Shown here piece after piece: positions 1 to 64,000 of a DNA stretch of 64,000 bases. A program made the translations under genes and the position numbers. Under the pieces are notes generated by a model. The model ran no database searches. It saw only the letters and a list, made by a program, of their open reading frames with translations, and had not been told where the DNA came from. Positions within the stretch are counted from its first letter, which is position 1. The number at the start of each line of letters is the position of its first letter. The DNA comes from Dehalococcoidia bacterium (GTDB lineage Bacteria; Chloroflexota; Dehalococcoidia; Dehalococcoidales; Fen-1064), in NCBI GenBank assembly GCA_011170375.1, contig DUEV01000009.1:1694-65693 (forward strand), read 5' to 3'.

Positions 1-14
1 CAACTGCCAAAGAG

Positions 15-180
15 ATACAAGAGGTTTGTCCCTGAGCGTAAAGAAGAGTAATTTATGACAATTCTATATTGGTGATTTAGCTTCAGGTGGTACTACGCAG
101 TACCACTTTATCATTTAATATGGTGAAAAGTTCGTTAGCAAAAATGTTAGCAAATTTTGAGGATTTGGCTAGTAGGCGGT
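15..180. repeat. ~165-nt intergenic repeat, copy A (just downstream of the minus-strand CPBP gene)
   Basis: Aligns by eye at roughly 70-75% identity with 1068..1236. It contains the hairpin GTGGTAC-N6-GTACCAC (87..106). The stem is conserved in copy B but the loop differs. Confidence 0.7.
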
Positions 181-200
181 ATATTACGATAGATAGAGCT

Positions 201-989
201 CTATTGAGTGTCACGTCTGTAAAAGTGTAGGTCGAATGGTAGCCAAACGATATGAAATAGCATATGAGCCATTATGGCAGAAAAAAGTCCGTATTGCCAG
301 AACAACCAGCCGAAGATTAGTGCAGCCCATAAATTTGAACTAATCGCTAGAGTGAGGAACATAGGTGTTTTTTGACATCCAGCTGCTAAATGACTGGGTA
401 AATGGCCAAGACCGAATAATACTCCAGAGATCACGATTGCTATCCATACCACTAAAGCGGTTGGATCCCCTGCTAACAATGATCCTAACCAAACAAGGAG
501 ACTCATCAACCCCCAGCGAGTCAAAACCTCCTCATATATACCACCATAGAGAATACGGCCCCATATCCCCAACCCCATTCTTAGGTTTTCCATACTCTTC
601 ACAGTCTGGTCATCCAATCGTGGTCTGAAAATGAGATAATAAGCAGCAATGAAGAATATCGAGCCGCCAATCCCTCCAATTAATGCAGGAACAATTTGTG
701 GTCGTAGTGCGTTCCATATTGACCCACCAGAAACTAAAGCTTCAAAAAATGGTGTTTGCAGATCGACACGATACGCGACAGCTGTCCCAACTGCTGCAGC
801 AATCGCAATTAGAGTCAAACTACCTGATATTGAAATAATGATAAGGACAGGCTTTGGCGGTATTTTCTGGCCAGCTGGTGGTTCGCTTACAACAGTCTTC
901 TCAACGGTATTAAGTACTTGGGGAATAGCTACTATTACACCAGGCGTAGATACTCCTAGAAGGCATAGGAACAACAACCAATCAAACAA
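201..989 (-). CDS. CPBP family intramembrane glutamic endopeptidase (CAAX protease / Abi-type)
   Basis: 262 aa polytopic membrane protein. It carries the three family motifs: EEVLTR (EExxxR), FGLGH (FxxxH) and HMLFH. The gene is AT-rich relative to its neighbours. Confidence 0.8.
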   Translation of the reverse strand: MFDWLLFLCLLGVSTPGVIVAIPQVLNTVEKTVVSEPPAGQKIPPKPVLIIISISGSLTLIAIAAAVGTAVAYRVDLQTPFFEALVSGGSIWNALRPQIVPALIGGIGGSIFFIAAYYLIFRPRLDDQTVKSMENLRMGLGIWGRILYGGIYEEVLTRWGLMSLLVWLGSLLAGDPTALVVWIAIVISGVLFGLGHLPSHLAAGCQKTPMFLTLAISSNLWAALIFGWLFWQYGLFSAIMAHMLFHIVWLPFDLHFYRRDTQ

Positions 990-1067
990 TTGCGTGCGAC
1001 TCTATATAGGACTTTATGGAATACATTAGTAGATATGTCTAGGCTCTGTCAACAAAATAATTAAAAA

Positions 1068-1236
1068 ATACAAGAGGTTTATCACTGAGCGTAAAACAGA
1101 GTAATTCCTAATACTGCTTTCTAGGTGATTTAGGTTTGGGTGGTACAATTAAGTACCACCTTGTCATTTAAAGTGGTTAGGAGTTCGTAGCGCTAACCTC
1201 AAAATATTGGGCAATAGGCTCTCCAACTAGTAGGCC
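1068..1236. repeat. ~165-nt intergenic repeat, copy B (downstream of the minus-strand serine hydrolase gene)
   Basis: Homologous to 15..180. The hairpin GGTGGTAC-N6-GTACCACC lies at 1139..1160. Both copies begin with an in-frame plus-strand ORF tail, YKRF(V/I)(P/T)ERK(E/T)E-stop. Confidence 0.7.
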
Positions 1237-1300
1237 TTTATGCAATGAAAGTCTGTTCTTGTGTCAGTATAACCGTTAATTGTTTGATAAACGTGACGAA

Positions 1301-2431
1301 TTAGAGACAGGCGCTATGGATGGTATCGGAGATATTGTACATGCGAAGGATGGCTTTTTCTCGGTCTGGAAGACCATTGGTGGCAATTGCCACTACCAGG
1401 TCACGAGAAGGCTCGACGAAGCCCAAAGAACTGCGATTACCGCCATGACCATAGGCGGACGGGGTACACTGGCGACCGAAGATGGTTACCATAGGCTCAT
1501 AGGGCCCCTTTTGGAATCCTAAGCCCCAGGGTGATCTAACCTCTACCCCCCAGTTAACAAGAAAGATTCTGTCCACCATATTCTTACGATGGGTGGCTGT
1601 GAAAAGGTCTACCGTTTCCTTCTTCAGGATATGGGTGCCTTCCCACTCACCCCCGTTCCAGAGAGCTAGATACAACCTACCCAGGTCATGAGCCGGGCCA
1701 TAACAGGTGCCGCCGGGTAGGGTGCGCCGTCGTGCCCTAGGGTCATTCCATGCTTCCATATTGATTGGCTGAGCGGACCTTTCCGAAATCTGAGACAGGC
1801 GGTCACCGAGTTCGGTGGCTCGTGCTTCACTAATCCCCAAGGTGGTATCCTTCATGCCAAGGGGCCTTGCTATCTCCTCTTCCAGATAGACTTCAATAGG
1901 ACGTCCATCCACCCGCCGCACGATTTCTCCCAGAATACACCAGCCAGATAGAGGGTGGTAGCCTGCTTCGGTGCCCGGTTCCCACTCCGCTGGTTCTTCG
2001 CATATTTTCTGGATGGCTGTGTCCCAATCGTAGCGTAAGAAAGGAAAGTTGTTCATCGGGAAACCGCCTGTGTGTGTCAGGACGTTTCGAATTGTAACTG
2101 CCTCTTTACCGTTGGTAAATTCGGGGATGTAGCTCTGGATACGGTCATCCAGACTCAACTTGCCCCGCTCGATTTGCTGCGCGATAGCCACCGATGTTAA
2201 CGGCTTACCAGCGGAGAACCAAAGCATCACTGAATCGGTTCGTAGTGGTACCGCAGGTTGAGCCTCACCGATTGCTATATCGAGAAGTGGCTGGCCCTTG
2301 CGAGCCACAAAAAGCTGGGCTCCATCTTGTAGACCTTGCTCCCGCTGCTCCTCTAATAGCTGTATAGCCTTCTCTAATCCTTCTCTGGCTACCCCGACCT
2401 TCTCGGGGTCACGTATGAGTCCTCCGTCCAC
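1301..2431 (-). CDS. serine hydrolase, beta-lactamase/esterase (class C-like) family
   Basis: 376 aa with an SxxK motif (FSAGKP), and length and composition typical of EstB/AmpC-like hydrolases. GTG start preceded by AAAGGGG. Confidence 0.7.
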   Translation of the reverse strand: MDGGLIRDPEKVGVAREGLEKAIQLLEEQREQGLQDGAQLFVARKGQPLLDIAIGEAQPAVPLRTDSVMLWFSAGKPLTSVAIAQQIERGKLSLDDRIQSYIPEFTNGKEAVTIRNVLTHTGGFPMNNFPFLRYDWDTAIQKICEEPAEWEPGTEAGYHPLSGWCILGEIVRRVDGRPIEVYLEEEIARPLGMKDTTLGISEARATELGDRLSQISERSAQPINMEAWNDPRARRRTLPGGTCYGPAHDLGRLYLALWNGGEWEGTHILKKETVDLFTATHRKNMVDRIFLVNWGVEVRSPWGLGFQKGPYEPMVTIFGRQCTPSAYGHGGNRSSLGFVEPSRDLVVAIATNGLPDREKAILRMYNISDTIHSACL

Positions 2432-2470
2432 GTTCAGCCCCTTTCATTCGATAAGATAGATAAATGGTTT

Positions 2471-5400
2471 TTATGCCTCAAGGATTTCTTTATGCTTCAA
2501 TGCACGCTCTAGGGAGGGCTGCATTTTCATCTCGCGGAACTCACTGATGGCGAAGTCCAGGTGCTGCAATGCTTCCTTTTTCTCCTCCGGGTAGTGCTCC
2601 AGGAGTAGCTCACCAAGCTGGAGCCGGGTGAGGGCTATTTCGGGGCGGAACCTCATATCGGTAGCGAGCTTCAGGGCTTCAGTGTAGTAGGTACGGGCTT
2701 CCTCCGGTCTGCCCAGGAGGGCCGCCGCTGCTCCCATATGACGTCCAGCGCAGGTTGTATAAAAATGACCCGTTGTGCGCCTGCTGCTATCAGCTAATCG
2801 GTCGAGCAGTAGTTGAACCGCCTGGTGGTGCCCCACCAGAATCGCGGCCTCCAGGAGCTGAATATCATGGTGTTCCGGCCTTTCATCCGCGGCAGAGCCA
2901 ATGCCAGGACGTGTCATAACATGCTCTTCTATAATCTTCACCGCCTGCTCCTCTCGTCCAAGGTGAGCCAGGCCGAGAGCCATTATTGTAGTATCAGCTG
3001 AAGCCTCCAACGTTTGCTCGAGGTAATCGTCGGCTTTTCCAAGATGTAACTGCGGCCTGAGGCTACTTACAGCCGCCTGTATGCTAGCAAATTCATGAAG
3101 CTCCAGTTCTTCGCCGCGAGACACGATGTCATGGGCCATTTTTACGGCCTCTTCTAAGTGCCCATCCAGGGCAGCCAGGGCGGTATCGAACGACTGTGAT
3201 ATGAGCAGAAGATTTGCCTGTTTGTTGTGCTCAGCCAGACCTCGGAACTCTATCATGATCTCTTCGGCACGTTGCCGTTGCCCCCAAGTGAGGAAAGTTG
3301 ACGCCGTCATGTATAGCGCCATGATAACCATTCCGGTACGCGACATTGCCGCCAGTTCCTCAGCCAGTCGAAGCTGTTCCTCAGCATGCTGTGGCGCCAA
3401 TACGAAGTGCATCCAGTAGGAGGCAACCAGCCAGAATGTTCCGGGCTGGTCAAGGCGACGAGCCAGCTCAAGGGCTCTACTGAGTAGAGGGACTCCCTCG
3501 TCTGGATGGTCCATAGTGCATTTAACTGTTCCTAAAAACATGTCAGCCCGAGCCCGGTCTACTGTGTCTGGTTCAGCATATTGGTCAGCTCTCTCCGCCC
3601 ACTGGACTGCCTCAGGGCTGCGAAACGCCGACAGAGCACCATAGTTTATCAACGCAGCCATAGCCCGCCGGCAGACCTGCAATGCACGCTTCCTGTCACC
3701 GATATCCTCGGCCAGGGAAAATGCTGCGGGCAGTTCAACGTCGAGAGCACGTCTAGGTTCACCGGCGATATTCAGGGCGCTTGCCAGGACCTCGAGCAGG
3801 TCACACCGCTTTCCCTTATCCTCTGGGTCCACTATCTCTTGTATCTTCAGGGCCTGCGCCAGCAACCGTACCGCTTCCGCGTAAGCGTAGACAGACCGTG
3901 CTCGTTGCGCGGCCATCTCACCATAGCTGACTGCCTTGGCTAGGTCAGCAGCATCTGAGGAGTATGAGAAATGTTCGGCAAGCTCAACAGCGTGCTCCTC
4001 AAGTCGTGTAGCATAAACCTCCTCTAATACTCGGGCTACCTGCTGGTGTAAACGGATACGCTCAGGGGCAATCATCTCCTCATACAGGGTCTGACGGAAG
4101 AAGGCATGAGCAAAGCGGTATGTCACCGCCGCTCCCACCGAAGGACGTTCCTCCACAACCGCGGCCCCTTTCGCCTGCCGTAAGACAGCAAACAGCTCGT
4201 CTTCAGAAACTCCAACTACGCGTTGCAATACTACCAGTCGGAATTCCCGCCCGATAACAGAGGCAATGGAAAGCAGGCGATTGCACTCCGGGCTCAGAAG
4301 GGTCAGACGCTTGCCAATGACGTCCCGCAACCCTTCCGGTATGCTCATCGCTAGAGGTGTATCCCTAGTCGCCCGCCAGCGTCCTTCTTCATGGCTGATG
4401 AGCCCCTCTTCGACCAGGTAACGCACTACCTCCTGCACGAAGAGCGGATTCCCCTCTGTCTGCCGGTGTACCGCTTCGGCCAAGCTCCAAGGGATTTCCT
4501 GTCCCGTGATGCTCTCCAGCATCCGCCTGACCTCATCAGCATTGAGGCCACGCAAGAGGACGCGGTCAAAGGTAGCAACACGCCTTAGCTCAGCCAGCGC
4601 TGCTGACAACGAATGGGTACGGTTAATTTCCACATCGCGATATGTGCCAACAATTAAAAGCCGCACCCCGACAAGGTTGTGGGAGACATGTATCAACATC
4701 TCTAGAGTACCCTTGTCGGCATCATGCAGGTCTTCCAGTAAAATAAGCAGCGGCTGGACTTTAGCAGCATTGGTAAGGAAACTGGTAACCGCCTGCATGA
4801 GGCGGTAGCGCTCTTCCTCTGGACTCTCGGATGGTTTTGGCTCTACCTTCAGCTTCTCCCTTATCTCAGAGATGATACGGGCAACGTCAGCCGCACCAGT
4901 ACCAAGCTCCCTCCTCAAGTCTCTGGTATCACGGGTGAGGACATAGGATCGCATCGCTTCAACGAAAGCCAGGTATGGAAGCGACAAAGACCCTTCCTCG
5001 TAGCAGTGTCCCACCAGGGTCTTGCCACCTCTGAGTGTCACGTAGGTAGATAGCTGCTCACAAAGGGCGGTCTTACCGATACCCGGCTCACCCACCACCA
5101 TCATCAAGGCGCCCTGCCCCGACATGGCACCGTCAAAGGCTGCCTGGAGCTGTTTCTGCTCCGTTTCACGGCCAACGAAGACACGGCGGTAGAGGGGACT
5201 TTCGGGTGCCGTGGCTACCTGTGATACTGTCTCGGTTACCTTACCCTGTTCAATGGACTCCAGGATTTTGAGGACGTCAGCCGCCGAGGCGGGTCTTTTC
5301 TCTGGGTCTTTCTCAAGTAGTTGCAGAATAAGCACTTCTAGTCCCGGCGGCAGGTCGGCCCGGTGCCAGGTGGGTGATACTACCGAGGTGTTGATGTGCT

Positions 5401-6262
5401 GCCCAATGATAGCCACCGAATCATCCCCGATGAAGGGTGGTCTACCCGTTACCATCTCGTAGAGCATCGCTCCCAGCGAGTAGAGGTCTGCTTTCGGTGT
5501 TAACTTGCCGCCCATTGCCTGCTCCGGTGGCATGTAGGATACCGTACCTACCATCATCCCCGACTGCGTAAGGCGGGAGAGGTCGACCGCCACCGCTAGA
5601 CCGAAGTCGCCTATCTTGGCAGTACCGTCGGCACTAAGCCAGACGTTACCAGGCTTCAAATCTCTATGGATGATACCCTTCGAGTGAGCAAACTCCAGGC
5701 CCTGGCAGACTGATTTGGTAATGCCGATAACCTGCTCGAGAGGTAGTCGGTGTTCGGGTGCCTTCTCGATAAGCCCCTCGACGTCCCCGCCGGACATAAC
5801 AGGCAGGACAATGTAGGGCTGGCCCTCGTGCTCCCCCATATCATGGATAGTGACGATATTGTGATGGTCACCGAGCCTGCCCATAGCCTGAGCTTCACGC
5901 TTGATACGGGTACGAGCCTCGTCGTCAAGTTTCTCGATCTTTATAAGCGCAAAGGCAACGTCGCGGTCTAGGGTATTGTCATGTACCAGGTAGACCTTCT
6001 TCTTACCACCTTCACCAAGTAACTGCTTGACTTGGTAACGGCCACTAGCAAAGGAGGTGGGTTGAGAGGAGGATGGCGCTTCGGGGGTTGGTACAGGTGC
6101 CTGCTCAGTCAAGGGATGGCCGCACTTAAAACAGAATTCATGGTCCTGCGGATTCGCATTCCCGCATTGTGGACACACGATCTCGGACTGGAGCGACTGG
6201 CCGCACTTACCGCAGAATAGTGCTCCACCCAGATTGTCGTACTGGCACTTCGGGCATATCAT
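2471..6262 (-). CDS. multidomain Ser/Thr protein kinase: double zinc ribbon + kinase + AAA/STAND ATPase + TPR-like C-terminal region (PknK-like architecture)
   Basis: Domains read from the translation:
- Two CxxC..CxxC pairs at the N-terminus.
- Kinase motifs VAFALIK, HRDLKPGN, DFG and SYMPPE.
- Walker A GEPGIGKT and Walker B LLILLEDLHDAD.
- A long helical repeat C-terminus.
I moved the start to MICPKCQ (6262), because the ORF-track start at 6307 overlaps a promoter conserved with the paralog. Confidence 0.85.
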   Translation of the reverse strand: MICPKCQYDNLGGALFCGKCGQSLQSEIVCPQCGNANPQDHEFCFKCGHPLTEQAPVPTPEAPSSSQPTSFASGRYQVKQLLGEGGKKKVYLVHDNTLDRDVAFALIKIEKLDDEARTRIKREAQAMGRLGDHHNIVTIHDMGEHEGQPYIVLPVMSGGDVEGLIEKAPEHRLPLEQVIGITKSVCQGLEFAHSKGIIHRDLKPGNVWLSADGTAKIGDFGLAVAVDLSRLTQSGMMVGTVSYMPPEQAMGGKLTPKADLYSLGAMLYEMVTGRPPFIGDDSVAIIGQHINTSVVSPTWHRADLPPGLEVLILQLLEKDPEKRPASAADVLKILESIEQGKVTETVSQVATAPESPLYRRVFVGRETEQKQLQAAFDGAMSGQGALMMVVGEPGIGKTALCEQLSTYVTLRGGKTLVGHCYEEGSLSLPYLAFVEAMRSYVLTRDTRDLRRELGTGAADVARIISEIREKLKVEPKPSESPEEERYRLMQAVTSFLTNAAKVQPLLILLEDLHDADKGTLEMLIHVSHNLVGVRLLIVGTYRDVEINRTHSLSAALAELRRVATFDRVLLRGLNADEVRRMLESITGQEIPWSLAEAVHRQTEGNPLFVQEVVRYLVEEGLISHEEGRWRATRDTPLAMSIPEGLRDVIGKRLTLLSPECNRLLSIASVIGREFRLVVLQRVVGVSEDELFAVLRQAKGAAVVEERPSVGAAVTYRFAHAFFRQTLYEEMIAPERIRLHQQVARVLEEVYATRLEEHAVELAEHFSYSSDAADLAKAVSYGEMAAQRARSVYAYAEAVRLLAQALKIQEIVDPEDKGKRCDLLEVLASALNIAGEPRRALDVELPAAFSLAEDIGDRKRALQVCRRAMAALINYGALSAFRSPEAVQWAERADQYAEPDTVDRARADMFLGTVKCTMDHPDEGVPLLSRALELARRLDQPGTFWLVASYWMHFVLAPQHAEEQLRLAEELAAMSRTGMVIMALYMTASTFLTWGQRQRAEEIMIEFRGLAEHNKQANLLLISQSFDTALAALDGHLEEAVKMAHDIVSRGEELELHEFASIQAAVSSLRPQLHLGKADDYLEQTLEASADTTIMALGLAHLGREEQAVKIIEEHVMTRPGIGSAADERPEHHDIQLLEAAILVGHHQAVQLLLDRLADSSRRTTGHFYTTCAGRHMGAAAALLGRPEEARTYYTEALKLATDMRFRPEIALTRLQLGELLLEHYPEEKKEALQHLDFAISEFREMKMQPSLERALKHKEILEA

Positions 6263-6294
6263 GTCGAACGCCTCTGTGCTGGCTCGGTGCCCAT

Positions 6295-6323
6295 AGTCTA
6301 GAGGCAAATCAGGGTGATGTCAA
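6295..6323 (-). promoter_or_regulatory. sigma70-like promoter of kinase 1 (-35 TTGACA, 17 nt spacer, -10 TAGACT)
   Basis: The minus strand reads TTGACA-N17-TAGACT. The same arrangement and surrounding sequence are conserved upstream of the paralog at 10359..10387. Confidence 0.5.
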
Positions 6324-6528
6324 GACGCGAAAGCGTAGAATGAAAAAACATCGAGATGTCGACATGGGCGTAAAAATTACTTGATTCCTTTTTGTTTCAG
6401 TGTAAAAAGGTCACAATCTGAGTATTTGTGACATTACGGTTACTACCTACTAAATTGTTAAACGGAATAAAAAAAGGAATGAATGTCTGCCTGCGTGGGG
6501 GTGGGTAAGTACCAACAGGGCTGAGGTT

Positions 6529-9500
6529 CTACGCCCCCAGTATCTCCTTGTGCCTCAGTGCCCTCTCCAGCGAGGGCTGCATCTTCATCTCGCGGAACTC
6601 GTTGATGGCGAAGTTCAGGTGCTCCAGTGCCTCCTTTTTCTCCTCCGGGTAGTGCTCTAATAGGAGCTCGGCGAGCTGGAGACGGGTGAGGGCCAGCTCT
6701 GGGCGGAACCTCGCATCTGTGCAGACCTTGATGGCTTCCTGGTAGTGCTTACGGGCTTCTTCATATCTGCCCAGAAAAGCGGTGGCAGCTCCAAGATGGC
6801 GTGGGACGCATGTCATTGTCCACACAACGTTTACAGGAGCGAAACTGCCGGTGTACCGACGAAGCAGCAGCTCAGCCCCTTCCTGGTGCCTGACCAGCAA
6901 TGCTGCCTCAAGATACGCAATACTTTCGGACCCGGGGGTCTCGTCCGCGGCGGAGCCAGCACCCGGGCGTTTCACGACAAGCTCGTCCAGCATTTCCTTC
7001 ACCTCAGCATCCCGGCCGAGGTGCGCCAGCCATAGCACCCTCTCTTCGGGTCTTACTGTTGCCTGACGGGTTTCCATGAACCGAAGATGTTCCTCGAGCT
7101 TTCCGAGGTAGAGCGGGGCCTGTCCAGTGCCACCAGTTATTGTGAGAGCGAATTCAAGGACACCCAGTTCCTCGGCACGGGCGAACAGTCGACCATATAT
7201 CTCTACGGCTTCCTCCAGGTGCCCATCCAGAGTCGCCAGCCAGATGTCATACCACATTGATATGATTCGGTAAAGCCCTACTCTGGAACGCTCTACCAGA
7301 TCCCGGCACTCGCCCATGCACATCTCATAGCGCTGGCGCTGCCCCCACTCCAAGAAGACAGCGCCCATATATTGGAGGGTATTTATTTGGTCCCGTATGT
7401 TCTGGTCAGCACGTGATTGCTTTATTATTTCCTCCATTTCCTCTGCCAGGTGCAGCCTCTCCTCGGCGTGCTGTGGCGCCTGTACCCAATACAACCACAA
7501 ACTGGCTACCAACATGAATGTGAGGGTGTCACCAAGGCGGCGGGCCAGCTCGAGGGCACGGGTGAGGAGGGGCACGCCTTCCTCCCAATTGTCTACAACG
7601 CACTTCACCTGCCCAAGAAACATGTCAGCCCAGGCTCGCGCCGCTGTACCCGGCTCAGCGTAGCGGTCGGCCTGCGCCGCCCATTCGGCTCCCTCAGTGC
7701 CGACCTCCTTAGTCCAGCTAAGCAGCGCCCCCCTAGCCAACTGGCAGGTCCGGAAGGCACGCCGGCTGTCACCGATTTCCTCGGCCAGTGAGAAAGCTCT
7801 CGGTATCTCGACATCGAGAGCGTGACGAGGTTCGTCTGCCAGGACGAGAGCATTGCCCAGGGCTCGCAGCAGGTCGCACCGCTGGGTCTTGTCCTCTGGG
7901 TCAAGCACCTCCTGTACCTTAAGGGCTTGCTCCAGTAGCCGCACGTTTTCCCCGTAGGCGTAGACAGCCAGTGCACGTCGCGCCGCCATCTCACTGTACT
8001 CCAGGGCTTTCACCAGGTCCTCATGTTCGGTGCTCTGAGCAAAGTGCTCGGCCAGCTCAGCCGCATGCTCCTCGCGCCGTCTTGCGTACACCTGTTCCAG
8101 AGCACGGCCCACCTGCTGGTGGATGCGGATACGGCGTGGGGTAAATATCTCTTCATAGAGTATCTGGCGGAAGAAGGCATGGGTGAAACGGAAGGTAGCA
8201 CCGACCCCCACGGCGGAGCGCTCCTCCAGCACCGCAGCGTTCTTGGCTTCTTCCAGAGCAGAGAGAAGCTTGTCCTCTGGTACCTCAGCTACTCTCTGCA
8301 GAACATCAAGACGGAACTCCCGACCGATGACAGCAGCAATAGAGAGTAGCTGGTTGCACTCCGTGCTCAGAAAAGACAGGCGTTTGCCTACGACGTCACG
8401 CAACCCCTCGGGGATGCTCATCTCCAGTGTGGTAACCCGCCACTGTCCTTCTTCACGACTGATAAGCCCCTCCTCAACCAGATAACGTACCACCTCCTGC
8501 ACGAAGAGGGGGTTGCCCTCGGTCTGGCGGTGTACCGCCTCGGCCAGACCCCAGGGTACCTCCTGCCTGGTGATGCTCTCCAGCATCCGCCTGACCTCAT
8601 CGGCATTGAGACCACGTAAGAGGACGCGGTCAAAGGTGGCGACACGCCGTAACTCCGCGAGCGCTGCCGATAATGGGTGGCTGCGGTCTACTTCAACATC
8701 ACGATAGGTGCCGACAATCAGGAGCCTTGCACCTGACAGGTTACGCGAGACGTGGGTCAGCATCTCTAAAGTACCCTTGTCAGAATCGTGCAGGTCTTCT
8801 AATATAATCAGTAATGGCTGAACGGTGGCAGCGCTGGTTAGGAAACTGGTGACAGCCTGCATGAGCCGGTAGCGCTCCTCCTCAGGGTCACCTGGTGGTC
8901 TCGGCTCTACCTTGAGCTTTTCCCTTACCTCGGAGACGATACGGGCAACATCTGCAGCCCCCGTACCCAGTTCCCTCCGCAAGTCTCTGGTCTCTCGTGA
9001 CAGCACATAGGAGCGCATCGCCTCGACAAAGGCCAGATAGGGCAGCGACAGCGAGCCTTCCTCGTAGCAGTGACCCACCAGGGTCTTACCGCCTCTCAGT
9101 GTGACGTAGGTAGCCAATTGCTCGCAGAGAGCGGTCTTACCGATACCCGGCTCTCCTACTACCATCATCAGGGCACCCTGCCCCGACATGGCACCGTCAA
9201 AGGCCGCCTGCAACTGCTTCTGCTCCGGTTCACGGCCAACAAACACCTTTCTATATAGGGGGCTCTCCGGGGCAGCCGTTACCTGTGATGGCTCTTTCTC
9301 AACCTTACCCTGCTCAAGGGACTCTAAAGCCTTAAGCACATCACCAGCCGAGTTAGGCCTTTTCTCCGGGTCTTTCTCAAGCAGTTGCAGGATGAGCACC
9401 TCTAGTCCTGGTGGCAGGTCGGCCCGGTGCCATGTGGGCGATACCACCGACGTGTTGATGTGCTGGCCAATGATGGCCACCGAGTCGTCCCCGATGAAGG

Positions 9501-10326
9501 GCGGTCTGCCTGTCACCATCTCGTAGAGTATTGCCCCCAGTGAATAGAGATCGGCTTTCGGTGTTACCTTGCCACCCATCGCCTGCTCCGGGGGCATGTA
9601 GGACACCGTGCCCACCATCATGCCCGACTGTGTCAGGCGGGAGAGGTCAACTGCCACCGCCAGACCGAAGTCGCCGAGCTTGGCGGTACCGTCGGCACTG
9701 AGCCAGACGTTACCCGGTTTCAAGTCTCTATGGATGATACCCTTGGCATGGGCGAACTCCAAGCCCTGACAGACACACCTGGTAATGTAGATAGCCTGTT
9801 CGAGGGGTAGTCGGTGCTCGGGTGCTTTCTCGATAAGCCCCTCGACATCACCACCAGACATCAGGGGTAGAACGATATAGGGCTGGCCCTCTTGCTCCCC
9901 GAAGTCATAGACAGTGACGATATTTGGGTGGTCGCCGAGCCTGCCCATCGCCTGGGCCTCACGCTTGATGCGGGTACGGGCCTCGTCGTCGAGCTTTTCG
10001 GTCTTAATCAGGGCAAAGGCCACGTCACGGTCAAGGGTGTTATCGTGGGCCAGGTATACCTTTTTCTTACCGCCCTCACCGAGGAACTGCTTGACCTGGT
10101 AGCGGCCCCCAGCGAAGGAGGTGGGTTCGGGGGAGGGGGGCGCTTCAGAAACTGGTGTGGGTGCCGGTTCGGCCAATGGGTGGCCACATTTCTCACAGAA
10201 TCCACTGTCTGCAGGATTGGCATGTCCACACTGAGGGCACTCAAGTTCTGATTGCAGTGACTGGCCGCATTTTCTGCAGAACTCAGCCCCTTCGCGATTC
10301 TCTGTCTGGCATTTTGGGCACTTCAC
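6529..10326 (-). CDS. multidomain Ser/Thr protein kinase, tandem paralog of 2471..6262 (zinc ribbon + kinase + STAND ATPase + TPR)
   Basis: 1265 aa with the same motif set (HRDLKPGN, DFG, GEPGIGKT, ILEDLHDSD). Identity to the neighbour is very high across the N-terminal about 650 aa and the last about 60 aa, and much lower in between. Confidence 0.85.
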   Translation of the reverse strand: MKCPKCQTENREGAEFCRKCGQSLQSELECPQCGHANPADSGFCEKCGHPLAEPAPTPVSEAPPSPEPTSFAGGRYQVKQFLGEGGKKKVYLAHDNTLDRDVAFALIKTEKLDDEARTRIKREAQAMGRLGDHPNIVTVYDFGEQEGQPYIVLPLMSGGDVEGLIEKAPEHRLPLEQAIYITRCVCQGLEFAHAKGIIHRDLKPGNVWLSADGTAKLGDFGLAVAVDLSRLTQSGMMVGTVSYMPPEQAMGGKVTPKADLYSLGAILYEMVTGRPPFIGDDSVAIIGQHINTSVVSPTWHRADLPPGLEVLILQLLEKDPEKRPNSAGDVLKALESLEQGKVEKEPSQVTAAPESPLYRKVFVGREPEQKQLQAAFDGAMSGQGALMMVVGEPGIGKTALCEQLATYVTLRGGKTLVGHCYEEGSLSLPYLAFVEAMRSYVLSRETRDLRRELGTGAADVARIVSEVREKLKVEPRPPGDPEEERYRLMQAVTSFLTSAATVQPLLIILEDLHDSDKGTLEMLTHVSRNLSGARLLIVGTYRDVEVDRSHPLSAALAELRRVATFDRVLLRGLNADEVRRMLESITRQEVPWGLAEAVHRQTEGNPLFVQEVVRYLVEEGLISREEGQWRVTTLEMSIPEGLRDVVGKRLSFLSTECNQLLSIAAVIGREFRLDVLQRVAEVPEDKLLSALEEAKNAAVLEERSAVGVGATFRFTHAFFRQILYEEIFTPRRIRIHQQVGRALEQVYARRREEHAAELAEHFAQSTEHEDLVKALEYSEMAARRALAVYAYGENVRLLEQALKVQEVLDPEDKTQRCDLLRALGNALVLADEPRHALDVEIPRAFSLAEEIGDSRRAFRTCQLARGALLSWTKEVGTEGAEWAAQADRYAEPGTAARAWADMFLGQVKCVVDNWEEGVPLLTRALELARRLGDTLTFMLVASLWLYWVQAPQHAEERLHLAEEMEEIIKQSRADQNIRDQINTLQYMGAVFLEWGQRQRYEMCMGECRDLVERSRVGLYRIISMWYDIWLATLDGHLEEAVEIYGRLFARAEELGVLEFALTITGGTGQAPLYLGKLEEHLRFMETRQATVRPEERVLWLAHLGRDAEVKEMLDELVVKRPGAGSAADETPGSESIAYLEAALLVRHQEGAELLLRRYTGSFAPVNVVWTMTCVPRHLGAATAFLGRYEEARKHYQEAIKVCTDARFRPELALTRLQLAELLLEHYPEEKKEALEHLNFAINEFREMKMQPSLERALRHKEILGA

Positions 10327-10358
10327 GGCTCACTCGCAGGCACAGGTTCAGTGCCCAC

Positions 10359-10387
10359 AGTCTAGAGGTAAACTAAAGTGATGTCAA
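10359..10387 (-). promoter_or_regulatory. sigma70-like promoter of kinase 2 (-35 TTGACA, 17 nt spacer, -10 TAGACT)
   Basis: The minus strand reads TTGACA-N17-TAGACT, 33 nt upstream of the ATG at 10326. It is homologous to 6295..6323. Confidence 0.5.
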
Positions 10388-10516
10388 GTGACGATGAATT
10401 AGACAATTTAACTTCAGGTGCAGTATGAAACTAGAAGTTGCTGCAAGGCCAGAATTCTTCTTCCCAAATAGGAGTTCGTACATAAAATAACCGAAATTGG
10501 GCTTTGTGTCCTTGCC

Positions 10517-11269
10517 CTATTCGGCGGCAAGCTCCTGTTTCAGCTCGTCGACTATTCTCCTGACTTTTTTCTTGTGTTCCTCTCCGCCTATAGTGTACGA
10601 ATGAGGGACCCAGTTCATATCCTGCAGGTTTTCAACCATACTGGGGAGCAGGTCCCAGGGAATTGACATAAGTATCAGGCCTTCCGGAAAGAGTCGCCTC
10701 GATTTCATGCCGAATCCGAAGCCGGTGACCGTGAAATTCAGTTCACCGCTTGTGTATGGATAGATGTATAGCCAGGCACATCCTATTACCGGTGTTCCCT
10801 TGCTGCACCACAATTTTCCGCTTGTGTAGCTCATGGCTCTCAGTAGTATTTCAGCCTGACTCGTGCTGGCCGTAATAATTAATACGTCTGGCTCGAATGT
10901 CAGCTGGTCTAACGGAGAGAAAGCGACATAGTTAACAGTATCTTTGCCGAGTCTCGGAATGGCATGATAGAGTCTTCTATTGGCCCGTGCCTCCTTAAAT
11001 ACTTCCAGCTTGGGCCCCACTTGCCCGGCCTCGAAAATCGGGTCATGTTCCGTCATACCCAGTATCAGCGGCCCTATGCATGTGAAGTTCTCTTTGGTCA
11101 CATAAAAGGGACTGCTTTTTTGGGCTTCGACAAGCATCTCGCAAAAATCCAGAATCTTGTCCAGCCTCCCGATCCCATCTGGCTTCGTGAATAAGAACTT
11201 GACACCTACGGGTTGCGTCTCGAAGTTAAATTTGTCGAGTATGGACAGGTCCAGTTGCTCCGTGCCCAT
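10517..11269 (-). CDS. DUF169 domain-containing protein
   Basis: The N-terminus (F..QPVGVKFLF...DFCEML) is typical of DUF169 (COG2043). I placed the start at MGTEQLD, which follows a GGAAAGGAGG RBS. Confidence 0.6.
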   Translation of the reverse strand: MGTEQLDLSILDKFNFETQPVGVKFLFTKPDGIGRLDKILDFCEMLVEAQKSSPFYVTKENFTCIGPLILGMTEHDPIFEAGQVGPKLEVFKEARANRRLYHAIPRLGKDTVNYVAFSPLDQLTFEPDVLIITASTSQAEILLRAMSYTSGKLWCSKGTPVIGCAWLYIYPYTSGELNFTVTGFGFGMKSRRLFPEGLILMSIPWDLLPSMVENLQDMNWVPHSYTIGGEEHKKKVRRIVDELKQELAAE

Positions 11270-11296
11270 CTCTACCTCCTTTCCAGCCAATCCGGC

Positions 11297-12211
11297 TCAT
11301 TTCGTTAGTGAAACAACCATTTGTGTAAATTCACTGGCTTCCACGTCAATATCGTCAAAACGGACATGGGAACCCGGGCCTACGTCAAATGCGAAGCTCC
11401 CGAATATAATGGGGAAGTCACTATCGGTGTAATCCAGTTTCAATTCGTCATCAAGATAGAATTTTATATTTGCGCCATCCGAAACTATTTTCACCTCGTA
11501 CCATTTATACGGTTCCAGAATTAACTGCTCGCCAGTCAGATTGAGATACTCCTCGTTTATTTCCCGGGTTAACCCGAAACCTTCTCCGTTCATGTAGAGT
11601 AAATATCGTGAACGAAAGGGAGTCTCACTTCTTCTAAAACCGATGTTGAACTCTCCACTGGTGAGCTTTACTCTGGTTGTGAACGTATAATTAAACCATC
11701 CGCTACCCTTAGGATAAGCAGAACTCCACTGCTCATTCGAGCCACTCAGAACATAATTACCATCTTCGTGTATTACTTCCCAACCCGGACCCAGTGTCCA
11801 GCCGTCAGCCTTTCCGTCCTCGAAATCTTCAGGAAAGGAGATGAGGGTTGGTTCTTGTAAACACGCCCTGCGAAGCTCCTCCTCATGCCAGGGGGCTGCT
11901 ATTCCCAGGTCGCTCCCATATAATCCGAAACAAATAACGCCCACAAATATTAGTGCTGCTATGGCGTAAGAGAGGATGCTACGAATGCGGGCTACCCTTA
12001 AATAGTTCATCAACGCTTTACGATTCAGTATGATGTGAAAGCATATTAGAACTGCCAAGGCATCACTACTGTAGAAGTGTATCATACGCCACATGCTTTC
12101 ATTGTTAAGGCCAATCACGAGTCGTATGACGGGCACGAAAAGAATGCCTGTAGCTGCCGCTAAAGCGAAAGAAATGCATAGCAATAAGCTAACAGTGCGT
12201 CGGGTTCCCAT
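11297..12211 (-). CDS. membrane-anchored protein: N-terminal multi-TM (DUF4405-like) plus C-terminal concanavalin-like/DUF1080-like beta-sandwich domain
   Basis: The N-terminal half has 3-4 predicted TM helices. The C-terminal part (FEDGKADGW...W.V..DG...) resembles DUF1080/LamG-type domains. I placed the start at MGTRRTV, which follows a GGAGGTG RBS. Confidence 0.4.
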   Translation of the reverse strand: MGTRRTVSLLLCISFALAAATGILFVPVIRLVIGLNNESMWRMIHFYSSDALAVLICFHIILNRKALMNYLRVARIRSILSYAIAALIFVGVICFGLYGSDLGIAAPWHEEELRRACLQEPTLISFPEDFEDGKADGWTLGPGWEVIHEDGNYVLSGSNEQWSSAYPKGSGWFNYTFTTRVKLTSGEFNIGFRRSETPFRSRYLLYMNGEGFGLTREINEEYLNLTGEQLILEPYKWYEVKIVSDGANIKFYLDDELKLDYTDSDFPIIFGSFAFDVGPGSHVRFDDIDVEASEFTQMVVSLTK

Positions 12212-12415
12212 AATCACCTCCCGTGCTGCTAAATTGTCTGTTTGTGTCCCGGTCGAACTATGGGATGTATTGTATCTCATTCTATTAGGTCAAACAATGC
12301 TGTCCGGGCTGGGGAAACGGTATCGCCTCAGCAGGTAGGTGTCGCCTGAGGTCGGTGCTGCAAGTTAGGGGCTGAATCTACAGCCTGCCAGTCCCCGATT
12401 TGCTGCCGTACCGCA

Positions 12416-12444
12416 TTGCCCTTTTCAGGGTCGGCTGGTATAAT
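12416..12444 (+). promoter_or_regulatory. sigma70-like promoter upstream of tRNA-Asn (-35 TTGCCC, 17 nt spacer, extended -10 TGGTATAAT)
   Basis: TTGCCC-N17-TATAAT with a TGn extension, about 50 nt upstream of the tRNA 5' end. Confidence 0.45.
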
Positions 12445-12497
12445 ACTAGTCGCTGGTCGTGACTGAATTTTTGCTCTTGACTGACCGGCTTCAACGC

Positions 12498-12572
12498 TCC
12501 CTGGTAGCTCAATGGTAGAGCGGGCGGCTGTTAACCGCTAGGTTGTAGGTTCGAGTCCTACCCGGGGAGCCA
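12498..12572 (+). tRNA. tRNA-Asn (anticodon GTT), CCA encoded
   Basis: A manual cloverleaf fold gives a 75-nt tRNA:
- Acceptor stem TCCCTGG/CCGGGGA.
- D stem GCTC/GAGC.
- Anticodon stem GGCGG/CCGCT with loop CTGTTAA.
- T arm GTAGG-TTCGAGT-CCTAC.
- Discriminator G followed by CCA. Confidence 0.9.
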
Positions 12573-12774
12573 GCTATTTTCACCCATTTTGGCTAGTGAC
12601 TTCCGGTTGTAGGATTGAGTCACATTAACACGTATTTCTTCAAGTCTTTACACTCATGTGCTCATTCTGATGTTCGTTCACTCGCTACTCCCTGAATAAT
12701 AACGGCCTAAACGAACCCTTGACACTGACAGTGGTAGATGCCATCATTTGAACACTGAGAGGGGGACTATTCCG

Positions 12775-13455
12775 ATGCCGACATGGAATGAGCTATTTAC
12801 TGATGAGCTATATGTGAACAGAATCCCTGAATCAGAAGTGAATCACTTTGTCGATGTGTTGGAAATGCTCTTCTCAGAGCGTCCGTTACGTCTCTGGGAT
12901 GTGTGCTGCGGAGGCGGGCGCCATACCATTGCCATGGCACAGCGTGGCCACAAGGTTTATGCCAGTGATAATGCTCCAAACGCCATCCGTCTCACCCAGG
13001 AATGGATATCTTCGCTCAATCTGGAAGTATACCTGGAGCTAGCCGACATGACTGTCTGCCCCTGGCCAGAGATGGGCTTTCACGGTGCTATTTCTTGGGA
13101 TTCGCTGTATCACAATACTCTGGACAATATGAAAAAGGCAGTCAGTGAAATTCACCGTCATCTCCTCCCCGGAGGGCTCTTCATGTGCACGCTTATGTCT
13201 ACGAAATCAGACAGCTTCGTTTGGGGTTGTGGACAACAAGTTGAACCTCGTACGTTTATCCTTGAAGACTCTGCTGATGCTGGGGTACCTCATCACTTCT
13301 GCGATGAGAGCGAGGTCAGGGAACTATTTCGGGATTGGGAATACCTGAGTCTGGCCGAGCAGGTCATTACCTATCTTGAACGCGGTAAAAACTTCTTAGA
13401 TTACAATCCCTTCCCCTTCACCAAGTGGGGTGTACTAGTGCGGAAAATATCCTGA
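12775..13455 (+). CDS. class I SAM-dependent methyltransferase
   Basis: Motif I is VCCGGGRH. I placed the start at the ATG (MPTWNELF), which follows a GAGAGGGGG RBS, rather than at the TTG at 12748. Confidence 0.7.
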   Translation: MPTWNELFTDELYVNRIPESEVNHFVDVLEMLFSERPLRLWDVCCGGGRHTIAMAQRGHKVYASDNAPNAIRLTQEWISSLNLEVYLELADMTVCPWPEMGFHGAISWDSLYHNTLDNMKKAVSEIHRHLLPGGLFMCTLMSTKSDSFVWGCGQQVEPRTFILEDSADAGVPHHFCDESEVRELFRDWEYLSLAEQVITYLERGKNFLDYNPFPFTKWGVLVRKIS

Positions 13456-13502
13456 TATCTGTTGCTGTAAAAAATCGCCTAGATACAATAAAAACAGCCT
13501 CC

Positions 13503-14828
13503 TCACCCCAGTTTATCTATCAGTCTGTGCAGGGGAGCGGCAATCTGGTCCTCCTGGACATGTGGCGAGTAACAACTATCAATCTGCACCAGCTTCGCCA
13601 ACGGCATACGTGAGGCAATAGCTACGGCCAGCTTGTCTACTGTCCCCGATACTATTTCCTCGGAGATTATTTGTGCCCCGACGAGCGTTTTCGTCTTGGC
13701 ATCAGCAATAAGCTTGTAGTGGGCCGGCTTGCCATTAAATCTATCCCTGAGTCGGGCTGTATCCACCGAAATGGAGACTGCTTCCAGTCCCTTTTCTTTG
13801 GCCTCTCTCTCGGTAAAACCGACTGTTCCTACTTGGTGGCCGAATATCTTGGTGACGAACGGCATCACCGTTCCTTCATAGGTAAGTTGATTGCCGGAGA
13901 CCGCGTTTCTGCCTGCAATGTACCCAGTTCTGATAGCATTGGCAGCCAGCTGGTGCTGCCTCTTCGAGCCGGTCACGACATCCCAGTTTTCCATGCAGTC
14001 CCCGATGGCATAGATATCAGGGTCGCTGGTCTGCAGGTTCTGGTTAACCACTATGGCGCCTGTTTCACCAATCTCCAGTATGGCTTTTTGGGCCAGTTCC
14101 ACGTTGGGTCTGGTACCAGTGGCAAAAAAGACGAAGTCCGCTTCTACCTCTCTGTCAGAAAGCAAGATGTGCTTTCGGTCTCCTTTGGTGGCCATGCTCT
14201 CTATCCTGGCCGGCAGTACCAGCTCAACTTCGTTCTGCATAAGAACATCTTTGATTCTCTCTGCCATGTCCTCGTCCAGATAGGCACGCATGATTCCCGC
14301 CCTGACAAGCAGGTATACTCTGCTGTAGCCTCTTGCTTTAAGGGCGTCGGCTATTTCCAGCCCGATAGACCCTCCACCGACAATGGCTGCTTCCTTGGAC
14401 CGGGTGATAGCTTCGTCCAGAGCAACGCCGTCTGTCATATCGGTGCTCAGGGAGAATTCGTTTTTATTATCCAGTCCCGGTACAGTAGGAATGACCGGGA
14501 CAGCACCCAGGGCGAGAATCAGCTTATCGTAGCCATACTCCTTGCCATCGGCGATGATGCACTTTTTCTGTCTGTCAATATCGGTGACCCGGGCATTCAG
14601 GTGAACGGTTGCATTTCTCCTCTCCCAGAAGGAGATTTCCCGAAAACCACGAACAAGCTCGTCCCAGGTGGCAACAGTCCTGCCAAGTACCAGAGGCATC
14701 TCGCAGGGAGGGCAGCCCAGGCTGGTCCTTTTGCTGAAGACGTCGATTTGTACCTCGCTATCCAGGCGTCGAACCTGATTTGCGGCTGTTGCGCCGCCAT
14801 CTCCAGTGCCCACGATGCAAACCTTCAT
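13503..14828 (-). CDS. FAD-dependent pyridine nucleotide-disulfide oxidoreductase (CoA-disulfide reductase / NADH oxidase family)
   Basis: An N-terminal GxGxxG (IVGTGDGGATAA) and a second dinucleotide fold (IVGGGSIGLE). The redox cysteine region is SLGCPPCEMP. Length is 441 aa. Confidence 0.8.
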   Translation of the reverse strand: MKVCIVGTGDGGATAANQVRRLDSEVQIDVFSKRTSLGCPPCEMPLVLGRTVATWDELVRGFREISFWERRNATVHLNARVTDIDRQKKCIIADGKEYGYDKLILALGAVPVIPTVPGLDNKNEFSLSTDMTDGVALDEAITRSKEAAIVGGGSIGLEIADALKARGYSRVYLLVRAGIMRAYLDEDMAERIKDVLMQNEVELVLPARIESMATKGDRKHILLSDREVEADFVFFATGTRPNVELAQKAILEIGETGAIVVNQNLQTSDPDIYAIGDCMENWDVVTGSKRQHQLAANAIRTGYIAGRNAVSGNQLTYEGTVMPFVTKIFGHQVGTVGFTEREAKEKGLEAVSISVDTARLRDRFNGKPAHYKLIADAKTKTLVGAQIISEEIVSGTVDKLAVAIASRMPLAKLVQIDSCYSPHVQEDQIAAPLHRLIDKLG

Positions 14829-14857
14829 TTTTTGCCTCCAGTCTGTAATCTACCGGT

Positions 14858-15169
14858 CTAAATACTATTGAACCACCTTTCTCGCCACTTCTTCATGTAC
14901 TCTTCCTCAGGATAGGTCCTAGCTATGTCTTCCTCGGTGAAGCTGTACTTGTAGTCACCGCAGTAACTCAATAGCAGTTTGTATGCCTCGTTTAATTTCT
15001 TCATCATCGAATCATCTTCGGCACCGTCACTGCCGTGCTTATCAGGGTGGTGGCGATGAGACAGCTTTCGATAGGCGCTTTTAATCTCCTTCATTGTTGC
15101 TGTCTCGCCCAGCCCGAGTAGCCTTCGTGCCTCATCTATGTCATTGAAGTTGACCACTTTCCCTATCAC
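14858..15169 (-). CDS. J-domain (DnaJ-like) protein
   Basis: 103 aa with KSAYRKLSHRHHPDKH, which contains the HPD motif. Confidence 0.75.
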   Translation of the reverse strand: MIGKVVNFNDIDEARRLLGLGETATMKEIKSAYRKLSHRHHPDKHGSDGAEDDSMMKKLNEAYKLLLSYCGDYKYSFTEEDIARTYPEEEYMKKWRERWFNSI

Positions 15170-15180
15170 ACCATAGATAA

Positions 15181-15498
15181 TTAGAGTAATGCCTTGATTT
15201 TCGGTTGAATCATGCTTTCTGGTACTGCACCCAGGATACCATCGACTTGCTGACCGTCTTTAAATAAGAGCAACAGTGGTATACTCATTACCCGATATTT
15301 CTGGGCCATCTCCGGGTTTTCATCTACATTGAGCTTGCAGAATTTGACCCTGTTAGCGTATTCTTCTGATAACTTCTCGGTCACCGGCGCAATGATGCGG
15401 CACGGCCCACACCAGGGTGCCCAGAAATCGACCACTACAGGTATATCACTTTTGATGACTTCGTTTTCGAAGCTCTGGTCATTTATTTCAGTTACCAT
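15181..15498 (-). CDS. thioredoxin
   Basis: WCGPC active site in a length typical of thioredoxin. I placed the start at MVTEIND, which follows an AAGGAGGTG RBS. Confidence 0.85.
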   Translation of the reverse strand: MVTEINDQSFENEVIKSDIPVVVDFWAPWCGPCRIIAPVTEKLSEEYANRVKFCKLNVDENPEMAQKYRVMSIPLLLLFKDGQQVDGILGAVPESMIQPKIKALL

Positions 15499-15520
15499 CG
15501 TCACCTCCTTTAGATTAATA

Positions 15521-15850
15521 CTATTCTTTGGCTGCCAGGTCCTTTTGCCTGAGCTTTTCAATTCGTTTAATTAAGTCGTCTGCCGTTTGCTTCAGCGAAC
15601 CAACCTCGGATGCTAGCTCTGCCTCCGAGACGGGGCGGCTCTCTACAATGGCTTCTTGCGGGCAGGCTTCGAGACAGAGGCGGCACTGGTTGCACCTGGC
15701 CTGGTTTATTTCAGCCGTACTGGTGATAATTGTAATTGCTTGCCGGGGACAGCTTTCGACACACAGCCCACAGCCAAGACATAGACTTTTCTTTATCCTT
15801 AGTATCGTTCCACTTCTCGGTCTAACATTCTCATTCATAGCAGTGTCCAC
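15521..15850 (-). CDS. 2x[4Fe-4S] ferredoxin-domain protein with C-terminal coiled-coil tail
   Basis: Two cluster motifs, CLGCGLCVESCP and CNQCRLCLEACP. The C-terminal about 35 aa form a heptad-like tail (SLKQTADDLIKRIEKLRQK). Confidence 0.8.
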   Translation of the reverse strand: MDTAMNENVRPRSGTILRIKKSLCLGCGLCVESCPRQAITIITSTAEINQARCNQCRLCLEACPQEAIVESRPVSEAELASEVGSLKQTADDLIKRIEKLRQKDLAAKE

Positions 15851-15853
15851 TAT

Positions 15854-16573
15854 TCATAACCCGGCAGCAGCCGTCGTCCCTTTCCCAGCAATCATTATCG
15901 TAAATCCAGCATCAGGGAAATAGCCTTCCCGGGACTCTTCCATATACTGCACCTCTCCCGGACTCTGGAAGAGGGTCGAGACAGTCATCTCGTTCACAAA
16001 ACCTGCCTGAGCCATGAGTCTTACAACCTCATCGTGTCCATAGAACGTGGCGTACTTGTAGAAACGATGGCCTTCTGCCTTCTTCGCTTGGTAAAACTGG
16101 CCCCAGGGACTTTCCGCCAGAACCAGCCCCAGTACTATCTTGCCTCCCGGCCTCAGGATGCGGTTCGCTTCCTTCAGAACATCCAGCGGCGAATCAAGAA
16201 AACACAGGGTTACAATTAAGAAGACCGTACCGAACGATTCTTCATCAAACAGTTTCTGTTCCCCTTCGCCCAGCAGGGTATTTATTCCTCTCTTCATTGC
16301 TATCTCAGTAAGCCTGGCTGACGGGTCAACCCCCGTCTCTATACCAAGTGCCTGGGCGAAGCGACCACTCCCCACACCTATTTCAAGCCAGGGCTTCGGC
16401 AGCGATGGTAATATTTCTTCAAACGCACGTACCTCAATAGGGAAGATGAGGCTTCCTTCTCTGTCGAACCAGGCATCATATTCCTGGGCCAGGTCGTCGA
16501 AGGGAGAAGTGAGGTCTTTTTGGGATTCCATCCCTGCTAGTGGTTGTGGAGCTCTATATTTGTCTGATGACAT
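15854..16573 (-). CDS. class I SAM-dependent methyltransferase
   Basis: Motif I is LEIGVGSGRF, and the post-I and motif II regions also fit. Length is 239 aa. Confidence 0.7.
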   Translation of the reverse strand: MSSDKYRAPQPLAGMESQKDLTSPFDDLAQEYDAWFDREGSLIFPIEVRAFEEILPSLPKPWLEIGVGSGRFAQALGIETGVDPSARLTEIAMKRGINTLLGEGEQKLFDEESFGTVFLIVTLCFLDSPLDVLKEANRILRPGGKIVLGLVLAESPWGQFYQAKKAEGHRFYKYATFYGHDEVVRLMAQAGFVNEMTVSTLFQSPGEVQYMEESREGYFPDAGFTIMIAGKGTTAAAGL

Positions 16574-16603
16574 CCTCGCTCCTTAAGGATATGCTCGATT
16601 TCG

Positions 16604-16954
16604 TTAACTTGATGAGTACTTCATTCCACTAATACTTTCGGACGTCGCGCTACTCAGCAAAGCTCTCAGTGAACTTCGCTCTTGAAAGCCAAGGAGCCTC
16701 TTTATCGGTTTTGAATTATGGAAGAGAAGGATGGTCGGTACAGCAATGACGTGATATCTTTCGGCTATCTCATAGCTCTCTTCCACGTCCAGCCTGACGA
16801 ATTTGACGACCCCGTGATACTCTCTGGCTAACTGGTCAGCGACAAGGCATGTAGCGAAGCAGGGCTGGCACCACTCGGTAGTGAAGCAGGCGAACACAGG
16901 CACTTCACATCCCAGCACTTCTTTTTCGAAATCTATTCCGGTAATTTCAATCAT
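16604..16954 (-). CDS. thioredoxin-like protein (WCQPC)
   Basis: 116 aa with a thioredoxin-fold pattern and a CxxC motif, WCQPC. Confidence 0.7.
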   Translation of the reverse strand: MIEITGIDFEKEVLGCEVPVFACFTTEWCQPCFATCLVADQLAREYHGVVKFVRLDVEESYEIAERYHVIAVPTILLFHNSKPIKRLLGFQERSSLRALLSSATSESISGMKYSSS

Positions 16955-17022
16955 CGTGGTAAATTTCTTCCGGTAATTCGAACCTCATAGCCTCAGATAG
17001 AGGTATTGTATTATTGTCATCC

Positions 17023-17472
17023 TCAGTATTTGCGGTACGCCTTTTTCCAGGGCTCTCGCTTCATTGCGATGCAGTCTCTTATGGCTGCTCTGAGGGTATT
17101 TGCCGCCAGTAGTGCGCAGTGCTCACTTTCCTGGGGAAGTCCGTCCAAGGCATCTAAAATGTCCTGTTGACTAATCCTCTGAGCTTCATCAATGCTTTTC
17201 CCTTTAATTATCTCGGTGATCATGCTGCCAGAGGCTATAGTTGTTCCACAGCCGTCAGTCATGAAGCTGGTATTGATAATGGTGTCGCCATTTACCTTCA
17301 GCCATATCTCCATGGTGTCGCCGCAGGGTCCCGTCACGCTGGCAAAGCCATCAGCATCTTGTATAATGCCTGCATTCCTCGGATTCATGGCGTGGTCAAT
17401 CACCGTTTCGGAATATAACTTACGGGCATCTGCAGATAATAATTCCTGAAGCTCATCAAATTCGGTAGACAT
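17023..17472 (-). CDS. IscU/NifU N-terminal-type Fe-S cluster scaffold protein
   Basis: Three conserved Cys contexts: GPCGD, DGCGT and HCALLA. Length is 149 aa. Confidence 0.8.
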   Translation of the reverse strand: MSTEFDELQELLSADARKLYSETVIDHAMNPRNAGIIQDADGFASVTGPCGDTMEIWLKVNGDTIINTSFMTDGCGTTIASGSMITEIIKGKSIDEAQRISQQDILDALDGLPQESEHCALLAANTLRAAIRDCIAMKREPWKKAYRKY

Positions 17473-17487
17473 TCTTTCGTCTCCTGC

Positions 17488-18492
17488 TCAGTTGCCCCCA
17501 GCCGTCAACGCCTGGACTAGGGATTCACCTAGCTTGGTAACTATTTCGCTGTCATATCGTTCAATACCACCCTCGTCACAGAGCCTGGCCAGTTCAGGAT
17601 CTATCGGCAACTGGCCCAGGAGGGGGGCGTTCACAGCACGAGCCATTTCCTCACCGCGGCTCTGGCCAAAAATCTCAATCTTCTTATCTATTTCAGGTAC
17701 ATACAGGTAACTCATATTCTCGACCACACCCAGAACACGCTTTTCCATTTTCCGGGCCATGTTCACTGCCTTACGGACAATCATTTCGACCAGGTCCTGA
17801 GGGGTAAAAACGACGACTACCCCCGAAATAGGAAATGATTGCATTAGCGTGAGTGGTGCGTCTGCGGTGCCAGGAGGCAGGTCAACAATCAGATAATCAA
17901 GCTTACCCCACAGCACCTCTTCACCAAACTGTTTGATGGCATTGCCAATAAGAGGGCCGCGCCAGATGACGGCGTCATCCTCGCTGGGCAGCAGAAGATT
18001 GATAGACATTACTTCGATACCTGAGGTCGAAAGTACCGGTAGTATCCCGCTCTCATTGCCACTTGGTCGGTCGTTGAGGCCGAACATCTTGGGTATACTC
18101 GGGCCGGTGATATCGGCATCCAGAATGCCTACCTCATAGCCATTACGATTTAGAGCCACCGCAAATAAGCTCGATACCAGGGACTTACCCACTCCTCCCT
18201 TACCACTCATCACGGCAATCATATGGTCAATGTCATTCAGCTCCGTTGCTTTGGCATCGGTGTATTCTGTCTTCACATCATTGACTTCGGGCAGTTGATT
18301 TATTGCTTCTTTTACTTTGGTACTTAGCCAGTCCTGTGCGCCTGGTATCAATCCGGTTGATGACAGGGTAACGTTTACTTCGTTATCGGAAATGGTTATC
18401 TCTCGCACCAAGTTCATCCCGACGATGCTGCGTTGTACGGCAGGCACCAGCACGGTTTCTAATTTCTCTTTAACCTGCTCCTCAGTTATCAT
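17488..18492 (-). CDS. Mrp/NBP35/ApbC family Fe-S cluster carrier ATPase with N-terminal DUF59-like domain
   Basis: Deviant Walker A SGKGGVGKS, plus the family pattern DLPPGT and a ParA-like core. Confidence 0.85.
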   Translation of the reverse strand: MITEEQVKEKLETVLVPAVQRSIVGMNLVREITISDNEVNVTLSSTGLIPGAQDWLSTKVKEAINQLPEVNDVKTEYTDAKATELNDIDHMIAVMSGKGGVGKSLVSSLFAVALNRNGYEVGILDADITGPSIPKMFGLNDRPSGNESGILPVLSTSGIEVMSINLLLPSEDDAVIWRGPLIGNAIKQFGEEVLWGKLDYLIVDLPPGTADAPLTLMQSFPISGVVVVFTPQDLVEMIVRKAVNMARKMEKRVLGVVENMSYLYVPEIDKKIEIFGQSRGEEMARAVNAPLLGQLPIDPELARLCDEGGIERYDSEIVTKLGESLVQALTAGGN

Positions 18493-18515
18493 AGTCTATA
18501 CTCCAATCTCATCCC

Positions 18516-18854
18516 CTAGTGGTCACAAATGTTATCTCCTGTAGCCAGCTGGCCGTCGAGATGGTTCAGGACCGCCTTCTCCGGGTCGCTTTCCAACGCA
18601 CCAAGAATGACTCCGATGCGATTTTGCTGGAAAAGGTTTTGTGCCCTGGAGCCCATCCCACCGGCAATCACAAAGGAGACGCCCTGCTCTGCCAGCCACT
18701 CTGGAAGAAGACCGGGCTGGTGTCCTGGTGACGGAACAAGCTCCTTCTTTAGAATCTCTCGTGTTTGCTCGTCGATGTCGAAAAGGGCAAAATGCTCGCA
18801 ATGACCGAAGTGCGGCGAGACTGCCCCATTGCTTACTGGTACTGCATACCTCAT
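18516..18854 (-). CDS. NifB/NifX-family (dinitrogenase FeMo-cofactor-binding domain) protein
   Basis: 112 aa. The segments HFGHCEHF.LFD and GVSFVIAGGMG match the Nitro_FeMo-Co domain pattern. Confidence 0.7.
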   Translation of the reverse strand: MRYAVPVSNGAVSPHFGHCEHFALFDIDEQTREILKKELVPSPGHQPGLLPEWLAEQGVSFVIAGGMGSRAQNLFQQNRIGVILGALESDPEKAVLNHLDGQLATGDNICDH

Positions 18855-18866
18855 AGCAACCTCCCT

Positions 18867-19160
18867 TTACTCATTTGTTTTCAGTTCGTATTCTGGCTTA
18901 CCTTCGTCGAAAGATATCCCAACAGTCACTTGTTTCCCCTCAGCAAGGTACCTTTCCGATTCGTCCCGCAGCCTACGTGACTCAGGAGATTTTAGAAATG
19001 AGACCAGCATTTCAAACCTCTCGGTCATCTCTTTATCATCTCCTACCGCTCTCAGCAGCGACAGAAGGCAGTTATTTAGCTCCTGCTCAGCCAGGCACTT
19101 GATGCACTTTCCGGGCACCTCACTGGTCGAATACCTGGGGTCGAGGTTAATTGTGTCCAT
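18867..19160 (-). CDS. hypothetical protein (97 aa, CxxC..C)
   Basis: ORF within the operon. I placed the start at MDTINLD, which follows an AGGAGGA RBS. The longer ORF-track version would overlap the upstream gene. I recognise no family. Confidence 0.45.
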   Translation of the reverse strand: MDTINLDPRYSTSEVPGKCIKCLAEQELNNCLLSLLRAVGDDKEMTERFEMLVSFLKSPESRRLRDESERYLAEGKQVTVGISFDEGKPEYELKTNE

Positions 19161-19173
19161 TTGACCTATCCTC

Positions 19174-19410
19174 CTAGTACCGTCGGCAAGTGTCCCCGGT
19201 GGAGCAGGGTGGCGCATCGCAACGCTCGTTCCGGCCACAGCAGGTAGTACCCGCAGCCTGACTACCTGACTTGATCATGTAGGACGCAGACACCAGCTTC
19301 TCAAGATTACCGCTACCACAATCAGGGCAACGAAGCGCTTGCTCACTACTGCGGACAAACACCTCCGAGACCTGGCTACAATCCAGACACTTAAACTCGT
19401 AAATTGGCAC
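19174..19410 (-). CDS. FmdB-family zinc-ribbon protein
   Basis: MPIYEFKCLDC....CPDCGS is the characteristic CxxC..CxxC N-terminus of this family. Confidence 0.75.
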   Translation of the reverse strand: MPIYEFKCLDCSQVSEVFVRSSEQALRCPDCGSGNLEKLVSASYMIKSGSQAAGTTCCGRNERCDAPPCSTGDTCRRY

Positions 19411-19472
19411 CTTCTAGCTTGCCTCCTTCCAGATGATTTTAGGTGAGACACACTGCCTCATGAACTGACACT

Positions 19473-19664
19473 TCAGGTGGGACCGCTCGGAGTACATGAA
19501 TTACCAGAAATTGTGAAAAAGGGAGAGAAGATACGGTGCGAATCCTCTGCCCCACACGCGGGACACTTTGCTTCCCGGTTGCTATCGCTCATGCTACGCC
19601 GTAGCTCGAAACGCTCACCACATTTAGTGCACTCGTATTCATAGATTGGCATGTCGTATGTCAC
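19473..19664 (-). CDS. FmdB-family zinc-ribbon protein
   Basis: MPIYEYECTKCG....CPACGA. It shows a 4-nt overlap (ATGA) with the upstream gene. The true start could instead be the internal MPIYEY. Confidence 0.7.
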   Translation of the reverse strand: MTYDMPIYEYECTKCGERFELRRSMSDSNREAKCPACGAEDSHRIFSPFFTISGNSCTPSGPT

Positions 19665-20533
19665 CCTTTGCTATCATTCTCAAGCATCGCCGAGAGAATG
19701 CTCCAGGTCCTTTCTATCTCCTCGGAGACTCTACCATCGGAATGCTCCACTACCGGTATTCCTTTGACAATCGACTGGGTTACAATATTATCAAAGGAAA
19801 TCTTCCCGGCTATTTTGACTCCTTGGTCCAAACAGCTACTCTCTATATGCTGTGTGTTTTCCTCATTCAGGTCGCATTTGTTTATGCAGACTAGGGGCAC
19901 TACGCCGAAGTGTCGGCAGACGCCAAGCACCCTCTCTAAATCGTGCATTCCAGAGAGAGTGGGCTCGGTCACCAGTAGAGCCAGATTGACTCCGGATAGC
20001 GACGAAATCACCGGACAGCCGATGCCTGGCGGACCGTCACTGATAATATAGTCCAAATTCCTCTCATTGGCAATTTGTTTGGCCTGCTGCCGGACTGCCG
20101 CTACCAGTTTTCCCGAGTTTTCTTGGGCGATTCCCAGACGGGCGTGAACCAGCGGTCCGTAACTGGTATCGGAGATGAACCAGTATCCAGACATATTCTC
20201 CCGCATAGTTATGGCTTCAACCGGGCATATGTGGGAGCAGAAGCCACAGCCCTCACAGGATACCGGATCAACCCTGAAATCCTTGATGGCATTAAAACGG
20301 CAAAGCTCCTGGCACAGACCACACTCAGTACAGCTGTCTTCATCTATACGAGCTACCTGGCCACTCCAGAACTCGCTTTTTTGTTGCTCTGAAGGGCTGA
20401 GTAGCAAATGGAGGTCGGCGGCATCCACATCGCAGTCGGCAAGCACCTTCCTTTTTGCCAAGGCAGCAAAGGAACCGACAATGGTGGTCTTTCCGGTACC
20501 TCCCTTACCGCTTAATACTATGATTTCTTTCAT
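19661..20533 (-). CDS. MinD/ParA-superfamily P-loop ATPase with inserted 2x[4Fe-4S] ferredoxin domain (COG1149-type)
   Basis: Walker A SGKGGTGKTT, and cluster motifs CTECGLCQELC and CEGCGFCSHICP. Confidence 0.85.
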   Translation of the reverse strand: MKEIIVLSGKGGTGKTTIVGSFAALAKRKVLADCDVDAADLHLLLSPSEQQKSEFWSGQVARIDEDSCTECGLCQELCRFNAIKDFRVDPVSCEGCGFCSHICPVEAITMRENMSGYWFISDTSYGPLVHARLGIAQENSGKLVAAVRQQAKQIANERNLDYIISDGPPGIGCPVISSLSGVNLALLVTEPTLSGMHDLERVLGVCRHFGVVPLVCINKCDLNEENTQHIESSCLDQGVKIAGKISFDNIVTQSIVKGIPVVEHSDGRVSEEIERTWSILSAMLENDSKG

Positions 20534-21372
20534 CCGTCAGTACTCTTCACTCTATTGTAAAGCTTCAGAAAGCTCTCCTTCCACTGCGGGAGCCCCTCGA
20601 CCAGAGGAATGCCCCGTGAATACAGGCGGGCAATCTCAATGTCCAAGGGAATAGTTAGTAGTACGGGAATATTCTCTTTCTTACAATACTCCTCTACTCT
20701 GCTGTCACCGACACCAGCACGATTGAGCACAACGCCGCAGGGGATGTTAAGTTCCCTCACCGTTTTGACGGCAAGGGCTAGGTCATTAAGCCCGAAGGGT
20801 GTTGGCTCCGTTACCAGCAAGCAAAAATCACTATCCTTAATGGCTTCCACTACTGGACAGGATGTCCCCGGCGGAACGTCGACGATAGCGGTGTCATCGT
20901 TGTTGGTATATTCCTTTACCTTCCTGATAACAGGTGGTGCCATCGCTTCGCCTACAGTGAGTTTACCCTGGACATAGCCCACACCATCCGCATGTCCCCA
21001 TTCAACAATCCCCGTTTCTCGACTCTCTTCGGAGATAGCATCTTCTGGACAGAGGTAGCTGCAGGCGCCACAGCCATGACATAGCTGGGGGAAGGTCAGC
21101 ACATGATTGCCCAGGACGGCAATGGCATTAAAGGCACATACCTGTGCACACTTACCACAGTAGGTACACTTGCTTTCGTCTACGCTGGGAACCAGTATTG
21201 ATACAGCTTCGCTGTCGACGATTTCGGGCTTTAGAAACACGTGGTCATTCGGCTCCTCCACGTCGCAGTCGAGAAGCTGCACCCTGTCAATATTCCTCAA
21301 AGAAAGGGCAAGGCTGGTGGCGACCAGGGTCTTACCCGTCCCTCCTTTGCCACTGGCAACTGATATAATCAT
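20530..21372 (-). CDS. MinD/ParA-superfamily P-loop ATPase with inserted 2x[4Fe-4S] ferredoxin domain (COG1149-type), paralog
   Basis: Walker A SGKGGTGKTL, and cluster motifs CTYCGKCAQVC and CHGCGACSYLCP. It overlaps the downstream paralog by 4 nt. Confidence 0.85.
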   Translation of the reverse strand: MIISVASGKGGTGKTLVATSLALSLRNIDRVQLLDCDVEEPNDHVFLKPEIVDSEAVSILVPSVDESKCTYCGKCAQVCAFNAIAVLGNHVLTFPQLCHGCGACSYLCPEDAISEESRETGIVEWGHADGVGYVQGKLTVGEAMAPPVIRKVKEYTNNDDTAIVDVPPGTSCPVVEAIKDSDFCLLVTEPTPFGLNDLALAVKTVRELNIPCGVVLNRAGVGDSRVEEYCKKENIPVLLTIPLDIEIARLYSRGIPLVEGLPQWKESFLKLYNRVKSTDG

Positions 21373-21409
21373 TCTAGCCTCTTAGACTAGTCCCGCTCCG
21401 GTGATGCAT

Positions 21410-22042
21410 CTATTTTTTCTTTTTTTCCAGCTCATCAATCCGGCGCTGGATTTCCGATAGCTGCTGAGCCATTGCTTGGGATTGGGCCTTAAGGGCGTCA
21501 AGTTCCTGCTCTGGGGACTGTGGCTGAGGTGCTGGGCCTGTAGGTGGACTCATGCCACCCCCCATCCCCATGCCTCTACCCATGCCACGGCCCATACCCA
21601 TACCACGGCCCATACCCATACCACGGCCCATGCCCCTGCCTCTGCCCATACCGGAGCCACCTCCCATCCCAGCCCCGCCACCCATACCAAAGTGGTCGGG
21701 CACGTTTGCCTGAGCGCTTGCCTGGAACTTGCCTGACTGGTAGCCCTCGATGACGTCCTTTATTTTACCAGAAATACCGGTCAATATTTGGATGCCGGCC
21801 GAGGACAACACCTGATAGGCGTTAGGCCCGCAGTTTCCGGTCAGGACAGCCTGCACACCCTTGTCGGCAATTGTCTGAGCAGCGGAGATACCGGCTCCAC
21901 CGGCTGCCATAGCACTGGAGTTGTCCATCGCCTCGAACTCCATTGTTGCCGGGTTGGCAATGATGAAATACTGGCAGCGTCCGAAACGGGGGTCAACCTC
22001 AGCATCTAATCCGGGACCGGTGGCTGAAATAGCAATCTTCAT
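21410..22042 (-). CDS. NifB/NifX-family domain protein fused to a Gly/Met/Arg-rich repeat and C-terminal coiled coil
   Basis: The N-terminal about 115 aa match the Nitro_FeMo-Co pattern (DPRFGRCQYF, GVQAVLTGNCGPNA). This is followed by GMGGGAGMGGGSGMGRGRGMGRGMGMGRGMGMGRGMGRGMGMGGGM and then the tail ELDALKAQSQAMAQQLSEIQRRIDELEKKKK. Confidence 0.8.
   Translation of the reverse strand: MKIAISATGPGLDAEVDPRFGRCQYFIIANPATMEFEAMDNSSAMAAGGAGISAAQTIADKGVQAVLTGNCGPNAYQVLSSAGIQILTGISGKIKDVIEGYQSGKFQASAQANVPDHFGMGGGAGMGGGSGMGRGRGMGRGMGMGRGMGMGRGMGRGMGMGGGMSPPTGPAPQPQSPEQELDALKAQSQAMAQQLSEIQRRIDELEKKKK
21585..21638. repeat. 18-nt tandem repeat (2 perfect units plus 1 degenerate) inside the CDS, encoding GMGRGM repeats
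   Basis: The unit CCACGGCCCATACCCATA occurs at 21585..21602 and 21603..21620, with a degenerate third unit at 21621..21638. Confidence 0.85.
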
Positions 22043-22045
22043 AGC

Positions 22046-22348
22046 TTATCCTTGCTCCTTCCCACTCTCTATTTCCTGTATCCTTGCCTCTATCTCTTTC
22101 AGGTCATCACTCATAGATTGGGACAGACCCCTAAGGTAATCGACCTCGTCTTGTCGGGATATCACTGGCGAGAATGGATAAGCTCCGCGATAAGGCACAC
22201 CCCACGGCACAGCGTATGGGTAGGGCATATATCGTGCCCTCCAGGCGTATCCCGGCCATACCGGCCGTATTGAGGTGGCGCAGAATCCTCTGCCGCCACC
22301 TGTCATCGGGCCTATCCCACGAGGACCGGTACCATCGAATCCTGGCAT
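22046..22348 (-). CDS. DUF5320 domain-containing protein
   Basis: The N-terminus MPGFDGTGPRGIGPMTGGGRGFC matches the DUF5320 signature. The C-terminal tail is a coiled coil, EVDYLRGLSQSMSDDLKEIEARIQEIE. Confidence 0.7.
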   Translation of the reverse strand: MPGFDGTGPRGIGPMTGGGRGFCATSIRPVWPGYAWRARYMPYPYAVPWGVPYRGAYPFSPVISRQDEVDYLRGLSQSMSDDLKEIEARIQEIESGKEQG

Positions 22349-22367
22349 GGTTGCCTCCTTTATAAGA

Positions 22368-22718
22368 TTAATCTTCCTTTTGTTCGCTCTCCAGACCCCT
22401 CATTCTGGACTCGATTTGCTCTAGCTGCTCCTTTACTGCCTCTGCCTGCTCCCTGAGGTAATCAAGCTCTTCTTCCCTGGTCATTTGGGGGGTGAAGGGT
22501 GCATATCCCGGGTAGGCAGGTTCTTGGCCGTAGAAGGGTGTCTGGTACGGCCATGGTTGCTCAGCACCAGGGCCACTGAAAAAATACCCGCAACGTGGTA
22601 GCCCTCCTCTACCTATCCCAACATAAGGCCAGGGAGGAGAAGCGCCTCGAAAGCCGAAGCCCATGCCTCTACCAAATCCACGGCCAAAGCCTCTTCCTCG
22701 TCCAAATCCATTAGGCAT
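22368..22718 (-). CDS. DUF5320-like protein with RG/FG-rich N-terminus
   Basis: The N-terminus is GRGRGFGRGFGRGMGFGFRG. The C-terminal tail is EELDYLREQAEAVKEQLEQIESRMRGLE. Confidence 0.6.
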   Translation of the reverse strand: MPNGFGRGRGFGRGFGRGMGFGFRGASPPWPYVGIGRGGLPRCGYFFSGPGAEQPWPYQTPFYGQEPAYPGYAPFTPQMTREEELDYLREQAEAVKEQLEQIESRMRGLESEQKED

Positions 22719-22745
22719 TTTTGACCTCCTCGAATGAACTTTTTT

Positions 22746-22955
22746 CTACCACCGTGGGTAGTAGTGGGGTGCGTACCAGCGCCTGCCGAAACCACGGCCT
22801 CTGCCACGGCCCCAGCCTCTCCAGCCAAAGCTGAACCACCGTCTTCGTGGCATCAGGCTGGCAAAACCGGGACGGCCGAAACCGGCGCAGTAGCCGGCAC
22901 CTCTTCCAGTCATTGGTCCCATTCCTCTGGGTCCAGTTCCATCTCCGAATGGCAT
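22746..22955 (-). CDS. DUF5320 domain-containing protein (short form)
   Basis: MPFGDGTGPRGMGPMTGRGAGYCAG signature followed by an RG-rich tail. It has no coiled coil. Confidence 0.65.
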   Translation of the reverse strand: MPFGDGTGPRGMGPMTGRGAGYCAGFGRPGFASLMPRRRWFSFGWRGWGRGRGRGFGRRWYAPHYYPRW

Positions 22956-23093
22956 TTACCTCACCTCCTCTTCACGCGATTTTTTTCATTTCATCAACAC
23001 TGACTGTCAAGATGCTCCTAATCGAAGCTGGTGTTTTCCTTGATTTTTGCCTCTGCCCAAAAGGCTGCTCTGACTCACGCTACAGTCAAACCC

Positions 23094-23567
23094 TTACCAG
23101 CCACGTCCTCCTCGATGGCGTCTCTTCCAACCACCTCTGCCCCGGCCCATCCCTGCGGGCAAGAGAGGCATTATACTCGGTGTTTCACACTCGGGGCAGG
23201 ACTCGGGTGGGGCAGATATCATGGCTTCAAAAGGAACATCCCATTCATGACCGTTAAGGCACTGGAACCGACTCCAGGCCATCTCAAAATTGCCACCCTC
23301 AATTCTCATTGCTTTTCCATTAAGGAGAGCGTTGGCTATTTTTTGCCGCGCGGAGGTCAAGACTCTTTGAAAGGTTGGGCGGGAGATATTCATTCTTTCC
23401 GCACCCTTCTCCTGTTCCAGACCTTCCAGGTCCTTGAGCCGTATTGCCTCAGCCTCCTCTACCGAGAGAACAATTTCGTCAAGGACTCTCAGTGGCACAC
23501 CGGTTGGCTTGAAATATGTTGTTTGTGGCAGGAATGCGACTCGGCGGCATTTTTGCGGTCTTGGCAT
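23094..23567 (-). CDS. DUF134 (UPF0251) family putative DNA-binding protein with C-terminal zinc ribbon and GR-rich tail
   Basis: The N-terminus MPRPQKCRRV....F.P.G is the DUF134 hallmark. An HTH-like segment (ISRPTFQRVLTSARQKIA) follows, then C..H...CPEC, and the tail GMGRGRGGWKRRHRGGRGW. Confidence 0.75.
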   Translation of the reverse strand: MPRPQKCRRVAFLPQTTYFKPTGVPLRVLDEIVLSVEEAEAIRLKDLEGLEQEKGAERMNISRPTFQRVLTSARQKIANALLNGKAMRIEGGNFEMAWSRFQCLNGHEWDVPFEAMISAPPESCPECETPSIMPLLPAGMGRGRGGWKRRHRGGRGW

Positions 23568-23592
23568 ATCTGAATCATTTCCTCGTTTATAT

Positions 23593-23606
23593 TGAGCATA
23601 TGCTCA
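23593..23606. promoter_or_regulatory. perfect 14-bp palindrome TGAGCATATGCTCA, candidate operator of the DUF134-led operon
   Basis: It lies 26 nt upstream of the DUF134 ATG, immediately downstream of the predicted -10 element at 23613..23618. Confidence 0.4.
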
Positions 23607-23612
23607 TAATGT

Positions 23613-23641
23613 ATATTAACATATGTCTATGTGTTAGTCAA
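23613..23641 (-). promoter_or_regulatory. sigma70-like promoter of the 19-gene operon (-35 TTGACT, 17 nt spacer, -10 TAATAT)
   Basis: The minus strand reads TTGACT-N17-TAATAT. A GAGGA RBS precedes the DUF134 ATG. Confidence 0.5.
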
Positions 23642-23713
23642 TATTGTCGAGGTAATGTCCGGGTGAGTTTGAATTACGCCGGATGCGGTGTATTACCTGA
23701 GAACACGAATAAG

Positions 23714-23758
23714 TTGTTAACCGTTAGGTTGTAGGTTGGAGTCCTACCCGGGGAGCCA
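23714..23758 (+). pseudogene. displaced 3' half of tRNA-Asn (anticodon loop to CCA), direct repeat of 12528..12572
   Basis: 42 of 45 nt are identical to the 3' part of the intact tRNA-Asn. There is no 5' half upstream. The roughly 95 nt downstream (to about 23860) also resemble the sequence downstream of the intact tRNA (12573..12670). Confidence 0.8.
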
Positions 23759-23964
23759 ATTATTTCTACCTAATTTAAGCTAATAACCTCGGGTGGCAGG
23801 TTTGGACCGCACCCAGGGGCATTTCTTCTGAGTCATTACAATCATGTCGTCATCCCGGTGTTTGTCTGATATAGAAATGTTCCCTTTATTAATTCATTTG
23901 ACGCTGAATGTGCAGAGTATGTATATTTGTAGGAATAGTTGCTCTCCGCACTGAAGGAGGCGTA

Positions 23965-25458
23965 ATGCAAAAGACAATAATGATAATTGGGGCTGGCTTA
24001 GCTGGCTTATCAGTCGGGTGCTACGGCCAGATGAATGATTACAACACCCGTATCTTCGAAATGCACGACAAGCCCAGGGGACTATGCACCTCCTGGAAAC
24101 GTAAGGGTTATACCTTTGATGGGTGCATCCATTGGCTGATGGGTTCCGGGTCTGGCAACTTCCACCGCTTATACGAGGAACTGGGGGCAGTACAGGGTCG
24201 ACGTATGATCAATCACGATGAGTGGATGCGCTTTGAAGGGCTCGAAGGAGAGACATTCATCGTATACACAAACCTCGAGCGCCTGGAACAGCATATGAAG
24301 GAACTGTCCCCTTCGGACGCCAGTGTAATCGAAGAGCTCTGTAATACTGCACGTTCCTTAACACCCCGTGATTTGCCGGTAGAAAAGCCCGCAGAGCTGA
24401 TGGGACTGTCTGACTTACTCAAGGTGATTAAGGCGATACCGATAATGCGAGTCATACGTCAGTACAGCAAGATATCAAATCAGGACTATGCGTCACGCTT
24501 CAGCAATCCTTTCTTGCGTGAGGTATTCCCATTGATATTAGATGATATGCCCAACTTGTCATTGATGGCCGTACTGTGGTTACTAACAAATTCACACATA
24601 CATAACGCAGGTTGGCCTGTCGGTGGCTCACTAGAATTTGCCCGATCCATAGAAAAGCGTTATCTTAGTCTGGGCGGTGAAGTGCAATACCATGCACCTG
24701 TTGAGAAAATCCTGGTCGAAAACGACCGTGCTATAGGTGTGCGCCTTGCTGACGGTACCGAGCATCACGCTGACCTGATTGTCTCCACTGCTGATGGTCA
24801 CACCACCATCTTTGACATGCTGGATGGCAAGTATGTCAATGACGAGATACGCTCCTACTATAATGAGTGGCCTATATACCAACCGATGATCCAGATCTCA
24901 CTAGGGGTAGCGCGCGACTTCTCGAATGAACCCCGTTCGGTGAAAATTCTTCTCGAGGAGCCGATCAATGTCGGCAACGAGGTTCGCAGCTGGCTACATT
25001 TCCATCACTACTGCCATGACCCTGCTATGGCCCCACCTGGTAAGTCTGTGGTCGTGTTTGAATTCCTGAATAATGACTATGCGTATTGGAAAGAGCTCTA
25101 TGAGGATCGTGAGCGCTACAAGGCAGAAAAAGAGCGTCTTGCTAATGCAGTTATTGACCAGCTGGAACGGTGTTTCCCCGGTGTCAAAGATGAAATAGAG
25201 GTCGTGGATGTAGCTACCCCGGTAACATACGAGCGCTACACCGGCACTTGGCAGGGTTCCTACATGGGCTGGGCTGATACTACCGGAAAGTTCGGTAAGT
25301 CCATGAGTAGAACACTTCCGGGACTGGGTAGTTTCTCTATGGCCGGACAATGGGTCTACTTTGGAGGCGGTGTACCCGGTGCAGTGATGTCGGGTCGGCA
25401 CTTGATACAAATTATCTGTAAAGAAGATAAGAAGAAGTTTGTAACCAGCGCTCCATGA
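23965..25458 (+). CDS. NAD(P)/FAD-dependent oxidoreductase, phytoene desaturase (CrtI)-like family
   Basis: The N-terminal dinucleotide motif is IIGAGLAGLSVG. The product is about 500 aa with a family-like C-terminus. I placed the start at MQKTIMIIGAG, which follows a GAAGGAGG RBS. Confidence 0.7.
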   Translation: MQKTIMIIGAGLAGLSVGCYGQMNDYNTRIFEMHDKPRGLCTSWKRKGYTFDGCIHWLMGSGSGNFHRLYEELGAVQGRRMINHDEWMRFEGLEGETFIVYTNLERLEQHMKELSPSDASVIEELCNTARSLTPRDLPVEKPAELMGLSDLLKVIKAIPIMRVIRQYSKISNQDYASRFSNPFLREVFPLILDDMPNLSLMAVLWLLTNSHIHNAGWPVGGSLEFARSIEKRYLSLGGEVQYHAPVEKILVENDRAIGVRLADGTEHHADLIVSTADGHTTIFDMLDGKYVNDEIRSYYNEWPIYQPMIQISLGVARDFSNEPRSVKILLEEPINVGNEVRSWLHFHHYCHDPAMAPPGKSVVVFEFLNNDYAYWKELYEDRERYKAEKERLANAVIDQLERCFPGVKDEIEVVDVATPVTYERYTGTWQGSYMGWADTTGKFGKSMSRTLPGLGSFSMAGQWVYFGGGVPGAVMSGRHLIQIICKEDKKKFVTSAP

Positions 25459-25476
25459 GGGTATTACTCCCCCTCC

Positions 25477-25531
25477 CCCCACCCCACCAGCGCAAATGCT
25501 CTGGAGAAATGGCCGGAATGTGACCAATAAC
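25477..25531. repeat. ~55-nt intergenic repeat, copy 1 (core CCCCACCCCACC-N-CGCAAATGCTCTGG)
   Basis: Aligns with 27111..27162 and 28397..28450 in the same orientation. Confidence 0.7.
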
Positions 25532-25579
25532 TCCTGGATATGCTTAACGCAAGCACTCGAGATTTGGAGAGGTCGGCCT

Positions 25580-27019
25580 TCAAGCTGCGCGTGTCTCTAG
25601 CGCATCGAGGACGTCGGCTGCAAAACGGGTGAGCCGGAAGCCACCCTGTCCTTGTTCGTCCATGATATCGAAACCACGGCGAACGATTACAACATTCCTT
25701 GAGGGAATAACCATGGAGTATTGGCCGCGAGCACCGGCTGCGGCGTAAACGCCCTCGGGCAAACCCTGCTTGGGGCCAAAGAGCCAGAATTGAGCGCCGT
25801 AGCCACGTCCGTCTGGCATTTGAGGCTGGTCGGGTGCCGGTGTAGCGACATATTCAGACCAACCTTCAGGAAGAATCCGTTCTCCGTTCCAGACCCCATC
25901 GTTGAGATAAAGAAGGCCAAACCGGGCAAAATCCCGGGCTGTGCTCCAGGCCTGCCCGGACATCAGGAAGTCACCGTTCCAATCCGTTTCAGTGTTTGTT
26001 CGGGTCATCCCAGTCTTCCAGAAGATTTCCTGAAAAGGAAATAGGTGAAAACGGGCATCATTTCTCATGGCAGTGCGTACGGCACGGACCGCCAGAATTG
26101 TGTCTGAGCCGGCATAGACCCATCGCTTACCCGGCATGCAGTCAAAGATATTGCGGGCAGAACGTTCAGCGGCAGCCACACCCCCAAAATACAGTTCTTG
26201 TTGAGGATTTCCAGCTCGTTCGGTATACAGGCCACTGCACATGTGTAACAGGTCGTTTATCGTGATTTGTCCTCGGGGGTCCCCAGGCGTGTGCCATTCA
26301 GGGAGGGGTGCCTTTTCATAGATATCAATTAGTCCCTGCTTCACAGCTGCACCAACAACCGATACGGCAAAGCCTTTGGCCGCTGAATTGGTTCGATGGG
26401 GTGTGTGCATGTCGTAACCACGATTATTGTCGTAGTGCTCACTTACTATCTTACCGTCCTTAACGATAACTACTCCCCACGTAATTCCACCATAGACCTC
26501 TCCGTCAAACGCGTTTTTCACAACACGATCCAGTGCATCAGCCTGTGTGGAGGGGAGCGTGACTGTCGCATCCTTATCTCCCTGAGGCCATGGTTCGTCA
26601 TCGGTGTTGGGTATAATAATATCTTCCGATAATCGTGGTAGGTATTTCACTGCATCCAGCGTGGCGCCAATGGGAAGCTGAGTTGAACCCAGACCGGGTC
26701 GCCAGGCAGCGATACGCGGTGGCATGTCCGGAAGATAGGTCACCGCCACAGTCTTGTTTCTTTCATCTATCTCAGCGGGCATTTCCGGGAAGAGGCTTTC
26801 CCATACGGGAGAAACGCCGGTAAACACATCGGCTTCAATCCTTTCTGGCGTGTGGCCGGCAGTAAAAATACCACTGCAATAATACATGGCCTTGTAGGCT
26901 GCGGCCATGGCCCTGACATGACGTCTCGTGTTCATTCCGGGACGTCTTCTTGGCTCTCGCCGAGCAACTGATGGCGATTCAACTGTGTTTATGTTCTCTC
27001 TGTCGCTTTCTGTCATCAT
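25580..27019 (-). CDS. serine hydrolase, beta-lactamase family
   Basis: SxxK motif (NSAAKGF) in a product of about 480 aa. I moved the start to the ATG that follows a GGGAGGAG RBS (ORF-track start 27034). Confidence 0.65.
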   Translation of the reverse strand: MMTESDRENINTVESPSVARREPRRRPGMNTRRHVRAMAAAYKAMYYCSGIFTAGHTPERIEADVFTGVSPVWESLFPEMPAEIDERNKTVAVTYLPDMPPRIAAWRPGLGSTQLPIGATLDAVKYLPRLSEDIIIPNTDDEPWPQGDKDATVTLPSTQADALDRVVKNAFDGEVYGGITWGVVIVKDGKIVSEHYDNNRGYDMHTPHRTNSAAKGFAVSVVGAAVKQGLIDIYEKAPLPEWHTPGDPRGQITINDLLHMCSGLYTERAGNPQQELYFGGVAAAERSARNIFDCMPGKRWVYAGSDTILAVRAVRTAMRNDARFHLFPFQEIFWKTGMTRTNTETDWNGDFLMSGQAWSTARDFARFGLLYLNDGVWNGERILPEGWSEYVATPAPDQPQMPDGRGYGAQFWLFGPKQGLPEGVYAAAGARGQYSMVIPSRNVVIVRRGFDIMDEQGQGGFRLTRFAADVLDALETRAA

Positions 27020-27110
27020 CTCCTCCCGTATCACCTGTTCAGGACCGTGGAATGGATAATCTGGCCCATATTATACCATTTCCTTCTCTTATAGAAAGCC
27101 CTTACTTTCC

Positions 27111-27162
27111 CTCGCCCCGCCGGCGCAAATGCTTTGGGAAATAGGCGTGTCTGGTCGATAAC
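27111..27162. repeat. ~55-nt intergenic repeat, copy 2
   Basis: CTCGCCCCGCCGGCGCAAATGCTTTGGGAAATAGGCG... aligns with copies 1 and 3. Confidence 0.7.
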
Positions 27163-27209
27163 CCGTTAATGTTAACCTGGAGACCGGTTATGGGCGCTTG
27201 TGCTCTCCC

Positions 27210-28283
27210 TTAGCGGCGGCGTGCACTCTTGGCGGCTACCATCCGCGCCATGGCAGCCTGTGCCAGCGGTTCCAGGGCTTCTTCCGGGAAAGGGTATACT
27301 GCCTGGATGTTTACCTCGCACAGCATATAGGTATCCTCGCCGGTCGCGGTCTTTGGCCCGTACAGGAAGTCCGCATCCCAGATCGCCGGAAGCGACTCCG
27401 TGTCGATGCCCAGCAGCCGCTGCATCTGGGGGACCCACTCGGATTCAAGTATGGATTTTATCGCCTGAAACTCAGGCTTCTGTGGCCCGTAATACAGGCG
27501 CGGAGGGACTTCCGCAGCCTCAGGGCCAGCCTCGGGTGGCGGGGGAGGCACGAGCGCTTTGACGAACTGGAATCCGAAACCGGCTACCCGGTCTTGTACG
27601 AGGTAGCAACGAACCATCCCGTCTCCCAAACGTTCCATGAACGGCTGGTCAATCATACAGCCAGAATTGTCGAAGTAGGGCAGACAGCGTTGGACAAAGT
27701 CGCCAAGACGCATCTCCTCAATCACACTACCGCGCAACCCGTGAAGTACCCGCACGGCGGCTTCATTGGCAGGGGAGGCGCTGCGTACCAGCTCCACCTT
27801 CCAGGTGCCGTTACCACCATTGCCCCGGTGCTGCTTCACCACCCTTGGACCTGATGAGAGAAGCCGTGAAAGCCCCTCGGCTAACTCGTCAGGAGTATGA
27901 TACAGGTGAGTATCTGTCCCCCACCCGAGGTGGCGTGTGCGGTGGAGGACTTCTTTCGTGCCCATTTTCATGATGATGTCGGGATGGGCACTTACCCACA
28001 CGCCCTTTGACGCCACGTCCAGAAGTATCGCGTCCAGTCGCGACCGGTCCTGGCCCCTGACAATCGGGTCCACCCATACGAGTACGCCGTCCAGGCCCAT
28101 CAGTTGCTTGTGTACGTGGTCAGCGGCTTCATCCGAATAGACCACCGGCTTCCCGATGATTTGGAGGGCCTCCAGCGCGTCGAAAACGCCCCTCAACCTG
28201 TTTTCCTCGCGGGGCGGAGGTGGCTTTGTGGTATCACCCCGCCAGAGTATACCGATACGCCCGATGGCTGCGTTACTGGTCAT
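27210..28283 (-). CDS. conserved hypothetical protein (possibly ATP-grasp-like)
   Basis: 357 aa ORF with ordinary protein composition. I recognised no definitive motif, and the fold guess is weak. Confidence 0.4.
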   Translation of the reverse strand: MTSNAAIGRIGILWRGDTTKPPPPREENRLRGVFDALEALQIIGKPVVYSDEAADHVHKQLMGLDGVLVWVDPIVRGQDRSRLDAILLDVASKGVWVSAHPDIIMKMGTKEVLHRTRHLGWGTDTHLYHTPDELAEGLSRLLSSGPRVVKQHRGNGGNGTWKVELVRSASPANEAAVRVLHGLRGSVIEEMRLGDFVQRCLPYFDNSGCMIDQPFMERLGDGMVRCYLVQDRVAGFGFQFVKALVPPPPPEAGPEAAEVPPRLYYGPQKPEFQAIKSILESEWVPQMQRLLGIDTESLPAIWDADFLYGPKTATGEDTYMLCEVNIQAVYPFPEEALEPLAQAAMARMVAAKSARRR

Positions 28284-28396
28284 GGCATTGCACCCCGTTC
28301 AGTAGCAGTATGTAACCAGAGCTAATGGTAGGGCTTGAAGGATATGTTGTCAAGGAGATTCCCGACTTCTAAACTCGGTAGTTTTCAGTGTCATTC

Positions 28397-28450
28397 CCCC
28401 ACCCCACCGTCGCAAATGCTCTGGGAAAACAGCCGAAGCGCGATCAACAG
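28397..28450. repeat. ~55-nt intergenic repeat, copy 3
   Basis: CCCCACCCCACCGTCGCAAATGCTCTGGGAAAACAGCCG... aligns with copies 1 and 2. Confidence 0.7.
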
Positions 28451-28473
28451 GTAAACAGGCTATCGAGAAATAG

Positions 28474-28513
28474 TTGACAAACCAATGAGAATGGGATATG
28501 CTACTTAGGTAGC
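28474..28513 (+). promoter_or_regulatory. sigma70-like promoter (-35 TTGACA, 17 nt spacer, -10 TATGCT) overlapped by the inverted repeat GCTAC-TTAG-GTAGC, upstream of marR
   Basis: TTGACA lies at 28474..28479 and TATGCT at 28497..28502. The inverted repeat at 28500..28513 overlaps the -10/TSS region, which is a typical position for a MarR operator. Confidence 0.45.
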
Positions 28514-28562
28514 AACTAATTATTCTTTAATACACAATGATTAGTATAGAGCTAATAATCCT

Positions 28563-29009
28563 GTGAAACAGGGCGACACTGAGAGACTGGTTCGGCAGAT
28601 TCTGCAACGAGCCGAGGATATCTATAACATGTTTTCGCCCGGCATACCAGTCGAGTGGTTTTCATCGGACCTGACGGTAGCCCAATTACGTGTTCTACTG
28701 GTGCTCCAATCATCGGGAGCTAGTCGGATGAGTGATATTGCTTCGATTCTTGATGTCGCTTTACCAACCGCTACCGGCATTGTCGATAAGCTGGTCAAGA
28801 AAGAACTGGTTATCCGAGAGGCCGACTTGCAGGACCGGAGGCTGGTCATCTGCAGGCTGTCAGACGCTGGGCAGGAGCTTATTAATCGACTGTGGACATT
28901 TGGTCAGTTTCAGATGGAGAGGCTCCTTAACGGGCTTACTGAAGAAGAGCTTGAGAAGGCAGCCGAAGTGGCCGAAATTCTATTTGACAATCTGACAAGT
29001 AATAAATAA
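28563..29009 (+). CDS. MarR family transcriptional regulator
   Basis: 148 aa with the winged-helix pattern (LTVAQLRVLLVL....MSDIA..L....ATGIVDKLVKKELV.R..D..DRR). The GTG start is uncertain. Confidence 0.8.
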   Translation: MKQGDTERLVRQILQRAEDIYNMFSPGIPVEWFSSDLTVAQLRVLLVLQSSGASRMSDIASILDVALPTATGIVDKLVKKELVIREADLQDRRLVICRLSDAGQELINRLWTFGQFQMERLLNGLTEEELEKAAEVAEILFDNLTSNK

Positions 29010-29032
29010 CCCTCAAGGGTGGAGGTGGGGCA

Positions 29033-31447
29033 GTGAAGAGACTACCCGTAATATTGGCCCGGTTCATCGCACGGCATCCATGGTGGATTGTTTTGGGAGT
29101 CCTGGTACTGACCGCAGCGACAGCACCAGGTATCAGCATGCTAGAAATCGAGACAGGCTTTGACGCGCTGATCTCGAGTGATTCGGATATAGCGCAGGGT
29201 GATTCGCGCTACGAGGAGCAGTTTGGGGGAGACCCCATAACAGTGATCCTGACCGGTCAGATACAAGAGATACTTTCGGCTGACAACCTGATGATTTTAA
29301 GCCAACTCGAGCAGCAGATTTCCGAGGACAGTCGCTACCGGGCAATTATCAGTCCGTTGACCCTGTTACAGACGGCAATTGAAGAGGCGGATAGAGCATG
29401 GCAGACGCTACAGGAACACATAGCCACTGGCCAGGATGAGGCGGCTGCTCTGGCAAGACAGGCCGCCGCCGAGCAGGGCTTATCTGAAATACAACAGGAG
29501 GCGGCGGCACAGCAGGCACGTGCCGATGTCCTGCAGGAATTCCAGCCACAACTGGCCCAGATGCAGGCAATAGGAGAACCGTCACTGGGTACCCCGGTTT
29601 TTGTAGCCGCCGTTCTCTACAACTCTGACGGCACTATCAGTGACACAATGAGCGCACTCATTCCGGATGACCAGCACGCCCTGGTGATGATTACGCCGAC
29701 GGGGAACATGGCCCATAGTGTAGCCCTGGAGGCGGCTACGGATATCGAGAACTTTTTCTCCTCCCACCCCCTGTCCGGGGTAGAAATCTCCGTAATCGCC
29801 GATACCAAGCTCGTGGAGGCCGTCAGCAACTCTATGGGGCAGGGCATGATGGTCCTTCTCGGCATGTCTGTGGGTGTCATGGTTTTAATTCTGTTCGTCA
29901 TGTTTCGCGTACGCTGGCGCCTGTTGTCCCTGCTCATGGTGGGTCTCGGCGCCCTCTGGACCTTCGGCATAATGGGCTACGCTTCGGTGCCGCTGTCAAT
30001 GGTCACCATGGCAGTACTACCGATACTGATTGGGCTGGGAATCGACTACTCGATACAGTTCCACAACCGCTATCAGGAAGAACTCACCAGAAGCAGGTCG
30101 GTCGCGGAGGCGATTATCAGCTCCATATCACGCATGTTCCCCGTGGTTGGCATTGCATTGCTGGCAACCATAATCGGTTTCATCACCCTGTATATTTCTC
30201 CGGTACCAATGGTACGTGACTTTGGCGTGATGCTGGCTGTAGGGGTCGTCTTCAGCTATGTGGCAGGTCTGTTTCTGCTCTACAGCATCGTGTATCTGGC
30301 GGACAGGAAAGTATCCATCACCACACTGGGCAAGGAGGCAACGAAAGCGAGCGGCCGTATCGAACGGTCCCTATCGGCAATCGCGAGACTGGCTGTACGT
30401 TACCCGCTCCCTATTTTCTTGATAGCGCTTATTTTTGCAGTTGGCGGCGGTATTGTGGACCACCTGCTTCCGACAGTCACCGACTACGAAGGGCTGGTGC
30501 CTCAGGAACTGGAAGAACTAGGGGAATTACGGGAATTGCGTGAGATAGTTGGTAGCGAGTTCGAGATTTACTTCATGGTTGAGGCAGATGATGTGACCAG
30601 TCCTGAGGTCTTAAACTGGCTGAAGGGACATCAGGAGGAACTCATGGCACTTAACCCCGAGCTACTCTCGACCAATAGCCTGGCTACCCTCGTCAGTGAG
30701 GCGGCGGGAGGGGTGATACCGACTGAGCAGCAGATTGCCGGCATACTTGAGAATCTTCCATCCCTCTATCTTGAACAAGTCCTGTCCGACGACCACCAGA
30801 TGGCCAGCGTATCATTCAGTATTCCGCATATGTCACTCGAGGAGATACATGACCTTCTCGAGCAATCGACAGACAGTGCTCAACCACCAGATGGGGTGAA
30901 AATATCATCGGTTGGCACTGTTGCTCTGACAGCGGAGACCATTAACACCATGGTCGGAACCAGGCACTTAATGAACCTGCTGTGCCTTGGCGCTGTATTT
31001 ATTGTCCTGCTGGCAGTATATCGGCGTATCGGTCCTGTTATATTTACGGTGTTACCTGTTGGTGCGGTGATAGCGTGGTCATCACTGGATATGTACATCA
31101 GCGGCATTCCCCTCGACCCTATTACGGCCGTCGTGGGCATAATCATAATCGGCATTTGCACCGAATTCATGGTGCTGCTGTTCGGAAGGTACGAGGAAGA
31201 AAAACGACAGGGCCAATCACCCCGTGACGCCATGGTGACGTCGATATCAAGAATAGGACGAGCTATTGTCACCACCGCCATTACTACCCTGGGTGGCTTC
31301 GGTGTGCTGATAATCTCTAACTTCGTAATGATACGTAACTTCGGTATCGCGACGGTGCTGGGCGTCTTCCTCTGCCTGCTGATAACCATCACCGTTATGC
31401 CGGGAATAATTGTCTGGTTCGAAGAACGGGTACGCAGGAAAGTCTGA
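29033..31447 (+). CDS. MMPL/RND-superfamily membrane transporter
   Basis: 804 aa with two blocks of about 6 TM helices separated by large soluble loops. It is translationally adjacent to marR. Confidence 0.75.
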   Translation: MKRLPVILARFIARHPWWIVLGVLVLTAATAPGISMLEIETGFDALISSDSDIAQGDSRYEEQFGGDPITVILTGQIQEILSADNLMILSQLEQQISEDSRYRAIISPLTLLQTAIEEADRAWQTLQEHIATGQDEAAALARQAAAEQGLSEIQQEAAAQQARADVLQEFQPQLAQMQAIGEPSLGTPVFVAAVLYNSDGTISDTMSALIPDDQHALVMITPTGNMAHSVALEAATDIENFFSSHPLSGVEISVIADTKLVEAVSNSMGQGMMVLLGMSVGVMVLILFVMFRVRWRLLSLLMVGLGALWTFGIMGYASVPLSMVTMAVLPILIGLGIDYSIQFHNRYQEELTRSRSVAEAIISSISRMFPVVGIALLATIIGFITLYISPVPMVRDFGVMLAVGVVFSYVAGLFLLYSIVYLADRKVSITTLGKEATKASGRIERSLSAIARLAVRYPLPIFLIALIFAVGGGIVDHLLPTVTDYEGLVPQELEELGELRELREIVGSEFEIYFMVEADDVTSPEVLNWLKGHQEELMALNPELLSTNSLATLVSEAAGGVIPTEQQIAGILENLPSLYLEQVLSDDHQMASVSFSIPHMSLEEIHDLLEQSTDSAQPPDGVKISSVGTVALTAETINTMVGTRHLMNLLCLGAVFIVLLAVYRRIGPVIFTVLPVGAVIAWSSLDMYISGIPLDPITAVVGIIIIGICTEFMVLLFGRYEEEKRQGQSPRDAMVTSISRIGRAIVTTAITTLGGFGVLIISNFVMIRNFGIATVLGVFLCLLITITVMPGIIVWFEERVRRKV

Positions 31448-31717
31448 TATTTAGATTGTCGGTTGATCTAGCGTGTTGACAACTAATAGTCTAATAGTCT
31501 TGGTATTTACGAAAATGCCTGAGAAGCCTCTCCCTTTCAGATAATTGCCGGGTGTGTAGAGGTTACTAAAGACAGGTGAACTGTTCCCCCCCTTTCAGTT
31601 CTCAAGCTTGTCCTTTTGGGTCATATAGTTGACCCCTTGGGACTTTCAAACCTGATACAGTGGGTCTAGAATCTTAGTTGCTAGGACAATCCCGGCGCAT
31701 TTGAAACGGGGAGGATT

Positions 31718-32158
31718 ATGGGGGCTATGAATACTACTGCGAACGAGACGTCCTCTGCGGACAGGGTAAAAGAGTTGATCCAGATAGTGGAGAGTCTCGC
31801 CGAGCAGGTCAGGCGTTGGCAAGATAAGCAGGAAAAGACATACTCCTCAGGCCTTGAGGCCCTGAAGAGTCAGGTGGATGAGATAGGGAGTGAATTAAAT
31901 AACGTCTCTTCATGCATTAATACCTACAATGAAGTGCTGGAATCTGTCCCTAAATCGTCTCTGGGGGCTACCGAGATACCGGTCCTGGAGCACCTGGCGC
32001 TTAGAGTTACCCACATGGAGAGGTGGGTTGCCAAGCTGGAGGAGAAGTTTAGAAAAGATGCCTCAATGGCGAGGAAGCAGTTCTATGTCTCTCTGGTTAC
32101 TTTGGCTGCCGCAGCTGTGTTCTTGGGGGTAGCGGTCTGGCATGGGCTGAGTGGTTGA
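31718..32158 (+). CDS. hypothetical coiled-coil protein with C-terminal TM anchor
   Basis: 146 aa with heptad-rich sequence and a C-terminal hydrophobic helix (YVSLVTLAAAAVFLGVAVW). Confidence 0.5.
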   Translation: MGAMNTTANETSSADRVKELIQIVESLAEQVRRWQDKQEKTYSSGLEALKSQVDEIGSELNNVSSCINTYNEVLESVPKSSLGATEIPVLEHLALRVTHMERWVAKLEEKFRKDASMARKQFYVSLVTLAAAAVFLGVAVWHGLSG

Positions 32159-32245
32159 CGGAAAACTTTATTAATGAGCAGGGGTGTACCCTCTAATATA
32201 TCAATATCAGGGTATAACAAGTATTAAAGGAGGTTTTTGGGGAAG

Positions 32246-33346
32246 ATGGAAATAATGGGTAGAGAATTCCGCCTTGTTAAGAATGGCCTTGACCCGGAGG
32301 AGGTCATCGAGTTCCTGAAGGCGGCCACCGCCTCGAGTGATGATGCCTTCAAGCGTTTGGAGGAGTTCTCCGCGTTACAGGCGGTTACGAAGACGATGGA
32401 GGAATCGATAACACAGGCGAAACGTCTGGCGGAACATGCCAAGAAACAGGCGGAGGTGGAGGCTCGGCAAGGGAAAGACAGGACAATAAGTGAGGCGAGG
32501 CAGCAGGCTCAGGCGATGATCGACCGGGTGAGGGAGAGCTGCACTGCCTTAATTGATGATGTCCGTTCCGTTCTGTCGAGCAATCTAACTAAGGCTTTCG
32601 AGCAGGCGAGGGAAACCGTCTCCAACAATCTTAAGGACCTGGACAGGAGTTTCCAGAAGGTGATTGATGCACCGCACAGCCAGTCGGATGTAGAAAGCGA
32701 GCAGCCTGACCCGGAACCATCAGACCGGCCGACTGACTCTGCTGTTGCTGCTACCGATGAAGCGGAGGCGGCAGAGCCGGAGGAGCCGGAAGAGGATTCT
32801 ACCCTTGATCTAGCAGATCTGCAACAGAGCTTGCTGGACTTAGAGAACAGCCTTACGAGTTTGCATAATAGTAGGGACGGCGTAGAGAGTGAGACGGAAC
32901 TCAAGCCTTCCACTCAGGAGTCTGGTTATGATGTTGAAGACAAGAAGGAGTCGCCTAGTGCAGAGGCACCTGCCGATGAACCGGGCGATGATAACCATCG
33001 TTATAGTGGTGAGGTAGTGGTGTCGATTCCTGCCGGTGCTGATGAGTCATGGATGCGGGAACTACGACAGCGTACGCTTGAACTGCCGGGTGTACACATC
33101 CGGGCGGAATCAGGTACGGATGACAAAACGACCCTGGTGACACTGTCGCTTGGGGAACCTGTGGCACTGCTTCCCATGCTGCAGGCAATGCCGAAGGTGA
33201 GCAGGGTTGTTGAAGACCAGGCTAAGGAAGAATCTTCGGGTAAGTCGCGATTCAACCTGCTGCAGAAGGCCCCGAAGAAACAAAAGCAACCTACCATCAC
33301 AGTAGAGCTTGACACGGACTCCTACAATGTACCTGTTCTGCTGTGA
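32246..33346 (+). CDS. DivIVA-domain-like protein with acidic linker and unknown C-terminal domain (paralog 1)
   Basis: GREFRLVKNGLDPEEVIEFL resembles the DivIVA N-terminal motif (F..x.RGYD..EVD.FL). A coiled coil and a D/E/S/P-rich linker follow. An AAGGAGG RBS precedes the ATG at 32246. Confidence 0.55.
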   Translation: MEIMGREFRLVKNGLDPEEVIEFLKAATASSDDAFKRLEEFSALQAVTKTMEESITQAKRLAEHAKKQAEVEARQGKDRTISEARQQAQAMIDRVRESCTALIDDVRSVLSSNLTKAFEQARETVSNNLKDLDRSFQKVIDAPHSQSDVESEQPDPEPSDRPTDSAVAATDEAEAAEPEEPEEDSTLDLADLQQSLLDLENSLTSLHNSRDGVESETELKPSTQESGYDVEDKKESPSAEAPADEPGDDNHRYSGEVVVSIPAGADESWMRELRQRTLELPGVHIRAESGTDDKTTLVTLSLGEPVALLPMLQAMPKVSRVVEDQAKEESSGKSRFNLLQKAPKKQKQPTITVELDTDSYNVPVLL

Positions 33347-33447
33347 GGTCCACTAGCAGACCTATGTCAGTACCTTTGATTGTCCGTATCGAGACCCAAA
33401 GTACTATTCACATCTTGAGGGCTTGAGCTTAGAATTAGAGTACGAGT

Positions 33448-34554
33448 ATGAGCGTAGTGGATTCAAAGAACAGGTCTGATTCTCCTGCCGAGTCGAAGTC
33501 GCTAGGGACGAGGGAGGGAAGTTACGTGGAACTACTTGGCAGAGAATTCCGTGTCGTTGAGCAGGGCCTTGACCCGGAGGAGGTCATGGCATTCCTGCAG
33601 GCAACTGCTGGCTCGAGTTATGATGCCTTCAAGCGGCTGGAACAGTTCTCCGCGTTGCAGGCGGCGGCGAAGACGATGGGGGACTCGATAGCACAGGCCA
33701 GGCGTCTGGCAGAGTACGCTAAGAAACAGGCGGAGACCGAAGCCCAGCAGAAGAAGGCTCAAGCAGCTGAGGAAGCGCAACGACAGGCTACAGCGATAAT
33801 TGGCCAGGCGAGAGAGAGCTGTATTAGCTTTGTCGATAGCACTCATACGGCTCTTCTTGAGGCTATCAAGGAGGCTCTTGGGCAGGCCAGGGAAACGGTC
33901 TCCCATAGTCTAGCAAGTATACATCAGGGTATTGAGGAGGCCGCGGGGCCGCACCTTGCCCAGCAGCGGGAAGCAGATGTCGAGCAGGCTACGGAACAGT
34001 CATCAGGCTCCAAGGAGGGGTCTGCTGATGTCAATCCGGATGATGAAGTGACGGAAGAAGAGGAACTGAAAAAGGCAGTTCCTGACCTGCTCCGTCTCTC
34101 CGGAGATTCAACAGGTCCAGGCAGGAGTGAGCCCTTGCCTGATGAGACGCCGGTGGTAGACTCAGAAAGTGGGGGAACCAGCAGTACTGAAGCTCTGGGG
34201 TTAGCGGACGGTGAGTTGGTCGAAGCGACTGATGCCCCCTATAGCGGCAGTATTAGAGTGATAATACCCCGTGGTACAAAAGAAACGTGGATGCAGCAGT
34301 TTCAGGACCGTATGTCCAGGATACCGGGGGTGCGGATTCAGGGAGAGTCGGAACGTGATAATGAGAGGATCGAGGTGACATTGTCGCTGGAGAAACCTGT
34401 TGAAATACTGCCCTTGCTACAGGAACTGCCGAATGTGAGGAAGGTAATGGAGGCGTGGAATAGCAATGGCTCTCCTGAAGAACGGGGTGCAGGACAAGCT
34501 CATCAGGTCTCCAAGGATTCGGGAGAAGTGGCTCTGATACTGCAGTTTGCCTAG
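33448..34554 (+). CDS. DivIVA-domain-like protein (paralog 2)
   Basis: GREFRVVEQGLDPEEVMAFL and the same architecture. Both the N- and C-terminal domains can be aligned with 32246..33346. Confidence 0.55.
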   Translation: MSVVDSKNRSDSPAESKSLGTREGSYVELLGREFRVVEQGLDPEEVMAFLQATAGSSYDAFKRLEQFSALQAAAKTMGDSIAQARRLAEYAKKQAETEAQQKKAQAAEEAQRQATAIIGQARESCISFVDSTHTALLEAIKEALGQARETVSHSLASIHQGIEEAAGPHLAQQREADVEQATEQSSGSKEGSADVNPDDEVTEEEELKKAVPDLLRLSGDSTGPGRSEPLPDETPVVDSESGGTSSTEALGLADGELVEATDAPYSGSIRVIIPRGTKETWMQQFQDRMSRIPGVRIQGESERDNERIEVTLSLEKPVEILPLLQELPNVRKVMEAWNSNGSPEERGAGQAHQVSKDSGEVALILQFA

Positions 34555-34588
34555 TGAGATAAAGGACGTTCAAACAGTAATGGATTAA

Positions 34589-34616
34589 GGGAGTCCCAGC
34601 CGGGACTCCCTTTTTT
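34589..34616. terminator. intrinsic terminator between convergent genes
   Basis: GGGAGTCCC-AGCC-GGGACTCCC followed by TTTTTT. Confidence 0.8.
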
Positions 34617-34662
34617 GTGTTAGTAGACCACCTGCCAGCTTGACATGGTCTGGTTTGCCCTC

Positions 34663-35229
34663 TTAATCAACCTCTTCATATTCTTGGTCGGGGCCACTTT
34701 CGGCAATTTGCGGTTGAATTATATATTGCCCACTTTGACCAGCCTTGACGACGGTAACATCGTAGACAAACTCGGTAACTTCATCCTCTATTATTTCAAA
34801 AGGATAGGAAATTTGTAGTCTGCCGCTGGGTAGCTTTATGGTGTACCCATCTTCGTTCGGGACCCCTATGATCTCGCTTGCATAGATGAAGACCTTGATA
34901 TATGTGCCTTCCTCAAGTTGCCCAGTCCAGATTTCTGTGGCTTTGCTCCCCTCTAGGTCGGTCAAGTCTACTATCTCTACCGGGTCAAGCTCAAACTCGA
35001 GCCAGGAACCCGAATCCCCGCTCTGGTGCACACCAATCTTGGTGATGGTCACATTTAGCTCTTCGAAATCACCGATGGCATTGACCTCATCGCTAATCAG
35101 GAGGCGGAAGTTCACGTCTTCCGGGTTCGTGTTGTCGTATGCCTCCATTAGCGTTGTCAGACCTTCACAGCCTCCGGCAGTTAGTGCAAGTAGCGCCAGA
35201 AGTACCGTAACTGCCAGGTATCTTTTCAT
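34663..35229 (-). CDS. DUF4382-like lipoprotein
   Basis: A signal peptide ending in LTAGGC, with a beta-rich mature part (NVTITKIGVHQSG..W.EF) that resembles DUF4382. Confidence 0.5.
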   Translation of the reverse strand: MKRYLAVTVLLALLALTAGGCEGLTTLMEAYDNTNPEDVNFRLLISDEVNAIGDFEELNVTITKIGVHQSGDSGSWLEFELDPVEIVDLTDLEGSKATEIWTGQLEEGTYIKVFIYASEIIGVPNEDGYTIKLPSGRLQISYPFEIIEDEVTEFVYDVTVVKAGQSGQYIIQPQIAESGPDQEYEEVD

Positions 35230-35266
35230 TTTCGGCCTCCTTGCGAACCCCTCGGACCGATATGCG

Positions 35267-36103
35267 TTATGGGTTCACCTGCCAGCAGGTTATGCTTGTC
35301 GTACCACTCTCCCAGAAGCCAGTCCTGATTGTGGCTATCACCGTACCGTTAGCGTCTTTAGCTTGAGCGGTAACCGTAAACGGACTGCTGTCCGTATCCC
35401 AGACGGTACCCTCGTCCTGTCTACGTGCTTCGACGCAGCAGTGGCCTTCGACCCCGGAAACATCGGGAGGACCGCTTAGCTCAAAGAAATGTACTCGTGA
35501 TTCGGTCATCGGTATAGTGGGATAAGGGTCAAACTGCCAGTAGATTGTTATACCCGTGGTGGCATCACCGACCACCATAGGGTCATCATTATAGAGGTCT
35601 CCACCGGTTGAACCCGTCACATAATCGAGGCCCGGAGGGAAATCAATCAGAATCCCCTCTATTTTTATATTCCCATCGCCGTCGTTGGTTATTGTTATAG
35701 TGTAGGTGTATATCCCCTCATCATAAGTTATTGATTTGTCAATTATCAGCCAATCGGCATGCACCCCGAAATCCCCTATCTCTACCCCGGCAATGGTGGT
35801 AATCTTATCAATCACCACGTCTACCGTCATGCCGTTAATGTCGGTAAGCTCGTAGGAGTGGGGGAAATTATCAGGAATAGCGTTTATCATTTTCCACAGA
35901 GCGTCTTCTACACCGGCTTCGGCAGCGTAGAGGGCTTCCATCTTCTCTTCAAAGACCTCCCCGGTCTCGATGCTGGTGGCGGCGAAGTTGAGAGTAGGTA
36001 TCACAAGCACGCTACCAAGTGTCATCATTATCAGGACAACGAGCAGGGTCACGCCCTCTTCCCCTCGAGCTATCTTAGAAAACAATTTCTTCATATTCTT
36101 CAT
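35267..36103 (-). CDS. PilX-N-like pilus/pseudopilus-associated protein
   Basis: N-terminal hydrophobic helix (GVTLLVVLIMMTLGSVLV) followed by AAEAGVEDALW, as in PilX N-terminal domains. It lacks Glu at +5. Confidence 0.5.
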   Translation of the reverse strand: MKNMKKLFSKIARGEEGVTLLVVLIMMTLGSVLVIPTLNFAATSIETGEVFEEKMEALYAAEAGVEDALWKMINAIPDNFPHSYELTDINGMTVDVVIDKITTIAGVEIGDFGVHADWLIIDKSITYDEGIYTYTITITNDGDGNIKIEGILIDFPPGLDYVTGSTGGDLYNDDPMVVGDATTGITIYWQFDPYPTIPMTESRVHFFELSGPPDVSGVEGHCCVEARRQDEGTVWDTDSSPFTVTAQAKDANGTVIATIRTGFWESGTTSITCWQVNP

Positions 36104-36123
36104 AGGTGTGTAACACTCTAAGT

Positions 36124-36642
36124 TTATTCCTGGAGTCTCTGACTGATTTCATATTCTCGTGTGACACTCTTGTCACCGGAGTGAGTTTCCACCGTTAGTC
36201 TCCATGAACCAGTCTGGGGGGTAAGGGTTGCTGAGTAGATGTTGTCTGCTATCAGAGCTGTCGTGTTGCTCAATTCCACGCTCCCGGTATCACGGACGAC
36301 CTGGTTTCTCTTGAGTTGTTTCAGCGAGTCAGCCGAATCAAACCACAGGTAACGGGTGTCATAGGTGTACCCGTTCTCCCAGTCCTTCCAGAAGAGGGAA
36401 ATAAACTCGAGCTCAGCGGTTTCAGGATCATCGCCGATGTCAATAGTACTTACTGTCAGCGCATCCTGACTGACCCAATAGCCAACACTCTGGGCTTGGC
36501 GCAGCGCCACGTTCCAGTCGCTGTTTTGTTGAGAACCCCTGAAAATCTGTGCGGTGGTCATGCCTGCACCAGCGGCGAGCAGTGCCGAAATGCTGATGGT
36601 TATTAGTAACTCGACTAGGGAGTAGCCCTTCTCGCTCTTCAT
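36124..36642 (-). CDS. prepilin-type N-terminal cleavage/methylation domain protein (pseudopilin)
   Basis: MKSEKG/YSLVELLITISISALLAAG, a classic G-cleavage site with Glu at +5. Confidence 0.75.
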   Translation of the reverse strand: MKSEKGYSLVELLITISISALLAAGAGMTTAQIFRGSQQNSDWNVALRQAQSVGYWVSQDALTVSTIDIGDDPETAELEFISLFWKDWENGYTYDTRYLWFDSADSLKQLKRNQVVRDTGSVELSNTTALIADNIYSATLTPQTGSWRLTVETHSGDKSVTREYEISQRLQE

Positions 36643-37064
36643 CTGGCCACCTTATAAATAACGATTGAAAGGACGGTTTCATCATTATGCTGAGCAGAGA
36701 CTGTCACTTCCTGCAGACCGTCATCACTGCCGTGTACCGGCACGACAGCAGGGGGTGGTACCGTCCAGCTTTCAGGTATGGTAAGTGTGGGGTCGACCGG
36801 GTATTCCGAGGTGTCATACTGATAACCACACCTCTTAACGTACTCCGCTTCGCTACGCACTAGGCTCTCAGCAATTGACTGTTCCTTGGTGATAATGGTC
36901 GCCTGGGTGCTCGTGCCCATACCGCCAAGATAGGCAATTCCCACCAGGCCGAGGATAGCAATGCCAAGCAGGACCTCAATCAAGCCGGTACCTCTCTCAC
37001 TTCGTACAGGGCAGCCTTTAAGTAGCTCTGAGGTTCTTCCTAAGTGCCTCCACCAGCCGAACAA
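36639..37064 (-). CDS. prepilin-type N-terminal domain protein (pseudopilin)
   Basis: RSERG/TGLIEVLLGIAILGLVG with Glu at +5. The leader is unusually long, so the start is uncertain. Confidence 0.6.
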   Translation of the reverse strand: MFGWWRHLGRTSELLKGCPVRSERGTGLIEVLLGIAILGLVGIAYLGGMGTSTQATIITKEQSIAESLVRSEAEYVKRCGYQYDTSEYPVDPTLTIPESWTVPPPAVVPVHGSDDGLQEVTVSAQHNDETVLSIVIYKVAR

Positions 37065-37202
37065 ATGAAATCACCTCCTGACAGTTGGTTAGGTCAGGTT
37101 ACCTTATTAATACATTCTAACTGCACGTCTACATTTCAGGTAGATTACTTTCGTACACTCGGGATGGTACCTTAGTTCTGAGTAGGCGTGGTGAAAGTAT
37201 CT

Positions 37203-37231
37203 GTGACACTTTCACCCTCGCATCGTATAAT
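37203..37231 (+). promoter_or_regulatory. sigma70-like promoter of the serpin gene (-35 GTGACA, 17 nt spacer, -10 TATAAT)
   Basis: GTGACA-N17-TATAAT about 60 nt upstream of the ATG. A GGGAGG RBS is present. Confidence 0.45.
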
Positions 37232-37290
37232 CAAACAAGGAAGCCCCGGAGATTGCCGGTGGCAATAAGTGGCAACGGGAGGTAGCTAAG

Positions 37291-38571
37291 ATGAAGAGGA
37301 GGCTCGTCTCGGTACTGATAGTAACTATGGCCTTGGTGCTGGTCTTGACGGCTTGCAGTACCACTCTGGCAAGTGAGGTGCTAAGCTCGGAGAAGGATAG
37401 GATTACTTCGCCGGATGTGCCTCAGTCTGACCTGGCCCTTCTGGTTGAGGGCAACAGTGCCTTTGCCTTAGATCTCTATCAGGCTCTTAGAGATGAAGAA
37501 GGAAACCTGTTTTACTCCCCCTACAGCATCTCGCTGGCACTGGCGATGACGTATGCTGGTGCCCGTGGTGAGACAGAACAGCAAATGGCAGATGCCCTGA
37601 ATTTCCTGTTGGAGCAAGAGGAGCTTCACCCGGCGTTTAACAGCCTGGATATCCTGCTAAGTCAACGGGGTGAGGGTGCCGAGGGCAAGGATGAAGAGGG
37701 CTTTCGACTAAACATCGTCAATGCTATCTGGGGCCAGAAGGACTATGAGTTCCTGGATGAATTCCTCGATGTCCTGGCTGAGAACTATGGCGCCGGGCTG
37801 CGGCTTGTGGATTTTATCAATGAGACTGAGAAGTCCCGCGTTGCCATCAATGACTGGGTCAGTGACCAGACGGAGGGTCGTATCGAAGACCTGATTCCCC
37901 CGGGTATCATTACGATACTGACACGGCTTGTCCTCACCAATGCCATCTACTTCAATGTGGCCTGGGAATATCCCTTCGATGAAGACGCTACCTACGATGG
38001 TACGTTCTACGTGCTCGACGGGAGCGAAGTCACCGTGCCGATGATGAGCCAGACGGAGTCCTTCGGCTATGCTGAAGGTGAAGGCTATCAGGCCGTCGAG
38101 TTACTGTACGATGGCCGTGAACTATCGATGGTAATCCTGCTCCCTGAGGAGGGACAGTTTGAGGCATTCGAGGGTTCTCTGGATGCTGCTCTCGTGGACG
38201 CTATTATAGACAGTCTGGGATCTCAAGAGGTTGCCCTGACGATGCCCAAGTTCGAATTCGAGTCTGAGTTCGGTCTCAAGCAGACTCTGGCGGCGATGGG
38301 TATGCCGATTGCCTTCACGGACGCTGCCGACTTCTCCGGTATGACAGGCGTGCGGGACCTGCGCATAGCCGAGGTCATTCACAAGGCGTTTGTCTCCGTG
38401 GATGAGGCTGGTACGGAAGCAGCCGCTGCCACCGCCGTGATTATGGAGCTAACGGCAATGCCAGAGGAACCAGTTGAGCTTACTATTGACCACCCCTTTA
38501 TCTTCTTGATTCGGGATATCGAGACAGGTACAGTACTGTTTGTCGGGCGTGTCTTAGACCCGAGTGTATAA
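37291..38571 (+). CDS. serpin family protein (serine protease inhibitor), lipoprotein
   Basis: Lipobox LTAC at the N-terminus. Serpin core motifs are present (NLFYSPYSISLALAM, NAIYFNVAWEYPF). The reactive-centre-loop hinge is EAGTEAAAATAV, followed by HPFIFLIRD. Confidence 0.85.
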   Translation: MKRRLVSVLIVTMALVLVLTACSTTLASEVLSSEKDRITSPDVPQSDLALLVEGNSAFALDLYQALRDEEGNLFYSPYSISLALAMTYAGARGETEQQMADALNFLLEQEELHPAFNSLDILLSQRGEGAEGKDEEGFRLNIVNAIWGQKDYEFLDEFLDVLAENYGAGLRLVDFINETEKSRVAINDWVSDQTEGRIEDLIPPGIITILTRLVLTNAIYFNVAWEYPFDEDATYDGTFYVLDGSEVTVPMMSQTESFGYAEGEGYQAVELLYDGRELSMVILLPEEGQFEAFEGSLDAALVDAIIDSLGSQEVALTMPKFEFESEFGLKQTLAAMGMPIAFTDAADFSGMTGVRDLRIAEVIHKAFVSVDEAGTEAAAATAVIMELTAMPEEPVELTIDHPFIFLIRDIETGTVLFVGRVLDPSV

Positions 38572-38619
38572 CGTACTCTGAAGATTGGTGGCAGTCCTGG
38601 GTACTGGTCAAGGCTAACC

Positions 38620-39900
38620 CTAGGCTATAATGCCTTTGTCTTTGAACTGAGCGATGTCCTCCCAGGTGTAACCGTACTCGAGGAGGACTTCCTCGGTGTG
38701 CTGCCCGACCTCCGGGGCTGCCATTCTTATCGTGGCCGGAGTCTCACTGAGCATGACCGGGTTTGCCAGAACTTCGAGACGGCCATGGGTGGGGTGGTCG
38801 TAGGCTACAAAGAAATCGTTAGCCCTGGCCTGGGGGTCGTTGATAACCTCGCGCATGTTCTGGTGCACCGCGTAGGGAATCCCTTCTAGAAGTGGTTTCC
38901 ATTCCCCTAGCGTTTTCTTGGCAAAGGCCTCATCAAGTATCGGGTAAAGGATGGCGTTATTTTCCTCTCTGCCCTCAATCGTGTTGAACCTGGGGTCATT
39001 CTCCAGGTCTTCCCGCCCGATGGCCCGGCAGAACTTGCCCCAGTAGCGGTCGGGTTGTAGGGCGACAAACACAATAATCCTCCTGTCTTTGGTTCTGTAG
39101 TACCCGGCGAGTGGATTATGGGCCTTGCTCCTGTAGAAAGCCCTTAGCGGGACAAACGCTGCTTCGACGGCGGCAACTACTTCAGCGGGAGGTTCATCCC
39201 ACCAATCTTCGAAGTCAAGTCCCGTGGCCAGGGCTCCGGCAACGTCGAAACCGAGCTGGTAGAGTCCGGCATGAAGCAGGGCCAAGTCTACTTCCTGGCC
39301 TTTTCCGGTCTTTTCACGCACGTAGAGGGAGGTCATGACACCGTAGGCCAGGGCCAGTCCGGCAAGGTTATCTCCGAAGGCCGGGCGGAAACCTGGCTGG
39401 GACATGCCGCGTCTGGTAAGCATATGGGGGATGCCTGACCTCGTCCAGTAGGCAGTGGCATCATAGGCGGGGGCGTCCCGCTCCGGGCCTTTCTTGCCAA
39501 AACCGGTGAGGGCAGCGTATATCAGTCTGGGATTGAGCTTACTCAGGGTCTCATATTGCATGTTGTATCTTTCCAGTTCGAAAGGCCGTAGATTTGTCAG
39601 GAACACGTCTGCCGTTTCCACGAATTTGTAGATGACATCCTGCCCACCCTTCTGAGAGATATCAATAGTTACGCTCCTTTTATTACGATTGAAGTTCTCC
39701 CAGTTGTAGTTAATCTCCGATGGTGCCCCTGCTCTCCCCGTCTCCTGACCGGCTTGGTAGACCCGCCAGGAATCGCCTGTTTTCGGGTTCTCGATATGTA
39801 AAACATCCGCTCCGAAATCTGCCAGGTGTCTGGCCGCCATGGGTACGGCTGCCACCTGTGAAACATCGATGACCTTGATACCAGCCAGGGCGCTAGACAT
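38620..39900 (-). CDS. family III CoA-transferase (CaiB/BaiF family)
   Basis: N-terminus LAGIKVIDVSQV.A.P.A...LADFGADV, with length typical of the family. Confidence 0.8.
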   Translation of the reverse strand: MSSALAGIKVIDVSQVAAVPMAARHLADFGADVLHIENPKTGDSWRVYQAGQETGRAGAPSEINYNWENFNRNKRSVTIDISQKGGQDVIYKFVETADVFLTNLRPFELERYNMQYETLSKLNPRLIYAALTGFGKKGPERDAPAYDATAYWTRSGIPHMLTRRGMSQPGFRPAFGDNLAGLALAYGVMTSLYVREKTGKGQEVDLALLHAGLYQLGFDVAGALATGLDFEDWWDEPPAEVVAAVEAAFVPLRAFYRSKAHNPLAGYYRTKDRRIIVFVALQPDRYWGKFCRAIGREDLENDPRFNTIEGREENNAILYPILDEAFAKKTLGEWKPLLEGIPYAVHQNMREVINDPQARANDFFVAYDHPTHGRLEVLANPVMLSETPATIRMAAPEVGQHTEEVLLEYGYTWEDIAQFKDKGIIA

Positions 39901-40000
39901 CTCTCCACTCCTCCTGATTCCGCAGTTCTTCTGGCCCTGAGTTTATCATCCGAGTAGCTCGTATGTAAAATGTTTGAGATGGGGATGTCTGCAGATTAAC

Positions 40001-40029
40001 TTGACAATCTCAGCCTGAAATGTCAATAT
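40001..40029 (+). promoter_or_regulatory. possible sigma70-like promoter (-35 TTGACA, 17 nt spacer, -10 CAATAT)
   Basis: The motif spacing fits. It lies about 80 nt upstream of the NifU-like gene. Confidence 0.3.
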
Positions 40030-40108
40030 CAAAGTGTGGCGGGTGAGCAGATTGTGCGGGGCAAACCCGACCGCAAGACCCTAAATATGAATAGGTGGGA
40101 GGTAGTCG

Positions 40109-40327
40109 ATGAACGATAAAGTAGAGGCAATCCTGAATGAGATAAGGCCTTCTTTGCAGGCTGATGGTGGCGACGTTGAGCTGGTAGGTGTCAATGATGG
40201 CATGGTCAGTCTGAGGCTGACTGGTGCCTGTGCTGGTTGTCCCATGTCCACGATGACCCTGAAAATGGGGATTGAGCGAATCCTAAAAGAGAAGTTACCC
40301 GAAGTCAAGGAAGTCGTCGCTGTGTAA
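40109..40327 (+). CDS. NifU C-terminal-domain-like Fe-S protein
   Basis: 72 aa with IRPSLQADGGDVELV and a CAGCPMS motif. Confidence 0.8.
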   Translation: MNDKVEAILNEIRPSLQADGGDVELVGVNDGMVSLRLTGACAGCPMSTMTLKMGIERILKEKLPEVKEVVAV

Positions 40328-40595
40328 ATAGGACTTGAGAAGCAGGCTTTACCTGCCACCTCCAGGGTAGAGAGGGGGTGGGGATTGTCGGAACAGGTTG
40401 TGGGCTTCGTCTCTCTAAGGCAAGTTGGTTTAGGAGTGACGAAGCCTATTCTGTTTTATTTAATGCCTTTTCTCAGTTCATCGATGTTGGTTTCAAGTGA
40501 TTCCGAGGTGGACATATAGCGTATAACAACCTAAAATTACTGGACAAGTGTAATATTTTTGAAGTCTACCGCGAAATCGCCCTGTAACTCGACCG

Positions 40596-41309
40596 GTGGG
40601 TTCCCTGGCTACTCTTATGGATAGAATCAAACAGGTGGAAGACTATGTCAGGTCAACAATGACCGGAGCAGTCGCCCATGACTTCAAGCATGTTGACCGA
40701 GTCCGCCGTTGGGCACTGCGAATCGCCGAAGAAGAAGGGTTTGAAGACCTGGAGATAGTAGAAGTCGCCGCGTTGCTGCATGATATTGGCTTGCCGTCTG
40801 TAGATGAGGAAAGCGAAAGAAACAAACACGGTCAGGTGGGGGCCGAAATAGCGGCAAGGTTCCTGAAGGAAAAATCCGTATTTACTGAAGAGCAAATTGA
40901 GCATATTGCCTTAGCAATTCGACATCACTGCTCACAGCCTGCGCTGGTGGCAGAACTTCTCAAGACCATCGGGGAAAAAGGCAGGCTAATAGCAATCATT
41001 CGTGATGCTGATACGATGGACGCTATTGGTGCTGTTGGCCTGATGCGGGCGTTTACATCCAAGGCTGCCAAGCCCGAATATGACCCTGAAAATTTAAAGG
41101 GTGATACCTGGGGACTGTCCGGGAGAGAATTTGACGAGAGGTTCGCTAAAGGGCTGGGTATAGGTGATACTATCATTGACCAAGTTAATTTTCAGATAAG
41201 CTATTATGATAACCTGAATACGAAAGCAGCTAAGCGTCTGGCGAAGCCGCTTGTCGAATTCATGAAAAAATACATTATTCAGCTTAAGCGGGAAATTAAT
41301 AATCGCTGA
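40596..41309 (+). CDS. HD domain-containing phosphohydrolase
   Basis: H..RV and LLHDIG motifs. The start may be the internal MDRIKQVE. Confidence 0.7.
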   Translation: MGSLATLMDRIKQVEDYVRSTMTGAVAHDFKHVDRVRRWALRIAEEEGFEDLEIVEVAALLHDIGLPSVDEESERNKHGQVGAEIAARFLKEKSVFTEEQIEHIALAIRHHCSQPALVAELLKTIGEKGRLIAIIRDADTMDAIGAVGLMRAFTSKAAKPEYDPENLKGDTWGLSGREFDERFAKGLGIGDTIIDQVNFQISYYDNLNTKAAKRLAKPLVEFMKKYIIQLKREINNR

Positions 41310-41324
41310 GAGGTACGATGTAGA

Positions 41325-41840
41325 GTGCCTGCGGACGAACTCTATGAAGAGAACCTGCCCTTTCCCCTGGCCACGGTCGCCACGCTGGTAATACTCCTGA
41401 TTGCCCTGCTAATGCTCATTCTATTTGTCTTGCAGATAGTTTCTGGCCCGATTGGTAACCGCCCCGCCCCGGACTGGTTCTACCTGGTAATGTTTATTTT
41501 CATGGCGGCCATTACCTTCCTGGTCGCTAATTTCAGAGTACTGACCATCAGGATGACCGGTCAGTCCGTGATGGTGGCCTACGGTCTGATAAAGAAGACG
41601 ATACCTTGGGGCGATATTGAGGAGGGTTTCCTCGATAGCTCTTCGCCGTGGGGTTATGGGGGCTGGGGCGCTCGTCTTGCCCGGGTCGGAGGCAGGTGGC
41701 GACTTGCTTTTAATGTTATGGGTGCTCCCCGAGTAATACTGCGGCTGCGGAAGGGCAGAGCACGTGAGTTCATGTTTTCCACGAGGAACCCGGAGCAGGT
41801 ACTGGCAATTATCGCCCGGCAGACTGGAACGGGTGGCTAA
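41325..41840 (+). CDS. hypothetical membrane protein
   Basis: Two N-terminal TM helices and a basic C-terminal domain. I recognise no family. Confidence 0.45.
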   Translation: MPADELYEENLPFPLATVATLVILLIALLMLILFVLQIVSGPIGNRPAPDWFYLVMFIFMAAITFLVANFRVLTIRMTGQSVMVAYGLIKKTIPWGDIEEGFLDSSSPWGYGGWGARLARVGGRWRLAFNVMGAPRVILRLRKGRAREFMFSTRNPEQVLAIIARQTGTGG

Positions 41841-41892
41841 CGCATTCTGGGCTGCTTGATTTTACGTTCCTTCCCCTCTATTATGGTCATCA

Positions 41893-42645
41893 ATGGTGAC
41901 GTCAGATTCCAAACAGGTTGCCGTCGACATCAACGAAGTAACCTTCCGCTATGGCAACATCAGGGCGCTTGATGCGTTGTCGCTGGAGATTCCTGCCGGT
42001 ATAAGCTTCGGACTTCTTGGTCCTAACGGAGCAGGGAAGACAACCCTCATCCGGTTACTGGTGGGTTTGCTCAAGCCGAAGCATGGCAGTGTCCGGGTAC
42101 TGGGAGAGGTACCTTCACGGCGTGTGGCATATCGCATTGGCTACATGCCGCAGCTACATTCTCTCTATACTGAGCTATCTGTCCAGCAGAATGTGGACTT
42201 CTTTGCCAAGATTAACCGGCTGAGCGGTGGAGCTGAGCGTGCCCGGCGGGTAGAGGAGACCATCCGGCTGGTAGACCTCTGGCCCCGCCGTAACGATTCC
42301 GTGGTCAAGTTGAGCGGTGGTATGAGGCAGAGGGTGAGCCTAGCCTGTGCTATCGTCCACAATCCTCCCTTACTCCTCCTCGACGAGCCGACGGTCGGCC
42401 TCGACCCGGAGTTGAGGGTCACTTTCTGGGAGCATTTTGCTAATCTGAATGAACAGGGGGTCACCATCATTGTTTCCAGCCACACCATGGATGACGCTGC
42501 CCACTGCGACCACCTGGCTTTTATGCGTGACGGCCGGGTAATTGCTCAGGGTGGCCCTGAAGAACTGCGGAGCGATACCGGGCAGACGACCCTAGAGGAC
42601 GCTTTTCTGTACTATGTGCGGAGTGGGGAAAGAAATGCTGCCTAG
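41893..42645 (+). CDS. ABC transporter ATP-binding protein (ABC-2 type)
   Basis: Walker A GPNGAGKTT, signature LSGGMRQR and Walker B LLLLDEP. Confidence 0.9.
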   Translation: MVTSDSKQVAVDINEVTFRYGNIRALDALSLEIPAGISFGLLGPNGAGKTTLIRLLVGLLKPKHGSVRVLGEVPSRRVAYRIGYMPQLHSLYTELSVQQNVDFFAKINRLSGGAERARRVEETIRLVDLWPRRNDSVVKLSGGMRQRVSLACAIVHNPPLLLLDEPTVGLDPELRVTFWEHFANLNEQGVTIIVSSHTMDDAAHCDHLAFMRDGRVIAQGGPEELRSDTGQTTLEDAFLYYVRSGERNAA

Positions 42646-43372
42646 GTATGCCTTTACCATTGCCGGTCGTGTTTGCCGACAGCTACTTCGTGACCGGCGC
42701 ACGATGGCTCTGATTGTGGTAGTACCGATTGTGGTGATGACCCTTATCGGCCTGAGCTTCCCCGAGGGGATAGTGCTTGACCGTATTGCCCCGGCGCTGC
42801 TGGCGACGATGGCACTCTTCTTCAGTTTCCTCCTTACCGGCATCAGCTTCCTCCGGGAGCGCTCCCAGGGTACGATGGAGCGTCTGATGGCGTCATCGGT
42901 ATCGCGACTGGACGTGGTGCTCGGCTACCTGTTAGGCTTCTTCATCTTTGCCCTGACGCAGACATTGATTATTTTGCTGTTCACGATATACGTGCTGGAT
43001 GTCAACTATAACGGAGACCTGTGGCAGATATTCGTATTTCAGATTGTCATCATTGCCGGTGCGGTCAATCTGGGCATCTTTATCTCAACCTTTGCCCGCA
43101 ACGAGTTCCAGATGGTGCAGTTCATTCCCCTTATCCTCTTCCCTCAGGTATTTCTCTGCGGCGTTATCTGGCCGGTAGAGCAAATGCCGGAATATCTGCA
43201 GTGGATAGGAAGATTTCTCCCGCTTAAGTACGGCGTCGATGGCCTGCGGGATATCATGCTTTCCGGGATGAGCCTGATTGACGTCTGGTTCGAGCTGCTG
43301 GTACTGGTCGGCTTTACCGTGGCAACCTCTGTCCTCGCTACACTTACATTGAGGAGGGGGGTGGGGGGATAA
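42635..43372 (+). CDS. ABC-2 type transporter permease
   Basis: About 6 TM helices. The ATG at 42635 follows a GGGGAAAG RBS and overlaps the ATPase gene stop. Confidence 0.8.
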   Translation: MLPRYAFTIAGRVCRQLLRDRRTMALIVVVPIVVMTLIGLSFPEGIVLDRIAPALLATMALFFSFLLTGISFLRERSQGTMERLMASSVSRLDVVLGYLLGFFIFALTQTLIILLFTIYVLDVNYNGDLWQIFVFQIVIIAGAVNLGIFISTFARNEFQMVQFIPLILFPQVFLCGVIWPVEQMPEYLQWIGRFLPLKYGVDGLRDIMLSGMSLIDVWFELLVLVGFTVATSVLATLTLRRGVGG

Positions 43373-43430
43373 GGAACTACATTCGAAAGCCCTCATGGCA
43401 GCCTTCGTTTTGTGGTAGAATCTAGACAGG

Positions 43431-43580
43431 TGCTGAGAAAGGGGAGCCCAGAGGGGCAAAGCCTCTTTGGCGGGGGTCTGGGGGTGTCCCCCAGATATAA
43501 TTATTCCCCCTTCCTGGCTAGGAAAGGGGGTCAGGCCTGCTCGCCGCACAAGGCTTTGGCAGGCGAGGGGATGGTCGAAA
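43431..43580. repeat. cluster of GC-rich hairpins (REP-like intergenic element), copy 1
   Basis: Three hairpins: AGAGG-N7-CCTCT, TCTGGGGG-TGT-CCCCCAGA, and ATTATTCCCCCTTCC..GGAAAGGGGG. It shares CTCTTTGGCGGGGGTC and TTATTCCCCCTTCC..GGGGGT with 49940..50200. Confidence 0.65.
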
Positions 43581-43624
43581 CCTAATCAAATCCAGTGTAA
43601 GTAGTATAAGAACCTGGGGATTAA

Positions 43625-44656
43625 ATGCAGGCAGTTATCCTGGTGGGTGGGCAGGCGACAAGGCTCCACCCCCTAACCGCCAACACACCCAAGGCAATGG
43701 TACCGGTGCTTAACCGGCCGTTCCTCGAGTACGTCATCCAGAACCTCAGTCGGCACGGGGTAACAGAAATTGTCCTAGCACAGCACCATCTGGCCGGGCC
43801 GATTGAGAGCTACCTCGGCGATGGAAGTCAGTTAGGGGTTCGTCTTACCTATGTAATTGAGGAAGAAGCACGGGGCACTGCCGGGGCGATAAAGAACGTC
43901 GAGAGATACCTGGACGGGACTTTTCTTGCCCTGAATGGTGACATATTCTCTGACCTTGACATAACGGAAATGGTCAGGTTTCATAAGGAGCAGAACGCCG
44001 TGGCAACAATTGCTCTTGTCCCCGTGGAAGACCCCACCGCCTATGGACTGATTGAGACTGACCTTACCGGCCGGGTGCAGCGCTTTCTTGAGAAGCCCGA
44101 CCCCAGCGAGATAACCACCAATATGATAAACGCCGGCACCTATGTCCTCGAACCGGAGGTGCTAACGCAGATACCCTCGGAAAAACAGGTCAGCATCGAG
44201 CGGGAGACATTCCCAATGCTGGTAAGTAGTGGTCGGCCAGTCTATAGTTTTCCCTCCTCGGGTTACTGGATGGATGCGGGTACCCCGGAGAAATACCTGC
44301 AGCTTCACCGGGACCTGCTCAGTGGTAAGAGTACCTGGTATACACCGGGGGTGGATGTGGAGGTGCTTATCGGGGAGGGGTGTAATATTGACCCCACGGC
44401 ACCGCTAATCGGTCCCGTACTCATCGGTGCCGGGTGTACCATCGGGGAGGACAGTGTCATTGAGGACTCGGTCATCTGGCACGGTGTTCAGGTAGGGAGC
44501 CGGGTGAGGGTGAAGTCATCAGTGGTAGCCAACAACTGCACACTTGGTGATGACAGTACCGTGGAGGGAGGGGTTCTCGGAGACCACGTCACGGTTGTTG
44601 CCGGTGGCAGAGTGGGGCTGGGCAGTCAGGTTGAGTCGGGTGAGACGGTCGGGTAA
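43625..44656 (+). CDS. NDP-sugar pyrophosphorylase (mannose-1-phosphate guanylyltransferase-like) with C-terminal left-handed beta-helix
   Basis: N-terminal motif ILVGGQATRL.PLT. The C-terminus has hexapeptide repeats. Confidence 0.8.
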   Translation: MQAVILVGGQATRLHPLTANTPKAMVPVLNRPFLEYVIQNLSRHGVTEIVLAQHHLAGPIESYLGDGSQLGVRLTYVIEEEARGTAGAIKNVERYLDGTFLALNGDIFSDLDITEMVRFHKEQNAVATIALVPVEDPTAYGLIETDLTGRVQRFLEKPDPSEITTNMINAGTYVLEPEVLTQIPSEKQVSIERETFPMLVSSGRPVYSFPSSGYWMDAGTPEKYLQLHRDLLSGKSTWYTPGVDVEVLIGEGCNIDPTAPLIGPVLIGAGCTIGEDSVIEDSVIWHGVQVGSRVRVKSSVVANNCTLGDDSTVEGGVLGDHVTVVAGGRVGLGSQVESGETVG

Positions 44657-44787
44657 GAGTGGCTGTACATATAGACGCCGATTTCAGCTTATAGCTTCCT
44701 CCTCTTTAAAGGGTTTTTACTTCTCTCTCTTTGTTATATACTGTCGTCGGCTGATGTTCCTTTCTTGAGTAAATCTGGAGGTGGACA

Positions 44788-46065
44788 ATGCCGGTAACAG
44801 CGATTGTCGGTACCAACTGGGGTGATGAGGGCAAAGGAAAGACGACTGATTACCTGGCGGCCAGGGCTGATCTTGTAGTCCGTTTTCAGGGCGGGAATAA
44901 CGCTGGGCATACCATCATCAACGAGTATGGCAAGTTCGCCCTGCACCTGGTACCGTCCGGCGTCTTCTATCCTGACGTGGTCAATGTGCTTGGTCCCGGG
45001 GTGGCGGTAAACATCGCAGCCTTTCTCGGCGAGCTGGAGCAGCTAGTCCAGCGCGGCGTGCCGGAGCCGGTTGTACGGATTTCGGAGCGGGCCCAGGTTG
45101 TCTTACCATACCACATATTGTTTGACGAGTATGAGGAGGAGCGACTCGGAAGTCAGCAATTTGGCTCCACTAAAATGGGGATAGCGCCCTTTTACGCCGA
45201 CAAGTATATGAAGGTCGGGGTGCAGGTGGCTGATTTGTACCATGAGAAACGCTTGCGGGCACGGATCGAATCGGCGCTGGCGGTCAAAAATGTCCTGGTG
45301 GAACACCTGTATCGCAAACCGCGTCTCGATATAGACGAAATTATCGCCGGGCTGCTGGAAGACGGCCGGCGTGTCGACCGTTTTGTTTGTGATACGACCT
45401 CACTTTTACACAGCGCGCTGGCCGAGGGAAAGGAAATCCTGCTGGAAGGGCAACTGGGTGCTTTACGTGACCCTGACCACGGGATTTACCCTTATCCGAC
45501 CTCGTCCTCGCCGCTGGCCGGGTTTGGTGCTATTGGGGCTGGTGTCCCGCCCTATGCCATCACCCGAATCATTGCCGTGACCAAGGCGTATTCCAGCTGC
45601 GTTGGAGCCGGACCTTTTGTAACCGAGTTGATAGGCCCGGAGGGGGATGAGCTACGTCTGAGAGGGGGAGATGAGGGGGAGTTCGGGGCAACGACCGGTC
45701 GCCCCCGTCGGGTGGGGTGGTTCGACGCCGTGGCGACTCGCTACGGCTGCCGGGTACAGGGTGCTACTGAAGTGGCTTTAACCGTGCTGGACGCACTGGG
45801 TTACCTGGACGAAATCCCTATCTGCGTGGCCTATGAGATTAATGGGAAAACGGTCAGTGAGTTCCCCAATCCGGCTGAGCTTGAGGGTGCCTTGCCCGTC
45901 TTCGAGGTGCTCTCCGGTTGGAGAGAGGATATTTCTGGTGCCAGGCACTTCGACGACCTTCCTGCCAATGCGAAGGTATATGTCCTGCGAATCGAAGAGC
46001 TGATTGGGGTACCGGTGAAATTCGTATCGGTGGGGTCGGACCGCCAGGCAATGATTGTACGATAA
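44788..46065 (+). CDS. purA: adenylosuccinate synthase
   Basis: GTNWGDEGKGK P-loop, GGNNAGHT and TTGRPRR motifs. Length is 425 aa. Confidence 0.95.
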   Translation: MPVTAIVGTNWGDEGKGKTTDYLAARADLVVRFQGGNNAGHTIINEYGKFALHLVPSGVFYPDVVNVLGPGVAVNIAAFLGELEQLVQRGVPEPVVRISERAQVVLPYHILFDEYEEERLGSQQFGSTKMGIAPFYADKYMKVGVQVADLYHEKRLRARIESALAVKNVLVEHLYRKPRLDIDEIIAGLLEDGRRVDRFVCDTTSLLHSALAEGKEILLEGQLGALRDPDHGIYPYPTSSSPLAGFGAIGAGVPPYAITRIIAVTKAYSSCVGAGPFVTELIGPEGDELRLRGGDEGEFGATTGRPRRVGWFDAVATRYGCRVQGATEVALTVLDALGYLDEIPICVAYEINGKTVSEFPNPAELEGALPVFEVLSGWREDISGARHFDDLPANAKVYVLRIEELIGVPVKFVSVGSDRQAMIVR

Positions 46066-46083
46066 TTTCATGAATTGAGACCA

Positions 46084-46776
46084 ATGAAATACGAAGCCGT
46101 TATCTTTGATTTATTCGGGACGCTGGTGCCGGCTCTGCCTTACCGGGAATATCGGCTGGTACTTGGGCGAATGGCATCAACTCTCTCGATACCGGTGGAT
46201 GATTTTAACCGAATATGGTTCGAGACCTCCCAAGAACGCAATACAGGAGTCATGCTGACTATCGAGGCCAACATCGAGCATGTATGTAAGGAGCTGGGAA
46301 CACGTACTGGTGATGACGAAATCAGGCGGGCTATGCGGATAAGGATTGATTTCGTTACGCGGATAATGCAGCCACGACCGGATGCTATAGAGGTGCTTTC
46401 CCGGCTGAAGTCACAGGGATTCAAGATTGGGCTTATCAGTAACTGCTCTGCCGATACTCCGGTAATCTGGCAGGATACGCCCTTCGTACCGTTCTTTGAT
46501 GTCACCATATTTTCCAGTTCGGTGGGGATGAAGAAACCCGACCCGCGTATCTATAGCCTGGCTATGGGACAACTGGGGGTAAAGCCGGAGGACTGTCTCT
46601 ATGTTGGCGATGGGGCCAGTCAGGAGTTGGCCGGAGCTGCCCGGGTCGGCATGAACCCTGTCCTGATAAAAGTCTTAGATGAGGATTTCGACGATGCACT
46701 TCCGGAGGATGCCAGGGAGGAGTGGGATGGCCCGACGGTCTCTTCGTTGACGGCAGTGCTGTCGCTGGTTGAGTAA
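46084..46776 (+). CDS. HAD-superfamily hydrolase, paralog 1 (motif I FDLFGTL)
   Basis: Motif I is AVIFDLFGTLV, motif II GLISNCS, motif III KKPDPRIY and motif IV YVGDGASQEL. Confidence 0.8.
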   Translation: MKYEAVIFDLFGTLVPALPYREYRLVLGRMASTLSIPVDDFNRIWFETSQERNTGVMLTIEANIEHVCKELGTRTGDDEIRRAMRIRIDFVTRIMQPRPDAIEVLSRLKSQGFKIGLISNCSADTPVIWQDTPFVPFFDVTIFSSSVGMKKPDPRIYSLAMGQLGVKPEDCLYVGDGASQELAGAARVGMNPVLIKVLDEDFDDALPEDAREEWDGPTVSSLTAVLSLVE

Positions 46777-46812
46777 CTCAACCGATCTTGCATTAGTACA
46801 CGGAATGAATCA

Positions 46813-47490
46813 ATGAAATACCCAGCCGTCATTTTTGATTTATTCGGGACACTGGTCAACGACCTCGCCGGGCCGGAATATGAGATTGTACTCCGGCAGA
46901 TGGCTTCATTGCTGTCCATGCCGCCTGATAAGTTCAGACAATTATGGTCCGATACCTTCTACAAAAGAAATACTGGGGGTTTCGATAGTATTGAGGCCAA
47001 TGTCACATATATTTGTGGTAAGTTCGGGGCTCAAGTAGAACAGCGAGTTATCAATCGTGCTGCACGAATCAGACATGATTTCAAGAGAAGCGCGATGTTG
47101 AAGCTGAGAGCAGACGCTATAGAGGTACTTTCTTGCCTGAAATCTCAGGGCCTCAAGATTGGCCTTGTCAGCAACTGCACTCCTGCTGCCCCGGTAATCT
47201 GGCCGGATACGCCTCTCGCTCCTCTGTTTGACGTAACGGCGTTTTCCTCTGTGGCAGGTGTAGTTAAGCCAGACCCCCGCATTTATTTCTTAGCTACGGA
47301 GCAGCTGGGGGTGCAGCCAGAAGATTGCCTCTACGTCGGTGACGGAGGTAGCCAGGAACTGACCGGTGCTGCTAAGGTGGGTATGACTCCTGTCCTTATT
47401 CGTGCCCCCGTAAAGGATTTTGTTGTCAGGGAAGAGTGGAATGGTCCTACTATCTCTTCGCTTTCAGAATTACTGTCGCTGCTTGAGTAG
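46813..47490 (+). CDS. HAD-superfamily hydrolase, paralog 2
   Basis: Same motifs as paralog 1. Long stretches are near-identical to paralog 3 at the nucleotide level. Confidence 0.8.
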   Translation: MKYPAVIFDLFGTLVNDLAGPEYEIVLRQMASLLSMPPDKFRQLWSDTFYKRNTGGFDSIEANVTYICGKFGAQVEQRVINRAARIRHDFKRSAMLKLRADAIEVLSCLKSQGLKIGLVSNCTPAAPVIWPDTPLAPLFDVTAFSSVAGVVKPDPRIYFLATEQLGVQPEDCLYVGDGGSQELTGAAKVGMTPVLIRAPVKDFVVREEWNGPTISSLSELLSLLE

Positions 47491-47526
47491 CCAAACTGAT
47501 TCTGCATTGGTATCGGGAATGAATTA

Positions 47527-48204
47527 ATGAAATATAAAACCGTCATTTTTGATTTATTCGGGACGCTAGTCGACGACTACTCTGGGCCAGGGTATGAGGC
47601 TATACTCGGTCAAATGGCGTCTGTTCTGGGTGTATCTTACAGTGATTTCCGGCGACTGTGGTCAGAAACCTACCACAGAAGGAATACAGGTGGTTTTAAG
47701 AGCATACAGGATAATGTTGCATATATTTGTCAGCAACTTGAGGTTCAGGCGGAGCAGGATGATATCAATCGTGCCGCACGGATTAGGCATGATTTCAAGA
47801 GAGGCGTGATGTTAGCGCCCAGAGCGGACGTTTTAGAGGTGCTCTCTCGCCTGAAATCTCAGGGCCTCAAGATTGGCCTTGTCAGCAACTGCACTCCTGG
47901 TGCTCCGGTAATCTGGCCCGATATACCTCTCGCTGCACTCTTCGACGTAGCAGTGTTTTCCTCTTCGGTAGGTATATTGAAGCCAGACCCCCGCATTTAT
48001 CTCTTAGCTACAGAGCGGCTGGAGGTACAACCGGAGGACTGTATCTATGTCGGTGATGGAGGTAGTCAGGAGCTAAGCGGTGCTGCTAGAGTAGGTATGA
48101 CCCCTGTTCTTATCCGTGCCCCCGTAAAGGATTTTGTTGTCAGGGAAGAGTGGAATGGCCCCACTATTGCGTCTCTTACGGAATTGTTGTCGCTGATAGA
48201 GTAA
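47527..48204 (+). CDS. HAD-superfamily hydrolase, paralog 3
   Basis: Same motifs. The C-terminus GMTPVLIRAPVKDFVVREEWNGPTI is identical to that of paralog 2. Confidence 0.8.
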   Translation: MKYKTVIFDLFGTLVDDYSGPGYEAILGQMASVLGVSYSDFRRLWSETYHRRNTGGFKSIQDNVAYICQQLEVQAEQDDINRAARIRHDFKRGVMLAPRADVLEVLSRLKSQGLKIGLVSNCTPGAPVIWPDIPLAALFDVAVFSSSVGILKPDPRIYLLATERLEVQPEDCIYVGDGGSQELSGAARVGMTPVLIRAPVKDFVVREEWNGPTIASLTELLSLIE

Positions 48205-48222
48205 GTTGTTGTAAGTAACATT

Positions 48223-48687
48223 ATGGGTGGCGAAAGGGGTGTGAGTATGTCCGAGTCGTCTGGACGCGAGTATCCGCAGCGTCCCGTTCCTGGCGTCCAT
48301 GCGGCCATCCTGAAGGAGAACCGTGTGTTACTGGTGAAGCGCCTTAATGAGCCTAGTCGTGGGAGGTGGAGTCTTCCTGGCGGCAGGATTGAGCTTGGTG
48401 AGACTATCTACGAGGCAGTTAAGCGTGAGGTGCTTGAAGAGTGTTCCATCGAGATTGAGGTGGAGCGTGTTCTTGATGTGGGAAATAACATTGTCCGGGA
48501 TGATGATGGTCGTATTCGCTACCATTATGTTTTAATATACGTGTTGGCTCGACATACGGGGGGAGAGGTGCAGGCGCAGTCGGACGCTGGGGATTTCATG
48601 TGGGCTAAGGCCGAGGAAATTCCGAAGCTTGATATGCACCCTGAGCTGCAGAGGATGCTACCCTTAATCATTGAGATATGCGCCTAG
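48223..48687 (+). CDS. NUDIX hydrolase, paralog 1
   Basis: Nudix box GGRIELGETIYEAVKREVLEECSI. Confidence 0.85.
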   Translation: MGGERGVSMSESSGREYPQRPVPGVHAAILKENRVLLVKRLNEPSRGRWSLPGGRIELGETIYEAVKREVLEECSIEIEVERVLDVGNNIVRDDDGRIRYHYVLIYVLARHTGGEVQAQSDAGDFMWAKAEEIPKLDMHPELQRMLPLIIEICA

Positions 48688-48727
48688 AATTCCTGTCTTC
48701 ACTGGTAGTCTGCAGAGGTCGAAATCA

Positions 48728-49417
48728 ATGAAATATAAAGCCGTCATTTTTGACCTGTTCGGGACACTTATTGACAACTTCTCGGCTGAAGAATACTTCG
48801 GGGTATTGAGAGAGATGGCCTCAGTGCTTTCGGCTCCTGAAGAAGAATTCACGAACCTGTGGTTAGGTACGTTCGATGAGCGCGCGACTGGACTTATAAA
48901 GAGCCTCGGAGCCAATATCGATCATGTCTGCCAGAAACTCAACCTATTAGTAGATGACAGGCAGGTAGAACTTGCTGCCCAAATCAGGTTTGATTTCGAG
49001 ACACGCTCGGTGATACCACGACCAGATGCCATAAAGGTGCTTTCCTGTTTGAAGTCGGCAGGTTATAAGACCGGTCTTGTTACTGATTGTTCGTCTGAGC
49101 TGACGACGATGTGGGAAGAAACACCTCTTGCCCCTTTAATCGATGTCCCCGTATTCTCCTGCGTAGCAGGTATCAAGAAGCCCGACCCGCGTATTTATCT
49201 GCTGGCCACGGAACAATTAGGAGTACAGCCGGAGGAGTGCCTCTATGTCGGTGACGGTAGCAGCCAGGAACTGAGCGGTGCCGCTAGTGTTGGTATGAGC
49301 CCTGTCCTGATTCGTGTACCTAGTGACGAATCTATTCACTACTATCGAATTGATGCTGAGGACTGGGATGGGCCCAGCGTCTCTTCGTTAAGTGAAGTTC
49401 TGAAGTTGGTTAAGTAG
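48728..49417 (+). CDS. HAD-superfamily hydrolase, paralog 4
   Basis: MKYKAVIFDLFGTL with the same motif set. I placed the start at the internal ATG, matching the other paralogs. Confidence 0.8.
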   Translation: MKYKAVIFDLFGTLIDNFSAEEYFGVLREMASVLSAPEEEFTNLWLGTFDERATGLIKSLGANIDHVCQKLNLLVDDRQVELAAQIRFDFETRSVIPRPDAIKVLSCLKSAGYKTGLVTDCSSELTTMWEETPLAPLIDVPVFSCVAGIKKPDPRIYLLATEQLGVQPEECLYVGDGSSQELSGAASVGMSPVLIRVPSDESIHYYRIDAEDWDGPSVSSLSEVLKLVK

Positions 49418-49435
49418 TCTGTTGGAGGGGAGAGC

Positions 49436-49909
49436 GTGAGCTCTGAAAGGACAAGCCCTGACTCCTTTAGCCGTGAGTACCCACAGCGCCCGATAGTCAC
49501 TGCTGTGGCGTGTGTCTTTCGTGGGGACAAGGTGCTCTTGATAAGACGTGGACAAGAACCCAACAAAGGTCGCTGGAGTGTACCCGGTGGTGCTATTAAT
49601 TTGGGAGAAAAAATCTACGATGCGGTACGGCGCGAGGTTCGCGAAGAGTGTGGCATCGAAATTGAAGTGGTCAAGGTCATCAATGCGGCCGACGGCATTA
49701 TTCCAGACGAGGCCGGGCGCTTCTGGTTTCACTACGTGCCGATATACATACTGGCCCGCCATATGAGTGGAGAGGCACGCGCCGATACGGATGCCATGGA
49801 TGTTCGATGGGTGATAAGGGAGGAACTGGATACCTTCGATCTGAGCCCCGTTACCTACGAGAATGTGGTTCGGGCCTTTGACATGGCACATGACCTGGGC
49901 TTTTTCTAA
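49436..49909 (+). CDS. NUDIX hydrolase, paralog 2
   Basis: Nudix box GGAINLGEKIYDAVRREVREECGI. It shares the N-terminal segment REYPQRP with paralog 1. Confidence 0.85.
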   Translation: MSSERTSPDSFSREYPQRPIVTAVACVFRGDKVLLIRRGQEPNKGRWSVPGGAINLGEKIYDAVRREVREECGIEIEVVKVINAADGIIPDEAGRFWFHYVPIYILARHMSGEARADTDAMDVRWVIREELDTFDLSPVTYENVVRAFDMAHDLGFF

Positions 49910-49939
49910 CAGAGAATCCCATTATCTCTACGGATGGGA

Positions 49940-50200
49940 AGCGAGCCAAGGGGGACACCCCCTTGGAATCCCCCGTAAAGAGGGGTTCCACCCCTCTTTG
50001 ACTCCCCAAAACGGTGTGGAGCTAGTTCTTTGGCGGGGGTCGTTCGCACCTTGAAAGGTGCCACTTCATCAAAGCCGGGGCTATGCTGAGATGTATTTTA
50101 GAGAGGTGTTAAAGAGGGGCGCAGCCCCTCTTTTCTATTATTCCCCCTTCCCCTTGGGGAAGGGGGTAAGGGGGATGGGGCCATCACCACCAGACAGGTA
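49940..50200. repeat. cluster of GC-rich hairpins (REP-like intergenic element), copy 2
   Basis: Four hairpins: CCAAGGGGG-ACA-CCCCCTTGG, AGAGGGG-TTCCA-CCCCTCT, AGAGGGGC-GCA-GCCCCTCT followed by a T-rich run (terminator-like, 50113..50138), and ATTATTCCCCCTTCCCCTTGGGGAAGGGGG. Confidence 0.65.
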
Positions 50201-50289
50201 AAAGAAGGGCAAAATATCCCTTTATTTATATGAGCGTATGTCCTTAAGTATTGCCCAGGCCTGTGTTATAATTCTATCGGTGACAGAAA

Positions 50290-51360
50290 ATGTGGGATAA
50301 GCTGGAACAAATAAACAATCGATACCAGGAAATCGACCGGCAGATGGCTGCCCCTGAGGTTGCTTCTGACCCGAAAGAACTACAAAGACTGGCCCAGGAG
50401 AAGGCCTCAATTGAAGATATGGTGTCCATTTACCGGGAGTACCGGGCTGCTGAGAAGTCGCTGGAAGAGACCAGGGGGATGCTTCGTGCTGAGCAGGATG
50501 ATGAGATGGCTGCACTGGTCAAGCAGGAGGTTGCCGAACTGGAATCGAAGCTGGGCGAGTTGGGTGAGCAGTTAAAGCTGACCTTGGTACCCAAAGACCC
50601 CAACGATGAGAAGAACATCATAATGGAAATTCGGGCGGGGGCTGGTGGTGATGAAGCGGGCCTGTTTGCCGCCGACCTCTTTCGTATGTATACCCGGTAC
50701 GCGCAGGCGAGGGGCTGGAATGTCGATATTATCAGCGCCAATGAGAGCGGTATCGGCGGCTTCAAGGAGATTATCTTCGAGGTCAGGGGAAAAGGTGCTT
50801 TCAGCCGCCTCAAGTATGAACGGGGTGTTCACCGTGTGCAGCGGGTGCCGGTCACCGAGTCTTCTGGTCGGATTCATACCTCCACCGCCACCGTAGCCGT
50901 TCTGCCTGAAGCTGAAGAAATAGAACTGGATGTTAATCCTGAAGACCTGCGGATTGATATCTTTCACAGTGGGGGTGCTGGGGGACAGAACGTTAACAAG
51001 GTTGCCACGGCAGTGCGTATTACCCACCTGCCGACCGGGATGGTGGTCGTCTGCCAGGATGAGCGATCGCAACTGAGAAACAAGACGAAAGCTATGGCGG
51101 TGCTCCGTGCCCGGCTGCTTGACATCGAGCGTCGGCGACAGGAGGCAGAGGTGAGTACGCAGCGTCGTTCTCAGGTGGGTACCGGTGACCGCTCTGAGAA
51201 GATTCGTACCTATAACTTTCCGCAAGACCGTGTCTCAGACCACCGCATTAGTATGAATCTGCATAACCTGCCCCGTTTCATGGAGGGGGACCTCGACCAG
51301 CTAATCGATGCCCTCGCCACCGATGACCAGGCAAAACAGCTGCAGGAACAACTGGCGTGA
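50290..51360 (+). CDS. prfA: peptide chain release factor 1
   Basis: GGQ motif (SGGAGGQNVNKV) and a PxT-type tripeptide (PVT). Confidence 0.95.
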   Translation: MWDKLEQINNRYQEIDRQMAAPEVASDPKELQRLAQEKASIEDMVSIYREYRAAEKSLEETRGMLRAEQDDEMAALVKQEVAELESKLGELGEQLKLTLVPKDPNDEKNIIMEIRAGAGGDEAGLFAADLFRMYTRYAQARGWNVDIISANESGIGGFKEIIFEVRGKGAFSRLKYERGVHRVQRVPVTESSGRIHTSTATVAVLPEAEEIELDVNPEDLRIDIFHSGGAGGQNVNKVATAVRITHLPTGMVVVCQDERSQLRNKTKAMAVLRARLLDIERRRQEAEVSTQRRSQVGTGDRSEKIRTYNFPQDRVSDHRISMNLHNLPRFMEGDLDQLIDALATDDQAKQLQEQLA

Positions 51361-52196
51361 TTATAAGGCAGGCCCTGGTTAATGGGCGGAGGATGCTCGA
51401 GGAGTACGAAATTGAAGACGCTCCGCTTGAGGCTGAGATTCTGCTCAGGGACGTCCTCAAGAAAACACGAGCGGAGTTGCACCTGGAGTTTGACAGCGAG
51501 TTGAGCCCACATCAGTATGCTGCCTTCCGTCAATTAATTAGGCGACGCTGTCGTGATGAACCCACCGCTTATATCCTAGGGCGTCGTGAGTTCTATGGGC
51601 GTGATTTTCTGGTTGATAACCGTGTCCTCGTGCCGCGTCCGGAGACCGAACTCCTGGTGGAGAAGGCCATTGAGTTTGCCCGTGACTACGAGGCTCCTTT
51701 ATTAGCTGACGTTGGTACCGGCTGCGGCGCCGTTGCCATTGTACTGGCGCTTGAGCTATCGGAGTCCACAGTTTATGCTACTGATGTCTCGGCTGATGCT
51801 CTCACAGTAGCCCGTAAAAACTGCCGGAAGCATGGGGTCGAACTCAGTGTGCGTCTTCTGAAGGGGAGCCTACTTGACGTGCTACCGGAGCCCGTTGACA
51901 TAATAACTGCCAATCTGCCGTATGTCCGCAAAGCCGACTTGCCCCAGACCGGTCCGGTCAGCACCGAGCCACGTCTGGCTATTGATGGTGGCTTTGATGG
52001 GCTGGAACAGATACGCCAGCTCTGCCGCCAGGCAGGCAATAAACTTAATCCTCATGGCCATCTGCTTCTGGAGGTAGGGCAAGGTCAGGCGGAGGCTGTT
52101 ACTATTCTGTTGCGCGGCCTGTTTCCCATGGCTCAAATACAGATGGTACCGGACCTGAGCGGTATTGACCGGGTAATCAGTCTGTCGTTGCCTTGA
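51357..52196 (+). CDS. prmC: release factor glutamine N5-methyltransferase
   Basis: It overlaps the prfA stop by 4 nt. SAM motif DVGTGCGA and an NPPY-type motif (ANLPY). Confidence 0.9.
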   Translation: MIIRQALVNGRRMLEEYEIEDAPLEAEILLRDVLKKTRAELHLEFDSELSPHQYAAFRQLIRRRCRDEPTAYILGRREFYGRDFLVDNRVLVPRPETELLVEKAIEFARDYEAPLLADVGTGCGAVAIVLALELSESTVYATDVSADALTVARKNCRKHGVELSVRLLKGSLLDVLPEPVDIITANLPYVRKADLPQTGPVSTEPRLAIDGGFDGLEQIRQLCRQAGNKLNPHGHLLLEVGQGQAEAVTILLRGLFPMAQIQMVPDLSGIDRVISLSLP

Positions 52197-52220
52197 TGTC
52201 AGTTAAGAGGAGGTTCTCAA

Positions 52221-53414
52221 ATGGCGGGACCATTAGCCGGGATAAGGGTGCTTGACTTGGGGCGTTTCATCGCCTGCCCTTTCTGCGGAATGCTGCTGGC
52301 TGACCTTGGTGCCGAGGTTATTCGGGTAGAGAGGCCGGGTGGGGGCCAGGACCGTTACCTCGGCCTGCTGGCACCAACCGGCGATAGCTATGGTTTCACC
52401 AACCACAACCGCAATAAAAAGGGCATATCACTCAACTTCGAAAGGACTGAGCGCGGTCGGGAGATACTGAACGAGTTGATAAAGCGCTCGGACGTGGTGA
52501 TTGAGAACTTCAGCCCCGAGGCCGCTAAAGCCTTGGGCATTACTTATGAAGACTTAAAGAAGGTCAGGCAAGATATCATCTTTGCCGATGTATCTGCCTT
52601 CGGCACTACCGGTCCATACAGCCACCGTCTTGGCTTTGACCAGATTGCTAAGGCGATGTCGGGAGCAATGGCTATAAGCGGCTTCCCCGGCCCCCCGACC
52701 AAAGAGCAGACGCCTCACACCGACTACCTGACGGCCACTCTGGCGGCGGTGGGTGTTGTTTCTGCCCTCTATCACCGGGAGCGGACCGGGGAAGGACAGA
52801 TGATAGAGACTGCCCTGCTACAGACCGCCGTTACCATGATGGCACCGACGATAGCGGAGTGGGAGACCGGAGGGAAGATTCGCCAGCAGACTGGTAATCG
52901 GGGGCCGTGGTTGGGGCCGAGCGACCTTTATAAGACAAAAGATGGCCAATGGATAATGTTAGCCCTCATAACCAATTCTATATGGCGGCGGTTCTGCCAC
53001 TTCATTGGTCGTGATGACCTGGCAGAGGACCCCCGCTTCCACAATGATATGGCCCGCTGGGAACACCACGATGTTATCGACCCGGTGGTTGCGGAGTGGG
53101 TGGCCTCGCATACTGCTGAGGAAATCATGGCGGCCGCGGAGAAGATACCCATCCCTGCCGGGATTTGCCACGAGCAGACCGAGGTCGCTAGCAATCCCCA
53201 GGTGAAAGCACGTGAGATGCTGACTGATGTGCCTTTTCCCGATGGCAGCGGTAATGCCTTGGTTACCGGGCTGCCCATTCGTATGTCAGGCACTCCTACT
53301 GAGGTACAGCGTTCCTTCCCGGCAGTGGGGGAGCACAATGAGGAGATATACTGCGGTCTGCTCGGGTACAGTCGTGAAGACTTGACCCGGCTCGCCGAAG
53401 AAGGCATAATCTAA
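52221..53414 (+). CDS. family III CoA-transferase (CaiB/BaiF family)
   Basis: PLAGIRVLDLGRF.A.P.C...LADLGAEVI N-terminus. Length is 397 aa. Confidence 0.8.
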   Translation: MAGPLAGIRVLDLGRFIACPFCGMLLADLGAEVIRVERPGGGQDRYLGLLAPTGDSYGFTNHNRNKKGISLNFERTERGREILNELIKRSDVVIENFSPEAAKALGITYEDLKKVRQDIIFADVSAFGTTGPYSHRLGFDQIAKAMSGAMAISGFPGPPTKEQTPHTDYLTATLAAVGVVSALYHRERTGEGQMIETALLQTAVTMMAPTIAEWETGGKIRQQTGNRGPWLGPSDLYKTKDGQWIMLALITNSIWRRFCHFIGRDDLAEDPRFHNDMARWEHHDVIDPVVAEWVASHTAEEIMAAAEKIPIPAGICHEQTEVASNPQVKAREMLTDVPFPDGSGNALVTGLPIRMSGTPTEVQRSFPAVGEHNEEIYCGLLGYSREDLTRLAEEGII

Positions 53415-53459
53415 GTCCACAGTTATACCCGGCGGTAATCACGTGATGGGGGTTTAACT

Positions 53460-54209
53460 ATGCCGCAGTCAATTCCCTGGCACGAAGATGATACCTTCTG
53501 GGAAACATTTGAAGAGGCGATGTTCTCCCGTAGACGCTGGGAAGTTACTCCAGTGGAGGTTGACAGCATCATCTCTTTGCTGAATATCCAACCGGGTATA
53601 AGTGTACTCGACCTTGGCTGCGGATCGGGAAGGCACTCGCTGGAGCTGGCCCGCCGCGGCTTTCATGTGACCGGGGTGGACCGGACACGAAAGTACCTTG
53701 ATGAGGCTGTTGAGCAGGCCAAGAAAGAAGGCCTCGGTATTGAGTTCGTACAGGAGGACATGCGTACCTTCTGTCAGCCAGATGCCTTCGATGCTGTTAT
53801 CAATCTGTTCACCTCATTCAGTTATTTCGAAGATCCGGAGGAAGACCGACAGATAGTCATAAACGTTCACCATTCACTTAAATCAGGTGGTGTTGTTCTC
53901 TTGGAGACTGTTGGTAAGGAGGTTCTTGCCCGTATTTTCTAGGAGAGGAATTGGGAGGAAGTAGATGGTGTTATCGTGCTCCAAGAGCGGAAAGTCAGCC
54001 AGAACTGGGGCTGGATGTGGAACCGCTGGATAATGCTCAAAGGAAACGAACGTGTTGAAAGGGAAATATCACACCGTCTCTACTCGGCCACGGAAATAGT
54101 CTCACTTCTGAAAGAATGTGGTTTTACTGCTGTTGATGTCTATGGTGGTCTTGACGGCAGTCCCTACGACCACACCGCACGGCGTATGGCGGTCGTAGCA
54201 AGGAAATAG
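53460..54209 (+). pseudogene. class I SAM-dependent methyltransferase interrupted by a single in-frame TAG (53940..53942)
   Basis: The ORFs 53460..53942 and 53976..54209 are in the same frame. Read through the TAG, they give one 249-residue protein of typical methyltransferase length, with motif I LDLGCGSGRH. Confidence 0.7.
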
Positions 54210-54321
54210 CGGACTTCATTTTGTTACTTGACGCTGAAATCTTTTAGATGATACAGTACTTAATTGGGTTATTATTAGGTTAAAATAAGGGAACAATGTG
54301 CATAAGGAGGAAGCGCACACG

Positions 54322-55122
54322 ATGAATATGATTGTCTGTGTCAAACAGGTAATCGATCCGGAAGCGCCGCCGGCCAGCTTCAAGATTGATACCGCATCTA
54401 ACTCCGTGGTGCCACCGGCTGGTGTTCCGCCCGTAATCAGTCCTTTTGACGAACAGGCGGTGGAGGCAGCGCTGCGGATAAAGGATGCCATGGGCGGTAC
54501 GATTACGGCGGTGAGTCTGGGTACTGGCCTGCTGCGTGATGTCGTCAAGAAGCCTTTGTCGATGGGGGCAGACGAGCTCGTTCTGCTTGAGGATGCCGCC
54601 TTTGACGGTGGTGATAGCTGGTCGATTGCCGCTGCTCTGGCGGCCGCTATCAAGAAAATCGGTGAGTACGACATCATCTTCTGTGGTCGGCAGGCAGCCG
54701 ACTGGGATGCGGGGCAGGTGGGCTCCGGTCTCGCCGAATTACTTGGTCTGCCCAGTGTAACCCTGGCGAAGAAGGTAGAGGTCAACGACGGTAAGGCCAC
54801 GGTCGAGCGGGTTATCCCGGATGGCTACGAGGTTGTTGAGGTGTCTCTGCCAGCCTTGATTACCGTCAGCAACGAGCTTGGCGAACCCCGATACGCCACC
54901 ATCAAGGGCATCATGGCGGCCAAGAGGAAAGAGCCGATTGTCTGGACACCGGCTGATCTTGGAATTGATACCTCTCAGATTGGTGCTGCCGGTCGGCGTA
55001 CCAGGATGCTCAGGCTTTTCCAGCCGGTTCGTGAGGGCACCTGCGAAATTATCGAGGGCGAGGACGAGGCAGACGCTGGTGCCAATCTGGCAAAAAGACT
55101 TTCGGAGGCAAAGCTGCTGTAG
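54322..55122 (+). CDS. etfB: electron transfer flavoprotein beta subunit
   Basis: MNMIVCVKQV...D... N-terminus typical of EtfB. The ATG follows an AAGGAGGA RBS. Confidence 0.9.
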   Translation: MNMIVCVKQVIDPEAPPASFKIDTASNSVVPPAGVPPVISPFDEQAVEAALRIKDAMGGTITAVSLGTGLLRDVVKKPLSMGADELVLLEDAAFDGGDSWSIAAALAAAIKKIGEYDIIFCGRQAADWDAGQVGSGLAELLGLPSVTLAKKVEVNDGKATVERVIPDGYEVVEVSLPALITVSNELGEPRYATIKGIMAAKRKEPIVWTPADLGIDTSQIGAAGRRTRMLRLFQPVREGTCEIIEGEDEADAGANLAKRLSEAKLL

Positions 55123-55170
55123 TAGTCCGGTTGGACTGCTATCTTGTTTTGAAATAAGGAGGAGATTCAG

Positions 55171-56166
55171 ATGGCTGATAATAAAGGCGTTATGATTCTG
55201 GCTGAGGTTGGAGATGGCAAGTTGGCGGCGATTGCCACCGAGCTACTGGGCGCTGGACGGAAGCTCGCCGACGACCTGGGTGAGGAACTCTCCGCGGTGA
55301 TGGTTGGTAGCGGGGTCGGTGCTGTCGCTCAGGAGGCGATTGCCTTTGGTGCCGATAAGGTTTACGTGGTTGATGACGCATTGCTCAAAGATTACCGGAC
55401 AGATTCATATATGGCCGTGATGGAGAAAGTAGCCAAGGAGGTCATGCCTAAGGTTTTGCTCATGGGGCAGAACTCGATTGGTCGTGACCTGGCACCTCGG
55501 CTCGCTTTCAGATTGGATACCACGGTTACCATGGACTGTGTCGAATTGGCGATTGACCCGGACTCCAAGCTGCTACTGCAGACTAAACCGGTCTACGGTG
55601 GCAATGCCCGGGCAATCTTCACTTCGGAGTCGATGCCGCAAATGGCTACCCTCAGGGTGAAGGCCGGTGAACCGCTGGCGCGCGATGATTCCCGCAAGGG
55701 AGAGGTCGTTAATATTGATGCCGGACTGGATGCTTCGGCTATCAGGACTGAGGTCAAGGACACCGTGCTTGAAGAAGTCAAGGGTATCAAGCTGGAAGAT
55801 GCCAACGTGGTTGTCGCTGGTGGTCGGGGTATCGGTGGCCCTGAGGGTTTCCAGGAACTGGAAGAGCTGGCCAAGCTGCTAAAGGCAGCCGTTGGTGCCA
55901 GTCGGCCACCGTGCGATAACGGATGGGTGCCGGATACCATTCAGGTAGGCCTGACCGGCAAAATTGTCTCACCGGATGTCTATATTGCCGTGGCTATTTC
56001 GGGTTCCAGCCAGCACCTGGCCGGCTGTAGCGGCTCGAAGAACATTATCGCCATTAACCGGGACGCTGAGGCCAACATCTTCAAGGAGGCCGCCTACGGC
56101 GTCGTTGGTGACTGGAAGAAGGTAGTCCCTGCCTTCAGGGACAAGCTCAAGGAACTGCTGGGCTAG
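55171..56166 (+). CDS. etfA: electron transfer flavoprotein alpha subunit
   Basis: FAD-binding C-terminal signature ([24 protein letters not shown]). The gene follows etfB. Confidence 0.9.
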
Positions 56167-56192
56167 TAGTATTAGTCTACCAATGATGTAAA

Positions 56193-56227
56193 GCGGGGCT
56201 GTTTATAAAACAGCCCCGTTGTCTTTT
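56193..56227. terminator. intrinsic terminator between convergent etfA and the EF-G paralog
   Basis: GCGGGGCTGTT-TATAA-AACAGCCCCG followed by TTGTCTTTT. Confidence 0.75.
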
Positions 56228-56244
56228 CTGGTGATTAGACAGGA

Positions 56245-58299
56245 CTAAACCTTCTCTTTTTCCGCCTGACGGGCGGCGATGACCTTCTGGGCAGCAGCCG
56301 GAGGTACTTCTTGGTAGTGGCTGAGCTGCATGGTGAAGGTCCCCTTGCCCTGGGTGATGGACTTCAGGGCTATCGAGTAGCGTAGTACCTCGGCCAATGG
56401 CACCTGTGCATCAATGACGTTCATGCCGTTCTCGGGGTTCATCCCCTGCACCTGGGCCCGTTTTGTGTTGAGGTCACCGATGATGTCACCGGTATACTCC
56501 TCCGGTGCCCTCACCTGGATGTCCATAATCGGCTCCAGCAGGACTGGTTGGCCATCGGTTAGTCCTTTTTTCACAGCACCGGCACCGGCAATCTTGAAGC
56601 ATATCTCTGATGAGTCAACCGGGTGGTAGCTGCCGTCGTAAACGGTCACTTTGATATCATCGACCGGATAGTGGGCGAGGACTCCATCCTCGACTGCCTC
56701 GTTGAAGCCCTTTTCGACGGCGGGGATATAGTTCTTTGGTATTGTGCCACCAACTACCCTGCTGCCGAATTCACGCCCAGAGCCGCGGGGTAGTGGCTCC
56801 AGTTCGAGCAGGACATGACCATACTGGCCGTGTCCGCCTGTCTGCTTCTTGTGCTTGTATTCGGCGTTGGTCGGCACGGTAATTGTCTCTTTGTAGGGGA
56901 CTTTCGGGGTTTCCAGGTTGACGTTAACACCGAATTTCCGCTCCATTTTCTCCGCGGCCACTTCAAGCTGGGTATCACCCAGGCCGGACATTATGGTTTC
57001 GTTGGTGGTGGTATCCCGATGGACCTGAAGGGTGGGGTCTTCCTCAACCAGCTTGGCGAGCGATGCTCCCAGTTTGTCGAGGTCAGCCTTGGTCTTGGGG
57101 TAGACCGCTTCGCTGAAGACGGGTGCCGGGAAGGGGACAAAAGCAATCTTCAGTGGTTTGTCCCGTGTGCCGAGAGTATCACCAGTGGCTGTCACGTTCA
57201 GTTTGGCGACGGCGCTGATGTCCCCCGCTGTTATCTGGGTAACCGGTTCCTGGTTCTTGCCCCGAAGGACGAACAGTTGGCCGATGCGCTCGTTCTCACT
57301 CTGTGTGGAGTTCCATGCCTGGGAATTGCTGCTGAGTGCCCCGTTATAAACGCGGAAGTAGGTGAGTTTACCGACATACGGGTCGGCACTGGTCTTGAAT
57401 ACCAGGGCGGCTAGTGGTCCTTCCTGGCTCGGTTTAAGCGTGTCACCATCAGCAAGCGTAATTTCCCTTTCTGCCGGTGATGGCATGTAGTTGGATATGG
57501 CATCCATCAGCAGACCAGTGCCGATGTTCTTTGTGGCTGAGGTTACCAGAATCGGGATGATCTTGCCACTGACTACTCCCTGTCGCAGGCCGGCTACCAT
57601 TTCCTCCCGGCTGAGCTCCTCGCCTCCCAGGTATTTTTCGATAAGGGCATCGTCAACCTCGGCGATGCCTTCAACCAGCTTCTCCCGGTAGGATTCGACC
57701 TCGCTTTGCAGGGATTCGGGTATTTCGCCCTCAGTCGCTGCTGTGCCGGTGTAACCTTTCATCGTTAGCAGGTCGACCACTCCCTCAAAATTGCTGGCGG
57801 CTCCAACGGGCAGTTGTATCGGCACGCAATGACGCCCAAACTTTGACTGGATTTCAGCAACGGTACGGGAGAAGTTGGCGTTTTCCCGGTCCATTTTATT
57901 AATTACAATCATGCGTGGAAGACTGGCTTCTTCAGCGTAGCCCCATACCTGCTCTGTCCCTACTTCAACGCCAGAGGCGGCACACACCACAATGACGACT
58001 CCTTCGCTGACACGCATGCCTGACTTGACCTCACCGACGAAATCAGGATAGCCTGGCGTGTCAATGAGGTTTATCTTGTTACCCTGCCACTCGTATGGTA
58101 GCATGCTCAGGTTAATACTGATGTTGCGTTTCTGCTCCGCCGGGTCATAGTCCGAGGTGGAGCTGCCATCGTCGACCTTGCCCAGCCGGTTAATTATCTT
58201 AGCGTTGAAAAGTATGGCTTCGGCCAGAGACGTTTTACCGGCACCATTGTGCGACAACAAGGCAAGGTTGCGAATGTTTTCCATTTTATACTCTGCCAT
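56245..58299 (-). CDS. elongation factor G family GTPase (EF-G2-like paralog)
   Basis: 684 aa. G1 is SHNGAGKTS, G3 is DTPGYPDF and G4 is NKMD, followed by EF-G domains II-V. Confidence 0.8.
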   Translation of the reverse strand: MAEYKMENIRNLALLSHNGAGKTSLAEAILFNAKIINRLGKVDDGSSTSDYDPAEQKRNISINLSMLPYEWQGNKINLIDTPGYPDFVGEVKSGMRVSEGVVIVVCAASGVEVGTEQVWGYAEEASLPRMIVINKMDRENANFSRTVAEIQSKFGRHCVPIQLPVGAASNFEGVVDLLTMKGYTGTAATEGEIPESLQSEVESYREKLVEGIAEVDDALIEKYLGGEELSREEMVAGLRQGVVSGKIIPILVTSATKNIGTGLLMDAISNYMPSPAEREITLADGDTLKPSQEGPLAALVFKTSADPYVGKLTYFRVYNGALSSNSQAWNSTQSENERIGQLFVLRGKNQEPVTQITAGDISAVAKLNVTATGDTLGTRDKPLKIAFVPFPAPVFSEAVYPKTKADLDKLGASLAKLVEEDPTLQVHRDTTTNETIMSGLGDTQLEVAAEKMERKFGVNVNLETPKVPYKETITVPTNAEYKHKKQTGGHGQYGHVLLELEPLPRGSGREFGSRVVGGTIPKNYIPAVEKGFNEAVEDGVLAHYPVDDIKVTVYDGSYHPVDSSEICFKIAGAGAVKKGLTDGQPVLLEPIMDIQVRAPEEYTGDIIGDLNTKRAQVQGMNPENGMNVIDAQVPLAEVLRYSIALKSITQGKGTFTMQLSHYQEVPPAAAQKVIAARQAEKEKV

Positions 58300-58530
58300 C
58301 TAGTCCCTTCCTCTGTGATGTACTTGCCTGATAGATATAGTTAATACAGAGAAATACTCAGGTCTGTATTTCTTCTTATTATAGTAGTAGCGTGATATAT
58401 ACGGCAAACGAAGGCGCAAGTCATAACCAACACTGGATTTAACCGTAACGAATATAACATATGATAGCCCTGGCGGTTTTTGTGGCTGGGGCCAGTTACT
58501 TCAGGTATTTATTAGTGTAAGGATGTACTG

Positions 58531-59097
58531 CTAGGCAGCCGGGAACTTCTCGTGGAAAACTATCTCGGACAGTTCTTTACGTGGCGGCGCATTGGCCTCT
58601 TGGTCCGGATGGCCTAGAGGCGTCATCTCAACCACACAATACTCTTCCGGTACACCCAGGATATTTTCTACCTTCTTGGCGTCAAAGGCACCGACGTGCA
58701 CCGTACCCAGTCCCAGGGCATGAGCAGCCAGCACCAGGTTCTGCATCGCCAGCCCTACGTCGAACATAAGCCAGCCATCACCCTTATCAGTGGATGGCTC
58801 GCCATGGTAATGTCCGGACCTTTTCTTTTGGGCGCAAGCCACGATAACTAGCGGAGCATTCTTAATGGCATCGGTAGCGGGATTTGTGCTTTCCGGTCTG
58901 GAACCTTTTAGCGTGTCTGCCAGTTCTGCTTTCTTTGCCGGTTCGCCGACCACGACAAATCGCCAGCACTGTGTATTGGCCCAGGACGGCGCCCACTGTG
59001 CCGCCTCCAGAATCTGCTCCAGAGTCTTGTCGTCTACTGGAGTAGACTTGTATTTACGAATGCTCCTCCTCGTTTTAATTGCCTCTAAAACTTCCAT
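58531..59097 (-). CDS. nitroreductase family protein
   Basis: RRSIRKY N-terminal motif. Length is 188 aa. Confidence 0.85.
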   Translation of the reverse strand: MEVLEAIKTRRSIRKYKSTPVDDKTLEQILEAAQWAPSWANTQCWRFVVVGEPAKKAELADTLKGSRPESTNPATDAIKNAPLVIVACAQKKRSGHYHGEPSTDKGDGWLMFDVGLAMQNLVLAAHALGLGTVHVGAFDAKKVENILGVPEEYCVVEMTPLGHPDQEANAPPRKELSEIVFHEKFPAA

Positions 59098-59208
59098 TTC
59101 GCACCATCTCTTATCATCGCTGATTTAATAATGTACCTGAGGCATTATAGCCCAGACCGGCTCTGGTATCAACTGCGACGCAGTTGTTTCAGTATGAAGA
59201 TAATACCT

Positions 59209-59847
59209 TTACTCTTCTGACCAGGCACCTTTGCCGATCAGGGAGACAAAGCGGCAGGCACCGAGGTTACGGACCTCATTACGGTTCCGGTGCCGCGTAA
59301 GCTTGCATAGTTCCTGTACGTAGCGAGAACCTACCGGGATTATCATCCGTCCCCCGATTTTCAGCTGGGCAACCAATTCTTCTGGGATACGTGGTGCAGC
59401 CGCTGTAGCAATGATAGCATCGTAGGGAGCGCCTGCCTTCCAGCCCAGCGTCTCCTCTGCCAGGTGTAGCTCAATATTTTTATACCCCAGGGTTTCCAGC
59501 GATTTCCGGGCCATCTCTAACAACTGCGGCAGGCGCTCGGTGGACACTACCACTCTGGCCAGTTCAGCCAGAATGGCTGTCTGGTAACCGCTGCCTGTCC
59601 CGATTTCCAGCACCTTTTCCTTACCAGAGAGTTCCAGTGCCTCGGTCATACAAGCGACGATAAATGGTTGCGAAATCGTCTGGTCCAGCCCTATCGGTAG
59701 AGGTCTGTCTTCGTAGGCGTGGCGGGAGCTTTCGGGAGGGACGAAACGCTCCCGGGGTATACGAGCCATCGCTGCCAGCACGCGCTTGCCTTTGATTTCG
59801 CTGGCGAGGCTTTCGATGAGGCGGGTTCTCGCCCCTTCAAAGTCCAT
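59209..59847 (-). CDS. pcm: protein-L-isoaspartate O-methyltransferase
   Basis: Motifs RERFVP, QTISQP and LEIGTGSGYQTAILA. Confidence 0.9.
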   Translation of the reverse strand: MDFEGARTRLIESLASEIKGKRVLAAMARIPRERFVPPESSRHAYEDRPLPIGLDQTISQPFIVACMTEALELSGKEKVLEIGTGSGYQTAILAELARVVVSTERLPQLLEMARKSLETLGYKNIELHLAEETLGWKAGAPYDAIIATAAAPRIPEELVAQLKIGGRMIIPVGSRYVQELCKLTRHRNRNEVRNLGACRFVSLIGKGAWSEE

Positions 59848-59871
59848 AATGAATCCTACTGCCGGACGGGA

Positions 59872-60153
59872 CTAGCTCAAGGTCAGATACAAGATAATGA
59901 GGGTAATCAATATTATACCGGCGAGAATACCGATTGTCCGCAGTTCAGCTCCAATGTAGGGATGCCGGATTGTCTGGGTCGAGGCGGGTTGACGTGGGGC
60001 AGTAACTGGTGGAGAAGACGCTTCCGGTGGAGCAGCCGATTCGTTGGGCTGGGGGGTAATCGGTACCGGAGCGGCGGCGGTGGTGCGTTGCCGGGTCTCT
60101 ATCTTCCGGCGTTGGGCCTGCTTAACTCGCTTGCGTCTTGATTTTCCTGCCAT
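59872..60153 (-). CDS. hypothetical small protein: basic N-terminus, Pro-rich linker, C-terminal TM helix
   Basis: 93 aa ORF lying between pcm and the recombinase gene. I recognise no family. Confidence 0.4.
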   Translation of the reverse strand: MAGKSRRKRVKQAQRRKIETRQRTTAAAPVPITPQPNESAAPPEASSPPVTAPRQPASTQTIRHPYIGAELRTIGILAGIILITLIILYLTLS

Positions 60154-60178
60154 AAAGGGATTTCCTCTTAGTTACGTG

Positions 60179-61102
60179 CTATTTGGCCCGGGGGTGAGAT
60201 TTCTCATAATCGCGCCGGACATGTTCGGTGGTGAGGTGGGTATAGACCTGAGTTGTGGAGATATTAGCGTGGCCAAGTAGTTCTTGAACAGTCCTCAAAT
60301 CACCACCACGATTAAGCATGTGAGTTGCGAAGCTGTGTCTCAGTGTGTGGGGCGTGACTTGCGATTCCAGTCCGGCAGCTTTGGCGTATTCCTTTAGTAT
60401 CTGCCAGAAGCCCTGCCGGGTCAGCCGGTCGCCGCGCCGGTTCAAGAACAGGGCTTTTTCGGTATCGCGACGTACTAGGCGGGGACGGGCCTCTTTGATA
60501 TATTCCTCCACTGTCGAGGCTGTGGGTGGGGCAATCGGAATAAGGCGCTCCTTGTTGCCTTTGCCGAAGCAGCGAACCTCATTATCCCTCGTATTGACGT
60601 GCTCGACGTCCAGGGATACCAGTTCACTGACCCTCATGCCACTGGCATAGAGCAGTTCCAGCATGGCCGAGTCTCTTTTGGCTTCTGGGGTGGATTTCTT
60701 AGCAGGCTGTGCCAGCAGGAGTCTGGCTTGGCTTTCCGAGATAGGTTTGGGCAATGAGCGCCCTACATTGAGTGATTCCATGTTTTGCGTCGGGTCTTCC
60801 TTGATAACACCCTCTGCCACCAGGAACTTGAAGAATGACCTAGCGGCTGCTACCTTGCGGGCTCGCGTGGTTTCGGCATAGCGCTTCTCCTGAAGATTGA
60901 GCAGGTAGCTGAGCATTCCCTGTCGGTTGAAGTCAGACCAGGAAGGGTCTCTGCCCTGGTTAGCGGCCTCCGTTTCCGCGAAACTGGCAAGCTGGGTGAG
61001 GTCGTTTTTGTAGGCGAGTACTGTGTTGTCAGAAAAGCCTTTTTCTACCTGCAGATACTTGATGAAACTGTCAATGCCTTCTTTCACCACGCTCCTCCGC
61101 AT
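60179..61102 (-). CDS. XerC/XerD-family tyrosine recombinase
   Basis: Catalytic region LRHSFATHML..GGDLRTVQELLGHANISTTQVYTH, preceded by an N-terminal SAM-like domain. Confidence 0.85.
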   Translation of the reverse strand: MRRSVVKEGIDSFIKYLQVEKGFSDNTVLAYKNDLTQLASFAETEAANQGRDPSWSDFNRQGMLSYLLNLQEKRYAETTRARKVAAARSFFKFLVAEGVIKEDPTQNMESLNVGRSLPKPISESQARLLLAQPAKKSTPEAKRDSAMLELLYASGMRVSELVSLDVEHVNTRDNEVRCFGKGNKERLIPIAPPTASTVEEYIKEARPRLVRRDTEKALFLNRRGDRLTRQGFWQILKEYAKAAGLESQVTPHTLRHSFATHMLNRGGDLRTVQELLGHANISTTQVYTHLTTEHVRRDYEKSHPRAK

Positions 61103-61255
61103 AGATGAATTGGGTGCTTAAGTTAGTCGATTCTATTTTAACATAACTAAACATAAAAATCAGCCTGTGATAGGTTACCGTAGCACAGTAACCCAAATTT
61201 TATTGTAGCTCACCGGGAGCAGACACAGCTCATTAGATGGCAAAGGCAGGGAAAT

Positions 61256-62809
61256 TCAAGTTCCTTCTATATTTCTCGGATTTGGTGGTGTTTCAAGACT
61301 GGGCTGTAACTTCAAGGCGGGTGTCTTATTGAATTTTCTAGCGACTCTACGGAAGTGTAGTCCATAGACCGAAAGACTCATGGATAGGGGGAAGAGCTTA
61401 GGCCGTTTTAGGAGGGTGGAGATGAAGAATCTCCAGTAGCGTGTCCTGCCGCTCTCCATGACGCCAAGCACCCACATCGACTTCACAAAGGCCCGGATGT
61501 AATAAAATCGGAGTTTGGATATGCCGTGCACCCGCCGAGGTCTATATTCTTTCAAAAAAGTCGTTATACGCTCGTAGTATTGCCTGGGGGCGTAGATAGT
61601 ATTCACGATGTGCTTGTAGCCATCGATAAGTGTCTCGTAATTCATTTTGGGAACAAAGTTGATGGAGAAGTCTGTGTTGTCACCGGTGGTGTCCTTCAGC
61701 AAGCGGTTTTCCCGGCTGAGACGCTGGTAGAGCCGGGTGCCGCGGGGGGCATTGAGGAGCCCAACCATGGCGGTGACAATACCACTGTTCTGGATGAAGT
61801 TAATCTGGCTGCGGAAGATGGAAAGGGGGTCACTATCAAAGCCGACAATGAAGCCTCCCTGTACCTCCATGCCAAAGCTCTGGATTCTCTTGACAGAAGC
61901 AACCAGGTCGCGGCCCTTGTTGGTAAACTTGTTGCATTCGACCAGGCTGTCCTCGTTGGGTGTTTCAATGCCGACGAACACCCGGTCGAAGCCTGCTTCA
62001 ACCATCAGATGCATCAGATTTTCGTCGTCGGCAAGGTTTATTGAGACCTCGGTGAAGAAAGTAAAGGGATACTTCTTTTCTTTCGACCACTGTGTTATAG
62101 CCGGGAGAATCTCTGCCCTTAATTTCTTCTTGTTACCGATGAAATTATCATCGACAATGAATATGGCTTCCCGCCAGCCCCGTTTGTAAATGGCTTCGAT
62201 TTCAGCCAGCATCTGTTCAGCGGTCTTGGTACGTGGTTTGTGTCCGTTGAGGATGACAACATTGCAGAACTCGCAGTTATAAGGACAGCCCCGGGAGTAC
62301 TGGATACTCATCGAGGAGTATTTCTTCATATCTATCAGCGACCATAGTGGAATGGGGGTCTTGGTAATGTCCGGTCGCTTGCTGGATGTATAAATATGCT
62401 GGGCTTGGCCTTTTTCCAGGTCTTTAAGGAATGGTGGCAGAGTGCATTCTCCCTCGTCGAGTATCAGGTGGTCTACCTCATCGAACTCATCATACTCGCT
62501 GGTGAATAGGGGACCACCGGCAACCACTTTGGTGTCGAGCGTGTGGCAGCGGGCAATGGTCTCCTTCACCGAATCCCTCTGTACTACCATGGCGCTGATG
62601 AACACGTAGTCCGCCCATTCAATGTCTCTGTCTTTCAGGGTGGTGACATTCATGTCCACCAGTTTCTTTTCCCACTCTTCGGGGAGCATCGCGGCCACGG
62701 TCAGTAGTCCGAGAGGCGGGTGCGATGCCTTCTTGGAGATGAATTTCAGGGCGTACTTGAAACTCCAGAAGGTATCCGGGTATTGGGGATAAACAAGCAA
62801 TATTTTCAA
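61256..62809 (-). CDS. B12-binding domain-containing radical SAM protein (with DUF4070-like C-terminus)
   Basis: An N-terminal B12-binding-like domain, then the radical SAM motif CPYNCEFC. Length is 517 aa. Confidence 0.8.
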   Translation of the reverse strand: MKILLVYPQYPDTFWSFKYALKFISKKASHPPLGLLTVAAMLPEEWEKKLVDMNVTTLKDRDIEWADYVFISAMVVQRDSVKETIARCHTLDTKVVAGGPLFTSEYDEFDEVDHLILDEGECTLPPFLKDLEKGQAQHIYTSSKRPDITKTPIPLWSLIDMKKYSSMSIQYSRGCPYNCEFCNVVILNGHKPRTKTAEQMLAEIEAIYKRGWREAIFIVDDNFIGNKKKLRAEILPAITQWSKEKKYPFTFFTEVSINLADDENLMHLMVEAGFDRVFVGIETPNEDSLVECNKFTNKGRDLVASVKRIQSFGMEVQGGFIVGFDSDPLSIFRSQINFIQNSGIVTAMVGLLNAPRGTRLYQRLSRENRLLKDTTGDNTDFSINFVPKMNYETLIDGYKHIVNTIYAPRQYYERITTFLKEYRPRRVHGISKLRFYYIRAFVKSMWVLGVMESGRTRYWRFFISTLLKRPKLFPLSMSLSVYGLHFRRVARKFNKTPALKLQPSLETPPNPRNIEGT

Positions 62810-62924
62810 ATCAAGCTCTCTGTTTATTAAAGCTAAAAAGCAATTATACTATATATTATGGTAAATGTCTATAATTACTTAAGCTGCCGGATTCTAATTG
62901 TTAGCCGATTGCTGTCTCTGTGCC

Positions 62925-62953
62925 TTGACACCTCTTTGAGTACTGGTTATACT
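62925..62953 (+). promoter_or_regulatory. sigma70-like promoter of tRNA-fMet (-35 TTGACA, 17 nt spacer, -10 TATACT)
   Basis: TTGACA-N17-TATACT ending 10 nt before the tRNA 5' end. Confidence 0.55.
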
Positions 62954-62963
62954 TTGGGTGCAG

Positions 62964-63038
62964 CGCGGGGTGGAGCAGTGGAAGCTCGTCGGGCTCATAA
63001 CCCGAAGGTCGCTGGTTCGAATCCAGCCCCCGCTACCA
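62964..63038 (+). tRNA. initiator tRNA-fMet (anticodon CAT), CCA encoded
   Basis: It closely resembles the E. coli tRNA-fMet sequence (CGCGGGGTGGAGCAG...TCGGGCTCATAACCCGAAGGTC...). There is a 1:72 mismatch (C1/T72). Three consecutive G:C pairs close the anticodon stem. Confidence 0.9.
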
Positions 63039-63048
63039 ACTTTCAAAG

Positions 63049-64000
63049 CTAAAATGCCTCTGGTTCTCCCTTGATTTCGGAGGCATTTTCTTTTTTGCTA
63101 ATAATTTGCAAATAATGATTTTCAACAGTGGGATTTTCACGCCTAATATTGAGTATTTTATCAAAGCTCTCTGCTGCTGCTTCTTGAAGTCCGGGAGCAA
63201 CATGGCTATAAGTATCGAGTGTTAATGCAATAGAGCTGTGCCCTAACCGCTCCTGTACTATCTTTGGATGTATTCCTGCCTTAAGCATTAATGAAGCATG
63301 GCTGTGCCTCGCATCATGCAGGCGAATTCCTCTCAAGTTTGTACGTCGTACTAGCTTAATCCAGGCGTGAGTTACTGTGTCGGGTAAGAGTGGTTTACCT
63401 TCCAGATCGCTAAATACTAGGTCATCATCTCTTAATGGTATTCCAAGCATGGTACGATCCAGCTCTTGCTTTTCCTTATGCTCTCTAAGGACCGAAACGG
63501 CTGTGGGCGAAAGGGCAATCATACGTCGACCCTTCGTTGTCTTGGGCGCTTTAAAGATAATGTTTCCATCCCGGAGATGATGAAGAGTGCGGGTGATATA
63601 AATCTGACAAAGAAGAAGATCAATGTCAGACCACCTTAATGCTAGTAGTTCCGATCTTCTCATGCCGCTATAAATTGCTGTGTGGAATAAAGCATAGTAG
63701 GGTGTTGATATGGCAGTTTCAAGGAGGGTATGAATATCATCTTCACTAAGTGTGTTCCATTCTGGACGTTGATACCGAGGTGGGCTAACTCCATCTGCGG
63801 GATTCCTTGATAACAATCCCCATTTTACGGCACTCTCTAAGGCGTCATGCAGAGTTACATGGTGGTGTCTTACGGTACGAGGACTTAATGCTCCTTTACC
63901 ATCACAACGTCCGTTTGACAGTTTTTCGGAGTAGTAGCGTTGAAGGTTCTCAGGTTTTAGTTGTGCTAGTGGCATATTACCAAGTGAAGGTATGAGGTGA
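63049..64000 (-). CDS. tyrosine-type site-specific integrase (phage integrase family), 5' end beyond the window
   Basis: Catalytic motifs RRSELLALRW, HDARHSHASLML, LGHSSIALTLDTYSH. The reading frame stays open upstream of the first ATG as far as the window edge (..TLIPSLGNMPLAQLKPENL, a typical core-binding domain motif). The stop codon lies 11 nt from the tRNA-fMet 3' end. Confidence 0.85.
   Translation of the reverse strand, partial: HLIPSLGNMPLAQLKPENLQRYYSEKLSNGRCDGKGALSPRTVRHHHVTLHDALESAVKWGLLSRNPADGVSPPRYQRPEWNTLSEDDIHTLLETAISTPYYALFHTAIYSGMRRSELLALRWSDIDLLLCQIYITRTLHHLRDGNIIFKAPKTTKGRRMIALSPTAVSVLREHKEKQELDRTMLGIPLRDDDLVFSDLEGKPLLPDTVTHAWIKLVRRTNLRGIRLHDARHSHASLMLKAGIHPKIVQERLGHSSIALTLDTYSHVAPGLQEAAAESFDKILNIRRENPTVENHYLQIISKKENASEIKGEPEAF

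Follow-up and report, generated by a model that had tools for sequence, protein, structure and literature searches.

Two neighbouring open reading frames of approximately 1,260 residues each, encoded on the same strand in an uncultured marine-sediment Dehalococcoidia genome, raise the questions of what their products do and whether one gene recently arose from the other. We examined both genes within the window, the whole 64-kb stretch of DNA that was analysed. We consider it probable, at roughly two chances in three, that they encode cytoplasmic, ligand-gated, oligomerising signalling kinases of the MalT/PknK type, which receive differing inputs and are old paralogues of a large family. The class itself, that of switch-type MalT/PknK-like protein kinases, is already known. 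The genes and their promoters are located as follows.

2471..6262, minus strand: gene A, 1263 aa, identical to P0012 (open reading frame with translation and Pfam; start taken from the conserved promoter and the called protein P0012)
6295..6323, minus strand: gene A promoter, TTGACA-N17-TAGACT (sequence reading and exact pattern match; homologous to the gene B promoter and to family promoters elsewhere)
6529..10326, minus strand: gene B, 1265 aa, identical to P0002 (open reading frame, translation, Pfam and motif check)
10359..10387, minus strand: gene B promoter, TTGACA-N17-TAGACT (exact pattern match; homologues in other genomes)

The start of gene A was assigned to the ATG at 6262, and the TTG at 6307 was discarded because the conserved -10 element falls within the longer reading frame. 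The gene A promoter is followed by a leader of approximately 32 nt with an AGAGG ribosome-binding site. A pattern search of the window found the exact promoter motif only at A and B. The upstream likeness of the two genes is a 44-nt stretch at 82% identity, which comprises this motif and approximately 15 nt of leader, and the upstream DNA beyond it did not align. The homologous promoters and leaders described in an earlier note on this DNA are real over these 44 nt; however, the promoter is kept across family members in other genomes and, therefore, provides no evidence of a recent origin of the pair. No substrate, phosphatase or HTH gene was found near A or B, as the earlier note had stated for substrate and HTH output genes, and no neighbouring gene was conserved across 78 related loci. 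The surrounding genes likewise pointed to no ligand or partner. Since each gene has its own conserved promoter and lacks conserved neighbours, we regard A and B as independently transcribed, stand-alone genes.

From the N-terminus, both proteins carry a double zinc ribbon, a Hanks Ser/Thr kinase and an AAA_16 STAND NTPase, after which come a TPR-like solenoid and a conserved tail. The Pfam domain set was identical in the two (DZR/Zn_ribbon, Pkinase, AAA_16 and a C-terminal TPR_12), as expected from the earlier description of two adjacent genes of approximately 1260 aa with one architecture. The nucleotide-binding oligomerisation domain is abbreviated to NOD in the list of domains.

5273..6037, minus strand: gene A kinase domain, residues ~76-330 (Pkinase E = 6.5e-49)
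4028..5179, minus strand: gene A NOD (NBD-HD-WHD), residues ~362-745 (AAA_16 E = 2.1e-26; limits carried over from the gene B model)
2744..3345, minus strand: gene A hypervariable sensor core (gap between two blastn HSPs; DNA unalignable to gene B)
2474..2728, minus strand: gene A conserved C-terminal TPR cap (TPR_12 match; DNA alignable to gene B again over 2744..2469)
9352..10101, minus strand: gene B kinase domain, residues ~76-325 (Pkinase E = 8.8e-50; motifs as in gene A)
8092..9243, minus strand: gene B NOD, residues ~362-745 (AAA_16 E = 3.8e-27; AF2 model)
6802..7427, minus strand: gene B hypervariable sensor core (blastn HSP gap; amino acid identity to A 0.33-0.50)
6532..6786, minus strand: gene B conserved C-terminal TPR cap, residues ~1181-1265 (TPR_12 E = 7e-10)

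In the two proteins, Pkinase (PF00069) scored 167 and 170 bits (gathering cut-off 31.7) and AAA_16 scored 94 and 96 bits (cut-off 32.6). The kinase motifs present in both are GEGGKKKV (83), VAFALIK (102), REAQAM (122), HRDLKPGN (199), DFG (219) and GTVSYMPPE (239). With the Gly-rich loop, VAIK lysine, alpha-C glutamate, HRD, DFG and APE-type end intact, both kinases are predicted to be catalytically competent. The NTPase motifs are also intact in both, namely Walker A GEPGIGKT (391), Walker B LLI(L/I)LEDLH (505; LLILLEDLH in gene A) and the GxP motif TEGNPLF (602). No transmembrane helix was found in A or B. In the AF2 model of gene B residues 350-1265 (pLDDT 78.6 overall), the NOD comprised an alpha/beta core, a helical domain and a winged helix, with a low-confidence insert in the NBD (residues ~421-500). 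The sensor core was modelled as alpha-hairpins throughout at a pLDDT above 90, and Foldseek matched the solenoid to TPR proteins, in agreement with the C-terminal repeats that the earlier note had proposed. The best Foldseek match of the model was 6MFV (PH0952, a STAND protein with TPR; E = 3.6e-11), followed by Apaf-1, MalT (8BOB), NLRC4 and CED-4, with modest TM-scores of 0.26-0.51. A PDB sequence search found no relative; therefore, the STAND assignment rests on Pfam AAA_16, the motifs and the predicted fold. Pfam, motifs, model and Foldseek all fit the previously suggested layout of an effector kinase, a STAND NTPase and a repeat sensor.

A and B were 72% identical over 1270 columns (BLASTP), and the differences were distributed unevenly. 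In sliding windows of 60 codons, identity was 0.67-0.75 over the zinc ribbons, 0.82-0.97 over residues ~60-640 (kinase and P-loop NTPase), 0.48-0.72 over residues 650-950, 0.33-0.50 over residues 950-1190 and 0.77-0.85 over the last ~85 residues. This profile agrees with the by-eye figures of the earlier note and places the divergence mainly in the C-terminal sensor, as it had claimed. At the DNA level, homology begins exactly at the -35 box (6324 in A, 10388 in B), extends for 2993 nt at 75.7%, is gone over the sensor core (A 3345..2744, B 7427..6802) and is back for the final 276 nt to the stop codon. The best match anywhere to A residues 900-1190 was only ~51% identical.

Selection followed the same division, and the expected excess of dN/dS in the sensor was found. 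Between A and B, omega was 0.3-0.48 in the sensor versus 0.02-0.10 in the rest of the gene; the family medians were 0.39 versus 0.075-0.10. Purifying selection on kinase and NOD is very strong (omega of about 0.03-0.10), and the C-terminal TPR cap has an omega of 0.16 and a family-wide identity of 0.78-0.86. A comparison of B with P0004 gave an omega of 0.62 over residues 941-1110 and of ~1.0-1.1 in windows at 1021-1110. No domain-wide omega above 1 was found as a sign of positive selection, and the domain-wide value of the sensor was below 0.55. The mosaic profile of A and B proved to be a family trait: it correlated (r = 0.90) with the pairwise profile averaged over 121 family members, and tandem pairs of other genomes, which are just as old, have a similar one.

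Applied to this pair, the earlier proposal would have A and B derive from a recent tandem duplication, or undergo mutual gene conversion from which the sensor alone escapes. In its favour, the genes lie side by side on one strand and have a promoter in common, pS is somewhat lower in kinase and NOD, at 0.45-0.66, than the 0.57-0.84 of the middle and sensor regions, and such a process can be seen in other genomes. However, synonymous divergence is saturated, with a dS of ~1.3 overall and a pS of 0.45-0.84 in all windows, and the longest exact DNA run common to both genes is 32 nt. Neither the whole-gene tree nor any of four partition trees placed A and B as nearest neighbours. Both are closer to genes of other assemblies than to each other: A pairs with P0022, and B has matches in other metagenomes (P0003, 97% identical; P0004, 85% identical). 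We conclude that A and B are long-separated paralogues without recent mutual conversion, and consider a recent origin highly improbable.

The related idea of ongoing conversion that spares the sensor fails for A and B themselves; however, conversion of the conserved chassis in this manner does occur elsewhere in the family. One tract lies in gene B.

7826..9192, minus strand: 1367-nt tract of gene B, residues 379-833, with 100% DNA identity to L001, a gene on another metagenome contig

In the parts flanking the tract, L001 is only ~80% identical to gene B. A three-way mosaic with P0003 and P0004 supports the tract; unitigs branch at its 9161-9204 junction, so that its phase across this point is putative. 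Paralogues inside other genomes have exact common tracts of 200-970 nt, including a 743-nt run in L039 and L042, which are separated by 300 kb on a single 2.2-Mb contig. Modules are also shuffled among family members, with breakpoints in common.

The window and most of the relatives were assembled from short-read metagenomes in which the family is repeated, and the assembler may have created the tandem or the domain combinations by threading conserved family sequence. Logan unitigs are fragmented over both genes, and the summed depth rises from ~8-10 in unique parts to 45-95 around the P-loop, and to ~1000-1800 in the 3' tail, with a spike of community depth at the gene B cap. Around the identical 1.4-kb NOD tract, three of the four possible kinase/sensor combinations were seen, in different assemblies, as expected of unphased repeats. 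Because the unitigs break within conserved parts, chimeric assembly could account for some of the mosaics, and possibly for the kinase-NOD link of gene B. In contrast, a 316-nt Logan unitig (6242-6557) from a marine-sediment run, which may be the source sample of the window, bridges the A-B intergenic junction. Unique sensor segments, such as 2614-3938, were recovered identically in four runs, the synonymous differences between A and B extend along their full length, and tandem pairs and exact common tracts are also present on megabase contigs. An artefactual origin of the pair is, in our opinion, very unlikely.

We favour a switch-type signalling kinase for both proteins. MalT and PknK have been named as one STAND subfamily, and the ligand-gated arm-sensor switch model, which originates from MalT, has been described (PMC4381067). 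By analogy with MalT and other STANDs, the arm and sensor would keep the NOD closed in a resting, ADP-bound form. Binding of a ligand to the variable sensor would release the arm, ADP would be exchanged for ATP, and the protein would then oligomerise. The MalT-clade NOD (AAA_16: NBD-HD-WHD) would act as the switch, the helical arm and TPR-like solenoid, closed by the conserved terminal cap, as the input, and the Hanks Ser/Thr kinase behind the N-terminal double zinc ribbon as the output. Once clustered, the kinase domains may undergo trans-autophosphorylation at the activation loop and phosphorylate substrates whose genes lie elsewhere in the genome. Since the kinases are ~90% identical and the sensors only 33-50%, it is most likely that A and B receive different signals and pass them on to one kind of phospho-output. 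Strong purifying selection keeps the chassis (promoter, kinase and NOD) near-constant, and gene conversion also homogenises it across the family. The sensor segment lies outside conversion, with non-synonymous evolution about 4-5 times faster.

A and B belong to a very large multigene family centred on Dehalococcoidia; one MAG has at least 10 loci, and others have 3-5. A literature search on this zinc-ribbon/kinase/STAND/TPR family found nothing, including experimental work on any member. We may speculate that the family is a recombining repertoire similar to plant and fungal NLR clusters, in which sensor cassettes are re-assorted between paralogues and genomes; we consider this quite unlikely. 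Gene conversion and strong selection would then maintain a constant, interchangeable chassis, with breakpoints at the kinase/NOD (~residue 360-380) and arm/sensor (~residue 835) boundaries. Such a repertoire could generate new specificities, for foreign proteins if the role is immune or else for environmental ligands of many kinds, and the near-identical NODs would permit mixed oligomers of different paralogues.

An outright immune or conflict function would make A and B two specificities of an NLR-like or Avs-like repertoire, in which TPR sensors recognise phage or other foreign proteins, the STAND domain oligomerises and the kinase, as effector, shuts down either the invader or the cell itself. 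A and B resemble Avs and NLR-like sensors in the effector, STAND NTPase and repeat sensor, in the variable C-terminal sensor and in being stand-alone genes. The copy number, the variable cassettes (omega ~0.4, with local values near 1), the shuffling at common breakpoints and the homogenised chassis suit this explanation, as do the unconserved genomic contexts of family members, with an integrase gene 1.4 kb upstream of the P0004 gene. The kinase domain also matches PADLOC kinase models. However, the PADLOC matches listed (the best 25 of 33-35 per protein: PD-T4-6, mad6, C3a189, MkoA and PglW) all fall within residues ~30-383, the generic kinase region, and none of those listed is an Avs or other defence model matching the NOD or sensor; the Avs/NLR analogy drawn in the earlier note is left without direct support. 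The effector is a highly conserved kinase, not a nuclease, protease or TIR domain as in Avs proteins, and the low omega of kinase and NOD, together with the domain-wide sensor value, argues against an immune role. The pair lies outside a defence island: its neighbours in the window are a beta-lactamase-fold hydrolase and DUF169, with no defence genes among them. GC3 is ordinary for the host genome, and no remnants of further family copies were found within the window. The nearest module relatives are signalling proteins with classical outputs, in which a class III cyclase (PF00211) or a GerE/LuxR HTH (PF00196) is joined to the NOD, sensor and cap in place of the kinase; these relatives are 38-50% identical even in the most variable part. 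We regard immunity as unlikely.

Among characterised proteins, PknK of Mycobacterium tuberculosis is soluble and has an N-terminal Hanks kinase, an AAA_16-type NTPase and a helical/TPR regulatory region. A and B are likewise soluble with the same domain order, a likeness by architecture alone. They differ in the extra double zinc ribbon ahead of the kinase and in belonging to a multi-copy, recombining Dehalococcoidia family; the substrates and biology of PknK are not transferable to them. With MalT/LAL regulators and PH0952, A and B share a NOD with Walker A, Walker B and GNP(L/F)F, followed by an arm and a TPR-like sensor. MalT/LAL proteins have a C-terminal DNA-binding output, in contrast to the N-terminal kinase of A and B. 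The LuxR/GerE HTH typical of LAL regulators was found on close module relatives of A; Pfam gave no PF00196 match in A or B, both of which end in the TPR cap. The best NCBIfam match of the STAND region was the TOMM kinase/cyclase model TIGR03903 (positions 483-932, E = 1e-86), for which A and B scored 291.5-291.8 bits, far under the cut-off of 705.75. Unlike TOMM kinase/cyclase fusions, A and B have no Pfam match to a cyclase domain (PF00211), and no TOMM biosynthesis genes were found nearby. STAND cyclases have the sensor module in common with A and B at 38-43% identity, and some cyclase proteins carry the same double zinc ribbon.

Two adjacent genes of the window, A and B, encode proteins with 72% identity that combine a double zinc ribbon, a Hanks-type Ser/Thr kinase, an AAA_16 STAND NTPase domain (NOD), a TPR-like sensor, and a conserved tail. 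The genes and their promoters are located as follows.
2471..6262, minus strand, gene A, an open reading frame with the start of its protein on record, P0012 (MICPKCQ)
6529..10326, minus strand, gene B, an open reading frame
6295-6323, minus strand, promoter of gene A
10359-10387, minus strand, promoter of gene B
A longer, TTG-started reading frame of gene A (to 6307) overlaps the conserved -10 box. Pfam models for DZR/zinc ribbons, Pkinase, AAA_16, and a terminal TPR_12 matched both proteins, and four CxxC pairs are retained in each. Both also contain all kinase catalytic motifs (GEGGKKKV, VAFALIK, HRDLKPGN, DFG, and GTVSYMPPE) and the NTPase motifs (Walker A GEPGIGKT, Walker B LLI(L/I)LEDLH, and STAND GxP TEGNPLF). 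No transmembrane helix was found in A or B.

In 60-codon windows, the amino-acid identity between A and B was 0.67-0.75 in the zinc ribbons, 0.82-0.97 at residues about 60-640, 0.48-0.72 at residues 650-950, 0.33-0.50 at residues 950-1190, and 0.77-0.85 in the tail. Homologous DNA extends from exactly the -35 box to the stop codon, apart from approximately 600 nt of the sensor core that could not be aligned. The earlier note described two adjacent genes of the same architecture with mosaic identity, and this observation is confirmed by the identity windows, the DNA alignment, the shared promoter, and a 316-nt unitig that bridges the A-B junction.

The same note attributed the mosaic to a recent duplication or ongoing gene conversion of A and B, with diversification restricted to the ligand-sensing part. 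However, synonymous sites are close to saturation throughout, with pS at 0.45-0.84 across the windows and an overall dS of ~1.3, and the longest exact DNA run between the genes is 32 nt. In a tree of 121 family sequences, A grouped with P0022 and B with P0003 (97%), P0004 (85%), P0038, and P0006. A and B were nearest neighbours in none of the separate kinase, NTPase, middle, and sensor trees, between which the nearest neighbour of gene A differed. Recent duplication or conversion between the two was thus rejected as highly improbable. The genes stem from an old duplication, with no present conversion between them, and form an ordinary old pair of the STAND kinase family for which no new mechanism is needed.

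Across the family, mean pairwise identity is 0.80-0.92 in the kinase and NOD, falls to 0.45-0.56 at residues 900-1150, and rises again to 0.78-0.86 in the tail, a profile with which that of A/B correlates at r = 0.90. The tandem pairs of other genomes have the same mosaic profile and an equally high dS. Mosaic divergence is a trait of the whole family. As previously claimed, divergence is concentrated in the sensor, where the dN/dS of A/B is 0.3-0.48 versus 0.02-0.10 in the kinase and NOD. Family medians of omega, taken from pairs with unsaturated dS, were 0.10 in the kinase, 0.075 in the NOD, 0.22 in the middle, 0.39 in the sensor (maximum 0.54), and 0.16 in the tail. Between B and P0004, omega was 0.62 at residues 941-1110 and reached ~1.0-1.1 in windows at 1021-1110. 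These ratios indicate that the sensor is clearly less constrained than the rest, and some of its sites may be under diversifying selection; no domain gave an omega signal for domain-wide positive selection in A/B or the family pairs. The sensor of A (residues 900-1190) had no match above ~52% identity in a collection of 5.8 billion proteins.

Gene B has an exact tract of 1367 nt (window 9192..7826, residues 379-833) in common with the gene of P0004, at locus L001 of another metagenome. To either side of this tract, dS was 1.2 for the kinase, 0.3-0.45 for residues 801-1110, and 0.6-0.75 for the tail. P0003 joins the kinase of P0004 to the NOD and sensor of B, so that of the four kinase/sensor combinations possible around one identical NOD, three occur. 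Upstream of the P0004 family gene, at a distance of 1.4 kb, L001 carries a phage-integrase-family gene (4411-5454). Exact tracts between paralogues within other genomes, found as shared 80-mers, were confined to the kinase/NOD part, as in the following pairs of loci.
L039 and L042, 300 kb apart on one 2.2-Mb contig, longest exact run 743 nt
L017 and L052, longest exact run 969 nt
L009 and L019, longest exact run 251 nt
L049 and L080, on 0.9-Mb contigs, longest exact run 201 nt
In these pairs, homology breaks off around residue 800-840 and is not regained until the last 150-270 nt. The proposed conversion sparing the sensor therefore holds for other family pairs, but such tracts are absent between A and B; conversion of the chassis is real in the family and not in A/B. 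With a constant chassis, a variable sensor, and chassis-limited conversion, the family represents a clean bacterial case of concerted-plus-divergent evolution, which is known in eukaryotic NLR clusters. It also provides a natural test set for mapping the specificity determinants of MalT-type sensors.

Logan unitigs break at conserved junctions, and depth on the N1 side exceeds that on the K1 side. Some kinase/sensor combinations may be short-read chimeras, possibly including the kinase-NOD link of B itself. The tandem arrangement of A and B might likewise be an assembly artefact; with their junction bridged, and same-strand tandem pairs also present in L006, L018, L020, L029, L032, L041, L057, and L073, we consider this improbable.

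A and B have in common a 44-nt upstream element, consisting of a TTGACA-N17-TAGACT promoter and a short leader, with no further occurrence in the window. Elsewhere, 20 of 42 family genes are preceded by TTGAC-N18-TAGACT, in most cases with GT(A/G)G after it. The homologous promoters and leaders noted for A and B thus align over this element, but it is a family-wide feature rather than one of the pair. With synonymous sites saturated, the persistence of this promoter speaks for selection on one specific promoter or discriminator, and the family genes may possibly be under a common regulator. In other genomes (L001-L079), roughly half of the family genes retain a near-consensus CTTGACA-N17-TAGACTGT(A/G)G upstream; the leader GGGCAC(C/T)GA(G/A)CC is a further conserved element within the A/B subclade.

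Residues 350-1265 of B were modelled with AF2 (pLDDT 78.6, pTM 0.65, solenoid above 90); the model has an alpha/beta NTPase core together with helical and winged-helix regions and ~500 residues that fold into alpha-hairpin repeats. A Foldseek search with this model first returned the STAND-TPR protein PH0952 (6MFV; E = 3.6e-11), followed by Apaf-1, MalT (8BOB), NLRC4, CED-4, and ORC/Cdc6, while TPR proteins fit the solenoid; a PDB sequence search with the same residues gave no match. In other proteins, the NOD-sensor-cap module is combined with a class III cyclase or a GerE/LuxR HTH as output, in some cases behind the same zinc ribbons. B residues 800-1265 as a query retrieved 1,793 cluster representatives, some with a further ~80 residues after the module. 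The NCBIfam TOMM kinase/cyclase model matches A/B in the NOD region only and below its cut-off. MalT and PknK are grouped as one bacterial STAND subfamily in PMC4381067, where the arm-sensor switch model is described too. By analogy, A and B would be ligand-gated, oligomerising Ser/Thr kinases of the MalT/PknK type with different sensors and near-identical outputs, a reading to which we give a probability of about two in three. The family may otherwise be an NLR-like defence repertoire; among the matches listed, PADLOC defence models covered A/B in the kinase domain only, and we regard this alternative as unlikely.

The family comprises more than 6,600 proteins at E <= 1e-10 among 8,000 candidates, most being 1,260-1,275 aa with 67-76% full-length identity to B. 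More than 548 family stretches are present in a one-genome-per-species collection, and many MAGs carry several to more than 10 copies. Literature searches found no account of this STAND kinase family. Homologues of A/B are annotated as Dehalococcoidia, and the runs containing A/B sequence are marine-sediment or seawater metagenomes. In four such runs, the 3' end of gene B (6558-6611, the last ~20 codons) had a summed unitig depth of ~970-1850 at >=99% identity versus ~10 for unique parts of the genome, which places the conserved tail on roughly 100-fold more community gene copies. Two further regions were noted along with this one.
9161-9204, gene B
9350-9643, gene B
A special nucleotide-level constraint on the tail, an idea raised by the spike, was rejected because synonymous codon identity there (0.48-0.53) resembles that of the kinase. 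Dehalococcoidia are abundant, mostly uncultured bacteria of the subsurface and marine sediment, with small genomes and little-known regulation. The copies per genome and the tail depth in sediments suggest a major sensory role for the family in this class.

Full-length members, including tandem pairs, with 59-72% identity to B are also present in MAGs that carry the label Deltaproteobacteria, Thermodesulfobacteriota, or Acidobacteriota (L014, L015, L018, L020, L024, L029, L032, L033, and L067), reflecting horizontal transfer from Dehalococcoidia to other taxa or else binning/labelling errors. Frameshifts or stops cut family genes into two ORFs in L018, L048, L058, L071, L075, and L080, mostly from MAGs whose contigs are very long and possibly derived from long reads. 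These may be pseudogenes, which would fit family turnover, or homopolymer sequencing errors. Across 78 family loci, no gene is conserved as a neighbour; conserved operon partners were rejected because only antisense ORFs within the family gene itself and a short-chain dehydrogenase recur. The latter lies directly 3' of the family gene in 6 loci (L001 10743-11531, L022 9827-10738, and four more), probably through common ancestry of those loci and not a functional link.

Next to A and B lie genes for a CPBP protease, a beta-lactamase-fold hydrolase, and DUF169, and beyond them an Fe-S handling cluster. Among these neighbours, none is an FHA, PP2C, or HTH partner. Neither tblastn nor blastn detected further family-gene scars in the window. 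The GC3 of A (0.59) and B (0.66) is inside the normal range of window genes, and their higher total GC is due to first codon positions. Compositional alienness or horizontal transfer of the pair was rejected since its GC3 is ordinary. GC3 is only 0.36 and 0.35 in the genes at 201-989 and 63049-63975 versus ~0.5-0.68 elsewhere in the window, and these two are possible foreign insertions; one is the CPBP/Rce1-like protease gene adjoining the kinase pair.

Follow-up and report, generated by a model that had tools for sequence, protein, structure and literature searches.

The anticodon loop is a crossover sublocation of many tyrosine integrases, and Williams is said to have set out, in Nucleic Acids Research in 2002, a scheme of sublocations for tyrosine-integrase crossover in tRNA genes. 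Islands that entered a tRNA gene by crossover in the anticodon loop have the intact tRNA at one end and, at the other, a direct repeat of its 3' part, from the anticodon loop to the CCA. Dehalococcoides carries tandem and partly integrase-less islands with repeats of the 3' end of ssrA, for which two readings have been proposed: that they are cis-mobilisable elements (CIMEs) and that some are now fixed (PMC3146451). CIMEs and accretion at att sites have been reviewed (PMC5704250). In the flexible genomic islands of Prochlorococcus, partial tRNAs beside a full tRNA are interpreted as relics of tycheposons or other integrative elements, with older material pushed outward (10.1101/2020.12.28.424599).

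The locus that we describe lies in a 64,000-nt stretch of DNA from a Dehalococcoidia bacterium (the window). About 11 kb lies between an intact tRNA-Asn and a second, displaced copy of the tRNA's 3' half, and this bracket may well be the fixed, integrase-less scar of an integration in the anticodon loop, by an element that decayed or was mobilised in trans. From left to right, the features are:

12416..12444, plus strand: promoter-like site for the tRNA-Asn, TTGCCC-17-TATAAT with TG in front (consensus scan)
12498..12572, plus strand: intact tRNA-Asn(GTT) with the CCA encoded (ARAGORN; Rfam RF00005, 70 bits)
12529..12678, plus strand: module copy 1, made of tRNA positions 33-76, a 60-nt spacer (12573-12632) and a 46-nt repeat block (12633-12678) (alignments; nhmmer with the repeat model at 12623-12687, E = 1.6e-8)
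12775..13455, plus strand: class I SAM-dependent methyltransferase, a single-gene unit with flanking repeats in relatives (Pfam)
13456..13507, no strand: convergent junction of methyltransferase and operon, where homology to the metagenomic contig L111 stops (blastn, L111:12-856 = window 12662-13507)
13503..23567, minus strand: Fe-S/redox operon (Pfam)
23568..23714, minus strand: promoter region of the operon, adjoining the tRNA fragment at its 5' edge, with a promoter-like TTGACT-17-TAATAT at 23641-23613
23715..23866, plus strand: module copy 2, made of tRNA-Asn positions 33-76 (23715-23758), a spacer (23759-23819) and a repeat block (23820-23866) (alignments; nhmmer at 23810-23873, E = 4.4e-9)
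23965..25458, plus strand: CrtI-family FAD oxidoreductase (phytoene-desaturase-like), the first gene after copy 2 (Pfam, NCBIfam)

The first-pass annotation of this DNA had placed an intact tRNA-Asn at 12498..12572, where ARAGORN and Rfam also find it, and a 45-nt direct repeat, identical at 42 of 45 positions, at 23714..23758. In our alignment the displaced copy, on the same strand as the tRNA, begins at 23715 and is identical at 42 of 44 positions (42 of 45 with the extra first base), and the homology runs from T33, in the anticodon loop, to the CCA. One of the two mismatches (C42>T) still permits a G-U pair; the other (C56>G) alters an invariant position of the T loop, and a displaced fragment with just one such lethal-type change fits a limited time since displacement. 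It is also correct that this copy has no 5' half: ARAGORN finds none beside copy 2, tRNA positions 1-33 align with the 100 nt to the left of copy 2 only at chance level (p = 0.45), and a remnant of the 5' half is absent on both sides. Nor did a consensus scan find, upstream of the distal fragment, a promoter-like site equivalent to that of the tRNA-Asn. The island-like boundaries that had been proposed are real in that the geometry is like that of attL and attR, with the left edge of the repeat in the anticodon loop. As in a tRNA-integrated island, there is an intact tRNA, a direct repeat of its 3' part, and a repeat edge at a known crossover sublocation.

The similarity continues beyond the CCA. 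It had been put at about 95 nt and 65% identity; by alignment, the homologous and collinear tail extends for about 106 nt, with 71 of 108 aligned columns identical (66%). It is significant, as its local alignment score of 38 exceeds the maximum of 30 from 2000 shuffles, and its first 60 nt alone score above 3000 of 3000 dinucleotide shuffles. Identity is 36/61 in the first 60 nt (the spacer) and 35/47 in the last 46 nt (the block). The tail had been described as more than a normal att core. The extra similarity stands, but we reject the idea of an over-long core: the tail ends sharply at +106, and its last 46 nt are a member of a clade-wide family of intergenic repeats of about 50-65 nt. Each copy is a discrete 150-nt module that consists of the tRNA 3' half, the 60-nt spacer, and the 46-nt block. 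Folding of the trailers of the two copies is not above that of shuffled sequences (z = -1.2 and +0.2).

A third copy of the module, which we call R, has 87% identity with copy 1 and the same end at +106. The tail thus acts as its own unit, something that would not be expected from a simple att-core model. The ratio of the depth of R to that of the window's organism is constant across four runs (1.02-1.11), and R may be a further tRNA-Asn locus of the same genome. The tRNA part and the tail of copies 1 and 2 have diverged unequally (42/44, or 95%, versus 71/108, or 66%; Fisher p = 3e-5), so these copies did not arise by duplication in place. Because the tRNA part is conserved while the tail has drifted, the modules probably diverged within functional tRNA loci and were joined later.

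Many co-occurring genomes have a nearly identical tRNA-Asn, and word depth reaches thousands at the tRNA versus about 10 for this organism. Some other contigs from the same marine-sediment runs start to match the tRNA-Asn at 12528-12532 after unrelated sequence, which we view as weak evidence for insertion at this tRNA. Separately, L076 contains an independent, decayed 3' fragment of a tRNA-Asn.

The first-pass annotation reported no mobility gene between the repeats, and we agree: Pfam scans of the operon-strand ORFs of at least 100 aa and of the plus-strand methyltransferase ORF found no integrase, excisionase or remnants, transposase, or other mobility gene within 12573-23714. The nearest tyrosine recombinases are an XerD equivalog (60179-61102) and a tRNA-Met-associated integrase (63049-63975). 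We considered the protein at 60179-61102 as an integron integrase and rejected it, as it scores 117 bits against a model cut-off of 265 and passes the XerD equivalog cut-off. Integron arrays have an IntI integrase and an attI site next to them, and the window has no such gene. As in a CIME, flanks of the attL and attR type surround DNA that encodes no integration or transfer functions. The annotation had also proposed a comparison of GC and tetranucleotide composition, and by this the 11 kb matches the rest of the window and does not look foreign. GC is 0.49-0.56 inside versus 0.42-0.59 outside, and the inside windows do not stand out in tetranucleotide distance (z from -1.0 to +0.6).

The idea that the 11 kb is one island did not hold up. 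It is a mosaic with two parts, a methyltransferase unit that looks mobile and an Fe-S/redox operon with wide conservation. The methyltransferase unit is found in at least four different contexts in relatives. In L111 and L114-L116, the protein is 80-90% identical, and the DNA homology extends over 12662-13507 for L111 and from 12663 or 12670 to 13445 for L114-L116. Downstream of its match, L111 has different genes. This homology stops at 13507, which lies within the proposed island, and the 11 kb therefore did not move as a single conserved unit. The operon begins with a DUF134 regulator, three DUF5320 proteins, a NifX-like protein, two MinD-ferredoxin ATPases, an AF_2379-like protein, and a second NifX-like protein; these are followed by Mrp/NBP35, NifU, a thioredoxin, a methyltransferase, a ferredoxin, another thioredoxin, a DnaJ-domain protein, and a pyridine-nucleotide disulfide oxidoreductase. 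About 80 metagenomic loci, whose Mrp is 62-88% identical, keep its core gene order, and the operon is common to many co-occurring genomes at 90% nucleotide identity or more. Such a conserved operon is odd cargo for an island, and this counts against our preferred reading. An 18-nt stretch beside the operon's promoter (about 23593-23610) is found again in L068, upstream of DUF134 and on both strands.

The occupied arrangement appears to be fixed in the species, in every sampled member. Each of the conspecific contigs that reach the locus (from 10 samples or runs) spans part of it: L011-L013 cover the tRNA side and L098-L105 cover the junction from DUF134 to the oxidoreductase. We saw no empty site, and in the closest relatives compared (70-90% amino-acid identity), synteny is already lost on both flanks, which leaves them too rearranged to reveal one. 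A relative whose left-flank protein is 82% identical lacks the tRNA-Asn at that place, and relatives of the right-flank oxidoreductase (70-73%) have no tRNA upstream; with the several contexts of the methyltransferase unit, this speaks for a variable neighbourhood and favours the scar. Neither a joint of 12531 to 23715 nor a circular junction is seen in the Logan contigs, but these break inside the tRNA and do not cross it. In L106, which encodes a 73% relative of the oxidoreductase, a copy of the repeat lies upstream in the opposite orientation. On the left flank, a lone 10-mer (AAACGGTATC, 12315..12324, plus strand) equals the 5' end of the relatives' repeat, with one match in the window versus 0.09 expected; this is weak evidence as well. 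The 10-mer lies 15 nt from the end of synteny with the relative L015, whose homology stops at 12300.

We propose that site-specific recombination in the anticodon loop of the tRNA-Asn, by an integrase, would have left a scar of the attL/attR type. If the two copies diverged inside two working tRNA-Asn loci, then one of them would be resident, and the other would have been brought in with DNA of a rather distant relative. Under the classical model, the intact gene would include the incoming 3' half, while the displaced fragment and the oxidoreductase side would be native. The recombinase may have been lost, or it may have been supplied in trans, as for a CIME. Today, the 11.2 kb would not be an active island but a fixed component of the plastic region around the tRNA-Asn.

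The intergenic repeats suggest another way to view the locus, in which the 150-nt module or the 46-nt repeat is the recombination substrate of an integrase-less cassette system that is anchored at the tRNA-Asn. Relatives would exchange repeat-bounded units by homologous recombination between repeats or with a recombinase encoded elsewhere, and copy 2 would be a unit boundary, not the far end of one island. The repeat family has at least eight copies in five different contigs or organisms (nhmmer E from 1e-15 to 1e-7), and these are all intergenic and share one orientation per contig. Single genes in related metagenomic contigs are flanked by this repeat, and these genes include homologues of the methyltransferase, which follows copy 1 here, and of the oxidoreductase, which follows copy 2. 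This accounts for the sharp right boundary that the modules have in common. L111 has a repeat, the methyltransferase, a repeat, a gene for a 147-aa protein, a repeat, and an ApbA-family gene, in that order, and L114-L116 have the methyltransferase with a repeat on both sides and no tRNA nearby. The same repeat end leads into at least five different continuations (after copy 1 and the upstream copies in L111 and L114-L116; after copy 2; after R; and after each of the second and third copies in L111), and directly to the right of copy 2, single genes are set apart by another repeat of about 55 nt. All of these observations favour cassettes. On the other hand, there are just two good copies in the window, the methyltransferase has no repeat downstream here, and the operon has none on its left side. 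RNAalifold predicts 0 pairs of a conserved hairpin from 8 copies, unlike for integron attC; the repeat is not linked to a tRNA in relatives; and the cassette model would not explain why copy 2 starts exactly in the anticodon loop. We doubt that cassette exchange accounts for the bracket. We are similarly tentative about a broader version of this idea, in which the tRNA-Asn of marine-sediment Dehalococcoidales heads a platform for gene capture that lacks its own integrase. The 150-nt unit and the free 50-65-nt repeats would be double-stranded recombination sites, at which a recombinase encoded elsewhere would swap single genes or whole operons among relatives, and the 11-kb segment, the oxidoreductase unit, and R would be the products.

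Alternatively, copy 2 might be what is left of a second tRNA-Asn with its own tail (at about 23682-23866), whose 5' half was removed by the rearrangement that brought in the promoter side of the operon. Old paralogues under selection would likewise have a conserved tRNA part and a diverged tail, and the constant depth of R is consistent with more than one tRNA-Asn locus in this genome. But a random break in a 75-nt gene has about a 10% chance of falling in the 7-nt anticodon loop, and neither the 5' half nor a tRNA promoter could be traced beside copy 2, so we think that a truncated paralogue is unlikely. It is also conceivable that a relative's DNA recombined via the tRNA-Asn at one end and was joined illegitimately at the other (homology-facilitated illegitimate recombination). 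Given its near identity across co-occurring genomes, the tRNA-Asn would be an ideal homology anchor, and the inserted DNA is like that of a relative in composition. However, this process normally replaces or deletes resident DNA; it does not cleanly duplicate the 3' half of its anchor as a direct repeat, and the precise boundary in the anticodon loop would be a coincidence. We consider it very unlikely. Among the three options that the first-pass annotation had raised, an old immobilised island is the best fit, although we see it as roughly an even call; we give less weight to a truncated duplicate of the tRNA locus or to recombination with that of a relative.

If integration did produce the bracket, then this is one more integrase-less tRNA scar, and its main use is in annotation, where it marks a plastic region. 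It also illustrates that an operon that resembles a core gene cluster can lie between att-type repeats. That the tRNA part and the tail have diverged to unequal extents points to att copies from different lineages, and this argument could be transferred to other scars of obscure origin. If the repeats are recombination sites, they would help to explain gene exchange in streamlined sediment Dehalococcoidia, which have no obvious mobile-element machinery.

Relative to tRNA islands with crossover in the anticodon loop, this locus has the same arrangement of intact tRNA and direct 3' repeat, but it lacks an integrase and a compositional signature, an empty site was not observed, the homology runs 106 nt past the tRNA, and the cargo is a conserved operon. 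Like CIMEs and the ssrA islands, it has att-type repeats of the 3' end of an RNA gene around DNA without integration or transfer functions. The ssrA islands are from the same class (Dehalococcoidia), and some of them lack an integration module too. In contrast to those islands, the target here is tRNA-Asn, the apparent crossover is in the anticodon loop instead of the T loop, and no neighbouring island with an integration module is seen within the window. In contrast to the partial tRNA copies of Prochlorococcus islands, there is only one relic here; we did not find integrase fragments, and most of the bracketed DNA is a conserved operon. The single genes between co-oriented short repeats in L111 and L114-L116 are reminiscent of integron cassettes, but these repeats have no hairpin, the genes are in either orientation, and an integron integrase was not found. 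Overall, this type of event is already known, and the unusual detail is the repeated tail.

The tRNA-Asn gene and the displaced copy of its 3' half do mark the two ends of the segment, as the first-pass annotation had it, and it was also right that no mobility gene lies inside: integrase, transposase, and excisionase are all absent between the copies. The segment and its flanks are arranged as follows:

Left flank: genes for a DUF4405 protein, a DUF169 protein, and two giant kinase/STAND proteins
About 50 nt upstream of tRNA-Asn: promoter-like TTGCCC-17-TATAAT
12498-12572, + strand: intact tRNA-Asn(GTT) (ARAGORN, Rfam)
12775-13455, + strand: class I SAM-dependent methyltransferase
13503-23567, - strand: operon between the copies, whose products are, in transcription order as listed, a DUF134 regulator; three DUF5320 proteins; two NifX-like proteins; two MinD-ferredoxin ATPases; Mrp/NBP35 and NifU; two thioredoxins; a methyltransferase and a ferredoxin; a DnaJ-domain protein; and a pyridine-nucleotide disulfide oxidoreductase
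23715-23758, + strand: second copy of tRNA-Asn positions 33-76 (alignment)
23965-25458, right flank: CrtI-family oxidoreductase
Further right: a beta-lactamase-fold protein, a DUF6815 protein, and a MarR/MMPL pair

The displaced fragment is identical to the intact tRNA-Asn at 42/44 positions, with its homology starting inside the anticodon loop, at T33. Of the two mismatches, C42>T would leave pairing with G28 possible; the other, C56>G, is at an invariant T-loop position, so this piece is not a functional tRNA sequence. Beside it, ARAGORN found no 5' half, and positions 1-33 match the 100 nt on its left only at the level of chance (p = 0.45). Upstream of the intact gene there is no comparable 5'-half remnant either. 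Integration in an anticodon loop is expected to leave an intact tRNA, the insert, and a displaced 3' half, and, judging from the sequence, a start precisely at T33 speaks for site-specific recombination in that loop.

For about 106 nt past the CCA the copies remain collinear, and there the similarity ends. Each copy is a module (12529-12678 for copy 1, at the intact gene, and 23715-23866 for copy 2) of tRNA positions 33-76, a spacer of about 60 nt, and a repeat block of about 46 nt; we call the spacer and block the tail. The tails are identical in 71/108 aligned columns (66%), with 36/61 in the 60-nt spacer and 35/47 in the terminal 46-nt block. When aligned, both parts proved significant: the spacer by itself outscores 3000/3000 dinucleotide shuffles, and the block scores 38 (shuffle maximum 30). 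This similarity had been described as more than a normal att core. It is real and about 106 nt long, but it is explained as a spacer plus a member of a repeat family. The edge at +106 is sharp because the repeat ends there and unit-specific DNA starts. We rejected the tail as a structured RNA: no Rfam family matched it, and its stability was not above that of shuffles. A covariation test of the tail had two sequences only.

The tRNA parts of the modules are 95% identical, far more than the tails (Fisher p = 3e-5), and this difference excludes a recent duplication in place. Because the tRNA part is conserved and the tail has diverged, we infer that the modules separated long ago, each attached to a working tRNA, and that they would have been brought together later. 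After joining, the displaced fragment would have gained only one or two changes.

The terminal block recurs in relatives. Metagenomic contigs encode the methyltransferase at 90% (L111), 87% (L114 and L115), or 80% (L116) protein identity, and DNA similarity between these contigs and the window sets in within the terminal block of copy 1 (12662-12670) and extends across the methyltransferase gene. In L111, homology stops at 13507, which is the convergent junction with the operon, and other genes lie beyond. In these relatives the methyltransferase gene has a 50-65-nt direct repeat on either side (consensus roughly GCAAACGGTATC-AAATAT(T/C)TATACGCATG(A/G)CTGGATAGACATCCCGATGTTCGT), and in L115 and L116 there is no tRNA-Asn upstream of the repeat. 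A model made from the relatives' repeat copies recognises the terminal block in copy 1 and in copy 2 (E = 1e-8 to 1e-7). It also finds a copy upstream of a relative of the oxidoreductase (contig L106) and a third copy in L111, between genes 2 and 3, so that the order there is repeat, gene, repeat, gene, repeat, gene. L111:1-2813 resembles a small array of co-oriented repeats that separate the methyltransferase (+), a 147-aa gene (-), and an ApbA-family (ketopantoate-reductase-like) gene (-). Copies of the repeat share no secondary structure and are not oriented consistently with respect to genes. The repeat is not a hairpin of the attC kind, nor is it just a promoter; the promoter idea was rejected because the orientation of the repeat relative to adjacent genes varies (L106, L111).

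The only extra copy of the repeat in the window is a marginal one at 6346-6390 on the - strand (nhmmer E = 0.2; TTTTTACGCCCATGTCGACATCTCGATGTTTTTTCATTC), upstream of the promoter of the first giant kinase/STAND gene. To the right of copy 2 there is an element of a distinct family, about 55-60 nt long, and all contigs in which we found it belong to this species. Its three co-oriented copies (25472-25533, 27104-27164, and 28391-28453; core CCCCACCCCACC.GCGCAAATGCTCTGGGAAA) divide the oxidoreductase, beta-lactamase-fold, DUF6815, and marR genes.

A third copy of the module, which we call R, is present in 4/4 public runs on a contig of 1.5-2.3 kb that carries a tRNA-Asn 3' end and then the tail. 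This tail aligns with 12576-12678 without gaps (13/103 differences) and diverges at the same boundary as the window copies, into unrelated sequence (after the repeat, ...TGGAAAAATTTCACTGTTTTTTCTCCATGT). The spacer of R is like copy 1, and its repeat block is like copy 2 (3/35 differences from 23831-23865) and the relatives' consensus. In each run R has 1.02-1.11 times the depth of the window organism, and so it may be part of the same genome or of a sister strain. Under the classical model, the native module would be copy 2, with the oxidoreductase side; the likeness of R's spacer to copy 1 would, however, be equally in keeping with copy 1 as the clade's own tail. Among viral contigs, tRNA-Asn 3'-end patterns were ordinary phage tRNA arrays only, and nothing matched the repeat core or the sequence beyond the trailer of R.

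Conspecific contigs that extend into the segment come from 10 samples or runs, and each spans part of the occupied arrangement: some run from the tRNA gene to the methyltransferase and the operon (L011-L013), and others join the DUF134 end of the operon to the oxidoreductase (L098-L105). None has another arrangement. The public runs that hold the window sequence are labelled as marine-sediment (three) or seawater (one) metagenomes, and their Logan contigs, which gave neither an empty site nor a circle junction, end within tRNA-Asn because its sequence is common to many genomes. In a relative with an 82%-identical DUF4405 protein, homology stops at 12300, with no tRNA-Asn after it. A tRNA is also missing upstream of the oxidoreductase in its relatives at 70-73% identity, and the best matches to the oxidoreductase in the genome collection, all at 60% identity or less, lack both the synteny and tRNA-Asn. 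Because the flanks are non-syntenic in the nearest available relatives, an empty site was neither found nor excluded.

The operon core is present in about 80 metagenomic loci, with Mrp 62-88% identical and the flanks always different; an intact tRNA-Asn is missing from each of the 34 longest loci. In the four public runs, at a nucleotide identity of 90% or more, the depth over conserved parts of the operon climbs to 10-30x that of the organism itself, whereas the methyltransferase and the oxidoreductase stay at its depth. Given this contrast and the wide conservation, the operon looks like a common gene set and both neighbours look accessory. Within the operon, overlapping repeats with 12/18-nt spacing, at 21537-21694 (a NifX-DUF5320 fusion gene) and 22660-22703 (a DUF5320 gene), are Gly/Met/Arg-rich coding repeats whose length differs among conspecific contigs (204 aa for the L101 product, 210 aa for the rest). 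The foreign composition expected of an island was not borne out: tetranucleotide composition and GC of the segment are like those of the remaining window (z from -1.0 to +0.6). The cumulative GC skew has its minimum at about 23000-28000, where gene orientation flips at copy 2; this may be an effect of gene strand bias or a replication landmark.

Other split or partial tRNA genes turned up as well. In a distant relative, L076:990-1035 is a decayed and independent piece of a tRNA-Asn 3' end, which covers everything between the anticodon stem's 3' strand and the CCA and lacks tail homology. It lies 450 nt upstream of that relative's DUF134 operon and on the operon's strand, which is opposite to the relative orientation in the window. 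In public runs X2-X4, three contigs (435, 2409, and 3059 nt; depth 6-7.5) have tRNA-Asn 1-34 and 35-76 split by less than about 340 nt between G34 and T35, ending ...GAGTCCGCCTGTGGCGGA; this may be another organism's tRNA-Asn with an intron-like or small anticodon insertion. In the window itself, tRNA-Met(CAT) at 62964-63038 has a tyrosine integrase 11 nt beyond it, divergent and encoded on the other strand (63049-63975, its ORF running off the window end); a canonical tRNA-integrated element starts here. The XerD equivalog of the region is at 60179-61102.

How did the segment come to lie between the two modules? A system that exchanges cassettes by way of the repeats would account for the modularity, but it leaves the edge in the anticodon loop unexplained, and we think it unlikely. 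If copy 2 is instead a truncated paralogue of tRNA-Asn, that edge must be a coincidence, and we find this account more doubtful still. The same coincidence is needed if the segment was captured by recombination anchored in homology, and this is the least probable of the three. We see about an even chance that the segment is a fixed scar without an integrase, either decayed or once mobilised in trans. What survives of the island interpretation is a putative insertion scar at tRNA-Asn; with no recombinase, a native-like composition, a mosaic structure, conserved cargo, and a single arrangement among conspecifics, it is not an active island. The event is of an ordinary kind, and the att module is unusual.

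There are precedents for the fixed-scar reading. Some of the tandem ssrA islands of Dehalococcoides lack integration modules and were read as CIME and "now fixed" (PMC3146451), as we suggest for the tRNA-Asn segment. Similarly, partial tRNAs in flexible islands have been considered relics (10.1101/2020.12.28.424599), which is how we view the displaced 3' half of tRNA-Asn.

Follow-up and report, generated by a model that had tools for sequence, protein, structure and literature searches.

Gene content and layout

The window analysed here is a 64,000-nucleotide stretch from an uncultured Dehalococcoidia bacterium, in which 19 co-directional ORFs occupy the minus strand at 13503..23567. The features are as follows.

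23613..23641, minus: sigma-70-type promoter candidate, TTGACT-17-TAATAT with an extended -10 TG
23590..23609, no strand: candidate DUF134 operator, 20-bp palindrome
23094..23567, minus: DUF134 regulator, 157 aa (PF02001, E 1.3e-24)
22746..22955, minus: DUF5320a, 69 aa (PF17253, E 5.7e-15)
22368..22718, minus: DUF5320b, 116 aa (PF17253)
22046..22348, minus: DUF5320c, 100 aa (PF17253, E 3.2e-15)
21410..22042, minus: ORP/IssA-like NifX-domain protein, 210 aa (Pfam and PDB matches)
20530..21372, minus: MinD-Fd paralogue 1, Orp3/Orp4-like P-loop ATPase with inserted 2x[4Fe-4S] domain (Pfam and NCBIfam)
19661..20533, minus: MinD-Fd paralogue 2, MinD-type P-loop ATPase with inserted 2x[4Fe-4S] domain (Pfam)
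19473..19664, minus: FmdB-type zinc ribbon protein 1, 63 aa (PF09723, E 3e-17)
19174..19410, minus: FmdB-type zinc ribbon protein 2, 78 aa, C-terminus Cys-rich (PF09723, E 2.5e-14)
18867..19160, minus: small protein without a family, about 97 aa (length from gene calls)
18516..18854, minus: second NifX-domain protein, 112 aa (NF041136 MrpORP positions 265-365, 120 bits)
17488..18492, minus: Mrp/NBP35-like P-loop ATPase (PF10609, 299 bits, and PF01883)
17023..17472, minus: IscU/NifU-N type scaffold (PF01592, E 9e-34)
16604..16954, minus: thioredoxin-like protein, WCQPC (PF00085, E 1.3e-15)
15854..16573, minus: class I SAM methyltransferase (PF08241)
15521..15838, minus: 2x[4Fe-4S] ferredoxin with a C-terminal helix (Fer4 families)
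15181..15498, minus: thioredoxin, WCGPC (PF00085, E 3.7e-32)
14858..15169, minus: small J-domain protein with an HPD motif (PF00226, E 7e-14)
13503..14828, minus: FAD flavoprotein of the CoADR/NADH oxidase/persulfide reductase family (TIGR03385, 290 bits against a cut-off of 579)

A first-pass annotation had described 19 co-directional genes separated by gaps mostly under 40 nt. We recovered all 19 ORFs and found 15 of the 18 junctions to be 37 nt or shorter, the wider gaps being 138 nt (DUF134 to DUF5320a), 68 nt (IscU to the thioredoxin-like gene, the largest internal gap after the regulator) and 62 nt; the "several" 4-nt overlaps of that annotation came to two. GGAGG-type ribosome binding sites precede the majority of the genes, and no terminator or internal promoter could be assigned within the cluster region. 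A Pfam search of each ORF bore out its family calls for all but the small protein at 18867..19160, returning DUF134, three DUF5320 proteins, Nitro_FeMo-Co with a DUF5320-type tail, two CbiA/ParA P-loop ATPases, two Zn_ribbon_8 proteins, a second Nitro_FeMo-Co, ParA (PF10609) with FeS_assembly_P, NifU_N, two thioredoxins, Methyltransf_11, the 2x[4Fe-4S] ferredoxin, DnaJ and Pyr_redox_2 with Pyr_redox_dim. The exception has no Pfam or NCBIfam match; it carries a CxxC...C motif, its homologues are located in Chloroflexota clusters, and it is a lineage-specific cluster member. As also claimed previously, nitrogenase, NifB, NifEN and cysteine desulfurase are absent among window ORFs of at least 150 aa.

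Candidate promoter, palindrome and the DUF134 regulator

The promoter candidate at 23641..23613, previously called canonical, agrees with the consensus at only 9 of 12 positions, and promoter-like sites are not in excess across the region (15 observed, 10.6 +/- 3.7 by chance). The layout of TTGACA-N17-TAnAAT followed by a palindrome does, however, recur upstream of DUF134 in relatives, and on that ground we consider the promoter at 23613..23641 probably genuine. The 20-bp palindrome itself, a putative operator, is a new point of this analysis. Situated 22 nt ahead of the ATG, with the -10 box on one side and the ribosome binding site of DUF134 on the other, it has a perfect 14-bp palindromic core (TGAGCATATGCTCA) and a family consensus of TTATGAGCATAYGCTCATAA. 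In four phyla the palindrome is kept ahead of DUF134; at loci lacking an adjacent DUF134 gene it immediately precedes structural genes. When metagenomes were scanned with the 20-mer as the sole query, 80 loci were retrieved, 65 of which encode DUF134; the DUF134 start lies no more than 200 nt downstream of the palindrome in 55 of the 80, mostly at 5-30 nt.

DUF134 carries a helix-turn-helix similar to sigma-70 region 4, as well as a C-terminal C-x4-H...CPxC ribbon and a tail rich in Arg and Gly; homologues from Chloroflexota, Zixibacteria and Ignavibacteria conserve both ribbon and tail. Elsewhere, four DUF134-Nitro_FeMo-Co fusions were found, and the gene after DUF134 encodes a Nitro_FeMo-Co protein in five of five cases tested. 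These comparisons support DUF134 as a putative dedicated transcription factor of the cluster, which would bind the candidate palindrome and, given the position of that site after the -10 box and before DUF134's own ribosome binding site, would autoregulate the cluster. It may sense the status of the cargo through its Cys/His ribbon and RG tail, and in other organisms may read it via a fused or adjacent NifX domain.

The ORP-type core

The two MinD-Fd paralogues overlap by 4 nt, share 32% identity and each contain two Fer4 motifs (Pfam). Their eight ferredoxin cysteines are 100% conserved, Cys36 (DCDVE) 98% and Cys172 (PPGTSCPV) 99%. By homology, the two proteins could assemble into an ATP-dependent heterodimer, carrying four [4Fe-4S] clusters plus a switch-II cysteine that is conserved, in which nucleotide state would be coupled to electron transfer or cluster transfer. 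Co-occurrence was counted over 80 loci/genomes from many bacterial and archaeal phyla. Both paralogues are adjacent in 75 of these (94%), accompanied by NifX (94%), Mrp (47%), Zn ribbon (42%), DUF5320 (42%), IscU (36%) and DUF134 (25%), while flanking control genes co-occur in 1% of loci or fewer; the association of the core genes exceeds chance. The conserved neighbourhood that the earlier reading presupposed is thus widespread for the core, but the thioredoxin, J-protein and flavoprotein genes accompany it in just 4-7% of the loci.

The first NifX protein consists of a Nitro_FeMo-Co domain, a (GMGR)n tail (residues 113-165; 49% Gly, pI 12) and a DUF5320-type coiled coil, an architecture that recurs in several phyla, and its top PDB matches are ORP (2WFB, E 1e-21) and MTH1175. 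The coiled-coil module is common to DUF5320 proteins and 36 NifX-type ORFs. DUF5320 is represented here by three distinct proteins: DUF5320a is short, wholly cationic (pI 11.9; 26% Gly, 19% Arg, 22% aromatic) and devoid of a coiled coil; DUF5320b joins an RG-, aromatic- and Pro-rich N-terminal part to a C-terminal coiled coil; and DUF5320c combines a coiled coil with the N-terminal motif MPxxDGTGPxGxGPMTGxGxGxC, found in 36 of 49 locus homologues, and has 493 representative clusters at E <= 1e-3. Across the DUF5320 proteins and the NifX tail, composition (15-49% Gly, 9-19% Arg, up to 22% aromatic, one Cys) agrees with the published description of the cationic, Gly-rich tail of IssA, the thioferrate-storing NifX-domain protein of Pyrococcus (PMC5524996). 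IssA-clade NifX homologues also go up in pyrite-grown Methanococcus voltae (PMC9431491). The NifX protein with the tail is similar to IssA (PMC5524996) but falls outside the published operational definition: its pI is 8.95, and its last 40 residues contain no Gly because the coiled coil comes after the tail. Aromatics, too, are scarce in the tail. A further new point is that, in sequence, the DUF5320 proteins resemble an IssA-type tail standing on its own, joined to a coiled coil. Much as has been proposed of the IssA tail for thioferrate, the three DUF5320 proteins together with the (GMGR)n tail could make up a multimeric polycationic matrix for anionic species.

[quoted passage not shown] The Mrp-like ATPase matches the same NCBIfam model at positions 2-233 (315 bits), MrpORP being the top model for both proteins. 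This ATPase has an N-terminal DUF59 domain and an intact Walker A motif, but the CXXC motif that defines Mrp is missing: the sequence reads ENMSYLYVPEIDKK, and the entire protein has one Cys. What was earlier designated an Mrp/ApbC carrier, correctly as to family (PF10609), lacks this cluster-binding motif, a point that is also new. The IscU-type scaffold scores 136 bits against TIGR03419, under the model cut-off, and has a complete ligand set (Cys50/Asp52/Cys75/His118/Cys119), its three cysteines being 100% conserved, with LPQES in place of LPPVK.

The D. vulgaris ORP complex has counterparts to the MinD-Fd pair, NifX-domain proteins and Mrp in Orp3/4, Orp5/8 and MrpORP (PMC6345978), a likeness to DVU2103-DVU2109 drawn from published ORP descriptions together with profile and PDB matches. 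There, Orp3/Orp4 receive Fe-S clusters from MrpORP, and the proteins associate in a complex (PMC6345978); the cargo of the orange protein is a Mo-Cu-S cluster rather than an Fe-S cluster. With a core of MinD-type ATPases bearing 2x[4Fe-4S] inserts, ORP-like NifX proteins and an MrpORP split over two genes, the cluster is, judged from its sequence, an extended and differently regulated Dehalococcoidia version of a partly studied anaerobe ORP gene cluster. It is thus not a new system, and the earlier description of it as uncharacterised gives way to characterised relatives in the ORP complex of Desulfovibrio and IssA of Pyrococcus. The first-pass notion of a metallocluster-handling module remains reasonable given the conserved core synteny, and its FeMo-co analogy holds at fold level only, the NifX domains here having no nitrogenase context. 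Self-sufficiency, in contrast, is doubtful because no sulfur-mobilising enzyme is present.

Thiol-redox genes and alternative readings

The flavoprotein had been placed at the head of a chain from FAD reductase to thioredoxin to ferredoxin, which we could not sustain. Its top PDB matches are P. horikoshii CoADR (5L1N/3KD9, E 1e-54), its Cys42 lines up with the CoADR catalytic Cys, and its CPPC is IPPC in the closest orthologue (relative L003). Assignment as a thioredoxin reductase was rejected in favour of a CoADR/persulfide-reductase-like protein on the TIGR03385 and PDB matches. The methyltransferase best matches T. maritima TM1293 (1VLM, E 5e-39) and has orthologues in Chloroflexota clusters, with different class I methyltransferases inside the clusters of other phyla. 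Close relatives retain the flavoprotein, thioredoxin, J-protein and methyltransferase genes but in a different order. Outside them, co-occurrence of 4-7% marks the thioredoxin, J-protein and flavoprotein genes as a lineage-specific extension rather than, as had been supposed, part of the conserved system, and they may be functionally separate from the core.

We consider it somewhat better than an even chance that this is a regulated ORP-type cluster for holding and handing over inorganic iron-sulfur or related metal-sulfur species. Metal-sulfur species would be carried by the ORP/IssA-like NifX protein and the MrpORP-type Di-Nase protein, with clusters fed in by the IscU-type scaffold and the CXXC-less Mrp-like ATPase. 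The two thioredoxins, ferredoxin, methyltransferase, J-protein and CoADR/persulfide-reductase-like flavoprotein would be a lineage-specific add-on, which might maintain ligand thiols in the reduced state or draw on sulfane sulfur as a source of sulfide.

Points listed against holding and hand-over are the Mrp-like protein without CXXC, the departure from the IssA definition, a window without cysteine desulfurase, the Mo-Cu-S cargo of the orange protein, the cell-division role proposed for the Desulfovibrio complex and the 4-7% co-occurrence of the thioredoxin, J-protein and flavoprotein genes with the core.

Rather less probable, though a serious alternative, is that two units are merely adjacent: an ORP-type core from DUF134 to IscU, and a thiol-redox/proteostasis set unrelated to metalloclusters. 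The low co-occurrence of thioredoxin, DnaJ and flavoprotein with the core favours this, as does the 68-nt gap falling exactly between IscU and the thioredoxin-like gene, the latter missing from relatives L003 and L005. Yet relatives with 79% identical MinD-Fd keep flavoprotein, thioredoxin, J-protein and methyltransferase in the cluster, interleaved in a different order with radical SAM and Fe-S protein genes; in Desulfobacterota, too, ORP-like clusters are followed by flavoproteins of the CoADR family, some of them with rhodanese domains, and every gene here is co-directional with short gaps. Handling of heterometallic Mo/W-(Cu)-S species, as thiomolybdate buffering/detoxification or molybdo/tungsto-enzyme supply after the [S2MoS2CuS2MoS2] of the orange protein, seems improbable. 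The match to 2WFB, a Mo-Cu-S cluster binder, would fit, and in L003/L005 the cluster adjoins genes for a molybdopterin oxidoreductase, a CsoR-type metal repressor, a DUF364/DUF4213 'heavy-metal chelation' protein, a ZIP transporter and MobB; none of these neighbours is in the window, however, the cluster has no Mo/W transporter or cofactor gene, and the IscU and Mrp partners are Fe-S specific.

We also think it quite improbable that the cluster is a redox-controlled spatial or cell-division system, in which MinD-like ATPases place a complex at pole or septum and the clusters are redox sensors only. A putative part in septum positioning has been ascribed to the orp genes, MrpORP has a polar location, Orp3/Orp4 have MinD-like C-terminal amphipathic helices, and in our cluster archaeal MinD is the best match of the ATPase parts (PDB and Foldseek) and a W...F..L C-terminal helix is conserved in MinD-Fd1. 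Set against this, the proposed division role of the Desulfovibrio complex is itself putative, no MinC, MinE or FtsZ-related gene was found in or beside the cluster, DUF134 is fused to NifX domains elsewhere, and the constant partners NifX, IscU and Mrp belong to cofactor-carrier, scaffold and carrier families. Very unlikely, finally, is that the DUF5320 proteins and RG tails bind nucleic acid (RGG-type, e.g. G-quadruplex) instead of mineral or cluster, even though in Methanosarcina mazei a motif scan picked out the DUF134 and DUF5320 proteins as having a putative quadruplex-binding motif rich in RG (PMC7565180) and the DNA-binding regulator DUF134 also has an RG tail: the DUF5320 genes lie inside the cluster, flanked by regulator and carriers, NifX carrier domains of many phyla bear this tail and coiled coil as a fusion, and IssA provides a precedent for such tails binding thioferrate.

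Composition and layout of the cluster

A six-frame ORF list contains 19 co-directional minus-strand ORFs running from 23567 down to 13503, with a DUF134 regulator at the 5′ end and a flavoprotein at the other. Pfam searches bore out every family name proposed in the first-pass annotation, as listed below in gene order.

Genes of the cluster and their family assignments (all matches from Pfam)
23094-23567 (-), DUF134 regulator; PF02001, 87 bits, above the Pfam gathering threshold
(-), DUF5320a, DUF5320b and DUF5320c, three small cationic proteins; PF17253, 56.7, 30.4 and 57.5 bits (cut-off 27)
21410-22042 (-), first Nitro_FeMo-Co (NifX-type) protein; PF02579, E 1.3e-23; C-terminal part a DUF5320 match, 37.5 bits (cut-off 27)
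20530-21372 and 19661-20533 (-), MinD-Fd1 and MinD-Fd2, CbiA/ParA-type P-loop ATPases with two 4Fe-4S motifs each
(-), two FmdB-type proteins; Zn_ribbon_8
(-), one ORF without a Pfam family
18516-18854 (-), NifX2, the second Nitro_FeMo-Co protein; PF02579
17488-18492 (-), Mrp-like ATPase; PF10609, 299 bits, with a FeS_assembly_P (DUF59) domain at the N-terminus
17023-17472 (-), IscU-type scaffold; NifU_N PF01592, E 9e-34
(-), two thioredoxin-fold proteins
15854-16573 (-), class I methyltransferase
15521-15838 (-), 2x[4Fe-4S] ferredoxin
(-), J-domain protein
13503-14828 (-), flavoprotein; Pyr_redox_2/Pyr_redox_dim

With gene starts taken from public gene calls on an identical contig, 15 of the 18 junctions measure 37 nt or less, the larger gaps being 138, 68 and 62 nt. 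Two junctions have 4-nt overlaps, and GGAGG-type ribosome binding sites precede most of the genes. The single promoter proposed previously matches 9 of 12 consensus positions and its layout is kept in relatives, although promoter-like sites are no commoner in this region than in shuffled sequence. Terminator-like and promoter-like sites in the cluster region both occurred at chance frequency, no Rfam family matched between 13000 and 24200, and a sigma-54-type site was absent upstream of the cluster, matches in the window being at chance level. Among window ORFs of at least 150 aa there was no nitrogenase, NifB, NifEN or cysteine desulfurase, in agreement with the first-pass annotation.

Correspondence with the ORP complex and conservation of the core

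The MinD-Fd ATPases (COG1149) had been regarded as lacking experimentally studied relatives. We found instead that the core of the cluster corresponds to the ORP complex of Desulfovibrio vulgaris, and homology to ORP-type clusters is very probable. In that organism the paralogous P-loop proteins Orp3 and Orp4 have two [4Fe-4S] motifs, a single "Di-Nase" (Nitro_FeMo-Co) domain makes up Orp5 and Orp8, and Orp9 (MrpORP) is an Mrp/NBP35 ATPase with a fused Di-Nase domain that binds Fe-S clusters and passes them to Orp3/Orp4; HFGHCE...CDH is the proposed ligand set of the Di-Nase [3Fe-4S] cluster (PMC6345978). The adjacent MinD-like paralogues of the window each carry a P-loop and two CxxCxxCxxxCP motifs, which agrees with the description of Orp3/Orp4 (DVU2103/2104), and its two single-domain PF02579 proteins parallel Orp5/Orp8. 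The first NifX protein has the orange protein structure 2WFB as its best PDB match (E 1e-21), followed by MTH1175. An Mrp-type ATPase is likewise associated with a Di-Nase domain bearing HFGHCE...CDH, the motif being carried here by NifX2. Against the NCBIfam MrpORP model (NF041136, cut-off 450 bits) the Mrp-like protein matched positions 2-233 with 315 bits and NifX2 positions 265-365 with 120 bits. Both systems are confined to anaerobes.

The two arrangements also differ. The two-domain MrpORP fusion is absent from the window, where its halves are adjacent genes in reverse order; the P-loop half carries DUF59 and lacks CXXC. Whereas Desulfovibrio has two divergent operons under sigma-54, OrpR and IHF, a single co-directional cluster is present here, with DUF134 in place of OrpR, a candidate palindromic operator and a sigma-70-like promoter. 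Genes for three DUF5320 proteins, two zinc ribbons, IscU, the J-protein, the flavoprotein and the thiol-redox proteins come on top in the window cluster. Systems of this kind are known but not understood; what is new in this version is putative DUF134 regulation, the DUF5320 genes, the split CXXC-less MrpORP and the lineage-specific redox extension.

Across about 80 MinD-Fd homologues the eight ferredoxin cysteines were 100% conserved and the switch-II cysteine (PPGTSCPV / PPGIGCPV) was 99-100% conserved in both paralogues, with the cysteine of the DCD motif at 98% in paralogue 1. A PDB search returned no solved structure covering the full protein. Modelled with AlphaFold2 on a shallow alignment, MinD-Fd1 reached pLDDT 62, with the ferredoxin insert and switch regions below 50, and a Foldseek search with this low-confidence model recovered only the MinD/ParA/NifH/BchL/ApbC/HypB superfamily, at TM about 0.5. 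In a BLASTP comparison with Azotobacter vinelandii NifH, only the stretch from Walker A to switch I aligned, including the C-D pair. An equivalence of the switch-II Cys172 with NifH Cys132 is a visual impression and does not count as a result. The NifX-type proteins share Pfam PF02579 with the FeMo-co precursor carriers NifX, NafY and the NifB C-terminal domain; unlike those, their closest structures are of the ORP and MTH1175 type rather than NifX or NafY, and no nif genes occur among window ORFs of 150 aa or more.

The Mrp-like protein resembles Mrp/NBP35/ApbC ATPases in its deviant Walker A (GKGGhGK[ST], here SGKGGVGKS), its PF10609 core and an N-terminal DUF59 domain as in bacterial Mrp/ApbC. 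It departs from them in that the CXXC ligating the bridging [4Fe-4S] cluster is replaced by VPEI, in a stretch that reads ENMSYLYVPEIDKK, and the 334-aa protein contains one cysteine. Judged from its sequence, it is predicted to be unable to bind a bridging cluster in the canonical way. CPxC was kept in 31 of 41 cluster-linked Mrp homologues, including all 31 from other phyla; the ten losses comprise the window protein and all nine homologues from Chloroflexota-type loci. The IscU-type scaffold has a complete ligand set (C50, D52, C75, H118 and C119), its cysteines being 100% conserved in 34 homologues. As in the ISC system of IscU with HscB/HscA, scaffold and J-domain protein occur together. 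The cluster differs from ISC in having neither a cysteine desulfurase nor an Hsp70 gene, and its J-protein is a minimal 103-aa J domain, not HscB, found in 7% of loci. The chaperone-binding motif of E. coli IscU is LPPVK; LPQES (in LPQESEHC) stands in place of this HscA-type motif.

MinD-Fd is 80-90% identical to many proteins of metagenome-assembled Dehalococcoidia and Chloroflexota, the best-matching genome loci being Dehalococcoidaceae and Dehalococcoidales MAGs, and contigs identical to that of the window were present in two metagenomes. Relatives with 79%-identical MinD-Fd encode, in order, DUF134, DUF364, DUF5320 genes, a tailed NifX, a Zn ribbon, the MinD-Fd pair, NifX2, Mrp, IscU, a radical SAM protein, the methyltransferase, a PF04060 Fe-S protein, the flavoprotein, Trx and DnaJ, while a second close relative keeps the flavoprotein and is without Mrp, IscU, Trx and DnaJ. 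Three extra genes missing from the window, for DUF4213/DUF364, radical SAM and PF04060 Fe-S proteins, were observed in related loci L003 (7220-7975, 13594-14364 and 15201-15542) and L005. In close relatives the DUF4213/DUF364 "heavy-metal chelation" gene directly follows DUF134, and the radical SAM and PF04060 genes lie inside the cluster; neighbours in L003 and L005 include a molybdopterin oxidoreductase, a CsoR-type repressor, a ZIP transporter and MobB.

For a wider sample, one genome per species was scanned with an alignment of both MinD-Fd paralogues, yielding 80 loci at 52-82% identity from Chloroflexota, Omnitrophota, Desulfobacterota, Planctomycetota, Ignavibacteria, Zixibacteria, Bacillota, Bipolaricaulota and others, with archaeal members from Bathyarchaeia, Methanocellaceae, Methanophagales and Methanohalophilus. 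Six-frame ORFs of these loci were searched with the window proteins (single-sequence phmmer), co-occurrence being defined as the same strand within 10 kb.

Co-occurrence with MinD-Fd in the 80 loci; the shares are lower bounds, since short contigs are common and divergent members escape single-sequence phmmer
Second MinD-Fd paralogue, 94%
NifX-domain protein, 94% (two or more in 74%)
Mrp, 47% (68% in long non-Chloroflexota loci)
Zn ribbon, 42%
DUF5320, 42%
IscU, 36%
DUF134, 25%
Methyltransferase, 16%
Ferredoxin, 12%
DnaJ, 7%
Flavoprotein, 5%
Thioredoxin, 4%
Five flanking control genes, at most 1% each

These shares indicate that the core is a conserved, ancient module of anaerobes and that the genes for thiol redox, the J-protein and the flavoprotein are an extension confined to the lineage of the window.

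DUF134 and a candidate operator

Between the -10 box and the DUF134 ribosome binding site lies a perfect 14-bp palindrome, TGAGCATATGCTCA, at 23590-23609. Its consensus, TTATGAGCATAYGCTCATAA, was found in the same place ahead of DUF134 in nine Chloroflexota, one Zixibacteria and two Ignavibacteria loci; in two loci that lack a neighbouring DUF134 it stands immediately ahead of structural genes. Exact matches to a degenerate 16-mer occurred in 12 loci, against about 0.1 expected by chance in the fetched DNA (our own calculation). As an independent test, metagenome contigs were scanned with the 20-mer alone, which matched at least 120 stretches; 80 loci were analysed, and 65 of these encode a DUF134 homologue. 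The DUF134 start lies within 200 nt downstream of the 20-mer in 55 loci, mostly at 5-30 nt, and in four more loci DUF5320 is directly downstream. A further copy at 50230-50245 (ATGAGCGTATGTCCTT), about 45 nt upstream of prfA (50290-51360), has one mismatch (0.26 expected) and is probably due to chance.

DUF134 was also found to be coupled to NifX-type domains. Where searches had shown nothing, the gene after DUF134 encoded a divergent His-rich Nitro_FeMo-Co protein in all five cases tested, and DUF134-Nitro_FeMo-Co fusions were present in four unrelated loci (L035 665-1462, L143 8007-8912, L117 2419-3267 and L131 1193-1882). In L089, L106, L111, L113 and L156 the palindrome and DUF134 are followed by the gene of a divergent Nitro_FeMo-Co protein, about 130 aa long and bearing a His-rich insert such as HGHGQHHHGEEH; this recurrent minimal two-gene module has no MinD-Fd genes nearby. 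The DUF134 proteins of Chloroflexota, Zixibacteria and Ignavibacteria carry a C-terminal Cys/His ribbon and an RG-rich tail resembling that of DUF5320.

We conclude from these associations that the palindrome is a candidate DUF134 operator, through which DUF134 would regulate both itself and the cluster, and that the DUF134 signal is probably related to what NifX domains bind. The position of the palindrome over the start of the transcript suggests repression. No published description of DUF134-palindrome regulation was found in the literature collection searched, nor any paper on the function of DUF5320, DUF134 or COG1149.

Cationic tails, redox extension and proposed role

The tail of the first NifX protein consists of a 53-residue (GMGR)n segment (residues 113-165; 49% Gly, 11% Arg, pI 12) followed by a coiled coil. 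Proteins with such (GMGR)n tails were found in Chloroflexota, Desulfobacterota, Clostridia, Bipolaricaulota and one archaeal MAG. The DUF5320 proteins, represented by 493 clusters at E <= 1e-3 in a search with DUF5320c, begin with the motif MPxxDGTGPxGxGPMTGRGxGxC in 36 of 49 locus homologues and continue with a middle part rich in Arg, Gly, aromatic residues and Pro (G 15-26%, R 9-19%, aromatic 13-22%) with one cysteine; two of the three window proteins end in a coiled coil. An HMM of DUF5320 C-termini matched DUF5320b, DUF5320c, the NifX tail and 36 NifX-type ORFs in the loci. The same HMM misses the ferredoxin (15521-15838), whose C-terminal helix was accordingly rejected as an instance of this module.

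Comparable tail chemistry has been described for Pyrococcus furiosus IssA, which stores iron-sulfur as thioferrate and in which a Pro-rich and then Gly/aromatic/Arg-rich tail with a single Cys and a pI of 10.7 is proposed to wrap anionic thioferrate; its authors also noted an uncharacterised mesophilic "IssX" clade (PMC5524996). In Methanococcus voltae, growth on pyrite goes with a higher abundance of IssA-clade homologues (PMC9431491). Compared with the published tail description, the first NifX protein has in common with IssA the NifX-type IPR003731 domain and, after it, a cationic, disordered tail that is rich in Gly and low in cysteine, and the DUF5320 proteins match the Gly/Arg/aromatic/Pro composition and the single Cys. 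The differences are a (GMGR)n tail that is aromatic-poor (1-2%, against 13-22% in the separate DUF5320 proteins) and followed by a coiled coil, tail-like modules that also exist as separate proteins, and an ORP-type genomic context. The published operational definition of IssA asks for a pI of at least 9, fewer than 5 Cys and at least 20% Gly in the C-terminal 40 residues; the first NifX protein has a pI of 8.95, 2 Cys and 0% Gly in its last 40 residues, the latter because the coiled coil comes after the Gly-rich segment. We therefore suggest, by analogy, that it may work like IssA and do not call it an IssA.

The flavoprotein shows end-to-end homology to CoA-disulfide, NADH-oxidase and persulfide reductases, including Pyrococcus horikoshii CoADR (3KD9) and the Shewanella NAD(P)H sulfur/persulfide reductase Npsr (3NTD), and its assignment as a thioredoxin reductase was rejected on this basis. 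Its best PDB match (E 1e-54) is the P. horikoshii enzyme, whose catalytic Cys aligns with Cys42; against the CoADR equivalog TIGR03385 the flavoprotein scored 290 bits (cut-off 579). It differs from CoADR in an extra Cys39 that creates CPPC. This is not a conserved dithiol centre: the closest orthologue, in L003, has IPPC (Cys39 replaced by Ile), and L019 has CNPC. CoADR-family enzymes also adjoin ORP-like clusters in Desulfobacterota, and two of them, from Desulfobacterota-type MAGs, have the C-terminal rhodanese domain of the persulfide-reductase architecture (L063 13130-14827 and L048 16864-18594). For the methyltransferase (15854-16573) the closest PDB structure is Thermotoga maritima TM1293 (1VLM). 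The NifX-like structure 1O13 is TM1290, and these locus tags suggest that a methyltransferase-NifX neighbourhood may exist in Thermotoga too. Downstream of the cluster, two genes away, there is a DUF169 (COG2043) gene (10517-11290). In L015, a Dehalococcoidales locus, the ORP-like cluster is immediately followed by a CoADR-family flavoprotein set between two DUF169 homologues, a hint of a loose association.

How strict anaerobes, which rely heavily on Fe-S enzymes, store, move and sense Fe-S clusters is poorly known, and for more than a decade the ORP complex and the many NifX-domain proteins unconnected with nitrogenase have posed a puzzle. Taking as established the family identities, core synteny, the association of operator and DUF134, the coupling of DUF134 to NifX domains, the shared tail and coiled-coil modules and the loss of CXXC from the Mrp-like protein, we cautiously favour the holding and hand-over of metal-sulfur species as the function of the cluster. 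NifX-domain proteins would carry inorganic metal-sulfur species, which the cationic tails and DUF5320 proteins would hold in a multimeric assembly. IscU, and the Mrp-like ATPase with its Di-Nase partner, would feed clusters in, and a MinD-Fd heterodimer would link its ATP state to the transfer of electrons or clusters. The lineage's own additions, namely thioredoxins, ferredoxin, J-protein, methyltransferase and CoADR-like enzyme, might maintain thiols or deliver sulfide from sulfane sulfur, which would fit the absence of a cysteine desulfurase.

Among rival explanations, the redox tail could be functionally independent of the core, which we consider somewhat unlikely. Handling of a Mo/W-Cu-S species like that bound by orange protein agrees with weak neighbourhood hints in relatives and is nevertheless improbable as an account of the cluster. 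A spatial or cell-division role of the MinD-like kind, as proposed for Desulfovibrio ORP, appears quite improbable, and it would be surprising if the RG segments served to bind nucleic acid.

A bolder form of the hand-over proposal, which we put forward tentatively and regard as rather unlikely, is a widespread, so far unrecognised Fe-S store, thioferrate- or condensate-like, in mesophilic anaerobic Bacteria and Archaea. DUF5320 and tailed NifX proteins would wrap an anionic Fe-S polymer with their cationic Gly/Arg/aromatic segments, and particles would be cross-linked by the coiled coils that both have; ATP and low-potential electrons would let the MinD-Fd heterodimer fill the store or empty it reductively, and DUF134 would sense its fill state via a NifX domain or RG tail and switch the operon via the 20-bp palindrome. 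The locus and its relatives join three separately studied pieces, the ORP complex, MrpORP and IssA. For the DUF134 regulators, themselves uncharacterised, there is now a precisely located candidate operator, and the repeated fusions of DUF134 to NifX point towards the ligand it senses; DUF5320 gains a concrete candidate role, and the Mrp family a natural variant devoid of CXXC. Concrete hypotheses that can be put to the test follow, both on Fe-S storage in mesophilic anaerobes and on three protein families whose function is unknown. If storage and hand-over were true, Dehalococcoidia, sulfate reducers, methanogens and many candidate phyla would share a general layer of Fe-S homeostasis peculiar to anaerobes.

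Four features elsewhere in the window were also observed; at the last of those listed, the fall in GC suggests a possible mobile element boundary.

2471-6307 and 6529-10326 (-), tandem paralogues of about 1270 aa with N-terminal zinc ribbons, a Ser/Thr kinase and an AAA_16 ATPase, and TPR repeats in one
37291-38571, bacterial serpin gene (PF00079, E 6e-119)
46075-49909, two NUDIX hydrolase genes interspersed among four HAD-family hydrolase genes in tandem
60179-63975, near the window end, B12-binding radical SAM/DUF4070 gene between two phage-type integrase genes, where GC falls to 46%
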